A DNA stretch of 59,419 nt, counting the filler, from Nitrospirota bacterium (GTDB lineage Bacteria; JACPQY01): NCBI GenBank assembly GCA_016180645.1. It is 4 parts of 4 records of this genome, joined end to end, with 100 filler letters (N's around TTAATTAATTAA, not from the genome) between each part and the next. Parts side by side here need not be neighbours in the genome. Positions count along the whole stretch, not along the records: positions 24,083 to 36,631 come from JACPAV010000064.1; 3 more parts are not named here. The stretch is one strand, 5' to 3'. Positions within the stretch are counted from its first letter, which is position 1. The number at the start of each line of letters is the position of its first letter. The notes beneath the pieces are model-generated. The model searched no databases. It was not told the origin of the DNA and saw only the letters and a list, made by a program, of their open reading frames with translations. The translations under genes and the position numbers were made by a program. Below, one piece after another: positions 1 through 59,419 of the stretch.

Positions 1-687
1 GGCCATCGGTTCATTCAGCGTCGCCCAGAGATCGACCTCCGCGCCGAACTCGCGGGCGCAGAATCCGGCATACTTGGCCATCTCGCGCACGATCCGTTCG
101 CGATCCACCCACCCACGCGCCGCGCAGGATGCCAGATCCTGGTGGCAGGCGATGGCATCGTGGATCCAAAGGGGCAAAGTGTAGTGGTTGAGTGTGACGA
201 ACGGTTCGAGCCCGCGCGCGCGTAGCGCTGAGAGGACCGCGTGGTAGTGATCGAGCGCGGCGGGACTCGCGGCAGCTCTTAGGTCTTCGTACGTTGAGAG
301 GCCATCGGTGGCGGTGGGGAAAATGCGGCTCCATTCAAGACTGAATCGAAAGGCATTGTTCCGGAGTTGAATCGCCGCGAGGTCGAAGTCCGATTCGTAG
401 AGCTCCCAGTGGCCCGCGCCGGAGGAGGGCGGCTGCTTCGAGAGGTAGGTCACGGGACTCTCCAGTGTTACGGGCGACGTGACATACTGGTACCAATCGG
501 AGTTGGAGTCCTCGCACTGTTCGCGGGGGAGGGTGGGGCAGCCCATGTCGACCTGGAACCCCGCGATGGCGGTGCCGAAGAGAAAATCTTTGGGAAATCC
601 AGCCGACTTGGACGCTGAACCGCAGGCGGCCAACATCGCCGCGGCCGCCAAGATCGATCCGAACTTGACTGGCGGGCAAGGTGGCAT
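1..687 (-). CDS. Glycoside hydrolase family 1 lipoprotein (partial, runs off the window; absent from the ORF track)
   Basis: Manual translation from ATG at 687: lipobox MLAAC, FPKDFLFGTAIAGFQVD, FRFSLEWSRIFP, TLNHYTLPLW and WATLNEP (acid/base NEP). Confidence 0.9.
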   Translation of the reverse strand, partial: MPPCPPVKFGSILAAAAMLAACGSASKSAGFPKDFLFGTAIAGFQVDMGCPTLPREQCEDSNSDWYQYVTSPVTLESPVTYLSKQPPSSGAGHWELYESDFDLAAIQLRNNAFRFSLEWSRIFPTATDGLSTYEDLRAAASPAALDHYHAVLSALRARGLEPFVTLNHYTLPLWIHDAIACHQDLASCAARGWVDRERIVREMAKYAGFCAREFGAEVDLWATLNEPMA

Positions 688-710
688 GGTTGGAAAAGGC
701 GATCCCGAGG

Positions 711-2366
711 CTACTTCAGATCCCGGGCCGAGACGCCCAGTTTGGCCAGCCGGCTTTGGAGCGTGGTCGGCTTGAGGTTGAGAACCTTCGCCGCCCCGGC
801 CGTTCCGTATATCTTGCCATTGGTCGATCGAAGGATCTGGCGGAGGTAGTTCCGCTGGATCTCCTCGCAGTATTGATCGACTTCTCCGAGCGACTGAAAT
901 CCCTGCGGATAGCGGCTTTTGCGGGGGTGGGCGAAGTTGATGTGCGTGTCGTTGATGACATGCCCGTCGCAGAGAATAACGGCGCGTTCCAGGAGGTGTT
1001 CGATTTCGCGCACATTCCCGGGCCATTCATAGGCCATGAACAGGTCCATCACCCGGGGACTGACCTCCGTGATGCGCTTGCTCATCTTCAACGCGAACTT
1101 CCGGATGAAATGATTCGTGAGGGGCGCCAGATCTTCCTTCCGTTCGCGGAGCGGAGGCAGATGAATCGGGAAGACGTTCAGCCGGTAGAAAAGGTCCTCG
1201 CGGAACTGGCCCGCTGTCACCAGCGGTTCCAGGGGACGATTGGTGGCGGCGATGATGCGGACATCGACCTTGATGGGCTGGGAGCCGCCGACGCGCTCGA
1301 TCTCTTTTTCCTGGAGGGCGCGGAGAAGCTTGACTTGGACGGTGGGAGGAATATCCACCACCTCATCGAGGAAGAGGGTCCCGCCACTCGCCAGTTCGAA
1401 GCGTCCGGGTTTGCGGGCGATGGCCCCGGTGAATGCGCCTTTCTCGTGACCGAACAACTCGCTTTCAATCAGCGTTTCCGGAAGGGATGAGCAATTCACT
1501 TTGATGAGAGCGCGATCCCGACGGCTCGAAAGAACGTGGATGGCCCGCGCGACGAGTTCCTTGCCGGTCCCCGTTTCTCCGGTGATCAGGACCGTCGAGT
1601 CCGTGATGGCCACGCGCCGCGCGGCAGAAAGCGAGGCCGTCAGCGCCGGACTGGAGCCGACAATTTCCGAGAACTGAGTGGTAATTTCATCTTTAAGGTA
1701 GATGTTCTCCTGTTGAAGTTCTTCCTTGAGCTGGATCGTCTCTTCCAGTTTCCGCACGGTGAGCGCGAGTTGCGCGTTCGCCCCTTCGAGCTCGCGATTG
1801 CGCTTGTTGAGGGCGTCCATCAGCCGTCCGTTCTCGACGGCCGTGGCCATCTGGCCGGCGATTTCCCGGACGAGATCGGCGTGGGCCGGTTTGTAAGCGT
1901 CCTTCCGGCGGGAGGAGAAGAACATGACGCCGATGGGACGGCCGCCGGCAAGGAGAGGGAGCGTGAGATTCGATATCATTCCTTCGCGAACGATGCGCCG
2001 CGTGGAGTCGGATCCCGGCTTCTTCTCCATGTAGGACTGGAGATCGTTGATAATGCGAACACGGCCCTCTTTCATGAGCGGTTCGAGCGTAGAGTCCTTG
2101 AGTTTTCCCGCATACCCGACGGGGATTTCCGGTGTCCCTTCCGTCCTGAGGGAAGTCATCACGATTCGCTCATTCGGCTCATCCACGGTGGCCACTCCGA
2201 TCCGGTCGAAGGGCACGATGCCCTGGAGCTCGCGGAAGATGATATCCAACACCTCCTGTTCGCTCTTGCCGTGGCTGATCGATTCGATGACATCCTTCAA
2301 GACGAGCCATGGCCTCGAAAGTGCGATGGAGGCACCGGACAACGGCGAAGAAGGTGTTTCGCGCAT
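711..2366 (-). CDS. Sigma-54-dependent transcriptional activator, GAF + AAA+ + HTH (FhlA-like)
   Basis: GETGTGKE Walker A, ESELFGHEKGAFTGA, FLDEV, WPGNVRE, C-terminal AAKVLNLKPTTLQSRL; N-terminal GAF; start uncertain (2366 to 2420). Confidence 0.92.
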   Translation of the reverse strand: MRETPSSPLSGASIALSRPWLVLKDVIESISHGKSEQEVLDIIFRELQGIVPFDRIGVATVDEPNERIVMTSLRTEGTPEIPVGYAGKLKDSTLEPLMKEGRVRIINDLQSYMEKKPGSDSTRRIVREGMISNLTLPLLAGGRPIGVMFFSSRRKDAYKPAHADLVREIAGQMATAVENGRLMDALNKRNRELEGANAQLALTVRKLEETIQLKEELQQENIYLKDEITTQFSEIVGSSPALTASLSAARRVAITDSTVLITGETGTGKELVARAIHVLSSRRDRALIKVNCSSLPETLIESELFGHEKGAFTGAIARKPGRFELASGGTLFLDEVVDIPPTVQVKLLRALQEKEIERVGGSQPIKVDVRIIAATNRPLEPLVTAGQFREDLFYRLNVFPIHLPPLRERKEDLAPLTNHFIRKFALKMSKRITEVSPRVMDLFMAYEWPGNVREIEHLLERAVILCDGHVINDTHINFAHPRKSRYPQGFQSLGEVDQYCEEIQRNYLRQILRSTNGKIYGTAGAAKVLNLKPTTLQSRLAKLGVSARDLK

Positions 2367-2504
2367 TCGACAAGAATAGCCGGACCACGGCTGCATGTCA
2401 ACGATGATGACGTTGCGCAACGCAATAGTCGGTGCAGGTTTGCCAGGTTACGACATGAGTGAACAGATATACTAATACTTACGATATCATAACTATATGA
2501 TCGA

Positions 2505-2520
2505 TGGCATCGTTATTGCG
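2505..2520 (+). promoter_or_regulatory. Sigma-54 (-24/-12) promoter
   Basis: TGGCATCGTTATTGCG = GG-N10-GC in TGGCA/TTGC context, about 70 bp upstream of the ferredoxin and preceded by an AT-rich tract. Confidence 0.75.
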
Positions 2521-2580
2521 AATATAGTCTGTCAGCGATGGATTACGATGTCCCATGCCAAGAAGAATCACTTTCGATAG

Positions 2581-2922
<342 letters not shown>

Positions 2923-2940
2923 GGTGCTCGGAGACAAGCC

Positions 2941-4023
2941 GTGAACGGTCTGGAACAAGAAGTCCTCAAGGCCCTCGCGAATGTCAAAGACCCGGATCTG
3001 GGCCGCGACATCGTGTCACTCGGCTTCGTCAAGAACCTCAATGTGAACGGCGATGCCGCCCGCTTCACCATCGAGCTGACCACGCCGGCCTGTCCCGTGA
3101 AAGACAAGTTGAAGGAAGAGGCGCAGACGTGGGTCCGCCGGATGGTCCCCGCCCTGAAGCGAGTGGATGTGGACATGACGGCGCAGGTTCGTCCGACCCT
3201 GGGTGAGAAGAAATCTCAGATGTGTCCCGAGGTGAAAAACATCATACCCATCGCCAGTGGCAAGGGCGGCGTTGGAAAATCGACGGTCACCGCGAATCTC
3301 GCCATCGCCCTTTCGAGGATGGGAGCGTCCGTGGGTGTCATGGATGCGGACGTCTACGGCCCGAGTATTCCGATGATTCTCGGGTGCAGCGGCGCCCCTC
3401 GAGTGGTGGACAACAAGATCCAGCCGATGGAGCAGTACGGACTCAAGATCATCTCGTTCGGGTTCTTCATTCCGGCGGGAGACGCGGTGATCTGGCGGGG
3501 TCCGATGCTCCACAAGACCGTTCAGCAGTTTCTCGGGGACGTCGCCTGGGGCCCGCTCGACTACCTCCTCGTGGATCTCCCGCCGGGAACGGGCGACGTG
3601 CAACTCAGTCTCTGCCAAACGATTCCCCTAACGGGCGCGGTGGTGGTCTCGACGCCCCAGGACGTTGCGCTGAACGTAGCACAGAAGGCTATCTACATGT
3701 TTCGGAAACTCAACTGTCCCATTCTGGGGATCGTGGAGAACATGAGCGGTTTTGTGTGCGACGGCTGCGGCAAGCGCCACGACATCTTCGGGAGCGGTGG
3801 CGCGCGGCGGGCCTGCGACCGATTGGCCGTGCCGTTTCTCGGCGAGATTCCGCTCGATACGGAGATCCGCACCGCCTCCGACCAGGGGCAGCCCGTGGTC
3901 CTGGAAGGGCACCCCGCCTCGGAAAAATCGAATGTGTTTCGCTCCGTGGCCCAGAATCTGGCCGCTCAGGTGAGCATCCGGCTGATGCAGGCGGATGCCG
4001 TACCGGTGAAGATCTCATTCTAG
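2941..4023 (+). CDS. mrp: Mrp/NBP35 (ApbC) Fe-S carrier ATPase with N-terminal DUF59-like domain
   Basis: [50 protein letters not shown]...CDGC. Confidence 0.95.
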
Positions 4024-4031
4024 GGACTACC

Positions 4032-5474
4032 ATGGCTGCTAATCCCGAGCTTCAGGAATTCACGGATCGCCAGTACAGGTGGGGGTTCGTCTCCGACATC
4101 GAGGAGGAGCGTGTCCCCCGCGGTCTCAGTGAAGACATCGTTCGCCTGATCTCGGCCAAAAAGAACGAGCCGGAATTCATGTTGGATTGGAGGCTCCGCG
4201 CCCTCAGACATTGGGTCAAGATGGAAGAGCCGCACTGGCAGAACGTCAAGTTTCCCCCGATTGATTACCAGGACATCGTGTATTACGCCGCCCCCAAGCC
4301 AAGGAAACAGGTTGGGAGTATGGACGAGGTCGACCCCGAAGTCCGCGCCACTTTCGAAAAACTGGGGATTCCACTCGAAGAGCAGATGCGGCTCTCCGGG
4401 GTGGCGGTGGATGCCGTGCTGGACAGCGTGTCCGTGGCGACCACGTTCAAGGAGAAGCTGGCGCAGGTGGGGGTGATCTTCTGCTCGTTCTCGGAGGCGG
4501 TGCAAAAACATCCGGAGCTGGTGCAGAAGTACCTCGGAACCGTGGTGCCCTATGGCGACAACTATTTTGCCGCCCTCAATTCGGCCGTGTTCAGCGACGG
4601 GTCGTTCTGCTACGTCCCCAAGGGTGTTCGCTGTCCGATGGAGCTTTCCACCTACTTCCGGATCAACGCCGCCGATACGGGGCAGTTCGAGCGAACGCTG
4701 ATCGTCGCCGATGAAGGAGCGTATGTCAGCTACCTGGAGGGCTGCACGGCGCCCGTCCGGGACAAGAACCAACTCCATGCGGCCGTGGTGGAATTGGTCG
4801 CGTTGGAAAACGCTCAGATCAAGTACTCGACGGTGCAGAATTGGTATCCGGGAGACAAGAACGGAAAGGGTGGGATCTACAATTTTGTGACCAAGCGGGG
4901 CCGATGCACCGGCGCAAACTCCAAGATTTCCTGGACCCAGGTGGAAACCGGTTCGGCCATCACCTGGAAATATCCCAGTGTCATTCTCGATGGCGAGAAT
5001 TCCGTCGGGGAGTTTTACTCCGTGGCGCTGACGAACAACTACCAGCAGGCGGATACGGGGACAAAGATGATTCATATGGGGAAAAATACGAAGAGCACCA
5101 TCATTTCGAAGGGCATTTCGGCGGGACACGGTCAGAACACCTATCGCGGCTTGGTCAAAGTCCAGAAGAAAGCGGCCAACGCGCGCAACTACTCCCAGTG
5201 CGATTCTCTTCTGATCGGAGCGAAGTGCGGCGCGCACACATTTCCCTACATCGAGGTGGGGAACAAATCATCCAAGGTCGAGCACGAGGCGTCCACCTCC
5301 AAAATCGGCGAGGACCAGCTCTTCTACTGCCGGCAGCGTGGGATCTCGGAGGAGGACGCGGTCTCCATGATCGTCAACGGTTTCTGCAAACAAGTGTTCA
5401 AGGAATTGCCGATGGAGTTTGCGGTGGAGGCCCAGAAGTTGATGAGCGTGAGCCTGGAAGGAGCGATTGGATGA
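4032..5474 (+). CDS. sufB: Fe-S cluster assembly protein SufB
   Basis: [41 protein letters not shown]; true start ATG at 4032. Confidence 0.97.
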
Positions 5475-5478
5475 AGGG

Positions 5479-5561
5479 CTTTCAGCTATCAGCGTTCAGC
5501 AGTCAGCCGGATCGGAGGCGCCGGCCGGCTCAGGGCTGAATGCTGATAGCTGATCGCTGAT
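5479..5561. repeat. Inverted pair of heptamer tandem repeats, (TCAGCNN)n / (NNGCTGA)n
   Basis: ttcagctatcagcgttcagcagtcagcc ... ggctgaatgctgatagctgatcgctga, between sufB and sufC. Confidence 0.75.
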
Positions 5562-5568
5562 GGCTGCC

Positions 5569-6336
5569 ATGCTTGAAATAAGAAATCTCCACGTGAACGT
5601 GAACGGGCGCGAGATCCTCAAGGGGGTCGATCTCGTCGTCCAGGCCGGAGAGGTCCACGCCATCATGGGTCCGAACGGTTCGGGAAAGAGCACGCTCGCG
5701 CAGGTGCTCGCGGGGCGCGACACGTACACGGTGACTCAGGGCGAGGCCTTGTACATGGGCAAGAATCTGCTCGAACTCCAGCCTGAGGATCGTGCGGCCG
5801 AGGGGCTGTTTCTGGCCTTCCAGTATCCGGTGGAAATTCCAGGCGTAGGAAACGCCTACTTTCTACGAGCGGCTCTGAACGCCATGCGGAAGCGGAAGGG
5901 TTTGGAAGAGCTGGATGCCGTGGATTTCCTGTCGCTGGCGAAGGACAAACTCAAACTGGTTCAGATGGATCCGAGCTTCCTCAACCGATCCGTCAATGAA
6001 GGATTCTCCGGGGGCGAGAAGAAGCGGAACGAAGTGTTCCAAATGGCGGTCCTGGAGCCGAAGCTTGCCGTTCTGGATGAAACAGACTCCGGTCTGGACA
6101 TCGATGCCCTGCGGATCGTGGCCGACGGTGTCAACGCACTGAGGGGGGCGGATCGGGCGATGATGGTGATCACGCATTATCAGCGCCTTCTGAACTACAT
6201 TGTTCCCGATCGAGTGCACGTTCTTCAGGACGGAAAAATCGTTGAGTCCGGTGGGAAGGAATTGGCAGAGGAGTTGGAACGAAGCGGGTACCGGCGGGAG
6301 CGGAACGGTTCGACGCCTCCTCCTGAAAGCCCATGA
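5569..6336 (+). CDS. sufC: Fe-S assembly ABC ATPase SufC
   Basis: GPNGSGKSTL, FQYPVEIPGV, FSGGEKKRNE, LDETDSGLDIDAL. Confidence 0.97.
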   Translation: MLEIRNLHVNVNGREILKGVDLVVQAGEVHAIMGPNGSGKSTLAQVLAGRDTYTVTQGEALYMGKNLLELQPEDRAAEGLFLAFQYPVEIPGVGNAYFLRAALNAMRKRKGLEELDAVDFLSLAKDKLKLVQMDPSFLNRSVNEGFSGGEKKRNEVFQMAVLEPKLAVLDETDSGLDIDALRIVADGVNALRGADRAMMVITHYQRLLNYIVPDRVHVLQDGKIVESGGKELAEELERSGYRRERNGSTPPPESP

Positions 6337-7790
6337 GCTGGAGCATGGGGCCCAAGGAGCTCTACCTGTCTCATTTCGAGCGCATGGGCCGCACGCGGGG
6401 CGTGGATGGCTCCCCTTGGATCGAGGCCCTGCGAACGGCGGCGATGGCGCGATTTGCCGAGATCGGGTTTCCGACACCCCAGGATGAGGATTGGAAATAC
6501 ACCAACGTGTCGCCCATCGCGAAGACGGCCTTCAATCCGGCGACCCGGGATCCGGCGGATTCGGTGCGGCTCCGGCTCTTCAAGGAAGCCATGGTGGAAC
6601 CGGGTCCGCATGTTCTGGTGTTTGTGAACGGTGCCCACGCGCCGGAGATCTCGACCATTCGCCGCCTCCCCGGAGGCGCGCGGGTCCAGAGCCTTCTGGA
6701 GGCCGCGGACGAATCGAAATCGATCGTGGAATCTCATCTCGGGCGTCATGCTCTGTTCCGGGACCGGGCCTTCACGGCCCTGAATACCGCGTTCATCCAC
6801 GATGGTGCGTTCGTGCATATTCCCAAGGGTATTGAAGTCAGGGACCCGATTCACCTTCTGTTCATCGCGACCACGCGGGCATTCCATGGAGAGTCATCTC
6901 GTGGCCCTCGGAGCGAAGCGGAGGGGGCGACCCATGGAGAACCGTGGGTCTCCCACCCGAGGAATCTCATCGTGGTCGAGGAGGGGGCATCGGCGGCCGT
7001 GGTGGAGACCTACGTGGGGCATGAGGAAGGGGTGTATTTCACCAACGCCGTGACTGAGGTGGCGGCGGGTCCGGGCGCGAGGGTGGAGCACTACAAGGTT
7101 CAGAGAGAGAGCGGAAGCGCCTTTCATGTGGCCGCCGTACAGGCGCGGCAGGCAAGGGACAGCCGATTCACCTCTTTCTCGCTCTCGCTGGGCGGGGCGC
7201 TGACGCGCAATGACTATGGCGTCGTCCTCGCCGAGGAAGGAAGCGAATGCGATATGGATGGCCTGTACATGGCCGATGGCCGCAGGCATGTGGACACGCA
7301 TACCCTCATTGACCATGCCCGGCCGGGCTGTAGGAGTTCCGAGGTGTACCGGGGTGTGCTCGACGGCTCGGCCCGGGGGGTGTTCAACGGTCGGATCGTG
7401 GTCCGTCCGGATGCGATCAAGACGGATGCCACGCAGTCGAACAAGAATCTCCTCCTTTCAGAGGAAGCCTCGGTGAAAACGAAGCCGCAACTCGAAATCT
7501 TTGCGGACGACGTGAAATGCGCGCACGGCGCAACCGTCGGTCAATTGGACGAGGACGCCATGTTTTACCTTCGGTCACGCGGTTTGGATCGGGAGGCCGC
7601 TTCGACCGTGCTGACCTACGCGTTTGCCAATGAGGTTCTCAGCCGAATCCGCCGCGAGGCGCTCAGGGGGTACCTCGAAAAGCTCGTGGCTTCACGCCTT
7701 CCGGCCGCCGCGGCGCTGGGATTCTATGAGGAATCTTCTCGCCGTCCCCGAAGCGGAGCGGAGGGGAGACTATTGTGGGGGAAATCCTGA
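6333..7790 (+). CDS. sufD: Fe-S assembly protein SufD
   Basis: EDWKYT, FTALNTAF, KPQLEIFADDVKCAHGATVGQLD, FYLRSRG. Confidence 0.95.
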   Translation: MSWSMGPKELYLSHFERMGRTRGVDGSPWIEALRTAAMARFAEIGFPTPQDEDWKYTNVSPIAKTAFNPATRDPADSVRLRLFKEAMVEPGPHVLVFVNGAHAPEISTIRRLPGGARVQSLLEAADESKSIVESHLGRHALFRDRAFTALNTAFIHDGAFVHIPKGIEVRDPIHLLFIATTRAFHGESSRGPRSEAEGATHGEPWVSHPRNLIVVEEGASAAVVETYVGHEEGVYFTNAVTEVAAGPGARVEHYKVQRESGSAFHVAAVQARQARDSRFTSFSLSLGGALTRNDYGVVLAEEGSECDMDGLYMADGRRHVDTHTLIDHARPGCRSSEVYRGVLDGSARGVFNGRIVVRPDAIKTDATQSNKNLLLSEEASVKTKPQLEIFADDVKCAHGATVGQLDEDAMFYLRSRGLDREAASTVLTYAFANEVLSRIRREALRGYLEKLVASRLPAAAALGFYEESSRRPRSGAEGRLLWGKS

Positions 7791-9070
7791 TGGCTCTGGC
7801 GGTGGCTCGGAAAGAATCGGTGGCCTCGCGACGCGCGATGGAGGCCGTGAAAGCCCTGGATGTCGCCCGGATCAGGAGGGATTTTCCCATCCTGAAACGA
7901 AAAGTACGTGGGAGGCCTCTAGTTTATCTGGACAATGCGGCCACCACACAGAAACCGGCGGCCGTCATCGAGGCCATTCGAGACTACTATTCACGCTACA
8001 ACGCGAATATTCATCGCGGCGTGCATCAGCTCTCCGAACAGGCGACGGATGGGTTCGAGAAATCCCGCGAGCTGATTCGGTCGTTCCTTGGTGCCGGAGA
8101 GACGAGGGAGATCGTGTTTGTTCGGGGTGCGACGGAGGGGATCAATCTGGTGGCTCAGAGTCTTGGCAGGAAGTTCGTGTCCAAGGGGGATGAAATCGTT
8201 GTAACCACCATGGAGCACCACTCCAATATCGTACCGTGGCAGATGCTATGTGAGGGAACCGGCGCCGTCTTGCGTGTGGTCCCCATCAGCGACCGGGGGG
8301 AATTGGAGTTGGATTCGTTCGACCGACTTCTCAGCTCGAAGACCCGCCTGGTGGCGGTGACGCACGTGTCGAATGCGCTGGGGACGGTGAACCCCATCGA
8401 CGTAATTGTCAGACATGCCCATTCCGCCGGAGCAGCGGTGCTCGTGGATGGCGCACAGGCGGTTCCCCACATGAAGGTGGATGTCAAGAGCCTGGATTGC
8501 GACTTCTACGTGTTTTCCTCACACAAGGTCTATGGTCCCACCGGGATCGGCGTTGTCTACGGCAAGCGCCGCTGGTTGGAGGAGATGCCGCCTTATCAGG
8601 GGGGCGGAGACATGATCGCCTCGGTCACTTTTGAGAAAACCCTCTACAATCGTTTGCCTTACAAGTTTGAGGCGGGCACGCCGGACATCGCGGGCGCCAT
8701 CGGCTTGGGAGCGGCCCTCGAATATGTGAATCACATCGGTCTCGGCGCGATAGCGCGGCATGAGACGGACTTGTTGATCCATGCTGCTGAATCGTTGGAG
8801 GAAATAGACGGGGTAAGGCTGATCGGCAAGGCTGCGGAGAGGGCCGCCGTTGTGTCCTTCGTTGTCGATGGAGTGCATCCGCATGATCTGGGCACATTTC
8901 TGGACCAAGAGGGAATCGCCATCCGAACGGGCCATCACTGCGCGCAGCCGGTCATGCAGCGGTACGGGATACCCGCCACGGCCCGGGCGTCCTTCGGAAT
9001 GTACAACACGAAGAGCGAAGTCGATGCACTGGCGAAAGGAATCAGGAAGGCACAGGAGTTTTTCGCGTGA
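7790..9070 (+). CDS. sufS: Cysteine desulfurase SufS
   Basis: YLDNAATTQKP, EHHSNIVPWQ, FSSHKVYGPTG, RTGHHCAQP. Confidence 0.97.
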   Translation: MALAVARKESVASRRAMEAVKALDVARIRRDFPILKRKVRGRPLVYLDNAATTQKPAAVIEAIRDYYSRYNANIHRGVHQLSEQATDGFEKSRELIRSFLGAGETREIVFVRGATEGINLVAQSLGRKFVSKGDEIVVTTMEHHSNIVPWQMLCEGTGAVLRVVPISDRGELELDSFDRLLSSKTRLVAVTHVSNALGTVNPIDVIVRHAHSAGAAVLVDGAQAVPHMKVDVKSLDCDFYVFSSHKVYGPTGIGVVYGKRRWLEEMPPYQGGGDMIASVTFEKTLYNRLPYKFEAGTPDIAGAIGLGAALEYVNHIGLGAIARHETDLLIHAAESLEEIDGVRLIGKAAERAAVVSFVVDGVHPHDLGTFLDQEGIAIRTGHHCAQPVMQRYGIPATARASFGMYNTKSEVDALAKGIRKAQEFFA

Positions 9071-9585
9071 CAACAGCTCGGAAGTCCCACGAGGAGTCGC
9101 CCCACGAGCTCAGGAGCGGGGAGGAGGGAACTGACGTTCGCGAGCTGTATCAGGAGTTGATTCTGGACCACAGCCGGAATCCGCGGAATTTTCGGAAGAT
9201 TGACGGCGCCGGCCACCATGCCGAGGGGTACAACCCGCTCTGCGGGGATCGGTTCACCGTCTACCTCGACGTTCAGAATGGTGTGGTCAAGAATATCGGC
9301 TTCGAGGGATCGGGGTGCGCCATTTCCAAAGCATCAGCTTCGGTGATGACCCAAAGTGTCAAAGGGAAGACTCCGGCAGAAGTGACGGCGCTGATCGACC
9401 GCTTTCGGAACCTGGTGACTGGGGAAGATGCCGGAGCGGCCGGATCGATGGAATCCCTGGGCAAGCTGGCCGCGTTTTCCGGGGTGAAGGAGTTCCCTGT
9501 GCGTGTTAAATGCGCAACGCTGGCCTGGCATACGGTGAAGGCGGCGTTGGAAGGGAAGCCCTCCGCCATTTCGACGGAGGACTGA
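9067..9585 (+). CDS. sufU: SufU (NifU/IscU-like) protein
   Basis: LYQELILDH, NPLCGD, GCAISKASAS, RVKCATLAWH. Confidence 0.95.
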   Translation: MTTARKSHEESPHELRSGEEGTDVRELYQELILDHSRNPRNFRKIDGAGHHAEGYNPLCGDRFTVYLDVQNGVVKNIGFEGSGCAISKASASVMTQSVKGKTPAEVTALIDRFRNLVTGEDAGAAGSMESLGKLAAFSGVKEFPVRVKCATLAWHTVKAALEGKPSAISTED

Positions 9586-9619
9586 GTATGAGCACAAAAG
9601 TCTTTGTGCACATCTACTT

Positions 9620-9823
9620 GCAGAGCCTAAAGGCTCTGCTACTAATTTCGCTATCCGTAGCGGAGCCTTCAGGCTCCGCGAACGGGGTGAGCATCTCTAA
9701 AGAATTCTGTTCAGGTACTTAGAGTGCGTCCGGAAATGTCCAGAAATGCCAAATGAGCCGGTTCGTTGCCTGGGAGCAAGCAGCGTGTAGGGGAGCAGCT
9801 TTAGCTGCTCCCAAGCAGGGAGG
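9620..9823. repeat. Cluster of GTAG-type REP palindromes
   Basis: gcagagcc-taaa-ggctctgc-tac; gtag-cggagcc-ttca-ggctccg; gtag-gggagcagc-ttta-gctgctccc (9787-9823 is the exact reverse complement of 56653-56689). Confidence 0.8.
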
Positions 9824-9825
9824 GA

Positions 9826-10299
9826 TTGCCCGAAGGAATGTCCGTGCGCATCAGTCAGACGCTGGGTGGGACGTTTACCGTCATCACGGATTCGGGCTAC
9901 ATGGTGCGGATTGCAGCCAAGGACGCCGACGCTCTGGGTCCGGAATACATGGGGTCGGCCGGTTCTAGCCCCGAGGCGAAACCGGCAGGATCGCTCGAAG
10001 AGCAGGTATGGGAGCAGCTCAAGACCTGCTACGACCCGGAGATTCCGGCCAACATCGTCGACTTGGGATTGATCTACGAGTGCAACATCGCGGCGGCGCC
10101 GGAAGGTGGAAGCCGGATCGACATCAAGATGTCGCTCACCGCGCCGGGGTGCGGTATGGGAGATATCTTGAAAGGTGATATTGAGACCAAACTTGGCTCC
10201 CTCGATGGCGTGAAAGCCGTCAGCGTTGAGCTGATTCTGGATCCGCCGTGGACGCCGGATCGGATGTCGGAGGCCGCGAGACTCCAGCTCGGATTCTAG
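9826..10299 (+). CDS. sufT: SufT-like (DUF59) Fe-S assembly protein, N-terminus apparently shortened
   Basis: ISQTLGGTFTV...RIAAKDADALG, YDPEIPANIVDLGL, LTAPGCGMG, DPPW. Confidence 0.88.
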   Translation: MPEGMSVRISQTLGGTFTVITDSGYMVRIAAKDADALGPEYMGSAGSSPEAKPAGSLEEQVWEQLKTCYDPEIPANIVDLGLIYECNIAAAPEGGSRIDIKMSLTAPGCGMGDILKGDIETKLGSLDGVKAVSVELILDPPWTPDRMSEAARLQLGF

Positions 10300-10336
10300 G
10301 AGCCGCTAACAGAATGGGTACCCGGTGGGCGTCTAT

Positions 10337-10401
10337 CGCAGGCATAAAGCCTGCGCCTACCAAGCATGTACATTCCTGGTAGCCGCGGGCTTCAGCCCGC
10401 G
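10337..10401. repeat. Inverted GTAG-REP doublet
   Basis: cgcaggc-ataaa-gcctgcg-cctac ... gtag-ccgcgggc-ttca-gcccgcg. Confidence 0.7.
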
Positions 10402-10424
10402 TCATTGCGTTAGAAGCTCCAAGT

Positions 10425-10748
10425 ATGTCCACCCCGGAAGAAATCATCCTCCCCCGTGAGATCGCCCGGGCGAACGAGCACGACGTCAAGATCATCTGGC
10501 CAGACGGGGAGGTCATCCTGCCGGCCTTCGAACTCCGGGCCGACTGCTGGTGTGCCATGTGTGTTGACGAGGCGTCCGGCCGCAAGCTCCTCAAGCGTGA
10601 GAGCCTCCGGGCGGATGTCCACCCCAAGATGATCAAGCCCATCGGGAACTACGCCATTCAGATTGAATTCAGCGACGGCCACCGCACCGGTCTTTACACC
10701 TTCAAACACCTCCGCGAACTCGGCGACCGCCTCGCAAAATCGGGCTGA
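10425..10748 (+). CDS. DUF971 / gamma-butyrobetaine hydroxylase-like N-terminal domain protein
   Basis: LRADCWCAMC, IGNYAIQIEFSDGHRTGLYTF. Confidence 0.88.
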   Translation: MSTPEEIILPREIARANEHDVKIIWPDGEVILPAFELRADCWCAMCVDEASGRKLLKRESLRADVHPKMIKPIGNYAIQIEFSDGHRTGLYTFKHLRELGDRLAKSG

Positions 10749-10961
10749 TCTGTGCCTTGCTCGCCGGGTACCATCCGTGTTCCCGGCTTGAGGAATGTCT
10801 CAACGCCTACGAGCAGAACCGGCCTCCGGGGTTTTGGAAGTTTGCTCGCTGGCTTTTGAAATTAACAACCACTTGACAAGCAGCAACAAGATGGGCTAAA
10901 GCGTTCTCATGCGTCAACGCATGTGGAGTGATGCACGGAGGGTACGGCATGGGGGGAGCAT

Positions 10962-10999
10962 CGGAGAACCCCGGAGAACCCCGGAGAACCCCGGAGAAC
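10962..10999 (+). repeat. 10-bp tandem repeat (CCGGAGAACC) x about 4
   Basis: Directly visible. Confidence 0.85.
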
Positions 11000-11025
11000 T
11001 GATCTGTCCTCGCCAATAAATATTG

Positions 11026-11203
11026 GTAGGCGCGGGCCATGTTACATGCCGCGCCATCCTGGGCGCGGCGACATCTCATGGTCCCATGCCCTCCGTGGCA
11101 TGGGGCTTTACGCCCGCGTCCGAAGACGCACCCATAAAGGGTGCGGCTACCCGAGGCCGGCGCTTCTTGATCTTGGTAGGCGCGGGCTTTACGCCCGCGT
11201 CCG
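11026..11203. repeat. REP mosaic (BIME-like) at contig end
   Basis: Repeated ggtaggcgcggg and gggctttacgcccgcgtcc, plus cgcacccataaagggtgcggctac. Confidence 0.7.
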
Positions 11204-11214
11204 CTCACTCACCA

Positions 11215-11314
11215 NNNNNNNNNNNNNNNNNNNNNNNNNNNNNNNNNNNNNNNNNNNNTTAATTAATTAANNNNNNNNNNNNNNNNNNNNNNNNNNNNNN
11301 NNNNNNNNNNNNNN
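11215..11314. other. Artificial contig linker
   Basis: N run around TTAATTAATTAA (stops in all six frames). Confidence 0.98.
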
Positions 11315-11632
11315 TCCACCCCGAACCCCTTCGGTCGTACCGGCACGAACCCCATTAGCGGCACCCCCTCGGACGCCATCGGCCGCACCACCTCGAACGC
11401 CCTCGCCGTCGATCTCAAGGTCCGCGACTCCGCGCGTGTCGCCTGCGAGCGCGTCGGGATCATCCGATGCCAGCCCGTTGAGCGCCGCCGCCTGAGAAGC
11501 GCTGAGCGGGACCGCCACCTCCAAGATAACGGGATCACCCGACAGCGAATCCTTTTTCGACGTACACGCAGGGGTGAAGAAGAAGGAGGCAACCAAGCCC
11601 GCGGCTGCAAAACGTGTGACACTTGCGTTCAT
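11315..11632 (-). CDS. Lipoprotein, partial (cut by linker), with GVRGG peptide repeats
   Basis: MNASVTRFAAAGLVASFFFTPAC signal peptide; EGVRGGAA DGVRGGAA NGVRAGTT EGVRGG. Confidence 0.6.
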
Positions 11633-11791
11633 GAGCATCCTCCGATCTCCTGACGCCGTTTGAGGCACCTTGACATGATGGGATGCCATCGAAATGACCG
11701 TACTCTCGATGCCGCAGTGGGTCAATCGGGAAAGGCTCGATGGAATTGAATCCTGGACAAGCACGATCTCCATGTGTAAAAATTACCAGCC

Positions 11792-12607
11792 ATGGAGATC
11801 GACGCTTCGGATAGGCCCGCGGGAGGATTTTCAATCGAGCGGTATGTTGAATCCTCGCGGCCGTTGGATTTGGAGGGCATTCAGTGGGAGCAAAGTCGGG
11901 AGTATCCCATCACCCCGGAGGTTGTCCGCGCGGTCACCTATTTCATGGACATCGAATACCAGACGATCAACTATCTCCGTGATCTCTTAGCGGCGGGGGC
12001 GGCCAACGATCCGGAGATCGCCGTGTTTCTTTCCTGTTGGGGGTATGAGGAGATGTTCCACGGTCGCGCATTGGAGACGTTCCTGAAACAGTACGGCATC
12101 GAGGTCGCGCGAGAGCGCCTCGCCGAGGTCCGGCGGACGGTCACGTGGCGGGAGCGGTTCGAAGCCTTTGGAGCCAAGTTGTTGGCGAAGTACAACCGCC
12201 ATTTTCCGGCGTTGTATCTGAGTTGGGGGGCTTCGCAGGAGATTTCGACCCTGATGGGGTATCAGGGGCTCGGACGACGCGCCAACAACCCGATTCTCAC
12301 GGAAATTACCCGCCGAATCATCATGGATGAGTCCCGGCATTTCAGCTTCTACTACCACATGGCCCGAAAACACTTGTCTGATCCCCGGGCGCAGCGGCTC
12401 ACTCGATGGGTCCTCACGCATTTCTGGTCGCCCGTGGGGCAGGGCGTCAAGCCCGACGCGGAAGTTCGCTGGATTCATCGGTTCATCATGGAGGGTGAAT
12501 TCGGGAAATCCGCGATCCGGCACATCGACTCCATCATCAACAAGCTTCCCGGCCTCGATTCGCTCAACATCCTCGACCGCTACACCACCGCTCTCGGTCC
12601 GGCCTGA
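11792..12607 (+). CDS. Ferritin-like di-iron protein (acyl-ACP desaturase-like)
   Basis: DIE...WGYEEMFH...QE...DESRH paired ExxH motifs. Confidence 0.8.
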   Translation: MEIDASDRPAGGFSIERYVESSRPLDLEGIQWEQSREYPITPEVVRAVTYFMDIEYQTINYLRDLLAAGAANDPEIAVFLSCWGYEEMFHGRALETFLKQYGIEVARERLAEVRRTVTWRERFEAFGAKLLAKYNRHFPALYLSWGASQEISTLMGYQGLGRRANNPILTEITRRIIMDESRHFSFYYHMARKHLSDPRAQRLTRWVLTHFWSPVGQGVKPDAEVRWIHRFIMEGEFGKSAIRHIDSIINKLPGLDSLNILDRYTTALGPA

Positions 12608-12634
12608 AGGGCAACAGTCATTTTACGTTCCCGC

Positions 12635-14623
12635 ATGCGCGGGTACGACAATTGGAAGTACAATAGGCCCGTGTTGTATCGCAATTTCACGCTCGATCGA
12701 TTCCAGGAGGAGGCGATCCGGCACATGCAGCAGGGGGCGTCCGTCCTCGTCGCCGCGCCTACCGGTTCGGGAAAGACTTTGATTGCGCAGTATGCGCTTG
12801 AGCAGGCCCTCCTGGAGGGCAAGCGGGCCGTGTACACCGCCCCCGTGAAGGCGCTCAGCAATCAGAAGTTCCGCGAGTTCTCCGCCTTGTGGGGGCATCG
12901 CGTGGGGATTGTCACCGGCGACGTGGCCATCCATCCCCAGGCGGAGATCATCATCATGACCACCGAGATTTTTCGCAACGCGCTGCTCGAATCGACCGAT
13001 CTTCTGGAAAACGTCGGCTGGCTCGTCATGGATGAGATTCATTACATGGACGACCGCGACCGCGGCACGGTGTGGGAGGAGTGTCTCATCCTCGCCCCCG
13101 CGTCCATTCGCCTGGTCTGTCTGAGCGCCACTGTTTCGAATCTGGAAGACATCGGCAAGTGGCTGAAGGCGGTCCGGCCCGAGCGGCCCATCCACGTCGT
13201 CCGTGAATCGACGCGGCCGATTCCACTCGAACCGTCGGTCTTCGTGCCTTCGGTCGGCCTCATGCCGATCAACAAAGTCGGACGGCACATGGTCCGGTTC
13301 GGTAGACGCGGAAAATTCTGGGAGGGACGCCTCATCCTGGACCTCGAAGAAATGGATCGTCTGCCCGGACTGTTTTTCTGTTTCAGCAGGAGGGATGTGG
13401 AATATCTGGCCACCTCAAGGCGGATGCCGGATCTCGGCGCCGGCGTGGCGCATGAGTTGCTCGATGAATACAAGGCGCTGTGTCATCGCTTCGGCCTCCC
13501 GGAGAACATGGGGATGAAAGTGGCACTGGCGAGGGGGACCGCCTATCACCACGCCGGATTGCTTCCCGCGGAAAAAGAAGTGGTGGAAAGGCTTTTCTCG
13601 ACGGGCCGGGTGCGGATGCTTTTCGCAACTGAAACATTCGCAATGGGGGTGCATATGCCTGCGAGAACGGTCATTTTCAGAACGGTTTTCAAGATGGATC
13701 ATTTGCTCCGGGTCAGGGAATTCCAGCAGATGTCCGGCCGGGCCGGCAGGAGGGGACTGGACGAGAAAGGGTACGTCGTTCTCCCTCCCGAGGCCGCCGC
13801 TCTCAGCCGGGATGTGCTTGCCCATTTGGTGGATGGAGAGCCGGAGCCGGTCCAAAGCCGGTTCAAACTGTCCTACGGAACAATCCTGCACCTTTACGAA
13901 ACGTTGGGTGACCGCATTTTCGAGATCCTTCAAAGTTCGTTCCTACACTACGATGGAACCCACAAACGGGATGTTGGGTTTGCGGAGCGCGAGGTGAAAC
14001 AGCGGCTGCGGCTGCTCGAAACGCTGGGCTATATCAAAGGGGGGATCGTTACCCGAAAAGGGGAATTTGCCTCACGTCTTTACGGATTCGAGATGACGCT
14101 GTCGGAGGCTTTTCATCAGGGGAATCTGAAGCGGATTTCGGGAGAGGAGATTGCGGTGCTGGCATGCAGCATTGCGTACGAGGGCGACCAGGACATGACC
14201 CGGTTCCGATTGCCTCCGGGCGTGCCGTTCCGGAAGGAGTTCAAAAACGTGTGGGGAATTGCGGACGATCTGCGCCGACTGGAATACTCGCTCCGGATTT
14301 TTCCGCCGGTGCGACTGCTGGATTTCGGCATGGGCCCCGCCTTGTACACCTGGATGAACACGGGTGATTTTCAGACGGCGGCGTTGAAATCCGAGAGGGA
14401 TCCGGGCGACTTGGTGCGGGTTTTCCGGCTGACGGTGCAAATCCTCCGCGATCTCAAGGAGGCGTGCGACGATTCCGAATTGCGCGAGCGGATGGGCCAC
14501 GCCATCTCCAGAATTTCCCGCGGCGTCGTCGATCCCAAGGCCGAGCTCCTGGCGGGAATGGAGGCTGCACCCATTGCAGGAGAGCTTGCCGGCGCTGCAC
14601 CTGGCCCCAGCCGTGCGATGTAG
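12635..14623 (+). CDS. Ski2/HelY-like DEAD/DEAH-box RNA helicase
   Basis: APTGSGKT, PVKALSNQK, DEIHY, LSAT, HHAGLLP, ATETFAMG, QMSGRAGRRG. Confidence 0.93.
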   Translation: MRGYDNWKYNRPVLYRNFTLDRFQEEAIRHMQQGASVLVAAPTGSGKTLIAQYALEQALLEGKRAVYTAPVKALSNQKFREFSALWGHRVGIVTGDVAIHPQAEIIIMTTEIFRNALLESTDLLENVGWLVMDEIHYMDDRDRGTVWEECLILAPASIRLVCLSATVSNLEDIGKWLKAVRPERPIHVVRESTRPIPLEPSVFVPSVGLMPINKVGRHMVRFGRRGKFWEGRLILDLEEMDRLPGLFFCFSRRDVEYLATSRRMPDLGAGVAHELLDEYKALCHRFGLPENMGMKVALARGTAYHHAGLLPAEKEVVERLFSTGRVRMLFATETFAMGVHMPARTVIFRTVFKMDHLLRVREFQQMSGRAGRRGLDEKGYVVLPPEAAALSRDVLAHLVDGEPEPVQSRFKLSYGTILHLYETLGDRIFEILQSSFLHYDGTHKRDVGFAEREVKQRLRLLETLGYIKGGIVTRKGEFASRLYGFEMTLSEAFHQGNLKRISGEEIAVLACSIAYEGDQDMTRFRLPPGVPFRKEFKNVWGIADDLRRLEYSLRIFPPVRLLDFGMGPALYTWMNTGDFQTAALKSERDPGDLVRVFRLTVQILRDLKEACDDSELRERMGHAISRISRGVVDPKAELLAGMEAAPIAGELAGAAPGPSRAM

Positions 14624-15596
14624 GACTTCCATTCTCCTGTGCTTGGCGGTGCTGGCTTCCTGCGGGAAGCAGACGCCGCAGGTCCTTCTGATCATCGACG
14701 ACGATGTCTCCATCGGCGAGTCGGCCCAGGCGAACGGGTCGTATTTCCTGGGTGGCTTCGGGACGGGCTTCGGGGAGATCGACGGGGGCCTCGAGATCGT
14801 CTACGCGGTCAACTCCCCTGGCGTGAAGCTGCTGGGAGTGACCACGGTCTTCGGAAATACCTGGGTGGATTACGCGGTGGAGTCATCGCACGAGCTGCTG
14901 AACAAGATGGGCCGGAAAGAGATCCCGGTTCTCCGCGGCGCGGAAAGTCCACAGGACTTGGGCCGCTCGACCGAGGCGTCGGAATTCATTGTCCGCACCG
15001 CGCGGGAGAATCCCGGAGAAGTGGTCTTGGTTGCCTCGGGACCCGTGACGAATATCGCCACGGCGCTCCGGGAAGATCCCGATCTGTTTCGGCGAGTCCG
15101 AAGTTTCTACTACCTCGGTGGCTTCCTTGATCCTCAGAGATTCCCGTTCATGATCGATTTCAACACGGCGGGTGATCCGGATGCGGCCGACCTCGTGCTG
15201 GCCGAAGGAGAGGGGGTCAATCTCGGCCCGGACAGCGTCACGTTCGGCGCCCCGTTCCGATACGATGATTTGGACTATCTGCGTGGCCTCGGCACGGAGA
15301 TGTCCGCGTATCTGGCACTCAAGATCGAACCCTGGATCGCGGCGCAATCGCTCGTGTTCGGCATCAAGGGGTTCTATCCCTCGGACATGGCCGGACTTGC
15401 GGTGGTCTTGGAACCGGATCTAGCCCAGAGCGTGGAGGAGCGGGGTCTTCGTGTGGATGTGGAGGGAACTCCCCTCTACAATCTCCCGAAGGGGCGGGTC
15501 TGGATCGTTCCCGATTCCAGCCGCGCTCCCGTGCGGATATGGCAGAACATTCGCGCCGAGGAGGCGCGGAAGAGATATCGAGAGCGGTTGCGTTGA
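14574..15596 (+). CDS. Nucleoside hydrolase (IUNH family), probable lipoprotein
   Basis: LASC lipobox, IIDDD, VTTVFGN, GPVTNIA, FNTAGDPDAA; start uncertain. Confidence 0.8.
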   Translation: MQESLPALHLAPAVRCRTSILLCLAVLASCGKQTPQVLLIIDDDVSIGESAQANGSYFLGGFGTGFGEIDGGLEIVYAVNSPGVKLLGVTTVFGNTWVDYAVESSHELLNKMGRKEIPVLRGAESPQDLGRSTEASEFIVRTARENPGEVVLVASGPVTNIATALREDPDLFRRVRSFYYLGGFLDPQRFPFMIDFNTAGDPDAADLVLAEGEGVNLGPDSVTFGAPFRYDDLDYLRGLGTEMSAYLALKIEPWIAAQSLVFGIKGFYPSDMAGLAVVLEPDLAQSVEERGLRVDVEGTPLYNLPKGRVWIVPDSSRAPVRIWQNIRAEEARKRYRERLR

Positions 15597-15680
15597 CGGG
15601 ACCGCCTCCCGGTCGCAGTTGACTATTGCGACGAGTTCCCTACACTGCTCCCGGCTTGCGGCTCACGACTGGCGAATCCT

Positions 15681-15757
15681 GGGGACGTAGTGCAGCCTGG
15701 TTTTAACACGTCGCCCTGTCAAGGCGAAGATCGCGGGTTCAAATCCCGTCGTCCCCG
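15681..15757 (+). tRNA. tRNA-Asp(GTC)
   Basis: GGGGACG acceptor stem pairs with CGTCCCC; anticodon arm TCGCC-CTGTCAA-GGCGA; GTTCAAATC T-loop; CCA not encoded. Confidence 0.95.
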
Positions 15758-15869
15758 CGGTGATTGTGGGCACTTGCGCCCAATCTGCAAAAGGGCCGGT
15801 TGACCCGTGTGGGGCCGGTGTGGGGACGACCGGAGAAAAACTGGGCTCTTCAGTTACCCGGCGCGGGCT

Positions 15870-16304
15870 ACAAAAGCTCCCATGCCAACCGCCCGAAAGG
15901 GACTGGCGGTAACAGAATTGAACGGCAAGCCGTATGCCCTTGGTGGCGACCTATTGTCTCCCACGGCGCTCACCACGAACGAGGAGTACGACCCCGGAAC
16001 GAACGCGTGGTCGGCAAAAGCATCGCTGCCAGGAAACAACCCGCAAGTGGCGGTTGCCGCGTTGGACGGAAAGATCTATGCGCTGGATGGTTTTGTCGCC
16101 GGGTTAACGATAAGCTCGGCATCGGTTTACAACCAAGCAACCAACACTTGGTCGGCCATTGCCTCTCTCCTCCAAGAGAGATCCTGGGCGACGGCATCTG
16201 CAGCAGGCGGCAAGATCTATCTTTTGGGCGGACGGAATTCCGGGTCCACCGCGGCCACGTTGTTGACTTTTGACCCGTCCTTCCCTACACTTCCGCGGTC
16301 ATGA
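15870..16304 (+). pseudogene. Kelch-repeat protein fragment (about 3 blades)
   Basis: APMPTAR...YALGG...EEYDP..W and GKIYLLGG repeats; too few blades for a full propeller and no credible start. Confidence 0.6.
16263..16291 (+). promoter_or_regulatory. Sigma-70 promoter of rplM-rpsI
   Basis: TTGACT-N17-TACACT ending 9 nt before the rplM ATG. Confidence 0.65.
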
Positions 16305-16705
16305 AGGACGAAACCGCTTGGCACTTGGTCGACGCCGATGGGAAGGTCGTTGGACGGCTGGCTTCTCGCGTCGCCCAAATCTTGCGCGGCAAACACAAGG
16401 CCACGTTTTCTCCCCATCTCGTGGAAGGCGACCATGTCGTGATCGTCAATGCCGAGAAGGTGCGATTCACGGGCGACAAGTGGAATGCCAAGGAATACCG
16501 GCACCACTCGGGCTATCCGCGTGGGTACAAGGCGGTCAACGCGGAGACGATGAGAAAGCGTCATCCTGAAAGGATCCTTCTGGAGGCGGTGTCCGGCATG
16601 CTGCCCAAGAACAAGCTTCGCAAGGTCATGATGTCCCACCTCAAGGTTTACGCCGGCCCGAGCCATCCGCATTCGGCCCAGCAGCCCAAGCCTTTGGCGC
16701 TCTGA
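16301..16705 (+). CDS. rplM: 50S ribosomal protein L13
   Basis: [47 protein letters not shown]. Confidence 0.97.
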
Positions 16706-17142
16706 TGGAGCAGACGGAAGCGGCGGTTCCAGAGCGCGCTGAGCCGGCGCCGGGAGGGTCCGTTCACGCCGTTGGCAAGCGCAAGACCGCGGTTGCGCGG
16801 GTTTACCTCATCCCAGGCAAGGGAGAGATCCAGGTCAACAAGAAACCGTTCGAGCGCTATTTCGGCACACCGGCCGCGTACAAGTCGATTGTGCACATCC
16901 CCTTCAAGGTGACCAAGACTGAAAACCTGTACGACGTGAAAGTGAATGTCCGTGGTGGGGGAACCTCGGCCCAAGCGCAGGCCATCCGTCATGGGATTGC
17001 GCGCGCTTTGACCCAAATCAGCGATGATTTCCACGTCCCCCTGAAAAGGGCGGGACTCCTCACGCGCGATCCCCGGATGGTCGAGCGCAAGAAATACGGT
17101 CGGCACAAGGCCCGGCGCGGCTTCCAGTGGACGAAGCGGTAA
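16705..17142 (+). CDS. rpsI: 30S ribosomal protein S9
   Basis: [43 protein letters not shown]. Confidence 0.98.
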
Positions 17143-17181
17143 GCCGGGTTTCCTTCCTCGCTGTCCTGACGGATTCCTCTC

Positions 17182-18261
17182 ATGCCTCGCGGTAAGACGG
17201 CGCCGCGCACTCGCCCCAAGGCGTCCCCCGTCTGCCCGAAGATCCGCGTGGCGGTTTGCGGGGCGGCGGGCTTCACGGGCTTTGAGCTGCTTCGAATCCT
17301 TCTGGCCCACCCGAAGGCCGAAGTGACGCTGGCCACATCCGAGCAGGACGCCGGCAAGTCGGTTTCGGAGAGCCATCCCGTTCTGCGGGGGCGAACGGAC
17401 CTGCGTCTGGAACACCTCGATTTGCTACAACAGACTTCCCGCGCGGACGTTTTCTTTTTGGCCCTTCCGAACGGGCAGGCGATGCAGATGGCTCCACAGC
17501 TTCTGGCAGCGGGAAAGAAGGTCATTGATCTGGGCGCGGATTTCCGGATACGCGATTTGGCGCTCTTTCGTAAATTCTACGGGAACCACTCGTCCCCCGA
17601 ATTGGTGCGGAAAGCGGTCTACGGGCTGTGTGAGCTGCATCGCCCCCGAATCGTCCAGGCGTCGCTCGTGGCCAATCCGGGGTGCTATGCGACGTCGGCC
17701 ATCCTGGCCCTCGCGCCTCTATTGGAGGCCGGCGTGATCGAGGGGGACGGGATCACCGTGTTCGCCGCTTCCGGCGTTTCGGGGGCAGGCCGGCGAACGG
17801 GGGACGACAAGAGTTTCGTCGCGGTCAACGAAGGATTCCATGCCTACAATCCCGTGACCCATCGGCACCGACCGGAAATTGAGCAGGAGCTCGAAGCGGC
17901 CTTGGGCAAGAGCGTGCATTTGTCTTTCATTCCCCACTTGTTGCCCCTCACGCGCGGCATATTGGCGACTATTTCCGCGCGATCCGCCTCGAAGTCCGGC
18001 GCCGCCGCGGCCACCGAAGTCTTGGAGAAGGCCTATCGCCATAGCCCGTTCATCCGTCTTCGAGTCCTGGAAACGACCTCTCCCAATGTTCTTGACGTCC
18101 AAGGCACGAATTTCTGCGACCTCGGCGTCATCGAGGACCGCAGCTCCGGGCGTCTTCTGATTTTCTCGGCCTTGGACAACCTGATCAAGGGCGCTTCCGG
18201 GCAGGCCGTGCAAAACATGAACCTCATGTGCGGCCTCGACGAAACGACCGGCCTGCTGTAG
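17182..18261 (+). CDS. argC: N-acetyl-gamma-glutamyl-phosphate reductase
   Basis: GAAGFTG, DLGADFR, ANPGCYAT, SGVSGAG, DNLIKGASGQAVQNMN. Confidence 0.96.
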   Translation: MPRGKTAPRTRPKASPVCPKIRVAVCGAAGFTGFELLRILLAHPKAEVTLATSEQDAGKSVSESHPVLRGRTDLRLEHLDLLQQTSRADVFFLALPNGQAMQMAPQLLAAGKKVIDLGADFRIRDLALFRKFYGNHSSPELVRKAVYGLCELHRPRIVQASLVANPGCYATSAILALAPLLEAGVIEGDGITVFAASGVSGAGRRTGDDKSFVAVNEGFHAYNPVTHRHRPEIEQELEAALGKSVHLSFIPHLLPLTRGILATISARSASKSGAAAATEVLEKAYRHSPFIRLRVLETTSPNVLDVQGTNFCDLGVIEDRSSGRLLIFSALDNLIKGASGQAVQNMNLMCGLDETTGLL

Positions 18262-18340
18262 GAATTCTGCTGCGCCCTTCCCGCCATTTATGCCTGATGC
18301 GTATGGCCTAATCCACACTCTTAGGCAAGATACCATACAT

Positions 18341-18459
18341 CTCGGGCCATCGTGGCCACTCGACACTTGCGCAAGGACCATACATCCGTGTGGCCCTTGC
18401 GCTACAACCTCGGGCCATCGTGGCCACTCGACACTTGCGCAAGGACCATACATCCGTGT
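18341..18459 (+). repeat. 51-bp perfect direct repeat x2 (period 68) abutting the tmRNA 3' end
   Basis: ctcgggccatcgtggccactcgacacttgcgcaaggaccatacatccgtgt at 18341 and 18409. Confidence 0.9.
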
Positions 18460-18460
18460 A

Positions 18461-18807
18461 TGGAGGCGCCGGGAGTCGAACCCGGGTCCGAGGATACGCG
18501 GGGAAGGACGCCTACGTGCGTGTTCGGTGTTTTATTTTGTCCCGCCGTCCCCCACCGACAGGGTGCGGCGGGACTAGGTCCCAGTATTATCTCGATCGTC
18601 GCCCTGAGTCCGCGACGCCGACCTATCCCGCATTGTAACGCCCGTTCCAAGCCGGCAGGAGCGACCTGGGCGGACGCCTCAGCAGCTAACTAAGCCGCGA
18701 GAGGGAGTGCCGTTGTTTCGGCGTTTGTTGGTTCTCCCCCACTTACCCGGAGAGAGTTAGGGCACGCCATCTTTCCTGTTGTATCCGCGTCGAAACCATA
18801 CGCCCCC
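18461..18807 (-). ncRNA. ssrA: tmRNA, tag peptide (A)AETTALPLAA*
   Basis: 5' GGGGGCGTATGGTTTCGAC and 3' GGGTTCGACTCCCGGCGCCTCCA with G3:U70; internal GCC GAA ACA ACG GCA CTC CCT CTC GCG GCT TAG; TATACT upstream. Confidence 0.95.
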
Positions 18808-18950
18808 ATCCGGATAGTATACCGTGAATCGTGAGGCGTGAGTAGTGAGTTGCGAGCAGCGCAGTCGTGAGGAAGAAGGGGCGGAAGGTGAAGACGTCGA
18901 GGAGAGTACTGTCAATGAACGAGGCCCTCTGGTAGAGTGGCTGGGAGGGT

Positions 18951-20186
18951 ATGTTTCGGCATTCCATAGCGCGTCCGTTGGCCTGTCTGCTTACGGCCAC
19001 AGCGATCCTTGTTACGGACAAGGTCGCGGGCGCGCAGGAGGCGCAGGAGAGCAACGCGGCGGCTTTGCTGTCAATGGCGGACAAGGCCGTCGAGGTGGGC
19101 AACCTTGAGGTGGCCAAGGATCTCTACGAACGGATCTTGCGAGAGCATGGGGACACGCGCGAGGCGGCAGCCGCGGTGAGGGCGCTTTCCATCCTTGCGG
19201 CGATCGAGGCGGAGCTGAAGGCCAAACTTGAGGGAGAAGAAGGGGAGGGCGCGGCGATCGCGGAGAACGATCGGAAGAAAATCGTCATCTTCCGTCGCGA
19301 ACCGTATTCGTTGCTCACCAGGGAGCGGGTTCGACTCTCCACCTGGGAGAAGATTGATTTCGGGGTGACCGCGTTCACGTACGGGGCGTCCTTGGGATTC
19401 TCCTATTCCATTGCGGGGGGATCGGATGATTCCCCCCCTATGGGGCCTGTGGTGTTTGGCGCACTGGTGTATACACTGGGTTCACTGCTCTATCTTCACG
19501 AGGGGAATCCCGGCCGAGGAGACCTGCCGCTTGTTTTAGGCATCACGTCTTACGTGCCTACGACCGCGCTTTTGGCGTCGAATCTTGGGCGAAACGGCCT
19601 TTCTGCCGAGAATACGTCCCTCATCGTGGCGCTTTCGGGAACGGCTTCCGTGCCGATGGCGCTCTATTCGGCCTACCGGTTCGATCCGGACCCGGGAGAT
19701 GCGCAGTTGGTAAGAGATGCCGGCTTTTGGGGAATGATCCTGGGAATGACGGGCATGATGGGTTTCGGCGGGGAGACGTGCCGCGATTGCCGCTATGAGG
19801 AATACGATGAGCCGTCCGCGCGGGCGGTTTCGGCAGCCGGGCTGGCCGGATTGTACGGAGGGATCACCTTGGGAGTCTTGGCTGCCCGAGGTACGGAGCC
19901 GTCATTGGAGCGGATTCGCATTGCCACGTGGGCGGGCTACGGCGGAGGTGTGCTGGGGCTATTGCTCTCTACCGAGAGCGACGAGCCCGCGGCGTGGCGG
20001 GGTCTCACGATTGGCGCGGCGGGAGGGCTTGCTCTCGCGTATGCCTTGGCCGCAGGAGTGGATCCGATTCCGCCTGAAACGCCGCTCCTCGGTTGCTTAT
20101 CGGCTGTCCAGCCAGTCGTGGCGCCGGTTGTCGGGAAGGATGGGAACCCGGCATGGTCGATCGGCTTGCGTTGGTCTCGCCGCTAG
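18951..20186 (+). CDS. Exported/membrane protein with N-terminal TPR-like helix pair and Gly-rich hydrophobic helices
   Basis: Signal peptide, AKDLYERILREHGDT, several GxxxG hydrophobic segments. Confidence 0.7.
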   Translation: MFRHSIARPLACLLTATAILVTDKVAGAQEAQESNAAALLSMADKAVEVGNLEVAKDLYERILREHGDTREAAAAVRALSILAAIEAELKAKLEGEEGEGAAIAENDRKKIVIFRREPYSLLTRERVRLSTWEKIDFGVTAFTYGASLGFSYSIAGGSDDSPPMGPVVFGALVYTLGSLLYLHEGNPGRGDLPLVLGITSYVPTTALLASNLGRNGLSAENTSLIVALSGTASVPMALYSAYRFDPDPGDAQLVRDAGFWGMILGMTGMMGFGGETCRDCRYEEYDEPSARAVSAAGLAGLYGGITLGVLAARGTEPSLERIRIATWAGYGGGVLGLLLSTESDEPAAWRGLTIGAAGGLALAYALAAGVDPIPPETPLLGCLSAVQPVVAPVVGKDGNPAWSIGLRWSRR

Positions 20187-20277
20187 CTCACAGCCCGAAC
20201 GGTTTCCAGAGCGGAAGAGGGGGAGGAGGCTTCCCCCCTCCCCAGTGTAAGATTTGGGAGGGACGGGGGATGCCCTG

Positions 20278-20343
20278 TTATGCGAGATTGATGACGGGCA
20301 CCGGGGTGGATTTGTTCACCGTTGACCCGTCGCCGAGTTGGCC
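20278..20343 (-). repeat. Orphan 66-bp variant copy of an RCC1 gene 3' end
   Basis: Encodes GQLGDGSTVNKSTPVPVINLA*; the upstream gene ends GQLGDGTTVNRLTPVPVTNLP*. Confidence 0.85.
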
Positions 20344-20425
20344 GGGAAAGTGGAATGTCCCCTTTTCCATTACGCGCCCGGCGCGAGGGCCGGCCCAGGA
20401 GGACCGGTAGGTTATCCCAAGAAGA

Positions 20426-20502
20426 GGGAGCAGCTAAAGCTGCTCCCCTACGAAGTCGCCCCTACGAAGTCTCCTCCTACGAAGTCGCCCCTACGAAGTC
20501 TC
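20426..20502. repeat. GTAG-REP followed by short CCTACGAAGTC tandem units (x4)
   Basis: gggagcagctaaagctgctcccctac then cctacgaagtc repeated. Confidence 0.8.
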
Positions 20503-20516
20503 GTCTGATCGCAGGT

Positions 20517-23500
20517 TCAGGGCAGGTTCGTAACCGGGACGGGGGTCAACCGATTGACCGTCGTGCCGTCGCCGAGTTGGCCGTACTGACCGGAGCCCCA
20601 GCATTTCACCATGCCATCGGATTGGAGGGAACAGGTGTGAACGTTGCCCCCCGCGATCCCGCTGGCGGCAGAAAGGGACGCCACCGGGACAGGCGTCGAC
20701 TTGTTCACGGTCGTCCCGTCCCCAAGCTGACCGTTGCCATTGCTCCCCCAGCATTTCACCGTGCCGTCGGAAAGAAGGGAACAGGTGTGATTGACGCCCC
20801 CCGCCACGGCGACAGCACCGCTGAGCGTCGACACAGCGACGGGGGTCGATTTGTTCACCGTCGTCCCGTCCCCAAGCTGACCGAAGGGATTGTACCCCCA
20901 GCATTTCACCGTGCCGTCGGAACGAAGGGAACAGGTGTGACTGTTGCCCGCCGCGATGGCGACAACACCGCTGAGCGTCGACACGGCCACGGGGGTCGAT
21001 TTGTTCGCCGTCGTCCCGTCCCCAAGCTGACCGTAGGGATTGTACCCCCAGCATTTCACCGTGCCGTCGGAAAGAAGGGAACAGGTGTGAACGTTGCCCC
21101 CCGAGACGGCGACAGCACCGCTGAGCGTCGACACGGCTACCGGCGTCGTCTTTTGCACCGTCGTCCCGTCCCCAACCTGACCGTTGCCATTGTACCCCCA
21201 GCATTTCACCGTGCCGTCGGAAAGAAGGGAACAGGTGTGGGTGGTGCCCCCCGCCACGGCGACAGCACCGCTGAGCGTCGACACGGCCACGGGGGTCGAC
21301 TTGTCCGCCGTCGTCCCGTTCCCAAGCTGACCGTTGCCATTCCACCCCCAGCATTTCACCGTGCCGTCGGAAAGAAGGGAACAGGTGTGATATTGGCCCC
21401 CCGCGATCCCGATGGCGGAAGAAAGAGACGCCACCGAGACAGGCGTCAACTTGTCGGCCGTCGTCCCGTCCCCAAGCTGACCGTAGAGATTGTACCCCCA
21501 GCATTTTACCGTGCCGTCGGAAAGGAGGGAACAGGTGTGAAGACCGAGGTGGTTGGTGAGGCCTTCGCGGAAGGGGCGGGCGGGGGCGCCGGAGGCGGTG
21601 GATTCGTGGAGATTGGGATTCCTTACGCCCATCGGACCCACGGCAAACGAGACGGCCACGGGCGTAGTCTTGCTCACCGTTGTCCCATCTCCAAGCTCGC
21701 CCTGGGGGCCAGCCCCCCAGCAGTTCACCGTCCCATTCGACAGGAGTGCGCAAACATGGAACTCCGCGGTCGAGATGGCAACGGCATTTGTGAGGGTGGA
21801 AACCGCCACGGGCGTCCACTTGTCAACGGTCGTCCCATCTCCCAATTGGCCAAAACTAGTTGCCGACCAGTAGTTCATGCCCCAGCATTTGACGGTCCCA
21901 TCCGAAAGGAGCGAGCAGGTGTCGAAACCGCCCGGGGAAACAGTTGCGGCATTTGTGAGGGTGGAAACGGCGACGGGCGTCCACTTGTCAACGGTCGTCC
22001 CATCCCCAAGCCTCCCGTAGGCGTTGCCTCCCCAGCACTTGACGGTCCCGTCGGACATGAGAGCGCACATGTGGCCGCTGCCGGCTGCCACTGCCACCGC
22101 GTTCGAGAGAGACGATACGGCCACGGGGGTCGTCTTCTGCAGCGTTGTCCCGTCGCCGATCTCCCCACTGAGATTGCGCCCCCAGCATTTCACTGACCCA
22201 TCCGACACCAGCGAACAGGCAACGTCGCCGCCGGAAGCCACTGCAATGGCACCCGTCAGGCTGGTAACGGCCACGGGCGTAGTCTTGTTCGCGGTGGTGC
22301 CGTCCCCCAACTGGCCATAGCTATTGATCCCCCAGCACTTGACCGATCCGTCCGAGATGAGGGCGCAGGTCTGGTAGGAGCCCCCTCCCGTCACGGCCAA
22401 GACGCTCGAGAGACTGGAGACCCCCACGGGGGTTGACGTGAGCGTCGCGGTGGTGCCGTTGCCCAACTGACCTTCCAGGTTGCGTCCCCAACATTCGACG
22501 GTCCCATCCGAAAGGAGCGCACAGGTATGCATATAGCCGCCGGTGACGGACACCGCGTTGGTAAGCGAGGAGACGGCCACGGGGGCTGATTTGTTCACCG
22601 TGGTACCATCCCCGATCTGGCCCTCCGCATTGCGTCCCCAGCACTTGACCGTGCCGTCCACCATGAGCGCACAGGCGGACTTGCCGATGTGACCCGAGAT
22701 GGCTTTCGCAACACCGGTGGTGGACCATGTGCGGGCGTATTTTTCGACGGTGTTGGTGTCCACGTTGCCGGCTTCGTCGCGGGCGCGGACGACGTAGTAC
22801 ACTTGGTTGCCGAACGTGAGCGAGCCGTCGCCGTAGTTGACGGCCCCGGCGGAGGTTGTGAACGTGGCGTTAAAACTTCCTTGGCAGTCCGCTTGAGGCG
22901 CCTCACGGCAGATCTGGTAGACGATGTTTCCAGTGGCCGTCACCGTGTCCGAACCGGCTGACCAAGCGAGGTTTACGTTGGTTTCGGAAGTGGCCGTGGC
23001 GCTTGTGAGGCCGGCGAACGTCGGCGCAGTCCAGTCGTTCGTCCACGTGATGTCCAGATTGTTCGCCGTTGAGTTTCCGTTCCCGGCGGCATCCACGCAG
23101 GCGATGTATCGGGTGTAAGCGGTATCCGCGTTGAGCGCATCGGTGAACTGGCAGGCGGTTGCGCTCGCGCAGGCGGTGCCGGTCCCCGAGTTGTAGGCGG
23201 AGTCGGTGGTGTACCATCGGCAGCCGGTGGTGCCGGAGACGGCATCCGTGGAGGTGAGGACGATGTCCGTATTCGAATCGTTTGTTGTGTCGTAATACGT
23301 CGTTGCGTTGTCCCCCTCGACGCTGGTGAGGGTGAGCGGCGGGGCGGTGTAGTCGTTCGTCCATGAGATGTCCAAGTTGTTCGCCGCGTCGTTCCCGTTC
23401 CCGGCGGCGTCTACGCAGGCGATGGAATATGTGTACGTGCTCCCCTCCGTGGCCGCCCCGGTGAACGAGCAGGATGTGCTTGAGGCGCAGGCGGTGCCGG

Positions 23501-23982
23501 TCCCTGCGTTGTAGGCCGAGTCGGATGTGTACCATCGGCAGCCGGTGGTGCCGGAGACGGCATCCGTGGAGGCGAGGACGATATCCGTGTTCGAATCGTT
23601 TACCGTGTCGTAATACGTGGACGCCGTATCGCCCTCCACATTGGTAAGCGTGAGCGGCGGGGCGGTGTAGTCGTTCGTCCATGAGATGTCCAAGTTGTTC
23701 GCCGCGTCGTTCCCGTTCCCCGCGGCGTCCACGCAGGCAATGTAGCGGTTGTAGGTGGTGCCTTCGGTGTCCACACCGGTGAAAGAGCACGAGGTGGCGC
23801 TTGCGCAGGCGGTGCCGGTGCCCGCGTCGTAGCCTGAGTCGGTTGTGTACCAGCGGCAGGCGGTGGTGCCGGAGGGGGTATCGGTGGAGGTGAGGACGAT
23901 GTCCGTGTTGGAGTCGTTTACCGTGTCGTAGTACGTTGAGGCCGTATCGCCCTCGACGCTGGTGAGCGTGAGGGGAGGGGCG
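20517..23982 (-). CDS. Large surface protein: Cys-containing ~106-aa repeats, FN3-like domain and RCC1/BLIP-II repeats (5' end cut by linker)
   Basis: About 14 HTCSLLSDGTVKCWG.N..GQLGDGT repeats; the frame stays open to the contig end at 23982. Confidence 0.92.
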
Positions 23983-24082
23983 NNNNNNNNNNNNNNNNNN
24001 NNNNNNNNNNNNNNNNNNNNNNNNNNTTAATTAATTAANNNNNNNNNNNNNNNNNNNNNNNNNNNNNNNNNNNNNNNNNNNN
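23983..24082. other. Artificial contig linker
   Basis: N run around TTAATTAATTAA. Confidence 0.98.
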
Positions 24083-24969
24083 CGCGTCATTCTTTGAGCC
24101 AGCGTCCGCCGGCCGGTTGTGAGGAAGAGGGCAGGGGAGGGCGAAGACGCCATCTCAGATTTGAAATTTGAGATTTCAGATGGAGGAGGGGAGGGGGCCG
24201 GCGAGGACGCCATTTCAGATTTCAGATTTGAAATCTCAGTTGAGGAGGGGGAGGGCAGGGGAGGGGATTTCAAACTCGTGGCTCGTGCAGTCAAGATTCG
24301 CTCCCGAATCTTGAGCCAGTCTCTCAGGTACGCCCACGCCTCGGGGCCGATCACCACGAAGTTGTTCTTGTCCGCTTCGCCTTTACCTTGGATCACCAGC
24401 GTGCGGATGCCGTCCCGCACGCGCAGGTCCGCCTCGTCGGCCCGCCAGGCTTCCACTTGGCGGAGGCCCGTCGTCGCGAGGAGGGCGATGAGCGCCCGGT
24501 TCCGGACTGCGGCGGAGCCCTCCCCGGTCCATGCGTCGATCATCCTTCGTACTTCCTCCGGCGTGAAGGCGTCCTTCAGATGGTGCCGACTCCGCCTTGC
24601 GCTCTTCACGCGGCCGACCACGACGCCGTGGTAGCCGAGGAAACTCATCACCGCGGCTTTGTAGAGTTGGATGGTGTTCGGCCGCAAAACGGCCGAGGGC
24701 GATGGGCGGTGGGCGATAGGCGATGGCAGGGAAGCTGTCGCTCCGTGCGGCTCGCGTCCCGGGTACGGTGCCGCTGCTTGCAGATGCCTGACGAACTCTA
24801 CCACGGCCTCTCTCGGGGTGGCGAAGGTTTTTCCTCTCAACCAAGCCGCGAACTTTTCGAGGGCGGTGCGATACGTCCGCCGCGTGTCGGCGCTGAAGGA
24901 GGGGTCGTTGAGGAAGGCCTCGATCCGGGCGAGGAGCGCGGACGGCGAAGCGAGAGCGAGGTCAGTCAT
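24083..24969 (-). CDS. Tyrosine recombinase/integrase (XerC/D-like), 3' end cut by linker
   Basis: SAM-like SADTRRTYRTAL, RNRALIALLATTGLRQVE (catalytic Arg), IQGKG. Confidence 0.88.
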
Positions 24970-25283
24970 GGGAAGATGTGGTCATGTAGTGATGGAGTCA
25001 TGGAATCATCTAACGGAGAAGAAGGACTCCGGGTCCGGCCACATCGCCACATGACTCCATGAACACATGAATACATGACTCCATTCCTCCTGAACTTTGC
25101 ACGGTTCTTCCCGCGTGCCTTCCTGTCTCTCTTGCCTCGCGCCTTTCGTCCGGCGCCCTGCGCCTTTTTCCATGACTATATCACAAATGAGGGTTAGTGA
25201 TAGTATGAAAATGGCGCATGACACATGACGCATGACCCATGACACAGGCCGAAAGAGCCCCAAAACAGCCCCAAAACGAAACC

Positions 25284-25312
25284 TTGCTTTTGTCGAACGG
25301 CTGAACTACAAT
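25284..25312 (+). promoter_or_regulatory. Sigma-70 promoter of the island operon
   Basis: TTGCTT-N17-TACAAT. Confidence 0.55.
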
Positions 25313-25463
25313 AAAGGAGCGTGACAAGGATGCAAAAGAGACACACGCACGGACGCCGCGCTACCCCAACCCACCGCCCAGGCCGCACCGCGATAGCCGC
25401 TCGCCCGAACGGCTTCGATCACGGAAAATCGGTCTCGACCTCAAGAGCCCTCTTTGCCGCATG

Positions 25464-25539
25464 ATCCCACCACCTCGAACAGCCCGCCGCTTGGCGGGCT
25501 CGAATTCTGCGGCCTCCGGCCGGTTCGAGGTGGTGGGAT
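25464..25539 (+). promoter_or_regulatory. Leader stem-loop covering the SD and start codon
   Basis: 17-bp perfect inverted repeat ATCCCACCACCTCGAAC / GTTCGAGGTGGTGGGAT enclosing hairpin AGCCCGCC-GCTT-GGCGGGCT. Confidence 0.65.
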
Positions 25540-25735
25540 GAAAGGCCGGATCCTGGGAGAGCGGGGAAAGGTCACGTTCTTTTTCGAGTGCCGCGAATGC
25601 AAGGAGAAGATCAGACTCCCGCTCTACTTCGGCGTGAAGAGGATTTGGAACAACTCCACCAGCCCGACGTTGCAGAAACTCTATCCGCACCAGGGCCACA
25701 GGGTGGGCGTGCGATGGGAGTTTGAGCCGGTGTAG
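25538..25735 (+). CDS. Small CxxC hypothetical protein
   Basis: MKGRILGE...CREC...HQGH; SD GAGGTGG; stop abuts the next ATG. Confidence 0.55.
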   Translation: MKGRILGERGKVTFFFECRECKEKIRLPLYFGVKRIWNNSTSPTLQKLYPHQGHRVGVRWEFEPV

Positions 25736-25930
25736 ATGGGCAAGAAACAATACCGGGGTCACTATTGCCGGGTTTGCGGCCGAATACGCGCGAATGAACG
25801 ATTCAGCGGCAAGGGCCACGCGAGACATGTCTGTAGGGACTGCGAACTCAAGATGCGCGCCGAGGCTCGCAAGAGGAGGAAACCCGACCGCGTAGGCTCG
25901 GAAGGGGCGGGACAGGCCGGAAGATCGTGA
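25736..25930 (+). CDS. Small zinc-ribbon protein
   Basis: GHYCRVCGR...FSGKGH..HVCRDC; overlaps the next start (GTGA). Confidence 0.75.
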   Translation: MGKKQYRGHYCRVCGRIRANERFSGKGHARHVCRDCELKMRAEARKRRKPDRVGSEGAGQAGRS

Positions 25931-26634
25931 ACATCCCGTTGTCGGATCGACCGATCGTTCATCTCAAGAGCATGAACACCACAGAGATGGCCCGGCGGCA
26001 TCTGGAGGAGTGGTGGGCGCCAAGGATAAAGCCCTGGGCCGCGGAGACAGGCAGGAATCTCTTCGCGGAAGTACTGAGGACGATCCGTTCGGTTCGGTTT
26101 TGTGGGTATGGGCACGGCGGCTGGATCTACAGCTCGGTGGCCTTCGAGGTCGCAACCCTCCTCACCGTTGAGGTCGAGCAGGCCTTCAGCTACATCGACA
26201 GGGCAGCCAAGCCGGCGCATACGCCGTGCGTCCCCAAGAAAAAGCAGCTCCGGCGCCTGGCGGAGACGCTCTCAAAAGACAATCTGGTCAAACCTTCTCT
26301 CGACTACCCACCCTGCGAGTGCTGTCTCGAGCGGATCGAGAAACGTTTCTGCAAGAAATGGCAGGGGCTGGATCACCTTTGGTGGACGAGGCTCCGGGAG
26401 ATCCTGCCGGAGTATCCGATAGACGAGCGTTTCGAGAAACGGGGCTTCCGGTACGAACTCGATGAGGTCACGCAGTCTGCCATGCAGTGGGTCGTGGAGA
26501 CCTACTTGGAAGAACTTGCAAAGGCCGGAGCGGATGGACGCGAGGAGCTGCCGCCACCGTCCTTCGTCCGGGGCCTGGCGGCCTCGGTCTTCGCGGGTCG
26601 CCCCAGCAAGAAAGAGCGGGCCGCAGCCCATTAG
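25927..26634 (+). CDS. Hypothetical protein, distant paralog of 28840 and 29685
   Basis: WAPRIKPW...GRNLF...C...CECC...HLWWTRL..I..EY. Confidence 0.75.
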   Translation: MNIPLSDRPIVHLKSMNTTEMARRHLEEWWAPRIKPWAAETGRNLFAEVLRTIRSVRFCGYGHGGWIYSSVAFEVATLLTVEVEQAFSYIDRAAKPAHTPCVPKKKQLRRLAETLSKDNLVKPSLDYPPCECCLERIEKRFCKKWQGLDHLWWTRLREILPEYPIDERFEKRGFRYELDEVTQSAMQWVVETYLEELAKAGADGREELPPPSFVRGLAASVFAGRPSKKERAAAH

Positions 26635-26639
26635 GCAGG

Positions 26640-27065
26640 ATGCGACACTACACTTGGATCCCCCGTGCAGCAGACATCGCCTTCGAGCTGATGAAGGTGC
26701 CAGCCCTTCTGGATCGCAAGGACGTGGAGAAGCTTTTCAAGATCCCCAAGACGAGCGCGGTCTACCTCATGCGCGCGGCGGGAGGAGAGAAGAAGGGCAT
26801 CTCGATGGTCATCAGCCGGGACCGGCTCACGGCTTTCGTGAACGGCAAAGTGAATGGGGAGCCATCCCGAAGGCCCGCGCTGGGCGAGTACGTCATCGAA
26901 GGGGAACCCCTGAAGGAGGATGAGTGGCTTGAGAAAGTGGCCAACGGCGTCAGGATCGCCGCGAAGTCCCGGGCCGAGTTCGTGCGGAATCTGAAACGCC
27001 TCACGCAGGCTCTCCAGGACCCGATTGAGCGAGAGAAGATGTTCCGGGAACTCCATCTTCAATAG
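26640..27065 (+). CDS. Hypothetical protein, possibly HTH/excisionase-like
   Basis: LLDRKDVEKLFKIPKTSAVYLM helix-turn-helix-like segment; operon spacing. Confidence 0.6.
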   Translation: MRHYTWIPRAADIAFELMKVPALLDRKDVEKLFKIPKTSAVYLMRAAGGEKKGISMVISRDRLTAFVNGKVNGEPSRRPALGEYVIEGEPLKEDEWLEKVANGVRIAAKSRAEFVRNLKRLTQALQDPIEREKMFRELHLQ

Positions 27066-27075
27066 GATATTACGT

Positions 27076-27828
27076 ATGAGCGCGGCGGCTCTCCACCCTC
27101 TCTTCGATCTCAAGCAGAAGCTTGAGGTCCTGATCGCGCTCGTCACCGGACCGGACGAGGAAAAGCGCGAGACGGCAGCCTTCGAGGCTTCGATCGCGTC
27201 CCATGCCTCGCAGCTCACGCTCCTCGCCTCAAACCTGCCGCACGCTCCCCGGGCGATTGAACTGGCCTGCGACCTCCTGGAACTGGTGGCGCTTCTCATC
27301 CTCCTGAAAAGCACGCGCCTCGTCGAGCGACTCGGAAGATCTCCGGACGACCCCGCGGCGCGAGAGATCCTTCTCAAGCATATCCTCGAGAAAGCGCGCG
27401 CCCTCCGCGACGAGATCGATGTCCGCCTGTTGCCGGTGAGGCCCGTTCCGCCGCCCGGGCGCTATGGTGAGGTCCTGGCGGAAGGCGGATCGGATACCGG
27501 TGGTCCTCGCATGGAATGGGTGTCGTTCGAGGAGCTTGCCGACAGCCTCGACCAGATCCTTTCCGAACTCGAATCGAGGCCCCACGAGGTGCAGATGGAC
27601 CGCCCGACGGTACGGGAGATGATCGAGAAGTTGCTCGCCCTCCTGGCCGCACGAACCAGGTTCATCCTCCAGGCCGTGTGGGGTATCGAAAGAGCCGAGC
27701 GGGTGACGGCGTTCCTGGCCGCCCTTGATCTCACGTATCAGCGAAAGGCGCGGATTGAGCAGCGTGAGGCCGGAGGGGACGTCTATGTCACACGGGGCAC
27801 GGCGGGCGATCCTGGTGCCGGAGCATGA
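27076..27828 (+). CDS. scpA: Divergent ScpA (kleisin)-like protein
   Basis: IELACDLLELVALLILLKSTRLV, VSFEELADSL, TVREMIEKLL and VTAFLAALDL...ARIEQREAGGDVYV match the ScpA N-terminal helix and C-terminal winged helix. Confidence 0.8.
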   Translation: MSAAALHPLFDLKQKLEVLIALVTGPDEEKRETAAFEASIASHASQLTLLASNLPHAPRAIELACDLLELVALLILLKSTRLVERLGRSPDDPAAREILLKHILEKARALRDEIDVRLLPVRPVPPPGRYGEVLAEGGSDTGGPRMEWVSFEELADSLDQILSELESRPHEVQMDRPTVREMIEKLLALLAARTRFILQAVWGIERAERVTAFLAALDLTYQRKARIEQREAGGDVYVTRGTAGDPGAGA

Positions 27829-28298
27829 AGCAGAATCCCGTCGCGAGGTCCGAAGCGGATTCCGCACCGCAGGTCGAAGGCAACCTCCGTTGGATGTCGG
27901 TCGGCGAGTTTCGCATCGAGAGAAGATCCCTCGTGCCACCCTCTCTCTCCGGCCTCCTGAATCGGCAACCCTGCATCTATCGACTTCTTTTTCTTGACCA
28001 AGCTCGGATGAACGAAGCGTGGGTGGGCCAAAGCCGGAGCTTGGGGCCCGACCTGCGGGCGTTCGCAAAGGGTGGAGGTGCGATGCCGAAGGAACTCAGG
28101 AGCCATGTGCTGAGCGCGCTCCGGAGCGGGAGGAGGGTTTGGGTCGAGGTGGTCGAGCCGAGCCGGCTCAAGTTGCATACCGGCAATGCGGACCTGAAAG
28201 ACGACGATACAAGAGCGCTGGTTCGCCAACTCGCTCTCCTCCAGACGGCCGCGACGGTGAAGAAGGTCTTGGAGTTCGGACGCAAGGGCTGGTCGTAG
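27825..28298 (+). CDS. Hypothetical protein with degenerate GIY-YIG-like motif
   Basis: PCIYRL...AWVGQSRSL; ATGA overlap with scpA. Confidence 0.6.
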   Translation: MKQNPVARSEADSAPQVEGNLRWMSVGEFRIERRSLVPPSLSGLLNRQPCIYRLLFLDQARMNEAWVGQSRSLGPDLRAFAKGGGAMPKELRSHVLSALRSGRRVWVEVVEPSRLKLHTGNADLKDDDTRALVRQLALLQTAATVKKVLEFGRKGWS

Positions 28299-28299
28299 C

Positions 28300-28782
28300 G
28301 TGACCGTGGAATCGACTGAGGCCGACCGTCCGAGACAAATATGCGCCGTCCTCATCGGGTCGGGCAGGGCGCTCGCCCCAGCGGAGATCGGCCAAGTGCT
28401 TGGGATCGAGACCCATGACGTGGAGAGCGTGATGGAGCATGTCAAGGATCGGCTTGCCGGCGTCGGCCTCGCGCTCGTCTCGGACGAGAAGGGGAGATGG
28501 CTCGTCGCGGTGGGCGCGGCGGGACGTGTGATGGTCGCGCGGCTCAACGGAGACCCGCTGGGACGTAGGCAACTTTCTACCGAGGCGGCCGAAACGCTCG
28601 CTTTGCTTCAGGAGAAAGGACCGCTCACCATCAAAGAGATGGCCCGCATCCGCGGCGCGAATCCGAGAAATGCCGTCGAGACATTGCGTGCTCTCGGCCT
28701 TGTCCGGCGCGCTGGCCGCTCGCGGGGCAGGGGAGGGGCGTGGCTTTACAGGGTTTCGGCGACCGTACCGGATGGCTTGTGA
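28300..28782 (+). CDS. scpB: Divergent ScpB (KITE)-like protein
   Basis: ICAVLIGSGRAL, LSTEAAETLALL..KGPLTIKEMARIRG, ETLRALGLV...GR...WLY. Confidence 0.82.
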   Translation: MTVESTEADRPRQICAVLIGSGRALAPAEIGQVLGIETHDVESVMEHVKDRLAGVGLALVSDEKGRWLVAVGAAGRVMVARLNGDPLGRRQLSTEAAETLALLQEKGPLTIKEMARIRGANPRNAVETLRALGLVRRAGRSRGRGGAWLYRVSATVPDGL

Positions 28783-28839
28783 GGGGCTAAGGAATGTGAG
28801 AAAGCTGTCTCGGTTGGAGCGCGTTGGTAGGAAGGTGAC

Positions 28840-29688
28840 ATGAATCCTTTCGTGCGAATGCCTGGCAGGCAGAGGGAGCCCGAATGGCTCCAGGCCGCAG
28901 CCTCCCTCGATCATATGTTGGAGTTCTGGGAGCCCCGGATCAAGCCGTGGATGGAGCGCGCTGGGAGGGCTTACTTCGATGTCGCTCGAGACCTTGCCCA
29001 AAAGGTCACGCACTGCCAGCCGCCCTCCGCCCAATCGCGCCGGGCGATCCTGATGATCCTCCCGGTAGCGGAGGTGTATGCGTGGGCTGCTTCCCTTCAC
29101 GACTGGTGCAGGCGCGCAGGGTTCTGGGGCGACGCCGGGGAGACCTTCCTGTGGGTCCGCCGCAACGTGGCCGAGAAGCTCGACGATGATGAGCGAACGG
29201 ACCTCATGCTTTTCGGGGAGTGCAAGGAATGCGTGGAGGAGGCGGGCGTCCATTCGAACGCCTCCCCGAAGAGGCCGTTCCATGTCTGGAACAAGCGCCT
29301 CCCTTCGATCGTGAGGGAGTACGCGAAGAGATACCCCCTGACGGACTACTATCCGCGTGAGCTGATCACCGTGATGACGCTCGTCGGCGAGGAAGCCATG
29401 AGGGGCTATCTTGGCGGCTTTCGGGAGGCGATAGGGATCGATCCCGACCTTCCGGCCGAGGAGCAATTCCGTAGCGATCTGGCCCACGCGATTCGACACG
29501 TTTACACGGCTGCGGACAACCCCGATGTCATGGTGATCGAAAGCTGGGGGCCGAGCAAGAAGTGGGAAGAGGGATGGAGACCGGAGTGGGCGAGGGTAGC
29601 GGAGCCGGCTGCCGATGCGCCTCCGGATGTCCGGAAAAAGCGCCGCAGTCGGACCCAAAGGGCGGGAGCGGGGGCACGAACGCGGTGA
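28840..29688 (+). CDS. Hypothetical protein (Cys/His family, copy 2)
   Basis: Close paralog of the next gene: DLMLFGECKEC, PREL, VIESWGPSK.WE.GWRP.W; SD GAAGG. Confidence 0.85.
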   Translation: MNPFVRMPGRQREPEWLQAAASLDHMLEFWEPRIKPWMERAGRAYFDVARDLAQKVTHCQPPSAQSRRAILMILPVAEVYAWAASLHDWCRRAGFWGDAGETFLWVRRNVAEKLDDDERTDLMLFGECKECVEEAGVHSNASPKRPFHVWNKRLPSIVREYAKRYPLTDYYPRELITVMTLVGEEAMRGYLGGFREAIGIDPDLPAEEQFRSDLAHAIRHVYTAADNPDVMVIESWGPSKKWEEGWRPEWARVAEPAADAPPDVRKKRRSRTQRAGAGARTR

Positions 29689-30641
29689 TATCTGGAAAGG
29701 CCAATCCGGCCCACCTCGATTTGGAATTGGCCGTGGCCACTCCCAAGCCGAAAGACCGTCCTCGCCGTTCCCGCAGATTCGCCTCGCCTCCCCCCAGCAT
29801 GAAAAGTTCGATCGGCGGTTTTGCGCGATATCTTCGTCGAACACCGCCCTGGCTTGAGGGGGCTCAATTCGTCGACCACATGCTTCAGTTCTGGCAACCC
29901 CGCCTCTGCCCTTCGATGCGAGAGGCTGGACGCGCCTACTTCGACGTCGCCCTCAGAATCCTTGGTCGGATCAAACATTGTCGGCCGATGTCGGCCGCGA
30001 CACATCGGGCGATCCTCACGATCCTGCCCGTGCCGGAAGCGTACTGGCTGGCTCGAACACTTGCCAACTCCTGCCGCGAGCAAGGGTTCTGGGAGGATGG
30101 CATGGAGGCGTTTCCCATCGTTCGGAAGAATATCGCGGACAAGGTGTACGACGATGAGAGGCGTCGGGACCTCATGCTCTTCGGGGAGTGCAAGGAGTGC
30201 CTGGCCCGGTCCGCGCCTTTGACGCTGGAGCATCCCAAGCGGCCTTTCTTCATTTGGTCCAGGCGTGTCGAGCCGCTCACGCTCGAGTATTCGAAGAACT
30301 ATGCCTTCACGGATTTCTATCCAAGGGAGCTCATCAGCGTCGTCTCCATGGTGGGGGATGAGATCATGAAGGGGTACATCGCAGGATACGAGGAGGCTCG
30401 TCTCCGCGACCCTGACCTGCTGGACACGGCCGTGTTCCGTCGGGATCTGGCTCACGCCATCCGGCACGTGGCTCAAGCAGCAGACAATCCCAACCATCTT
30501 GTCATCGAAAGCTGGGGGCCGAGCAAGATGTGGGAAAGCGGCTGGAGACCGGACTGGGCGCGCGATCCTATTTCACCCATCAGGAGCCAACGCCGGGCAA
30601 AGGTGGGAAGGAGGCGAGATGCCGTACGTGCTCTTCCGTGA
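29685..30641 (+). CDS. Hypothetical protein (Cys/His family, copy 3)
   Basis: Tandem duplicate of 28840; GTGA overlap start (alternative ATG at 29799). Confidence 0.85.
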   Translation: MISGKANPAHLDLELAVATPKPKDRPRRSRRFASPPPSMKSSIGGFARYLRRTPPWLEGAQFVDHMLQFWQPRLCPSMREAGRAYFDVALRILGRIKHCRPMSAATHRAILTILPVPEAYWLARTLANSCREQGFWEDGMEAFPIVRKNIADKVYDDERRRDLMLFGECKECLARSAPLTLEHPKRPFFIWSRRVEPLTLEYSKNYAFTDFYPRELISVVSMVGDEIMKGYIAGYEEARLRDPDLLDTAVFRRDLAHAIRHVAQAADNPNHLVIESWGPSKMWESGWRPDWARDPISPIRSQRRAKVGRRRDAVRALP

Positions 30642-31914
30642 CCATCTGCCCGAGATCGCCGAGCGTGAGACCCGGTCGATCACCGTCTTGCCCGAATCCA
30701 ATCTGGGCCTTCCGCCGGGGAACTATGGGTTCATCGAAATGTTCTGCGATGAGACGGGCTGCGACTGTCGGCGCGTTTTCTTCTACGTCGTCTGTTCGTT
30801 CCGCAAGGAGGTCCAGGCGGTTGTGGCGTGGGGTTGGGAAGACCCCGCGTTCTACGCGAAATGGATGAGGAGCGGTGATGCTCGTGATGTTGCAAACCTC
30901 AAGGGGCCTATTCTGAATCTGGGCAGCCCTGAAACGGAACTGGCCCCCGGCATCCTGGCGATAGTCGAGAACATTCTGCTGAGGGATGCCGCCTACGTCG
31001 ATCGCGTCAAGAGACATTATGCCCTGTTCAGGGACAAGGTTGATGGCTGTGTGCACGGCCGCCTCGGGGATGGACCGAGCGCGGAGGAGTTGGTCCCCAC
31101 AGCGAGTCCCTCCGGAAGGAAAGTCGGACGCAACGAGCCGTGCCCCTGTGGGAGTGGAAAGAAGTACAAGAAGTGCTGCTTGGGGAAGGAGGCGTCGGAG
31201 CCTGAGTTCGAGGGTCTCGACGACGCAATCGATTCCGTTGGAACGAACGCCGAGGATGCCGCCCACGTGAATCGCCCGAGAAGTCGCAGACCCCGCAGGC
31301 GGGTTCAGTTCGCGAGGGTATTCCAGTTCAAGATCACTCTCCACGGGACGAATCCTCCGATCTGGAGGCGCATCCTGGTCCCGGAGAACTACTCATTCTG
31401 GGACCTGCATGTGGCCATCCAGGACGCGATGGGGTGGAAGGACTATCACCTGCATGTCTTCCGGATGTGTCGTGCCGGAAAGGGGAAGGAAAAGCTGATC
31501 GGTATTCCGGATGAGGAGTGGCAGGAGGAGTTTCCCACCTTGCCGGGTTGGAAACAGGCCATCGCGGACTGGGTCACCCTGAATCATCCCACGGCTGAAT
31601 ATGAGTATGATTTCGGAGACAGCTGGGAGCATGAGGTGGCGCTGGAAGAGATTATTCCGCGCGATCCCGCCGTGGCCTACCCTTCTTGCACGGAGGGCGC
31701 GCTATTGGCCCCTCCGGAGGATGTCGGGGGCATCGGCGGCTACTACGATTTCCTCGAGGCCGTGCGGGATGTGAACCATCCCGAGCACGACGAATGGCTG
31801 ACGTGGGCCGGTGGCGCCTACGATCCCGATTCCTTCGATCCCCGGAAGGTGCATTTCGACGATCCCGATGAAAGATGGTCCATTGCCTTTGAAACCATGG
31901 GCGAGGAGATTTGA
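30619..31914 (+). CDS. SEC-C motif and plasmid pRiA4b ORF-3 family fusion protein
   Basis: EMFCDETGCDCRRVF, GRNEPCPCGSGKKYKKCC, PPIWRRI..LHVAIQDAMGW.DYHLH, YEYDFGDSW, PPEDVGG. Confidence 0.9.
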   Translation: MPYVLFRDHLPEIAERETRSITVLPESNLGLPPGNYGFIEMFCDETGCDCRRVFFYVVCSFRKEVQAVVAWGWEDPAFYAKWMRSGDARDVANLKGPILNLGSPETELAPGILAIVENILLRDAAYVDRVKRHYALFRDKVDGCVHGRLGDGPSAEELVPTASPSGRKVGRNEPCPCGSGKKYKKCCLGKEASEPEFEGLDDAIDSVGTNAEDAAHVNRPRSRRPRRRVQFARVFQFKITLHGTNPPIWRRILVPENYSFWDLHVAIQDAMGWKDYHLHVFRMCRAGKGKEKLIGIPDEEWQEEFPTLPGWKQAIADWVTLNHPTAEYEYDFGDSWEHEVALEEIIPRDPAVAYPSCTEGALLAPPEDVGGIGGYYDFLEAVRDVNHPEHDEWLTWAGGAYDPDSFDPRKVHFDDPDERWSIAFETMGEEI

Positions 31915-32135
31915 TGGCTCGTGTTGCCGAAGTGGGGCGCGGCTTGTGCTTCACGCCCCTTCGGGAGCGTATGATAACCCCGCGCTTATTATGAAATTCT
32001 TCACGAAAATGCGGAAAAGGCCCGGACGATTGCCCGGAAAGGAAAGCCCAAGCACCCCCGGCAGACAAATTGGATGTCCCCTTGTCCGGCTTCCGGCCCG
32101 GGAATGCATCGCCGAGTGAAATCTGAGCCGCCCCG

Positions 32136-33320
32136 TTGACCGGGCCAGCCGATTCCATGCGAGGGGATCCATCGAGGTCCGGTCGCAATAGACCCAGACT
32201 GCGCGTTCTGGCTCTTCGTGGTACGCCCAAGGAGACCATCCAGTGTCTTCTCTGCGGGCTCCGGATGAAGAACCTGGGGATTCATATTGTTCGGGTCCAT
32301 CGAATGAGGTCTGAAGACTACAAACGCCGGTTCGGGGTCGTTTACGTGGCAAGTCCGGCTGCTCGGAAAGCCGTGAGTCGGGCAATTACCCGATGGACCC
32401 CCGCCAGGATCATAGCGGAACTCCGGCGCCTCACGACATCGGCGCACGGCCCGCGCCAACTGCGGCCGCAACGCGTTGCGACGCACCGGCGACTTCAGAC
32501 ACGTTGCCGCTACCATTTCGGTTCGTATAAGGCAGCACTCCAGGCCGCCGGGCTCGACCTCCACGTGTCCAGCCGCCGCTTCAAATGGGACCGCGCGCGT
32601 CTGGTCGCTGAAATCAGATCGCGCCGACGGCAGGGACTTCCGCTCAACGCCAACGCAGTCCCCCACGGCATCAAGCGTGCGGCCGCGAGACACTTCGGAG
32701 GATATGGGGTGGCCATCGAAGCTGCCGGGATCCGGTATGCCACGATCAGAAAGACCAAGCCTTATGATCTGAAGCTCATCATCCGCGCAATTCGCAAGAG
32801 GTGGGCGTTGGGGAAACCCCTCAATCATAAGGTGGTCAAATTGGAGGACACATGGCTTGCCCAGGGCGCCCGGTTGCGGTTCGGAAGCTGGGACGGAGCC
32901 CTCCGGGCCGCCGGCTTCGATCCGAAGAAGATTCGGTTCCGGAAAAAGTGGTCCCCTGCGGAGGTGATCAGCCGGATCCGGTCCCGATCTCAATCTGGCC
33001 AACCGATGAACCTGAGGGCCGTATTTTTCGGTGATTCATCGCTCTACGCAGCCGCCTGCCGGTACTTCGGCACGTGGCAGAAGGCCGTGAATGAGGCGGC
33101 GTTGGATTATGAAGCTATCCGTCTGAGAAAAGTCTGGACCATGCAGGATGTCCTGGACAGCATCCGCAGGCAAGCGGCCCTTGGCATTCCGCCCCTCAAG
33201 GCGGCGATGGCAGAGCGGGAAAGTACACTCCCCAGCATCGCCCGAAGGTACTTCGGGACATGGAGGGCGGCTGTTGGCGCCGCAGGGCTGGATCCGGCCG
33301 GCCCGGCGGAGGCTGGATGA
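32136..33320 (+). CDS. Ros/MucR-like zinc finger plus five helical repeats, probable DNA-binding protein
   Basis: CLLCG..MKNLGIHI.RVH...DYKRRFG; five W...II..IR...A.R.FG.W..A..AAG repeats; start uncertain. Confidence 0.75.
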   Translation: MTGPADSMRGDPSRSGRNRPRLRVLALRGTPKETIQCLLCGLRMKNLGIHIVRVHRMRSEDYKRRFGVVYVASPAARKAVSRAITRWTPARIIAELRRLTTSAHGPRQLRPQRVATHRRLQTRCRYHFGSYKAALQAAGLDLHVSSRRFKWDRARLVAEIRSRRRQGLPLNANAVPHGIKRAAARHFGGYGVAIEAAGIRYATIRKTKPYDLKLIIRAIRKRWALGKPLNHKVVKLEDTWLAQGARLRFGSWDGALRAAGFDPKKIRFRKKWSPAEVISRIRSRSQSGQPMNLRAVFFGDSSLYAAACRYFGTWQKAVNEAALDYEAIRLRKVWTMQDVLDSIRRQAALGIPPLKAAMAERESTLPSIARRYFGTWRAAVGAAGLDPAGPAEAG

Positions 33321-33587
33321 TTACAGCCACAAGTAGGCCGGTAGGTCACCTCGATGTAATATTTTGGGTCGGTTGCACCAGAATGGTGCTCCGAGACGGG
33401 TTCGTGGGTAGTCTCGTCTCTGAGTTGATCCGAGGGCCTGTGGGAATCTGGACATGCGTAGCGGTGTGCAACGTCATGTGAAAACGATGAATTCAAAACC
33501 CTTGTTGTGCACTTTTGCAGAAATACGCGCCCAAGGCCAGTTTGTGATGGAGGAGGTTCCGGAGGATGAGTCGACGGGGGACAGGTC

Positions 33588-34067
33588 GTGACGGCCCCAG
33601 CCAGGGACAGTGCCGGTGTGCGAATCCCTCCTCCCCTCATCGTGGCGGTCGGGATCGGACTGGGCTTTTTCCTTGAGCGCCTGAAACCCTTTCAGATTCT
33701 TGCCTTGTTCGATCCGTTGCCCATGCGTATCGCGGGCGGGGCGCTGATTGCGTTGGGCGCATCGATCCTGCTCCTCACGGTGCGGCACTTCAAACTGGCC
33801 AGGACGGAGCTCAAGCCTTGGAGGCCGTCCGCCTCACTCATACGGAAAGGGCCACTGAGAGTTTCCCGGAACCCCATCTACCTCGCGTTTCTGCTTGTCC
33901 AGTTCGGCGCCGGGATCTTGACGCGAAACACGTGGGTCCTGCTTTTCTCCATTCCCGTGTATCTGGTGCTGCGATTCTATGTGATCGCTCGCGAGGAACG
34001 ATACCTTGAACGTGCTTTCGGAAAGGCGTACCTCGAATACAAGACCGGCGTACGCCGGTGGCTGTGA
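33588..34067 (+). CDS. Isoprenylcysteine carboxyl methyltransferase (ICMT/PEMT) family protein
   Basis: IPPP, GP...SRNPIYL, REERYLERAFG.AY.EY...VRRW. Confidence 0.9.
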   Translation: MTAPARDSAGVRIPPPLIVAVGIGLGFFLERLKPFQILALFDPLPMRIAGGALIALGASILLLTVRHFKLARTELKPWRPSASLIRKGPLRVSRNPIYLAFLLVQFGAGILTRNTWVLLFSIPVYLVLRFYVIAREERYLERAFGKAYLEYKTGVRRWL

Positions 34068-34229
34068 AGGATGGCGCGTTGAAGGGCGGGAACCACGGTC
34101 GAATCCTTGGCGACCCCCGAGATGCTGCGCCATCCCGCACATGGAAGGTTTTCGGGAAAACCTGCTCGGGGAAGCATCGCCTCGAAGCGAGGCGACACTC
34201 CGACTCCGTGAAAGCCTCGGTCGAGTAGC

Positions 34230-34832
34230 ATGATCAAGGGCCCGCTCCTTCAATCCACGCTCGCCGCCATCGGCGTCGGATACGTGCTGGGGTTTTTCGG
34301 CGAGGGGGTCCGGGACGTGCTCTCGCGCGTGTCCAAGTGGTGCATCTGGGGGGCGTGGGGGATGATCCTCCTGGCCGCCATTCTGTACAGGGGATTTGGG
34401 GTGGAGGGCGCGGCGGCTTGGGTGGGTATCGTGGGCGTGAGTTCGCTCGGTCTCGGCGCCTCGCTGACCTTTGCTGCGCTCCTTTCCCTCTTCACGGAAG
34501 TGGTGGTCGACAACATCAAGGAGGCGCGGCGTCCCGGAAAGAGTCGGCAGGAAAAGGCCGAGGACGCCGCGTTGATCGCGGGGCCGGAAGTAATCCGGGC
34601 TCAGCGGCGGCGGGATCTCGCGGCTTGGGCGCTGATGTTCGCCGGGGTCGGCGTGGCTGTCTTTCTTGTATTTGTTTTCGTGCCGTCCTTCGCCGAGGTC
34701 GTCATGGGTTGGATGCGCATGGAGAAACTGACCGAAGAGACGGGGATTGTCCATTCCGGGAACTACGCATGGATCGGGCTGGCGCTGGGCGCCTTCATGC
34801 TGGGCGCCGCCTACTGGCTGAGGCGCTTATAG
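34230..34832 (+). CDS. Hypothetical membrane protein
   Basis: About five hydrophobic segments. Confidence 0.65.
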   Translation: MIKGPLLQSTLAAIGVGYVLGFFGEGVRDVLSRVSKWCIWGAWGMILLAAILYRGFGVEGAAAWVGIVGVSSLGLGASLTFAALLSLFTEVVVDNIKEARRPGKSRQEKAEDAALIAGPEVIRAQRRRDLAAWALMFAGVGVAVFLVFVFVPSFAEVVMGWMRMEKLTEETGIVHSGNYAWIGLALGAFMLGAAYWLRRL

Positions 34833-35165
34833 GAGTCGTCCGTTGCGCGTGTCCCGTTGGCACGCCGATCCTGGAAATAGATGACAGCCAGAACCGCCAG
34901 ACCGATGCCCGCTCCGGTAAGGTAAAGCGTCATGTAGTAGGTACTAAGATCCACGTTCAGGCTCCTTTTTCAAGGTAAACGGCTACAGACACAAATATGG
35001 CCGTGACGAAGAGCCCGGCCATCATAACCTTGGCGTTTCCGAGTTGTGTAGCGACAAACGGCGCAACGACGGTACCCCCAAACGTCAGCTTGGCGCATCG
35101 TAGAAGAACTTCGCCAGACTCGTCCGCTGTGTCTTGTTCATTGCCATGACCAAAGTGTAGCACGA

Positions 35166-35231
35166 TTACGGAAGATTTGTGACGGGGACGGGGGTGGAGC
35201 GGTTGACGGTGGTCCGGTCGCCGAGTTGGCC
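35166..35231 (-). repeat. Orphan 66-bp variant copy of an RCC1 gene 3' end
   Basis: Encodes GQLGDRTTVNRSTPVPVTNLP*; the upstream gene ends GQLGDGTSTQRLTPVPVTNLP*. Confidence 0.88.
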
Positions 35232-35282
35232 GGCGGGGTCGAGAAGTATCAAGTCAAGACTTGACCCGTGCGCCTTTTCCGA

Positions 35283-36631
35283 TTACGGAAGATTTGTGAC
35301 GGGGACGGGGGTGAGGCGTTGGGTGCTCGTGCCGTCGCCCAGTTGGCCGTAGAGATTCCTCCCCCAGCATTTCACCGTCCCGTCGGAAAGAAGGGAACAG
35401 GTGTGATCGATGCCCCCCGCCACGGCCACACCGCCCGAAAGTGATGACACGGCGGTAGGCGTCAGGCGATCGGCGCTGGTTCCGTCCCCAAGCTGACCGT
35501 AGACATTGCGCCCCCAGCATTTCACCGTGCCGTCGGAGAGAAGGGAACAGGTGTGATTTAGGCCCCCTGCCACGGCCACACCGCCCGACAGGCTGCTCAC
35601 GGCCACGGGGGTCGATTTGTCCACCAGCCCCCCGTCCCCAAGCTGACCGAAGACATTGCGCCCCCAGCATTTCACCGTGCCGTCGGAGAGAAGGGAACAG
35701 CTGTGATCGGCGCCCACTGTGACCGCCACGCCGCCCGTGAGGGAGCTCACGGCCACGGGGGTCAATTTGTCCACCGTCGTCCCGTCCCCAAGCCGACCGC
35801 CGTAATTGTATCCCCAGCATTTGACCGTGCCGTCGGAAAGAAGGGAACAGGTGTGATTGCTGCCCCCCGTGACGGCCACGCCACCGGAGAGTGAAGACAC
35901 GGCGGTGGGCGTTGGGCGGTTGCCGGTGGTTCCGTCCCCAAGCTGACCTTGGGCATTGGCCCCCCAGCATTTGACCGTGCCGTCGGATAGAAGGGAACAG
36001 GTGTGATTGCTGCCCCCCGCGACGGCCACACCGCCCGACAGGCTGCTCACGGCCACGGGGGTCGATTTGTCCCCCCCCGTCCCGTCCCCAAGCTGACCGT
36101 AGAAATTGCGCCCCCAGCATTTCACCGTGCCGTCGGATAGAAGGGAACAGGTGTGCACGTTGCCCCCCGCCACAGCCACACCACCCGACAGGCTGCTCAC
36201 GGCCACGGGGGTCGATTTGTCCCCCCCCGTCCCGGCCCCAAGCTGGCCGTAGATATTGTACCCCCAGCATTTCACCGTGCCGTCCGAGACGAGTGCGCAG
36301 GTGTGATTGCCGAGGTGGTTGGTGATGCCTTCGCGGAAGGGGCGGGCGGGGGCGCCGGAGGCGGTGGATTCGTGGAGGCGGGGGAGTTTGACGGCCATCG
36401 GGCCGACTAGTGAGGACACGGCGGTGGGCGTTAGGCGGTCGGCGGTCGTCCCGTCCCCAAGCTGACCGTAGAGATTGCGTCCCCAGCATTTCACCGTGCC
36501 GTCGGAAAGAAGGGAACAGGTGTGATTTTGGGCCCCCGCCACGGCCACACCGCCCGAAAGTGATGACACGGCGGTAGGCGTCAGGCGATTGGCGGTGGTT
36601 CCGTCCCCAAGCTGACCGTAGAGATTGTCCC
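35283..36631 (-). CDS. RCC1/BLIP-II repeat protein (5' end cut by linker), paralog of 20517-23982
   Basis: At least 8 HTCSLLSDGTVKCWG.N..GQLGDG repeats and the same HESTASGAPARPFREG linker. Confidence 0.92.
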
Positions 36632-36731
36632 NNNNNNNNNNNNNNNNNNNNNNNNNNNNNNNNNNNNNNNNNNNNTTAATTAATTAANNNNNNNNNNNNN
36701 NNNNNNNNNNNNNNNNNNNNNNNNNNNNNNN
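36632..36731. other. Artificial contig linker
   Basis: N run around TTAATTAATTAA. Confidence 0.98.
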
Positions 36732-36848
36732 GGGTTCGGAAACCGTGGCATCGTTGACCCTTTGTTGGACGATATCAGCAGGATGCTCTCCGGTCTGATT
36801 CGCCACGTTGAGATGCGGAACGGGCGGGGAAGGGGCGGAGGGACATGA
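36732..36848 (+). CDS. C-terminal end of a probable four-helix-bundle (23S rRNA IVP-like) protein
   Basis: GFGNRGIVDPLLDDISRMLSGLIRH...*; its stop overlaps the next ATG. Confidence 0.6.
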   Translation, partial: GFGNRGIVDPLLDDISRMLSGLIRHVEMRNGRGRGGGT

Positions 36849-39292
36849 AGGCTGTCCGACTTGTCTTTCTCATCACCCTTCACTCATCACTCATCACGAT
36901 CTCGCCCGCCTGCCAGAAAACCGCGGCCAAGGAAGAGCCCCAAGCGCCCCGAGACACACAGGCGCCGACGCTCAGTATCACCGAGCCGAGCCTGCCGTAC
37001 GGCATGGAGGGGATCTCGCAGAGGGAGGGGGTCATCACCTTCTCCGGAATGGCGGAGGATGATCAAGGCGTGGTCCGCGTCAAATGGGAGAACCACCGTG
37101 GAGGGAAGGGATGGGCGCGGGTGATGAACATTCACGGTACCCAGACGAACTGGGAGGTGAAAGACATCCCCATCGAGCCGGGTGACAACAAGATCACCCT
37201 GACGGCGCAGGACGCGGCGGCGAACGCGGCGACAAAGACCATCTGGGTGGGGCGGACCACGGACGTGGATTTCATCAGCTACCCCGACGCGAGCGAGACC
37301 GACATCCACTTGAACGAGGCCACCGAGACGATCTTCCGAGTGGCGATCAAGGAAGCCCGGAAGGTGAAGATCGAGAGCGTCAAGCTCGTGAAGGTGAACG
37401 AGAACGGCGAAATTCTGGACACGCTCGGCCCGATGTACGACGACGGGAAGAGCGAGCACGGAGATGAAGTCCCCGCGGACGGCGTCTACAGCGCGAGAGT
37501 CACGCTCTTGGAAGGCACGGAGGGCATGGTCCGCTTCCGCGTGGTCGTTAACGGCGTCAAAGAAGGCACGGGCACTGTCTCGGCGTCCTCCGAACCGTTC
37601 GGCGCGCAGGTTTTCGTTCCACTGACCGACGAGGAACTAAAGGTATATCTGGCGATGGGACGGAAAGCCGGGGAAATGTACGCCCCGTTGGAAGCGGAGG
37701 TGGGAGGTAGGGAGGCGGCGCGTCGGACGGCTGAATGGCTCAAGAAACAACCTGGCGTGAAGGATGCGGGGTCATTCGAGGACGGCTACAGCTTCGTCAT
37801 GGATTCGGGTCTCCAGACGGTCTACATTAACCCGGATCGGTTTACCAAGCAGGACATTGATCCCGCCGACCTCGAGCCTCTGAGGGAAGAGCCACCGTCT
37901 GATTCAAACGCCCCGCCCGTTATGCCTTCGAGGCCGAAGAAGTTGGAACCACTGATCTACAAGACCCATCGGAGATCGGGGCCATCCCGGGCACAAATCA
38001 TCAATCCCAAGGTCCTGGTCGTGTCACCCTACTCCAATCAGTCCCCGAGGCTTCCGGCGGGGGCCTACGACCGCGTCCACCGGATGTTTGCGGACCACAA
38101 GTGTCCGGTTTACGAAGCGAAACGTGTGAAAGGGGCGTTACCCGACGTTGAAGTTTTCAAGACTCTGAAAGAGCATGACACCGTCATCCTGGATACTCAC
38201 GGGGAGGCCTTCTGTCCGACTGACGGATGGTATCAAGCCTGTCCCTCTGGGTCATCTAGGAAGCCAAGGGCATTCGTAGCGACTTACACGGGAACCCGTG
38301 TTACGGCATCCAACGTAAACCAGTACCGGGATGATCTGCGTAATGGGATGCTGTACCTGGCGCCGCTCGATCGAGAAGCGCTGAACATGCACTTCGTCCT
38401 CTCGCCCACCTTTGTCACAACCCACAATAGCAAATTTCGTTCTGGCACGATGGTGTTCAATGGGAGTTGCCGAAGCATGTACAACCCCACCATGGCGGGG
38501 GCTTTCCTCATGGCGGGCGCGTCGTACTACATGGGTTACAACGAGTACGTTCGCACGTGCTACGACAGCGCGGTCGTCAAGACCTTCTTCGAATCCTTGC
38601 TTGCCGGGTCTACGGCGGGTCAGGCGTTTACGGCCGCGACAACCGCCCACGGCTTCGACGACAACAATTGCTGGTTCTCCCCCCTCTTCTCGAAGCCGTT
38701 CCCCGCGGTTCTGACGCCGGCTGGCAATCCCGACCTCAAGATAACGATCGAGGGGGTCAACAACGGCTCATTCGAGCAAGGACCGGGAGCCCCGCCCCCC
38801 GGGTGGGATGCCAAGGGCGACGTGCAGATCATCACCAAGCTCGGCCCGATCACGGCGAAAGAAGGCCTCTACATGGCCTACCTCAGCACCGGGGAAAATG
38901 CTGAGGAGCAACCCCGCAGCATGCTCGAACAACCCTTCTGCGTGCCTCCGGATGCGAAGAAAGTCTCCTTCGACTACCGCCTCGTCTCCGAAGAGCCCGA
39001 CGAATTCCTGAACTCGGGCTATCGAGACACCTTCGAGGCGGCGCTCGTCGTGGGAAGCGCGCGGACGGTCCTGGTTTCGGAGCACACGGATCAGGCGCCT
39101 TGGAATCCCGTTTCCGGGATCGACCTTGAAGGCGGCGACCGCACGGCTTTTGCCACCGACTGGCGGCGAGTGAGCGGGGACCTTTCCGAAACCGCCCGCG
39201 CCGAGGGCGCGACCCTTGCCTTCCGCCTCCAAGACAACGGCGATCTCGTCTACGACACCGCCGCCCTCCTCGAAAACGTGCATCTGGAATAG
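36845..39292 (+). CDS. Modular lipoprotein copy 1 (Ig-like, DDG-GD-ADG anchor-like domain, putative clan-CD protease-like domain, C-terminal beta-sandwich)
   Basis: SPAC lipobox; MYDDGKSEHGDEVPADGVYS; LDTHG...NGSCRS; NNGSFEQG...LENVHLE. Confidence 0.85.
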   Translation: MKAVRLVFLITLHSSLITISPACQKTAAKEEPQAPRDTQAPTLSITEPSLPYGMEGISQREGVITFSGMAEDDQGVVRVKWENHRGGKGWARVMNIHGTQTNWEVKDIPIEPGDNKITLTAQDAAANAATKTIWVGRTTDVDFISYPDASETDIHLNEATETIFRVAIKEARKVKIESVKLVKVNENGEILDTLGPMYDDGKSEHGDEVPADGVYSARVTLLEGTEGMVRFRVVVNGVKEGTGTVSASSEPFGAQVFVPLTDEELKVYLAMGRKAGEMYAPLEAEVGGREAARRTAEWLKKQPGVKDAGSFEDGYSFVMDSGLQTVYINPDRFTKQDIDPADLEPLREEPPSDSNAPPVMPSRPKKLEPLIYKTHRRSGPSRAQIINPKVLVVSPYSNQSPRLPAGAYDRVHRMFADHKCPVYEAKRVKGALPDVEVFKTLKEHDTVILDTHGEAFCPTDGWYQACPSGSSRKPRAFVATYTGTRVTASNVNQYRDDLRNGMLYLAPLDREALNMHFVLSPTFVTTHNSKFRSGTMVFNGSCRSMYNPTMAGAFLMAGASYYMGYNEYVRTCYDSAVVKTFFESLLAGSTAGQAFTAATTAHGFDDNNCWFSPLFSKPFPAVLTPAGNPDLKITIEGVNNGSFEQGPGAPPPGWDAKGDVQIITKLGPITAKEGLYMAYLSTGENAEEQPRSMLEQPFCVPPDAKKVSFDYRLVSEEPDEFLNSGYRDTFEAALVVGSARTVLVSEHTDQAPWNPVSGIDLEGGDRTAFATDWRRVSGDLSETARAEGATLAFRLQDNGDLVYDTAALLENVHLE

Positions 39293-39296
39293 CTCG

Positions 39297-41732
39297 ATGA
39301 AACGGATTCCGATCCCCGTCCTACTCATCACCCTTCACTCATCACTCTTCACGACTGTTCCGGCCTGCGACAAGAGCGCCGCGAAGGAGGAGGCCCAAGC
39401 GGCCAAGGACACCCAGGCGCCCTCCCTCTCGATCACCGAGCCGAGTCTGCCGTACGGGATGGAGGGGATCTCGCAGAAGGAGGGCGTGATCACCTTCTCC
39501 GGCATGGCGGAGGACGACCGAGGCGTGGTCCGTGTGAAATGGGAGAACCACCGGGGAGGGAAGGGTTGGGCGACCGTCGTTCGCCGGGGCACGCAGACCG
39601 ATTGGGAAGTGAAAGACATCCCGGTCGAGCCGGGCGACAACCGGATCACCTTGACCGCTCAGGACGCCGCGGCGAACGCGGCCACGCAGACGATCTGGGT
39701 GGTGCGGACCACGGACGTGGATTTCATCAGCTACCCCGATGCGAGCGAGACGGACCTTGAGATCAGCAAGCTGACAGAGGTCATTTTCCGAGTGGCGATC
39801 AAGGAGAGTCCGAAAGTGAAGATCGAGAGCGTCAAGCTCGTGAAGGTGAACGAGAATGGCGAGATTCTGGACACGCTCGGCGAGATGCTCGACGACGGCA
39901 AGAGCGAGCACGGGGACGAAGTTCCTGCCGATGGCGTGTTCAGCGCGAAGGTCACGCTTCTGGAAGGCACCGAAGGCAAAGTCCGTTTCCGCGTCGTTGT
40001 CTCCGGTGTGAAGGAAGGTGCGGGGGGCGTCACCGCTTCCTCCGAGCCTTTCGCCGCCCGCGTGTTCAGGCCGTGGACAATGGAACAGTTGAACGCCTTT
40101 TGGGCTGTCCAAGAGCCGTCAGAAAAGATGTACTTCGACCTCAAGAGCCGGTTGGGGCATGAAGAGGCTGCCCGGAGGACGGTCGAATGGGTGAAACAAC
40201 AACCGGGCGTTGCTCGCGCCCATGCAGACGAAGACGGCTACGGATTCACGATGGAGTGGGGCGAGTTCGGTGGACACATAGACATCATCCCGCGAGGTTC
40301 CGGCTGGCACCCGGATGATCCCCCCGAAACGCGTGGAGAAACGCCCGGTCCCTCCCGGCAACTACGGCCACAAGATCAGACTCCAATCCAGGCCCCTCCT
40401 CTGCCCGAAAAGGCCCCGCAGAAGCGGCAGCCGTTGCGTTACAAGTTTCGCGTAGGGGCGCGCGCTGAACTCAAGAACCCCAAGGTCCTCCTTGTTTCAC
40501 CGTTCTCAAAAAGCCTTCCTACCGAGGGACTCGACTTCCTCCAAAAGAAGTTCGAGGCGAGCAAGTGCCCCACCTTCCTGACAAAACGGATCGAGAACCT
40601 GGACGCCGACATCGAGGCCTTCAAGACGTTCAAGGACTACAACGTGGTTGTCCTTTACACGCATGGCAATGCCTTGTGCCGTACAGGAGATGGCCCGGCT
40701 TATGAATACCGGCGGTGCCCATGTGGGCGGACGGCTGGCGCGATGCCCGTCACACTCACGAGCATTCCTCGGAGTCAGGAAATGGATGTGCGCTATCTGG
40801 ATGAGCGGAACGGCGGCCGGATTGTGGGGAAGCCCCTTGACGTCTACGGCATCACGCCTGCTTTCGTCACGAAGTACGACAGAAGCTTTCCCACCGGAGC
40901 GCTTGTCTTCAACGGAAGCTGCCGGAGCCTCTTCAACCCCGCCCTCTCAGATTCCTACCGGTCGGCCGGCGCGGCGGCCTATCTGGGATACACGGAGTAC
41001 GTGTCGATCGGCCACCACAACCTCGTTGTAAACGCCTTTTTCGAATTCCTCCTGACTGGACGGAACCTGACCCAAGCGCTCGGCGACACGCTGCTCCAGC
41101 GCGGCCTCAAGGATCCCGCGGGGGGATTCAACGGCTGTGAACCGGCGGCATTCGTCGGAGCCGGCAAGCAAGACCTCAAGATCACGATCGAAGGCTTCAA
41201 CAACGGCTCGTTTGAGCAAGGGCCGGGAGTCCCGCCCGCCGGGTGGGACGCGACAGGCGACGTGCAGATCATCACCAAGTTGGGGCCTCTGACGGCGAAG
41301 GACGGTTCCTACATGGCGTATCTCAGCACCGGCGAGAATGCCGAAGACCAGTCCAAGAGCACGCTCGAGCAACCCTTCTGCGTGCCGGCGGACAAATCGA
41401 AGATATCTTTTTCCTATCGTCTGGTCTCCGAAGAACCTCTGGAATTCGTCAACTCGGAGTGGCGCGATACGTTTGAGGCAGCATTGGTGGTCGGGACCGC
41501 CCGCACGGTTCTCGTTTCCGAAACAACGGACAAGGGACCGTGGGCGGCGCTCAGCGGCGTGGACCTCGAAGGGGGCGATCGCACCGCCTTCACCACCGAC
41601 TGGCGGCGCATCTCGTCCGATCTCCCGGAAACCGCCCGCACCGAAGGCGCGACCCTTGCCTTCCGCCTCCAAGACAACGGCGATCTCGTCTACGACACCG
41701 CCGCCCTCCTCGACAACGTGCATCTGGAATAG
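39297..41732 (+). CDS. Modular lipoprotein copy 2
   Basis: Starts MKRIPI...VPAC; LYTHG...NGSCRS; termini conserved with copy 1. Confidence 0.85.
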   Translation: MKRIPIPVLLITLHSSLFTTVPACDKSAAKEEAQAAKDTQAPSLSITEPSLPYGMEGISQKEGVITFSGMAEDDRGVVRVKWENHRGGKGWATVVRRGTQTDWEVKDIPVEPGDNRITLTAQDAAANAATQTIWVVRTTDVDFISYPDASETDLEISKLTEVIFRVAIKESPKVKIESVKLVKVNENGEILDTLGEMLDDGKSEHGDEVPADGVFSAKVTLLEGTEGKVRFRVVVSGVKEGAGGVTASSEPFAARVFRPWTMEQLNAFWAVQEPSEKMYFDLKSRLGHEEAARRTVEWVKQQPGVARAHADEDGYGFTMEWGEFGGHIDIIPRGSGWHPDDPPETRGETPGPSRQLRPQDQTPIQAPPLPEKAPQKRQPLRYKFRVGARAELKNPKVLLVSPFSKSLPTEGLDFLQKKFEASKCPTFLTKRIENLDADIEAFKTFKDYNVVVLYTHGNALCRTGDGPAYEYRRCPCGRTAGAMPVTLTSIPRSQEMDVRYLDERNGGRIVGKPLDVYGITPAFVTKYDRSFPTGALVFNGSCRSLFNPALSDSYRSAGAAAYLGYTEYVSIGHHNLVVNAFFEFLLTGRNLTQALGDTLLQRGLKDPAGGFNGCEPAAFVGAGKQDLKITIEGFNNGSFEQGPGVPPAGWDATGDVQIITKLGPLTAKDGSYMAYLSTGENAEDQSKSTLEQPFCVPADKSKISFSYRLVSEEPLEFVNSEWRDTFEAALVVGTARTVLVSETTDKGPWAALSGVDLEGGDRTAFTTDWRRISSDLPETARTEGATLAFRLQDNGDLVYDTAALLDNVHLE

Positions 41733-41736
41733 CTCG

Positions 41737-44042
41737 ATGAAACGATTTCCGATCCTCATCCTACTCATCGCCCTTCACTCATCACTCTTCACGACTGTTC
41801 CGGCCTGCGACAAGACCGCGGCAAAGGAAGAGGTTCAGGCGGCCAAGGACACCCAGCCGCCGACGCTCAACGTCTCGGAGCCAAGCCTGCCGTATGGGAT
41901 GGAGGGGATCTCCCAGAGGGAAGGCGTGATCTCCTTCTCCGGCATGGCGGAGGATGATCAAGGCGTGGTCCGCGTGAAATGGGAGAGCAGTCGCGGCGGC
42001 AAGGGTTGGGCGACCGTCGCTCGCCGGGGCACGCAGACCGATTGGGAGGTGAAAGACATCCCGGTCGAGCCGGGCGACAACCGGATAACCCTGACGGCGC
42101 AGGACGCGGCGGCGAATGCGGCCACGCAGACGATCTGGGTGGTGCGGACCACGGACGTGGATTTCATCAGCTTCCCCGATGCGAGCGAGACCGACATCCA
42201 CTTGAACGAGGCCACCGAGACGATCTCGACGAGGTTCCGGCGGACGGCGTCTACAGCGCGAAGGTGACGCTCCTTGAAGGCACGGAAGGCAAAGTCCGTT
42301 TCCGTGTGATCGTGTCCGGCGTGAAAGAGGGCTCGGGGGGCGTCACCGCTTCGTCCGAACCCTTCGTCATTCGATCCTTGCGGTTGTGGACGGAAGAGGA
42401 GGAGCGGCAGGCCGACGCGATTGACGAGCAAGCGGACAGTACATATTTCGAGTTGAAGGCCAAATTCGGTCACGAGGAAGCCGCGCAGCGCACCGTGGAG
42501 TGGTTGAAGATGCAGCCCGGCGTCGCGAGTGCTGGCGCTTCCGAGGGTGGGTACAGTTTTCTCATGGAGTCGGGAATACAGGGTGGTTACTTGGAGACTA
42601 TTCCGCGAAAAAATGCCAACCCCGCCGATCTCAAACCTGATCTACAGAAAGAAGGTTTTGAGGAGCATTGTCTTGGGGATGTTTGCGACACGCCCGACCC
42701 GACTGCGGCACCGGCCTCCGCGGTTCGGAAACTTGCTCCGCTTCAGTACAAGATGGATCGGCGTGGAGGACTTCGGGCCGGAATCACGAACCCGAAGGTT
42801 CTGATTGCGTCTCCTTTTGCAGGCGAATTGCCCGTCAAAGCGTCGGTGGAACTGAACAGGATGTTTGGATCCCACAGATGTCCGATATTCGACAGGAGGT
42901 GGATCGTGGGTGAGAAGGCTGGCGTTGAAACTTTCAAGACCATGAAGGACTACGACATCATCGTTCTTGATACGCACGGCGATGCGATCTGCTGGAAAGC
43001 CGAGGGTGGATACGAGCGCTGCCGTCGGGGAGATTTGCCTCCTCCTGGAGCGATTGTGATTACGCGGACCGGTACACCGGTCACGAAGGAAATGAGCCGT
43101 TTGTACTCGGAGGAAAGGCGCTCCGGGTTGATCGTAGGAGACAGGTTGTTTTCCACCTACGCGATCACGCCGGCCTTCGTCTACAAGCACAAGCCGTTTC
43201 GTCAAAAGTCAATGGTTTACAATCTCTCGTGCCGCAGCCTCTATAACCATACGATGGCCCAAGCTTTTCGGAATGTGGGCGTGTCGCCCTACTTTGGCTA
43301 TTCGGAGTACGTGGACACCTGCTACGACGACATCGTGCCGACGATTTTTCAGTCCCTTCTAAAGGGACACACCGCAGGCCGGGCATACTCGGACGGCGTT
43401 GCCGCCTACGGCCCAACGGACGCGTCTTGCTCGCCCGTTCCCGAGCCGCATCCGGCGACCTTGATCTTGGCGGGGAGCAGCGACCTCAAGATCACGATCG
43501 AGGGCTTCAACAACGGATCGTTCGAGCAAGGGCCGGGAACCCCGCCCCCCGGGTGGGACGCCAAGGGAGACGTGCAGATCATCACCCAGCTCGGCCCGAT
43601 CACGGCGAAAGAGGGAATCTACATGGCCTACCTCAGCACGGGGGAAAACGCCGAAGACCAATCCAAGAGCGCGCTCGAACAACCCTTCTGCGTTCCGGCG
43701 GACAAATCGAAGATATCCTTCTCATACCGACTGGTTTCCGAGGAGCCTGACGAATTTCTGAACTCGGGGTATCGAGACACCTTCGAAGCGGCGCTGGTCA
43801 TCGGGACCGCCCGCACGGTTCTCGTTTCCGAAACGACGGACAAGGGGCCGTGGTCCCCCTTGCCCGGCGTCGACCTCGAAGGGGGAGATCGCACCGCTTT
43901 CGCCACCGACTGGAAAACCGTGGCCTCGGAACTTTCCGAAACCGCCCGCGCCGAAGGCGCGACCCTCGCCTTCCGCCTCCAAGACAACGGCGATCTCGTC
44001 TACGACACCGTCGCCCTCCTCGACAACGTGCATCTGGAATAG
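41737..44042 (+). pseudogene. Modular lipoprotein copy 3, frameshifted at about 42226 by a ~127-nt deletion
   Basis: gagacgatct|cgacgaggtt joins ETI to DEVPADG in another frame; both halves otherwise intact. Confidence 0.8.
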
Positions 44043-44046
44043 CTCG

Positions 44047-46842
44047 ATGAAACGATTTCCGATCCTCGTCCTACTCATCACCCTTCACTCATCACTCTTC
44101 ACAATCTTCCCGGCCTGTGAGAATCGGAAGGCCCCAACACTCGACCCGACTGAGGCTTTGGAGCAGCTCCCCCAGGCCGAAATCGCATCGGACCCGGTGG
44201 CACTCACCCCCGTCGTGGCGTGGGCAGTGGATCAGATCCTCGTGTCGCTTCGATACTGGGACATTGTGAATGTGGAAGAGGCGCTCGATTTCACGAGAGC
44301 GCGTCCAGGTCAGCCGACTTTGTTTGCCGGATTGCCTCTCGGGATGCGGCCCGTGCGATCCCGTTCCCGAATCGCCAGACGCCAGGTAGACAATTCCTGT
44401 CCCATGCGAGTGGATCGGTCCGACGGGCCGACGGGCAAGATCGACCTTGAACTCCTCGGCGGCTGCGAAGCATCGGTAAGCGAAATACCCATTCGCTATG
44501 TCGGGAGCATACGATTGAAAGGGGACTTGAGCCTCGGCGGTCTTCGCGTGAACACGGTTTGGAAGGACTGGACGGAAGAAAATCCCTTCGGACGCAAGAA
44601 AGTAAACGGCACTCAGACGCTGGAGAGTTCGATCCAGGCCGAAGGCGAATATGCCGCTTCCATTCGCCGGCAGTTGGGGGGGACAACCGGAGACGCGGGG
44701 CCCATCGAGGAAGACTTCACGTGGACCGTCTCAGGACGCGACGGTGAGGAGGCGAACACGAGCGGCTCCTGGCTGTGGACCTCGGGATCATCGATGAGCG
44801 CATTGCGCGTGGACCTGAGAACCACATCCGTTCCGGCGGATACGGCCACGGGGAAACCCGAACGGGTGACCGAGGGAACCTTGGATCTCGGTCTTGTGGG
44901 AGGCGGATCACTTCCAGTTCTTTCCGGCTCTTCTTCCGGCCGGCTGACCGTGCATTTCGAGAGCGTCCGCACGGGCGCCTGTCGTGATGGTCCCGCGAAG
45001 CCGACGACCGGCCGGATCATATTTGAATCCCTCAACCGGGTGGAGGCCGTTTTTTCAGATTCGTGCGACGGATGTGTAAGCCTAACCGATGGGAGCGGGC
45101 GCAAGGTTTGCTGGACGGAGCCGGCGCCGCCGACCGAACCGCCCAACCCAACGGAAGGCCCCCCAACGAGCGAAGGAGTTACCGAGCCGCCTGCGGAGCA
45201 GCTGGAGGCCAAAATCGTCGTCATGGAGCCGATCTTCACCGCTCAAACCGATATCGCTTCAAATCAGGTCACCCTTGCCTCACAAGACTTGGCGGTGGCC
45301 CTGCCGGAAGGGTATCGGACGGTCAACGTAGAAGCCGATGTGTCCGGCATCTTTTTCGACCGGAGTGAGGGAATTCGTGGGTTCGCCGTGGCGGGACCCT
45401 CCGAGGCCGCAACGGCGTCCAAGCTCGGCGAAGCGTTCAAGAACGGGAGTCGGATCAACGGAACGTCCCTCCCCGCGGAGTCGGCGGCCGTCGTCAGCAC
45501 GGTCAACTCCCTGCGCCTGACATCGGTGGAAGGAAAGCCAATGTCGCTTCAGACGTTCGCCGTCGGCTTCTCTTCGCCGAGGAGCTGGGAGAGTGTGACC
45601 GCGCAGCTCGCGGCAGGCGTGGGAATGGCGGCAGCCAAGACGGAGATCTCCATGCCGGGGGTTGAAGTCGGCGCCGCATCCGGCGTCACGTCGAAAGACT
45701 ATATCGTGGCGCTGGGGTCCGTCGCGCGTGATGGGGGAAAATCGCTGCACGCCGCCGCTGTGGCGCCCATGGACCGCTTCGATGAGCAGTCGTCCGAAAT
45801 GTTTCAGACCGTGGCCGCGGCCACGCGCGCCAACGCGAAGCTCGCCAGGAAAGAAGAGTCCTTCACGGCCCAGGCTCAAGGGCCGCAGATCACCGTGAGC
45901 TCGTCGGTGGTGGACGTGCTGTGGGTCATTGATGACTCCGGCAGCATGTCCGAGGAGCAATCCAACTTGGCGACGAATTTCGACGCCTTTTTCCGGCAAT
46001 TCCGGGCGCTCAACCTCGATTACCACCTGGGCGTGGTGACGACCGACTGCGACAGTTACAACAGTACCTACTACGGCTCCAAACCGCTCTGCGGCGCCCT
46101 GCGAAAACTCTCGAACGGGGCGGTGACCATCGACTCCAACACGCCGCAGGCCGAGAAGGAATGGGCCACCATCAGCCGCCCCGGCACGTCCGGCTCGGGC
46201 AACGAGAAGCCGCTCCTGGCCGCAAGGGAAGCCCTCACCAGCCGCGAAACGGACAAGACCAACGCCGGATTCCGGAGAGCCGGAGCCTCACTCGTGGTCA
46301 TCCTTGTCACGGACGAGGTGGATCACTCCTACGAAGGCGCTTACAAGAATTCCGACCCGGGGGCGACCTACACGCCGCCCACGCCATTCATCCAATTCGT
46401 GCAAGCTCAGGCCGCCTCCGTATTCGCCATCACCGGCGATCCGGGGGTGGCCGCCTACAGCGGCGGTTGTACCAGCGCGAACGGCGGCGCCGATCCGGGC
46501 AACGCCGTGATCGAGGTGGCGGAATCCACCGGCGGCTCCTGGGCCAGCATTTGCAGCAGCACGTTCGCGCCGACGCTCAGTCTCATCTCGCAAGCGATCG
46601 GCACGAAGTCGAGCCGGTTCCGTCTTTCGCAGGCGGCCATACCTTCCCGCATCCGCGTGTTCGTGGACGGCATCGAAGTCCGCCGCAGCATCACCCGAAA
46701 GAATGCGGGCGCCATCCAACAGGCGGATGGATTCATTTATGACGTCGCCTCCCGCACCGTCTCCTTCATCGGGGTTCGGTTCGCACCGAAGCCCGGCCAA
46801 ACCGTCCGCGTCGTCTACCTGGCGGTGGAGGGGTTGGCATGA
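44047..46842 (+). CDS. Lipoprotein with C-terminal vWA domain
   Basis: Array-type signal peptide; VDVLWVIDDSGSMSEEQ MIDAS motif, GVVTTD, VILVTDE. Confidence 0.88.
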   Translation: MKRFPILVLLITLHSSLFTIFPACENRKAPTLDPTEALEQLPQAEIASDPVALTPVVAWAVDQILVSLRYWDIVNVEEALDFTRARPGQPTLFAGLPLGMRPVRSRSRIARRQVDNSCPMRVDRSDGPTGKIDLELLGGCEASVSEIPIRYVGSIRLKGDLSLGGLRVNTVWKDWTEENPFGRKKVNGTQTLESSIQAEGEYAASIRRQLGGTTGDAGPIEEDFTWTVSGRDGEEANTSGSWLWTSGSSMSALRVDLRTTSVPADTATGKPERVTEGTLDLGLVGGGSLPVLSGSSSGRLTVHFESVRTGACRDGPAKPTTGRIIFESLNRVEAVFSDSCDGCVSLTDGSGRKVCWTEPAPPTEPPNPTEGPPTSEGVTEPPAEQLEAKIVVMEPIFTAQTDIASNQVTLASQDLAVALPEGYRTVNVEADVSGIFFDRSEGIRGFAVAGPSEAATASKLGEAFKNGSRINGTSLPAESAAVVSTVNSLRLTSVEGKPMSLQTFAVGFSSPRSWESVTAQLAAGVGMAAAKTEISMPGVEVGAASGVTSKDYIVALGSVARDGGKSLHAAAVAPMDRFDEQSSEMFQTVAAATRANAKLARKEESFTAQAQGPQITVSSSVVDVLWVIDDSGSMSEEQSNLATNFDAFFRQFRALNLDYHLGVVTTDCDSYNSTYYGSKPLCGALRKLSNGAVTIDSNTPQAEKEWATISRPGTSGSGNEKPLLAAREALTSRETDKTNAGFRRAGASLVVILVTDEVDHSYEGAYKNSDPGATYTPPTPFIQFVQAQAASVFAITGDPGVAAYSGGCTSANGGADPGNAVIEVAESTGGSWASICSSTFAPTLSLISQAIGTKSSRFRLSQAAIPSRIRVFVDGIEVRRSITRKNAGAIQQADGFIYDVASRTVSFIGVRFAPKPGQTVRVVYLAVEGLA

Positions 46843-49235
46843 GAGACCGGCGATGGTGGCTTTCCGATTCCCGATTCCCGATTCTCGTCCTCCTGCTCTC
46901 TGCTCACTGCTTGCTGCTCACCCTGCCCGCCTGCCAAAAGACCGCGGTGAAGGAGGAGGCGCAAGCGGCGAAGGACACACAGGCGCCGACGCTCAATATC
47001 ACCGAGCCGATCCTGCCGTACGGGATGGAGGGGATCTCGCAGAAGGAGGGCGTGATCACCTTCTCCGGCACGGCGGAGGACGACCGAGGCGTGGTCCGCG
47101 TGAAGTGGGAGAACCACCGGGGAGGGAAGGGCTGGGCGCGGGTGATGAACATTGGCGGCGCCCAGACGGACTGGGAGGTGAAGGACATCCCGCTCGAACC
47201 CGGCGACAACAAGATCACCCTGACCGCGCAGGACGCCGCGGCGAACGCGGCGACGAAGACGATCTGGGTGGTGCGGACCACGGACGTGGATTTCATCAGC
47301 TTCCCCGATGCGAGCGAGACCGACATCCACTTGAACGAGGCCACCGAGACGATCTTGAACGAGGCCGGCGAGGTCCTGGACACGCTCGGCCCGATGTTCG
47401 ACGACGGCAAGAGCGAACACGGGGACGAAGTCCCCGCCGACGGCGTCTACAGCGCGAAGGTCACGCTTCTGGAAGGCACCGAAGGCAAAGTCCGTTTCCG
47501 CGTCGTCGTCTCCGGCGTGAAGGAGGGCGCGGGGGGCGTCACCGCTTCGTCCGAACCTTTCGCCGCCCGGGTGTTCAAGCCGTGGACAATGGAACAGATG
47601 GACGCCTCTGAGGCGGTCCAGGAGACATCCGAGAAGATGTACTTCGACCTCAAGAGCCGGGTGGGACATGAAGAGGCCGCCCGGAGGACCGTCGAATGGC
47701 TGATGATGCAACCGGGCGTGGCCGATGCCTACGTACATAAGGAGGGATACGGATTCACCATGGAATGGGGCGAGATCGGCGGACACATGGAAATTGCCGT
47801 TCGGGGCTCCGGATGGCACCCGGACGATCCCCCCGAAACGCGTGGAGAAACGCCCGGTCCCTCCCGGCAACAACGGCCACAAGATCAGACTCCAATCCAA
47901 GCCCCTCCTCTGCCCGAAAAGGCCCCGCAGAAGCGGCAACCGTTGCGTTACAAGTTTCGCGCAGGGACGCGCGCCGAACTCAAAAACCCCAAGATCCTGT
48001 TTGTCTCCCCCTTCTCGCAGAGCCTCCCCACGGAGGGACTTGATTTCCTCCAGAAGAAGTTCGAGGGAAGCAAGTGCCCTGCCTTTGTGACTAGGCGGAT
48101 CGAGAACGCCGCTGCCGACATCGAGGTCCTCAAGACCCTCAAGGATTACAACGTGGTCGTCTTCTACACGCACGGCAAGGCCATGTGCCCGGTCGATGCC
48201 CCGGGCCGATACCGACCATGCCCCTGTGGGCGGAGGTCGGACGCAATCCCCGTCACGCTGACGAGCATTCCTCGAAGCAATCAAATGAACGCCCGATATC
48301 GGGAGGAACTGAATGCGAACCGGGTGGTAGGAAGACCATTTGACTACTACGGGATGACCCCTGCTTTCATCACACACTACAATAGATCCTTTCCCCCCGG
48401 TGCGCTCGTTTTCAATGGAAGCTGCCGGAGCCTCTTCAACCCCGCCCTCTCAGATGCCTACCGGTCGGCCGGCTCCGCCGCCTATCTCGGATACTCGGAA
48501 ATCGTGTCAGTCAAGTACCACAATCTTGTTGTAGACACATTCTTCAAATTCCTCTTGGCAGGCAGGAACCTGACCCAAGCGCTTGGGGATACGCTCCTAC
48601 AAAACGGGACGAAGGATCCGTGGGGCGGATTCGACGACTGCGAGCCGGCCGCATTCGTCGGAGCCGGCAAGCTGGACCTCAAGATCACGATCGACGGCTT
48701 CAACAACGGATCGTTTGAGCAAGGGCCGGGAACCCCGCCCGCCGGGTGGGACGCCAAGGGAGACGTGCAGATCATCACCAAGCTCGGACCGATCACGGCG
48801 AAAGAGGGCCTCTACATGGCCTATCTCAGCACGGGGGAAAACGCCGAAGACCAATCCAAGAGCGCGCTCGAACAACCCTTCTGCGTTCCGGCGGATGCAA
48901 AGAAGATTTCGTTCGATTATCGCCTCGTCTCCGAAGAGCCCGACGAATTCCTGAACTCGGGGTATCGCGACACCTTCGAAGCGGCGCTGGTCATAGGAAG
49001 CACCCGCACGGTTCTCGTTTCCGAAACGACCGACAAGGGGCCGTGGGCGGCGCTCAGCGGCGTGGACCTCGAAGGGGGCGACCGCACCGCCTTCGCAACC
49101 GACTGGAAAACCGTGGCCTCGGACCTTCCCGAGAACGCCCGAACCGAGGGCGCGACCCTCGCCCTCCTCGTCAAGGACGGCGGAGATCCTGTCTATGACA
49201 CCGTCGCCCTCCTCGACAACGTGCATCTGGAATAG
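46839..49235 (+). CDS. Modular lipoprotein copy 4 (in-frame 20-aa deletion near 47356)
   Basis: LPAC lipobox; FYTHG...NGSCRS; centre most similar to copy 2. Confidence 0.85.
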   Translation: MRDRRWWLSDSRFPILVLLLSAHCLLLTLPACQKTAVKEEAQAAKDTQAPTLNITEPILPYGMEGISQKEGVITFSGTAEDDRGVVRVKWENHRGGKGWARVMNIGGAQTDWEVKDIPLEPGDNKITLTAQDAAANAATKTIWVVRTTDVDFISFPDASETDIHLNEATETILNEAGEVLDTLGPMFDDGKSEHGDEVPADGVYSAKVTLLEGTEGKVRFRVVVSGVKEGAGGVTASSEPFAARVFKPWTMEQMDASEAVQETSEKMYFDLKSRVGHEEAARRTVEWLMMQPGVADAYVHKEGYGFTMEWGEIGGHMEIAVRGSGWHPDDPPETRGETPGPSRQQRPQDQTPIQAPPLPEKAPQKRQPLRYKFRAGTRAELKNPKILFVSPFSQSLPTEGLDFLQKKFEGSKCPAFVTRRIENAAADIEVLKTLKDYNVVVFYTHGKAMCPVDAPGRYRPCPCGRRSDAIPVTLTSIPRSNQMNARYREELNANRVVGRPFDYYGMTPAFITHYNRSFPPGALVFNGSCRSLFNPALSDAYRSAGSAAYLGYSEIVSVKYHNLVVDTFFKFLLAGRNLTQALGDTLLQNGTKDPWGGFDDCEPAAFVGAGKLDLKITIDGFNNGSFEQGPGTPPAGWDAKGDVQIITKLGPITAKEGLYMAYLSTGENAEDQSKSALEQPFCVPADAKKISFDYRLVSEEPDEFLNSGYRDTFEAALVIGSTRTVLVSETTDKGPWAALSGVDLEGGDRTAFATDWKTVASDLPENARTEGATLALLVKDGGDPVYDTVALLDNVHLE

Positions 49236-49239
49236 CTCG

Positions 49240-51552
49240 ATGAAACGATTTCCGATCCCCGTCCTACTCATCACCCTTCACTCATCACTCTTCACAATCT
49301 TCCCGGCCTGCGGCGGCTCCCGCCCGGCAAATGAAACCATCGGGATTCCTCTTCGCCCCGAAGTCGCCCTCTTCCTTGCTTCCGCTGTCCCTCTGACAAC
49401 GGAGATCGAGACGGGAACAAACCTCCCTCCTCTCGAAACAGGGGTGACGTGCCGTCCGGGCGGCGCCTCGGTTACCGCGGCTCCGTCGCCGGCCGCGCCA
49501 ACCACCGTAGAGGAATGTACTCTCGATGCGGCGATCCCGGAAAAAACTCTCGCGGTAGGCGCCGTCCTCCGACTCACCGTAGCTCGGGTAGCCGATGGAG
49601 TGGTCGTCGCGAAGATCATGGCACGCGCTTCCGCCCGGACTCCGGGTCACCGGTTTATCCTGCGGGATGCACTTGTGTATCTCCCGGACGATGATGGCGA
49701 CGGGGTCTCCAATGCTCTCGAATCGGTCTCCGGATATTCCCCGCTTGATCCCACCGTCAAACCCGAGACGGCACAACTGGCGGAAACGGCAGGCCGCGCC
49801 GCGCGGAGACTCCAGCCGCTCCTGGGAACACTCCCCCCCCTCAAGATCGATCTCATCCCCCCTCAGGCTTGGATCACCAAGCCTGAGGCCGGCTCGGGAG
49901 CAGATGAATTCTCATTCAGCTCACCCGACGCCTCGGCCGTTTTCCTCTGCTCGGTCGACGGCTCCGATTTCGAGATGTGCTTCGATACGCTTCGACTGGA
50001 TAAGTTAACGGATGGAACGCATCAAGTGGAAACCAGGGCCGTGAGCCCCCTCGGCAGCGCCCAGAAAGAACCCACCGTATTCAAATGGGAGCAACAACCC
50101 CCCGCGACACCGCCTGACGCGCTCTTCGACCTGACCGCTCCCAACCCACCCGACTCTCTCACGCTCAGCATGGACAGCTTTGGAGAGGGCAAGTTCATCC
50201 TCTCCTGGCCGGAAGCATCAGACGATTTTGGCGTCCTCGGATACCGCGTCTGGTATGACTCGGACGGGCCGGGTCCTCCATACAGTGGGACTGGATTCCG
50301 CGAAGGGTCGTCCCCGATCTTCGTGCCCGCTCCGGCAACCCGCTTCGAATTCACCGGCGCGAAGTTCCGTCCCTACTATTTCGCCGTGACGGCCCTCGAC
50401 CACGCCAGGCGGGAGTCCGCTTTCACGGAGGAGGTCAACACGTTCCTCCCCCCGGCGGAACATGTGATCGGGCAAGCCGACTTCACCGCACACGCCGCGG
50501 GCCTCTCGGCGTCCACCTTCGACGCTCGAGGCGCCGACCCCGTGAGAGGTCTCGGATACGACCCGGATCTCCAACGACTCTTTGTCTCCGACTACTACGG
50601 GCATCGGGTGTTGGTCTTTTCTCTCGCCGCCGGGATCACAGACGGCATGAGCGCTTCGAATGTCCTCGGCGCTCCCGACTTCACCACACGCGGCGCCGGT
50701 TGCAGTCCCTCAAGCCTGCTCAACCCGGCCTCTCCTGCGTACGATCCGGCAGGCAAACTCTTGTTCGTTCCCCAGGAGGGCGCGAGCAGAATCTCCGTGT
50801 TCGAGTTGGGCCATGGAATCCACGATGGGATGAGCGCCGCCCACGTGCTGGGCCAAAGGAGCCTCTCCTCGTGTGATGGAGGCACGGGGCGGTCCCTCCT
50901 GTCTGAAGCCGCCTCGGCCGCTTACTCCGGCAAAGAGAAAAGACTGTTCGTGTCCGATTTCGGAAACAACAGGGTGCTTGCCTGGGAGCTTCCTTCTGGC
51001 TTGGAAAACGGAGTGGCGGCGGACCTCGTCCTGGGCCAAAAGAGCTTCACGACCAATGCTTGCGGCAGCGATCCCGCGGAGATGGATGGGCCGGCGCAGA
51101 TTCTATACGACGAGGCCACCCATCGGTTGTTCGTCGCGGATTCCGGCGACGTGTGCGGCCTCGGGATGAGGGTCCTGGTGTTCGACTTCTCGCAATCCGT
51201 TGCGAACGGGGCCCAAGCCGCCCCGGGCCCTGGACGGACGGGATCCCCGGCCGGCAACTCGGGCTCCGAACATGCCTCCCTGGCAACCCCCCGTGGAATA
51301 GCCCTCGATCCCGTCGGCAGCACCCTTTTCATTTCGGACAGCGGCAACAACCGGATCCTCGTCTACGATCTGGCATCAGACGCGAGAATGGCGGCCTACG
51401 TGATCGGACAGGCCAATTTCAACGATCGCGCGCCGGGACGATCGCAAACCAGGCTGAAAAATCCCGCCGGGTTGGTCTTCGATCCGGACCATCGCCACCT
51501 GTTCGTGGCGGATTCGGGCAACAACCGAGTGCTGGCTTTCAGGATTCCATGA
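49240..51552 (+). CDS. Lipoprotein with FN3-like domain and NHL-like beta-propeller
   Basis: Array-type signal peptide; LSWPEASDD..GYRVWY; repeated VLGQ..F and LFV.D.GNNRVL. Confidence 0.85.
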   Translation: MKRFPIPVLLITLHSSLFTIFPACGGSRPANETIGIPLRPEVALFLASAVPLTTEIETGTNLPPLETGVTCRPGGASVTAAPSPAAPTTVEECTLDAAIPEKTLAVGAVLRLTVARVADGVVVAKIMARASARTPGHRFILRDALVYLPDDDGDGVSNALESVSGYSPLDPTVKPETAQLAETAGRAARRLQPLLGTLPPLKIDLIPPQAWITKPEAGSGADEFSFSSPDASAVFLCSVDGSDFEMCFDTLRLDKLTDGTHQVETRAVSPLGSAQKEPTVFKWEQQPPATPPDALFDLTAPNPPDSLTLSMDSFGEGKFILSWPEASDDFGVLGYRVWYDSDGPGPPYSGTGFREGSSPIFVPAPATRFEFTGAKFRPYYFAVTALDHARRESAFTEEVNTFLPPAEHVIGQADFTAHAAGLSASTFDARGADPVRGLGYDPDLQRLFVSDYYGHRVLVFSLAAGITDGMSASNVLGAPDFTTRGAGCSPSSLLNPASPAYDPAGKLLFVPQEGASRISVFELGHGIHDGMSAAHVLGQRSLSSCDGGTGRSLLSEAASAAYSGKEKRLFVSDFGNNRVLAWELPSGLENGVAADLVLGQKSFTTNACGSDPAEMDGPAQILYDEATHRLFVADSGDVCGLGMRVLVFDFSQSVANGAQAAPGPGRTGSPAGNSGSEHASLATPRGIALDPVGSTLFISDSGNNRILVYDLASDARMAAYVIGQANFNDRAPGRSQTRLKNPAGLVFDPDHRHLFVADSGNNRVLAFRIP

Positions 51553-51574
51553 TGACCCGGAAGGAGGTGCAGCC

Positions 51575-54115
51575 ATGGCGATCTCGTTCGAACGTATGAA
51601 GACACTCCACGACCGCGGCGAGGACCTTGCGTCGCTCCTGCCGTATTACGACTACGACCCCGAGGGCCAGGTCTTCATCCAAGTGGACGGCAGGCTGGGC
51701 GTCGGGTGGAAGATCGAACCGGTGCCGTCGGACACGGATACGGACGAATCGCGATCGAGGCTGGCCGAACTCGTCGAAAAAATCCTCCTGGAAATTCCCC
51801 CGGAGTTTGCCGGCCAGTGGATTCTCGAAGTCAGCCGGGATGTGGAGGACACGCTGGACCGGTTCATATCGGCGTCCGATCTGAACGGTCGTGGGCTGCT
51901 GAAGCTCCTCTGCGAGGGTAAATGCGAACGATATCGAAATGCCACTTCCTATGGATTCTGGAAAGGCAATCCCTACCGCTGCCGCAAGTTTTCAACCTAC
52001 CTCCTATTGTCCTCCCCAAAGGTGGCCAATCTCCCCGGCGGCCCGCTGGCGTGGATCGGTCGCGGGCGTTCCTCGCTCGTCGATGAAGCCGAACGAAAAT
52101 ATCTCCAACGTAAGGCCGATCTGACCCGCCAGGCCATGGCGGTCGAGCGCGGCTTTGAAGGGTACGGTTTCAAGCCGCAACGGCTGGATCTGACGGGTCT
52201 GCTCGGAATCGTGTATCGAACCTTGAATCCCGGCCGGGCGGAAAAGTTCAGGTTTGGGAATCGGCCTGAAACGGCGGCGGGAGCCGACTTGACGTTCACG
52301 CCCGACGGTCGGCCGCTCCGCGAGCAAGTCGTCTTCGGAAACTGTGCCGTTCGGGAGGACCATCTGGATCTGGACGGCATGCACGCGCAGGTCTTCAGCC
52401 TCACGGGCCTTCCCGGCAGCGTGAGCCCGGGCCTCATCAACACGCTCCTCGAAAGGTATACCGGCGACCTCCTCGTCACGATTAATTTCGTCAACTTGTC
52501 GCTGTCCGATTCGAAAGGAGCCCTCGGCATGAAACGATTCCTCGCCGGCCGGCAGGCGAAATCGATCACCGGGCAGGAGAACCTTTCCGCGAAGGTGATT
52601 CTGGAGGAGCTCGACGAAGTGCTGCGGGAGATCGAATCGCACAATCGGCGCATGGTCTGCTTCTCGGTGCACGCGGTGGCCTCCACGCCGCCCGAACGCC
52701 ACGCCGAAGCGGCGGATTCCATCCTCCGCGCGTTCTCATTCGTGGGGGCGACGGCGACCGTTGAAACCGCCATCGCACTGCCGGTCCTGCTCTCCAGCCT
52801 CCCTCTTGCCTTCGACCCCAAATTGGATTCGTACATGCGCCGCCTCCGGAAAGTTCTCTCGGACCGCTTTGTGATGTTCTGCCCCCTCTGGGGGTACTTC
52901 CGGGGCACCCGATCGCCCACACAGCTTTACCTCACGCGGCAGGGCGTTCCGATCACGCTCGATCCGATGGATTGCGATACCAGCCCCCACGGCGTGATCC
53001 TCGCCACATCCGGCGCCGGCAAAAGCTTCTTCACCAACGACATGCTCATTCAAGCCCAACGGTTGGAACCCCGGCCGTTCGTCTTCATCATCGACGTCGG
53101 CGGCTCATATCAGAAATTGTGTGAGATGATGGACGGCGACTACGCCCAGATCCAACTCCGAGCTCCGACCTGCATCAACCCGTTTGCTGAAGAACTCAGC
53201 GACGCGAGCGTGGCGCTGTGGGTTCCCCTCTTGGCGCAGATGGTGCGAGACCCTGAGAGCGCCGAGCCGGTCACCCGCGAGCAGAAAGTCCTCTTCGAAC
53301 TCGCCCTCCGCGGCGCTTTCGAGCACAAGCCCGGAAGCGAAATCTTCCTGAGCGACATCGTGGCCGAATTGAAAAAACAGGGCGCCCTCGGCGAATCCCT
53401 CGCGCTCAAACTCTACCCGTTCACCCGTCAGGGCCGCTTCGGAGTGTTCTTCGACGGCCCGACGAAACTCCGCATCGGCAACCGATTCATGGTCTTCGAC
53501 CTCACCGAGGCGAAAGATCAGGTCGAACTGCGCGGGCCGCTCATGATGGCGGTGATGAATCTCATCATCCGCATCGTTCGGGAGGAAAACCTTCGCGGCA
53601 CCCGAAAATACCTCATGATCGATGAAGCGTGGGCCTTCCTCAAAGATCCCGCAGCCGCAGAGTTCATCAAGGAAGGGTACAAAACGTTTCGGAAATACTC
53701 GGGGCTCGTTTTCGTCATCACGCAGGACGTGCTCGATCTGGTCCAGTTCCCCGCCGGTGAAGCGATCCTGTCCAACGCCCCGAACGTATTTCTGCTCAAA
53801 CAGCAGGCCAAAGCCCTCGAGGCGCTCGGCAAGCACCTCCATCTTTCGGAAAATCAAATCCGGACCATCCAGTCGGTCCACATGCGTAAGGGCTACTACA
53901 GCGAAGCCTACGTCATGACCACGTTCGAAGGCGCCACGAGGGACGGCGTGATCCGCGTGGTGCCGGACCCGGTCTCGTACTGGGTGTCCACTACGGATGG
54001 CGCGGACGTTCAGGCCTTTCATGAAGCGGTCAAGGAAACCGGGGACAAGGTTGAGGCGATCCGGCGGCTGGCCGAACGATTCCCGATGGGAGCCGCGGCC
54101 GGGAGCTCCCGATGA
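51575..54115 (+). CDS. traC: TraC/VirB4-family type IV secretion ATPase (F-type TraC-like)
   Basis: LASLLPYYDYD N-terminus, TSGAGKSF, IIDVGGSY..LC, INPF, MIDEAW, FRKY..ITQ; SD GGAGGT. Confidence 0.88.
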   Translation: MAISFERMKTLHDRGEDLASLLPYYDYDPEGQVFIQVDGRLGVGWKIEPVPSDTDTDESRSRLAELVEKILLEIPPEFAGQWILEVSRDVEDTLDRFISASDLNGRGLLKLLCEGKCERYRNATSYGFWKGNPYRCRKFSTYLLLSSPKVANLPGGPLAWIGRGRSSLVDEAERKYLQRKADLTRQAMAVERGFEGYGFKPQRLDLTGLLGIVYRTLNPGRAEKFRFGNRPETAAGADLTFTPDGRPLREQVVFGNCAVREDHLDLDGMHAQVFSLTGLPGSVSPGLINTLLERYTGDLLVTINFVNLSLSDSKGALGMKRFLAGRQAKSITGQENLSAKVILEELDEVLREIESHNRRMVCFSVHAVASTPPERHAEAADSILRAFSFVGATATVETAIALPVLLSSLPLAFDPKLDSYMRRLRKVLSDRFVMFCPLWGYFRGTRSPTQLYLTRQGVPITLDPMDCDTSPHGVILATSGAGKSFFTNDMLIQAQRLEPRPFVFIIDVGGSYQKLCEMMDGDYAQIQLRAPTCINPFAEELSDASVALWVPLLAQMVRDPESAEPVTREQKVLFELALRGAFEHKPGSEIFLSDIVAELKKQGALGESLALKLYPFTRQGRFGVFFDGPTKLRIGNRFMVFDLTEAKDQVELRGPLMMAVMNLIIRIVREENLRGTRKYLMIDEAWAFLKDPAAAEFIKEGYKTFRKYSGLVFVITQDVLDLVQFPAGEAILSNAPNVFLLKQQAKALEALGKHLHLSENQIRTIQSVHMRKGYYSEAYVMTTFEGATRDGVIRVVPDPVSYWVSTTDGADVQAFHEAVKETGDKVEAIRRLAERFPMGAAAGSSR

Positions 54116-54633
54116 GATGGGTTGCAGCAGCCGCCCTGGTGGTAGCCATGATTTCCGGCACGATCACCCTCGGAGTGACCCGCGCCTCCAAGGAGAGGGA
54201 GTCGATCTTGGAGGCTCGCTTGAGGGTCATCGAGGAAAAGACCGGCATCACCCGAGCCGGCGGCGCGAGCCTGGGACGAATCGGTGGGGGATTCCCATTG
54301 CCGCTGAAGCCCCCCCCGAACCTGTCCGGTGTCCGGCGGCTCCGATGGAACGCACACGGCCTCGAACTTTGGGGGCCTTCCAAAGAGAAGTGTGCCGAGT
54401 GGGGGGGACGATTTGCTGGGGGCACCTGCCGTCTATCTTCCGGAGGGATTGTGAATCGACCTGTGTTAAATCGAGACTCGGCCCCTGCGAGCGCCGAGTG
54501 GGAAGTGCCGACGCTGCGAGGTGTGGGCGTTCTGCTCGATCGGCTCCGGCGGCGGCCGTTCGTTCTGACGGAAGCCGATTGGGAAAACGGACGCCTGAGT
54601 GTTACCGGCCACCTCGCACCGGGTGGAGATTGA
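54112..54633 (+). CDS. Membrane-anchored protein, possibly PilO/PilN-like
   Basis: N-terminal TM, coiled coil and C-terminal alpha/beta region; ATGA overlap with traC. Confidence 0.5.
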   Translation: MRWVAAAALVVAMISGTITLGVTRASKERESILEARLRVIEEKTGITRAGGASLGRIGGGFPLPLKPPPNLSGVRRLRWNAHGLELWGPSKEKCAEWGGRFAGGTCRLSSGGIVNRPVLNRDSAPASAEWEVPTLRGVGVLLDRLRRRPFVLTEADWENGRLSVTGHLAPGGD

Positions 54634-54647
54634 TGAAGGAGGATTCG

Positions 54648-55250
54648 ATGAAAACGAAACGCTGGCTCAGCATCTCGGTTGTTGGTCTGTGTGCGATGAT
54701 CGGGGGGGTCTTCGTCGCCCTTCGTACGGGCGCCTTCGGGCAATCCGCAGAGAAAGGTCTACTGGGCGATTTCGGGGGCGGGGGTGACACCGAAACCTCA
54801 GTCACCCCGAGTCCAGGTGAGGGATCGCCCACCGATGGATCGGCTTCCCTGTCGAAAGCGCAAAAGCAGACCGCTCCTCCCGAGGAACGACTGCCGGCGC
54901 TCGATTGGGTGAGCGATCCCGAGCTGGATGCTCTCCGAATGGATGTCTACAAGGCCGAACTCCGCGCGAGGCTGCTCAAGGCCACGGCTGAAATTCGAGA
55001 CTACGAGAAACGGCTGAGCGGAAAGCCCGCAAGAGACATTGAAGCCCCGAAGCCGGTTGCACCCCCCAAGCCGAAGCCCAAACTGAAACTCATCGCCGTC
55101 GACGGCAAGGGGGCCATCGTGGAAGTGGACGGCCGAACCTACTCGTTCGACAAACCTGGTGATCAGGAAGGAAAAGTGTCGCTCAAGGGCGTTACCTCGG
55201 ACCGCGCCCTCATCGAAGTGGACGGGGAAGACTTCGAAGCGAAGTTCTGA
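54648..55250 (+). CDS. Exported protein, PilP/GspC-like architecture
   Basis: Signal/TM, KAELRARLLKA coil, Pro/Lys linker, LKLIAV..AIVEVDG...GD.....LKGVTSDRAL; SD AAGGAGG. Confidence 0.55.
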   Translation: MKTKRWLSISVVGLCAMIGGVFVALRTGAFGQSAEKGLLGDFGGGGDTETSVTPSPGEGSPTDGSASLSKAQKQTAPPEERLPALDWVSDPELDALRMDVYKAELRARLLKATAEIRDYEKRLSGKPARDIEAPKPVAPPKPKPKLKLIAVDGKGAIVEVDGRTYSFDKPGDQEGKVSLKGVTSDRALIEVDGEDFEAKF

Positions 55251-55314
55251 CGCGTCGCGCTACGGCTGATTTCCCATCCCGTCTCGGCTAAGATGCTTGG
55301 GAACAAGGAAACCC

Positions 55315-55935
55315 ATGCCACTCCACCGGCCTTCGATCTGTCAACTCGCCCGAACTGCCTCCGTGCTGGTCTTTGTCGCAACCTCGGGCTGCGCCTCCTT
55401 GAACCTTCGTACCCGCGGGGGCGGACCGGTCGTTCAGGAAATGGCCCCTGCATTTCGATTGCGCGCGATGACCGGCAACGACATTTCCCTGACCGACGTC
55501 CTCGCCCAAGGTCCGGTCGTGCTCGTTTTCTACGAGAGTTCCAAATCCTCCCACTGTCGGAAGCAACTCGATGAGTTCAACCGGAACCTGGGGGAATTCA
55601 GACGCCGCGGAGCGATACTGCTTGCCGTCAGCGCGGATTCCCCGGAAACCTCCGCTCAACTCGCAAAAGATCTTCATTTGGCTTTTCCCCTCCTGTCCGA
55701 TCCTTCACTCGAAACGATCCAAGCGTACGGCATGGCTCGGATGGAGAAGGATGCGGCCGTTCCCGGCATATTCATTATCCCGCAAAGCGGCCGGATCTAC
55801 TGGAAGTACGTGTCCGAGGCCATGGGCGATCGCCCCTCACTCCGCTGGGTTCTCTACATTCTCGATGACGCGCTCGGTCAAACAAGCGAATCCTTGAAAC
55901 CGGGCGCGGTCTTCCCGCACCAGCAAAAATTCTAG
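55315..55935 (+). CDS. AhpC/TSA (peroxiredoxin-like) redoxin, probable lipoprotein
   Basis: APAFRL, GPVVLVFY, SSHCRKQL, AVSAD, FPLLSD. Confidence 0.8.
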   Translation: MPLHRPSICQLARTASVLVFVATSGCASLNLRTRGGGPVVQEMAPAFRLRAMTGNDISLTDVLAQGPVVLVFYESSKSSHCRKQLDEFNRNLGEFRRRGAILLAVSADSPETSAQLAKDLHLAFPLLSDPSLETIQAYGMARMEKDAAVPGIFIIPQSGRIYWKYVSEAMGDRPSLRWVLYILDDALGQTSESLKPGAVFPHQQKF

Positions 55936-55979
55936 GCGTTTCTATAGAGGCTAAGCCTCGATAGACAGAATTCCGATTC

Positions 55980-56038
55980 GTAGGGGAGCATCTTCAGATG
56001 CTCCCTCTTGTTGGGAGGGTCTGAAGACCCCCCCCTAC
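55980..56038. repeat. Inverted GTAG-REP doublet
   Basis: gtag-gggagcatc-ttca-gatgctccc ... gggagggtc-tgaa-gacccccccctac. Confidence 0.75.
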
Positions 56039-56179
56039 GCATTCTCGAAGAACAAAGGGTCTTGGCTCACCGTCACGGTCCACATCGAATCCGCTTGACA
56101 GGGCCGGGACACCTGTCTAATAGTCACTCTCCAGAGACGAAGGTCTCCAAAAGAGTTTACCCAATTGAAGGAGGTGCTA

Positions 56180-56566
56180 ATGAAATCACTTAAGGTATTG
56201 GCGGTTGCCGCCGTCGTCGGCCTTTCGGCCACGGCCTGCGTGTCGAAAGCCGTCATGGTCAACACGGCGACCGCGCCGATCCAGGCGCAGGTCAGCGCCA
56301 AAGTTATCGGAACGGCCGAAGGAAAATCCTGCGGCATGTTCTGGGCGCCGTTTGTCACTCAACTCCTGGCCGGATTGGCCAAGGTGGAAGGCGTTCCGGG
56401 GGGCGTGAACACGGCCCTTTTCTACAACGCGACACAGGGCGCGCTCCAGCAGAAGCCTGAAGCCGATGCCTTTGCCGGGTTGAGGACGGAGGTCACAACG
56501 ACCGACTACCTGATCATTGCGAAGACGTGCGTGAGCGTCCGCGCAAAAGCCGTCCAATTTCAATAA
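56180..56566 (+). CDS. Small lipoprotein (TRL-like)
   Basis: SD AAGGAGG, ATAC lipobox, AEGKSC...C.SVRAKAV. Confidence 0.75.
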   Translation: MKSLKVLAVAAVVGLSATACVSKAVMVNTATAPIQAQVSAKVIGTAEGKSCGMFWAPFVTQLLAGLAKVEGVPGGVNTALFYNATQGALQQKPEADAFAGLRTEVTTTDYLIIAKTCVSVRAKAVQFQ

Positions 56567-56652
56567 GAAAGTAGAGCCGTAGGGGAGGACCTCGCTGCCG
56601 CCCGGCTCCGAAGCCATTCGGAGCCGCGGCCGCACTCGAAGACGTGTCAGGT

Positions 56653-56689
56653 CCTCCCTGCTTGGGAGCAGCTAAAGCTGCTCCCCTAC
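56653..56689 (-). repeat. GTAG-REP, identical to 9787-9823
   Basis: 37-bp exact reverse-complement match. Confidence 0.85.
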
Positions 56690-56707
56690 TCGAGAAATCG
56701 AGTTTGT

Positions 56708-56744
56708 GAAGGCGGCGGGAAGAGTTTCCCGCCGCCTTTCTTTT
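56708..56744 (+). terminator. Rho-independent terminator between convergent genes
   Basis: aaggcggcgggaa-gagt-ttcccgccgcctt followed by tctttt. Confidence 0.8.
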
Positions 56745-57193
56745 CAGTTGATCTTCCGGAGATGATACTCGAACTCCAGCTCTGCAGCCAGCTCGCCTTT
56801 CTCGTTGGTCATCTGAAGTTTCACCGGAAAATTGTACTTCCCGTCCCGTTCCACCGCCGCCATGGCGGTCTCCACGGCGAGAGGTTCGATCGTGCCCGTA
56901 CACACAAGCCGCTCCCGAAACGGCTTCCGATAATTGACTTTTGCCCCCCGTACCACGATCACCAGCTTTCCCATGTCCAGAACCGAAGACACGAGCGCGG
57001 CGCCCGTCGTCTCACCCGCCGTGAAGATCGCCCCGGCATGAACGGTCGCGACATGGTTCGAAACGTTTTCGCTGAAGGCCATTTCCGATGTCACCTTTCC
57101 ATCGCCGAGTGACTTGATCTTCAAATTGAGCCGTCGGATGTACGGCACCGCCTGCTCCAACATCGCCTGAAGCGCTTCAAGGTCTACGGCCAT
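56744..57193 (-). CDS. PaaI/hot-dog-fold thioesterase family protein
   Basis: NHVATVHAGAIFTAGE, VNYRKP. Confidence 0.85.
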   Translation of the reverse strand: MAVDLEALQAMLEQAVPYIRRLNLKIKSLGDGKVTSEMAFSENVSNHVATVHAGAIFTAGETTGAALVSSVLDMGKLVIVVRGAKVNYRKPFRERLVCTGTIEPLAVETAMAAVERDGKYNFPVKLQMTNEKGELAAELEFEYHLRKIN

Positions 57194-57266
57194 ACTTTAC
57201 TCCTTTCGGGGACTTGGTTGCTCCATATCTGCGCAGGGCCTGTAACGTCTCGGTGAACCCATCATG

Positions 57267-57326
57267 GTAGCCGCAACCTTTAGGTTGCGTCCGCGCCGTT
57301 GTGCGCAGGCTAAAGCCTGCGGCTAC
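57267..57326. repeat. Inverted GTAG-REP doublet (REPIN-like)
   Basis: gtag-ccgcaacc-ttta-ggttgcg ... cgcaggc-taaa-gcctgcgg-ctac. Confidence 0.8.
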
Positions 57327-57482
57327 CAAGCACTAGCTCTCTCGCATAGATCCGACGGGATCACCGAAACGTTACCAGGACCTTCAGGGCGCTGATATAG
57401 CTCCCTGGCGGCGCCGGTGCAAGTTGACCGCGGGCATTGATCCTGCTCCGGCAGCGTGCTAGCGTAACCGAACGGAGGACTT

Positions 57483-58790
<1,308 letters not shown>

Positions 58791-58799
58791 GTTTTCACC

Positions 58800-59264
58800 G
58801 TGGCCGCCCAGGAGAAAGAGCCCTACACCGTTTCCAGCATCGGTCCTTGGAAGGATCTGGTCCGCCAGAAGGGAGCCGCCCAGGGAAAAATATTCCTAAG
58901 CCAGATTCTCAAGTTGGAGAACATGGATATCTCGCTCAATGCCCTCAAGCCCGGTTGGCTCAATCCGTATCTGCACCGGCACATCGACCACGAGGAGGTC
59001 TACCTCTTCATCAGCGGCAATGGCGAAATGAAGCTGGACGACCGGATTATCCAAGTGAAAGAGGGTGATGTGGTGCGAATCTCCCCCGGCGTGGCGCGTG
59101 GCATTCGGAACCCGGCTTCGAATACGGACGAGTTGTGGCACATCTGCGTGCGCGCCTCCAAGGGACCGTTCATGCTGACCGACGCTCCCGGCGCCGGTCC
59201 GGTCGACGGCGTGGACGACTGGTCCTACGACAAGCTGATCGAAAAGCTTCGCAAGACGAAATAG
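58800..59264 (+). CDS. Cupin domain protein
   Basis: HRH...EEVYLFISG.G....D......EGDVVRI.PG..R. Confidence 0.85.
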   Translation: MAAQEKEPYTVSSIGPWKDLVRQKGAAQGKIFLSQILKLENMDISLNALKPGWLNPYLHRHIDHEEVYLFISGNGEMKLDDRIIQVKEGDVVRISPGVARGIRNPASNTDELWHICVRASKGPFMLTDAPGAGPVDGVDDWSYDKLIEKLRKTK

Positions 59265-59419
59265 TCCGCCTCAAAGCGGATTGATCTTTCTGATTCCTCG
59301 TCCACCTGTGCTCTGATCCCTGTAGCCGAGCCTTAACCTGAATCCGGCGTGAAGGTGAGTATATCACAGCTGGATTCCTTGCTTGGCGAGGGGCTAGTGC
59401 GTATTCTGAGGGGATGGGC

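Follow-up and report, generated by a model that had tools for sequence, protein, structure and literature searches.

To our knowledge, kleisin and KITE proteins occur only as partners of SMC ATPases, every characterised kleisin/KITE pair works with such an ATPase, and the accessory sets of bacteria bring their own. Canonical ScpA binds the SMC head through its C-terminal winged helix and the SMC neck through its N-terminal helical domain. In Wadjet, MksBEFG and MukBEF, the ATPase gene shares an operon with the kleisin and KITE genes, and Wadjet and MksBEFG modules are often located on islands. As far as the available excerpts of the cited papers go, MksBEFG is a plasmid-defence SMC system (PMC10123090), and bacterial ScpA binds ScpB through its middle segment; the archaeal ScpB homologues described with it do not bind ScpA and may function outside the Smc-kleisin ring, the ScpAs of those archaea lacking the middle segment (PMC7055376). 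A precedent for mobile elements targeting host SMC complexes is provided by T7 gp5.9, which acts on MukBEF and is described, in the excerpt available, as a DNA mimic rather than a homologue of an SMC subunit (PMC7617805). A search of main-text literature found neither an account of an SMC-less ScpAB carried by an element nor a subunit-mimic inhibitor of SMC complexes.

The locus analysed here encodes a ScpA-like protein, a basic middle protein and a ScpB-like protein. The trio resembles Smc-ScpAB (PF02616, PF04079; 3w6j, 4i98, 5h66) in the length of the kleisin, its collinearity and its C-terminal winged helix, in a KITE with the two ScpB winged helices, and in the location of the genes in one operon. 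It differs from Smc-ScpAB in that the kleisin-like and KITE-like proteins both score under the equivalog cut-offs, the N-terminal ScpA motif is unrecognisable, the ScpB-like protein is basic and shorter at the C-terminus, a third gene lies in between, and the neighbours are a recombinase and orphan genes. With Wadjet (JetABCD) and MksBEFG it would share the character of an accessory kleisin and KITE module outside the housekeeping condensin; in contrast to those systems, the operon is without an SMC ATPase and without a Toprim nuclease, the KITE is of the ScpB type and not DUF4194, and there was no PADLOC match. The ScpA-like protein has a middle region of bacterial length, in contrast to those archaeal ScpAs, and the two outer proteins of the trio differ from T7 gp5.9 in being related to SMC-complex subunits.

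The window, meaning the whole stretch of DNA that was analysed (59,419 nucleotides, filler included), is made up of four contigs joined by N runs, and the trio is located on one of these, a contig of 12,549 bp at positions 24083-36631. The source organism is an uncultured groundwater bacterium. The stretch was present in four DNA runs, all from one study and labelled as groundwater metagenome; only DNA runs were listed, and none of RNA. The features of the contig that bear on the trio are collected in Table 1.

Table 1. Predicted genes of the trio and its surroundings, in window coordinates
Feature	Coordinates	Strand	Evidence
Tyrosine recombinase, 3' part cut by the contig end	24083..24969	-	Phage_integrase E 4.3e-7; Phage_int_SAM_1 E 6.7e-5
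64-aa zinc-ribbon protein with CxxC..CxxC, opening the plus-strand operon	25736..25930	+	Zn_ribbon_Nudix E 0.0017, below cut-off
Orphan X1, distantly paralogous to X2 and X3	25927..26634	+	BLASTP to X2, 25% identity, E 6e-6
141-aa protein directly upstream of the ScpA-like gene	26640..27065	+	DnaB_bind E 0.014, sub-threshold
ScpA-like protein, predicted divergent kleisin, 250 aa	27076..27828	+	Pfam, NCBIfam, PDB, hhalign, ESM Atlas
Middle protein, basic orphan, 157 aa, pI 10.6, CIY-x13-WVG	27825..28298	+	No family match
ScpB-like protein, predicted KITE, 160 aa (158 if started at GTG 28306), pI 10.1	28300..28782	+	PF04079, PDB, hhalign
Orphan X2	28840..29688	+	X3 53% identical
Orphan X3, paralogue of X2	29799..30641	+	No Pfam family at E <= 0.01
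SEC-C motif and PRiA4_ORF3-domain protein, end of the plus-strand run	30619..31914	+	PF07929 E 2.9e-60; PF02810 E 8.1e-10

Several statements of the initial annotation could be checked directly on this contig. The contig size of 12.5 kb was correct, and the motifs quoted were found, for ScpA as VALLILLKS and AFLAALDL..IEQ..GDVYV and for ScpB as LSTEAAETLA..GPLT..E..IRG and LGLV..GR..LY, in the translations of the first and last genes of the trio. The tight coupling of the ORFs was likewise confirmed: the ScpA-like ATG follows the stop of the upstream ORF after 10 nt, an ATGA overlap, with GGAG 5 nt upstream, joins the ScpA-like stop to the start of the middle gene, and the start of the ScpB-like gene lies 1 nt (GTG 28300) or 7 nt (GTG 28306) beyond the TAG of the middle gene. 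The GC3 of the trio genes (0.74-0.76) resembles that of the housekeeping genes of the window (0.66-0.82), so that the frames look coding. The annotated absence of an SMC/JetC ATPase also held, since none was found with Pfam, NCBIfam or PADLOC in the ORFs of the 12.5-kb contig; an additional 20 large ORFs from the remaining three contigs of the window were checked, and none encoded an SMC-like protein.

The first gene of the trio is predicted to encode a divergent ScpA-type kleisin, an identification based on the C-terminal domain, the hhalign comparison and the ESM Atlas neighbours. The match to PF02616 (E 1e-4, 22.8 bits, residues 195-256) lies below the Pfam cut-off of 24.6 bits and that to NF000994 (E 1e-4, 22.1 bits) below its cut-off of 234, while among PDB sequences the C-terminal domains of ScpA were matched (5h66_C, E 4.8e-5; 5xg3_C, E 8.6e-5). 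Alignment to canonical ScpA with hhalign gave a probability of 95.2% (E 2.5e-8) over residues 60-240, and ScpA was the annotation in 28/30 ESM Atlas neighbours. The best-conserved part is the C-terminal winged helix characteristic of kleisins. The kleisin helix of highest conservation (..TFLAxLEL..Q..) aligns with ..AFLAALDL..IEQ.., and the LLKS helix is also recognisable. The protein is collinear over its full length with a 256-aa bacterial ScpA, with residues 1-59 placed at zero confidence only, by a forced alignment. In these N-terminal ~60 residues, the canonical SMC-neck-binding motif (FEGPLDLLLHLI-type helix) was unrecognisable by hhalign; three helices were placed in residues 1-59 by a low-confidence AF2 model. 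The model as a whole was poor (pLDDT 50.1), and Foldseek with it found nothing in the PDB at E <= 0.001. The unalignable N-terminus may mean that the protein does not close a ring, or that it has no SMC partner at all.

The third gene is clearly predicted to encode a ScpB-type KITE with two winged helices, at a level far beyond chance. PF04079 was matched with E 1.3e-17 and 64.2 bits (cut-off 27.4, passed) over residues 13-154, yet TIGR00281 gave 44 bits, short of its equivalog cut-off of 89.2. The PDB matches were to ScpB (3w6j_B, E 1.3e-13; 4i98_B, E 3.3e-7), and the hhalign probability against canonical ScpB was 95.6%. Both outer proteins of the trio were thus as the initial annotation had placed them, a kleisin and a KITE far from canonical. 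The ScpB-like protein stops right after the second winged helix; the aligned canonical ScpBs extend some 30-40 residues more. All five members of the ScpB-like family are basic (pI 8.45-10.11), whereas acidic values (pI 4.49-5.18) were obtained for 4/5 sampled canonical ScpBs. Basic charge as a discriminator of the family was weakened by the remaining canonical ScpB, that of locus L087, with a pI of 9.37.

In the GIY-YIG signature, the GIY and YIG motifs precede a conserved Arg, with Glu and Asn after it. The middle protein had been described as a 157-aa ORF with a GIY-YIG-like motif, and the ORF and its CIY-x13-WVG motif were both found, but no GIY-YIG family model was matched. There was no match to Pfam (E <= 1), NCBIfam, PADLOC, PHROGs or PDB sequences (E <= 10). 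Against eight GIY-YIG domains from five genomes, hhalign aligned only residues 45-81 (P 0.034, probability 1.5%), a stretch that comprises CIY..WVG..R; in this weak alignment, R78 fell on one template Arg position and nothing was aligned at the Glu and Asn places. Six of 30 ESM Atlas matches belonged to clusters in which GIY-YIG occurs in 12% of members. The AF2 model was poor (pLDDT 46.7) and yielded nothing in the PDB with Foldseek at E <= 0.001, and in the VIA wide search the highest Z was 4.3 and none of the 50 entries shown was a GIY-YIG protein. The GIY-YIG likeness thus appears to be at the level of the motif only. A role as DNA-binding adaptor may be considered on the basis of the charge of the protein (pI 10.6). 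The pI is 10.6-11.5 across 3/3 family members, one of which is a fragment. In a complex prediction of the ScpA-like protein with two copies of the ScpB-like protein, the middle protein as scored partner received 0.00, a value that speaks neither for nor against binding.

A tyrosine recombinase divergent from and upstream of the operon, as annotated, was confirmed by the Phage_integrase match, which covers profile positions 3-86 of 172, together with the SAM-like N-terminal domain. This gene represents the site-specific recombinase by which an integrative element is recognised. Its sequence includes a low-complexity insertion in which the unit EISN[LF]KSEMASSP recurs. The 141-aa protein preceding the ScpA-like protein may be a helix-turn-helix protein, as judged by eye and without a family match. 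X1 matched no family in Pfam, NCBIfam or PADLOC, and X2 none in Pfam, NCBIfam, PADLOC or PHROGs; by tblastn, X2 had no match in plasmids or viral contigs (viral: one pattern match, none confirmed). The ATG of the SEC-C/PRiA4_ORF3 gene is preceded by a strong GGAAGGAGG. At its two ends the contig breaks off within the recombinase gene and within a repeat-rich RCC1 gene, both ends lying in repeats, and no tRNA gene occurs along its 12.5 kb. An element, if there is one, extends beyond the contig. Neither excision joints nor element ends were found across the operon in contigs of four runs, and contig depth stayed level over the operon and the membrane-protein genes beside it. Composition gave no sign of recent transfer, as GC and GC3 match the rest of the window. 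The setting of the trio looks like an integrase-associated island, and it is called mobile solely on account of the recombinase and the orphan-rich context.

The trio family is extremely rare. One relative was found for the ScpA-like protein, two, among 1.84 billion representatives, for the middle protein and four for the ScpB-like protein, and no family relatives were found in the GTDB, JGI, viral, plasmid or phage sets. Relatives lie on contigs of 79,487, 15,088, 11,847 and 4,356 bp, and two on contigs of 2,340 bp that may be one and the same. Pattern matches to the ScpA-like protein in contigs of GTDB species genomes (249) and in viral contigs (47) were not confirmed in any case; the same was true of the middle protein in JGI metagenome contigs (408) and viral contigs (46), and of the ScpB-like family in viral contigs (49). 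One of 337 pattern matches to the ScpB-like family in metagenome contigs was confirmed and proved to be an ordinary ScpB of 229 aa with 28% identity. The ORF beside this metagenome ScpB looks, by eye, like an ATP-synthase gamma gene. The ScpB-like protein had no tblastn match in plasmids and phages, and a profile search of 401 genomes of the phylum of genome G001 found no member of its family; the profile gave a single match in each of 106 genomes, the top one, at 60 bits, being a canonical ScpB of 179 aa.

One canonical smc, scpA and scpB each were found in the five nearest genomes searched (SufS identity up to 65%), with one SMC hinge per genome in 5/5. In these genomes, canonical ScpA scored 120-138 bits on PF02616 against 22.8 for the ScpA-like protein, and canonical ScpB 165-198 bits on PF04079 (5/5 genomes) against 64.2 for the ScpB-like protein, so that the canonical proteins score three to six times as high as those of the trio. 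Because the canonical set occurs once in each of these genomes and with far higher scores, the comparison, which covers these five genomes, indirectly favours an accessory pair over a housekeeping one; the rarity of the trio family points the same way. The initial annotation had noted that housekeeping scpA and scpB are usually adjacent; in 3/3 canonical loci in which both ORFs were aligned (L082-L084), the two genes overlap with no intervening gene, unlike those of the trio.

The trio is tentatively explained as an accessory ScpAB-type sub-complex that likely works with an Smc ATPase from another locus, most probably that of the host, a reading that we regard as plausible while falling somewhat short of probable. 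One translationally coupled operon on the apparent integrase-associated island would make all three proteins, and the divergent kleisin, the KITE (presumably a dimer) and the lineage-specific basic third protein would form the sub-complex. As the ScpA-like protein keeps the head-docking winged helix, its N-terminal neck motif is unrecognisable and no SMC is encoded in cis, an SMC ATPase from elsewhere would be the most likely partner, most probably the host Smc, which the sub-complex would serve with alternative or competing non-SMC subunits. Homology, gene order, coupling, rarity, the lack of an SMC gene on the contig and the canonical sets of the nearest genomes searched are observations, whereas the formation of a complex, its docking on Smc and an effect of the trio on condensin are what we infer. 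The reprogramming or poisoning of host condensin, or an action against Wadjet, as proposed in the initial annotation, would be conjectural. A more specific proposal is that the mobile island encodes mimics of condensin non-SMC subunits together with a basic DNA-binding helper. With a head-binding winged helix but without the neck-binding end, the mimic of the kleisin would occupy the heads of the host Smc without closing the ring and would thereby disable or redirect condensin or an SMC-based defence; this proposal is considered quite unlikely.

The partner ATPase could instead be a dedicated one. As the contig ends ~3 kb upstream and ~8 kb downstream of the trio, such a gene could lie off the contig, and the trio would then belong to a complete and new system of the SMC type, such as a Wadjet/MksBEFG-like defence or maintenance system, with its ATPase beyond the contig ends or elsewhere on the element. 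The truncation of the contig in the recombinase and repeat-rich RCC1 genes leaves room for this, a non-canonical ScpA-like N-terminus would be expected from co-evolution with a different ATPase, and the general knowledge that characterised pairs work with an SMC ATPase points the same way. However, no SMC-like ATPase was found within the plus-strand run 25736-31914 or in the 5 kb beyond it, unlike in the known operons, PADLOC reported no Wadjet or Mks component, and the KITE is of the ScpB type (PF04079) rather than JetB/MksE, DUF4194 being matched with E 0.19 only. A complete system is judged rather unlikely. The apparent loss of the N-terminal motif can also be taken to mean that the trio has left SMC biology altogether, and that a kleisin-derived scaffold and two basic proteins form an SMC-independent nucleic-acid-binding complex serving the island in regulation, DNA bridging or maintenance. 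The basic charge of the ScpB-like family (5/5) and the middle protein (3/3), set against mostly acidic canonical ScpBs (4/5), agrees with such a role, and precedents, within the excerpts available, are found in the archaeal ScpB homologues (PMC7055376) and in the eukaryotic EID family, which is described as related to the Nse4 kleisin and has members able to interact with MAGE proteins (PMC3335016). Charge by itself does not separate the two groups, given the basic L087 ScpB, and the best-conserved part of the ScpA-like protein is the very winged helix with a known SMC-head-binding role. A complex of this kind is likewise judged rather unlikely.

A further explanation is that the trio is the only scpA-scpB of the organism, a fast-evolving pair between which a lineage-specific gene has been inserted. 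The native-like composition and GC3 would be in keeping with this, as would the flat depth over the operon and the adjoining membrane-protein genes. Against it, the ScpA-like protein scores 22.8 bits where canonical ScpA reached 108-141 bits on PF02616 across nine GTDB genomes, despite conserved window genes that are ordinary (identity to GTDB genomes 73% for citrate synthase and 65% for SufS). Many orthologues would also be expected of a housekeeping gene in a sampled lineage, and one to four were found, with no family member among the 249 GTDB pattern matches; the neighbours, moreover, are the recombinase and orphans and not the genes that flank canonical scpAB. This explanation is considered very unlikely.

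If the trio were the only scpAB of its genome, it would be no more than a housekeeping pair that evolves fast and has gained a gene in between. If the subunit-mimic proposal were true, it would add to the ways in which a mobile element can take over an SMC motor a route of which no description was found. If, as we tentatively prefer, the trio is an accessory set, a second set of subunits that moves horizontally could serve the Smc of the cell, or block it; alternatively, the locus would represent a bacterial kleisin-KITE pair with a life outside SMC complexes. Either outcome would be relevant to the study of both SMC complexes and mobile elements.

The ScpA-like, middle and ScpB-like genes are located on the third of the four contigs joined by N runs (24083-36631, 12,549 bp), and the stretch was present in four DNA sequencing runs, which come from a single study and are labelled as groundwater metagenome. 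They belong to a plus-strand run of nine head-to-tail genes (25736-31914; see table). The ScpA-like stop and the middle-gene start have ATGA in common, preceded by GGAG, and the middle-gene stop is separated from the ScpB-like start by 1 or 7 nt.

Genes and other features of the window, with positions counted along the joined contigs
Feature	Coordinates	Strand	Remarks
SufB/D-type ORF	3222-5474		750 aa; SufBD domains begin only at residue ~400
tRNA-Asp gene	15681-15758		contig 2, not near trio
tmRNA gene	18461-18807		contig 2, not near trio; tag AETTALPLAA
RCC1-repeat protein	20517-23774		large; terminates contig 2
Tyrosine recombinase	24083-24969	divergent	upstream of run; truncated by contig end
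Zinc-ribbon protein	run starts 25736	+	gene 1; 64 aa
Orphan X1	25927-26634	+	gene 2
141-aa protein		+	gene 3; helix-turn-helix look, by reading of sequence alone
ScpA-like	27076-27828	+	gene 4
Middle gene	27825-28298	+	gene 5; 157 aa
ScpB-like	28300 or 28306 to 28782	+	gene 6
Orphan X2	28840-29688	+	gene 7
Orphan X3	29799-30641	+	gene 8
SEC-C + PRiA4_ORF3 protein	run ends 31914	+	last gene
394-aa protein	32136-33320
RCC1-repeat protein	35283-36569		large; terminates contig 3

The identity of the ScpB-like protein was established most firmly. Both of its winged helices are covered by PF04079 (E 1.3e-17, 64.2 bits against a cut-off of 27.4), a profile of its five-member family matched solved ScpB structures (3w6j_B, E 1.3e-13; 4i98_B, E 3.3e-7), and hhalign of this profile with canonical ScpB gave 95.6% probability. 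The divergent ScpB of the initial annotation was thereby borne out; the protein scored 44 bits, below the NCBIfam equivalog cut-off of 89.2 bits. Evidence for ScpA identity is weaker. Matches to PF02616 (E 1e-4; 22.8 bits, below the 24.6 cut-off) and NF000994 were confined to the C-terminal winged helix, which also matched C-domains of ScpA structures in the PDB (E about 5e-5). When profiles were compared, residues 60-240, a stretch that takes in the LLKS helix, the middle region and the winged helix, matched five canonical ScpAs at 95.2% probability (E 2.5e-8). ScpA accounted for 28 of the 30 nearest clusters in the ESM Atlas. A forced alignment with canonical ScpA was collinear over the full length, with zero confidence over the first ~60 residues, so that the FEGPLDLLLHLI-type conserved N-terminal helix of canonical ScpAs was not recognisable in it. 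The annotated divergent ScpA therefore also held, and both a kleisin match and a winged-helix KITE match, the lack of which had been named as refuting the annotation, were found. We conclude that the pair represents a genuine kleisin and a genuine KITE of the ScpAB type, each strongly diverged from the canonical proteins.

The middle protein had been described as GIY-YIG-like. Six of its 30 ESM neighbours were clusters with PF01541 on 12% of members. No match was found in Pfam, NCBIfam, PADLOC, PHROGs or PDB sequences, and hhalign against eight GIY-YIG domains from five genomes covered residues 45-81 only (RQPCIY..WVGQSRSL..R; P 0.034, 1.5% probability), with no residues aligned at the catalytic Glu/Asn positions. 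The AF2 model was poor (pLDDT 46.7), and fold searches with it, using Foldseek or the VIA wide search, returned no usable match. Support for the putative GIY-YIG identity is thin. With a pI of 10.6, the middle protein is strongly basic. The five ScpB-like proteins all have basic pI values (8.45-10.11), against acidic values in four of five canonical ScpBs sampled; the remaining one, L087, is basic (pI 9.37). The ScpA-like proteins have a pI of 5.3-5.6, versus 4.57-4.76 in four of five canonical ScpAs sampled, the fifth (pI 6.56) being an over-long 340-aa ORF call. The charges of the ScpB-like and ScpA-like proteins are weakly consistent with direct nucleic-acid binding.

The family is rare. 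When 1.84 billion representatives were searched in full with HMMER, two middle-protein relatives were recovered, P0004 (78% identical) and P0005 (a 90-aa fragment, 62%); the ScpA-like protein had one relative (55%) among 8,000 scored candidates and the ScpB-like protein four (54-60%) among 1,913. P0002 (ScpA-like) and P0010 (ScpB-like) are each on a 2,340-bp contig, possibly the same one, and the contigs with the other ScpB-like relatives measure 4.4 to 79 kb. Searches of GTDB species genomes, JGI metagenome contigs, viral contigs, plasmids and phages, and of 401 genomes belonging to the phylum of genome G001, recovered no member. GC3 of the trio genes (0.74-0.76) is similar to the values for housekeeping genes in other parts of the window. 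The region has a native-like composition, and neither element ends nor excision joints were seen, which is evidence against recent transfer.

Ordinary relatives were found for the SufS (65% identity) and citrate synthase (73%) of the window, and the five genomes whose SufS matched best served for comparison. Each has one SMC hinge, one ScpB (165-198 bits) and one ScpA (120-138 bits). In the three canonical loci with both ORFs aligned (L082-L084), scpA and scpB directly overlap, flanked by ORFs that, by our reading of the sequence alone, resemble trpS and a pseudouridine synthase gene. These canonical sets and their gene order, together with the rarity of the trio and its absence from other collections, indirectly favour a putative accessory rather than housekeeping set; that the trio contains the only scpAB pair of its genome, evolving fast, is very improbable.

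Orphans X1, X2 and X3 are paralogues that bracket the trio within its operon. X2 and X3 share 53% identity and X1 is distantly related (25%, E 6e-6). No Pfam, NCBIfam, PADLOC or PHROG family matched any of them, and X2 had no match in plasmids or viral contigs. The recombinase has an inserted low-complexity segment in which the unit EISN[LF]KSEMASSP recurs, and several short variant contigs with many differences over 24083-24907 in all four runs suggest several related copies in the community. Extra depth in bins 27016-27434, 30787-31205 and 31625-32043 (for example 49.7, 68.1 and 51.6 against a flat 34.8 in sequencing run X3, unrelated to orphan X3) and loose ends at 27362, 27429 and 29013 continuing into unlike sequence indicate that the same community may also hold copies partly resembling the ScpA-like 5' part and the PRiA4-domain gene. 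In the 394-aa protein, a ROS/MucR-type zinc-finger match (E 1.9e-5, just below cut-off) is combined with at least three homing-endonuclease-associated repeats (PF18780, E 1.8e-22). A 10- to 30-fold depth excess and many internal joints over the RCC1-repeat gene of contig 3 in the sequencing runs show it to be a repeat family that breaks assembly. On contig 4, the region 36845-54115 carries five consecutive large ORFs (687-931 aa), none with a Pfam family above cut-off and three with weak Glucodextran_B matches. Next come an NHL-repeat protein and an ATPase of the conjugation type with a TraC/TraG-P-loop match (51575-54115, E 5e-41), so the same bin may include a conjugative element. The SufB/D-type ORF may have its GTG start listed too far upstream, or a long N-terminal extension.

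We tentatively propose, as the best of the readings considered, that the ScpA-like and ScpB-like proteins with a third basic subunit would form an accessory sub-complex of the ScpAB type. It would rely on an SMC ATPase from another locus, in all likelihood the host Smc, and act as alternative or competing non-SMC subunits. A dedicated ATPase located off-contig is considered unlikely, and an SMC-independent DNA-binding complex has a similarly low probability. The boldest version of the accessory sub-complex, in which the ScpA-like protein would be a ring-opening decoy, is quite improbable; there is room for it because the head-binding winged helix is kept and the neck motif apparently lost. Such a decoy would be a subunit mimic, whereas the viral MukBEF inhibitor already known is described as a DNA mimic (PMC7617805). 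Full-text literature searches turned up neither an SMC-less ScpAB carried by an element nor inhibitors of bacterial SMC complexes that mimic a subunit. With a function that we infer entirely, the trio module is real, rare and oddly built.
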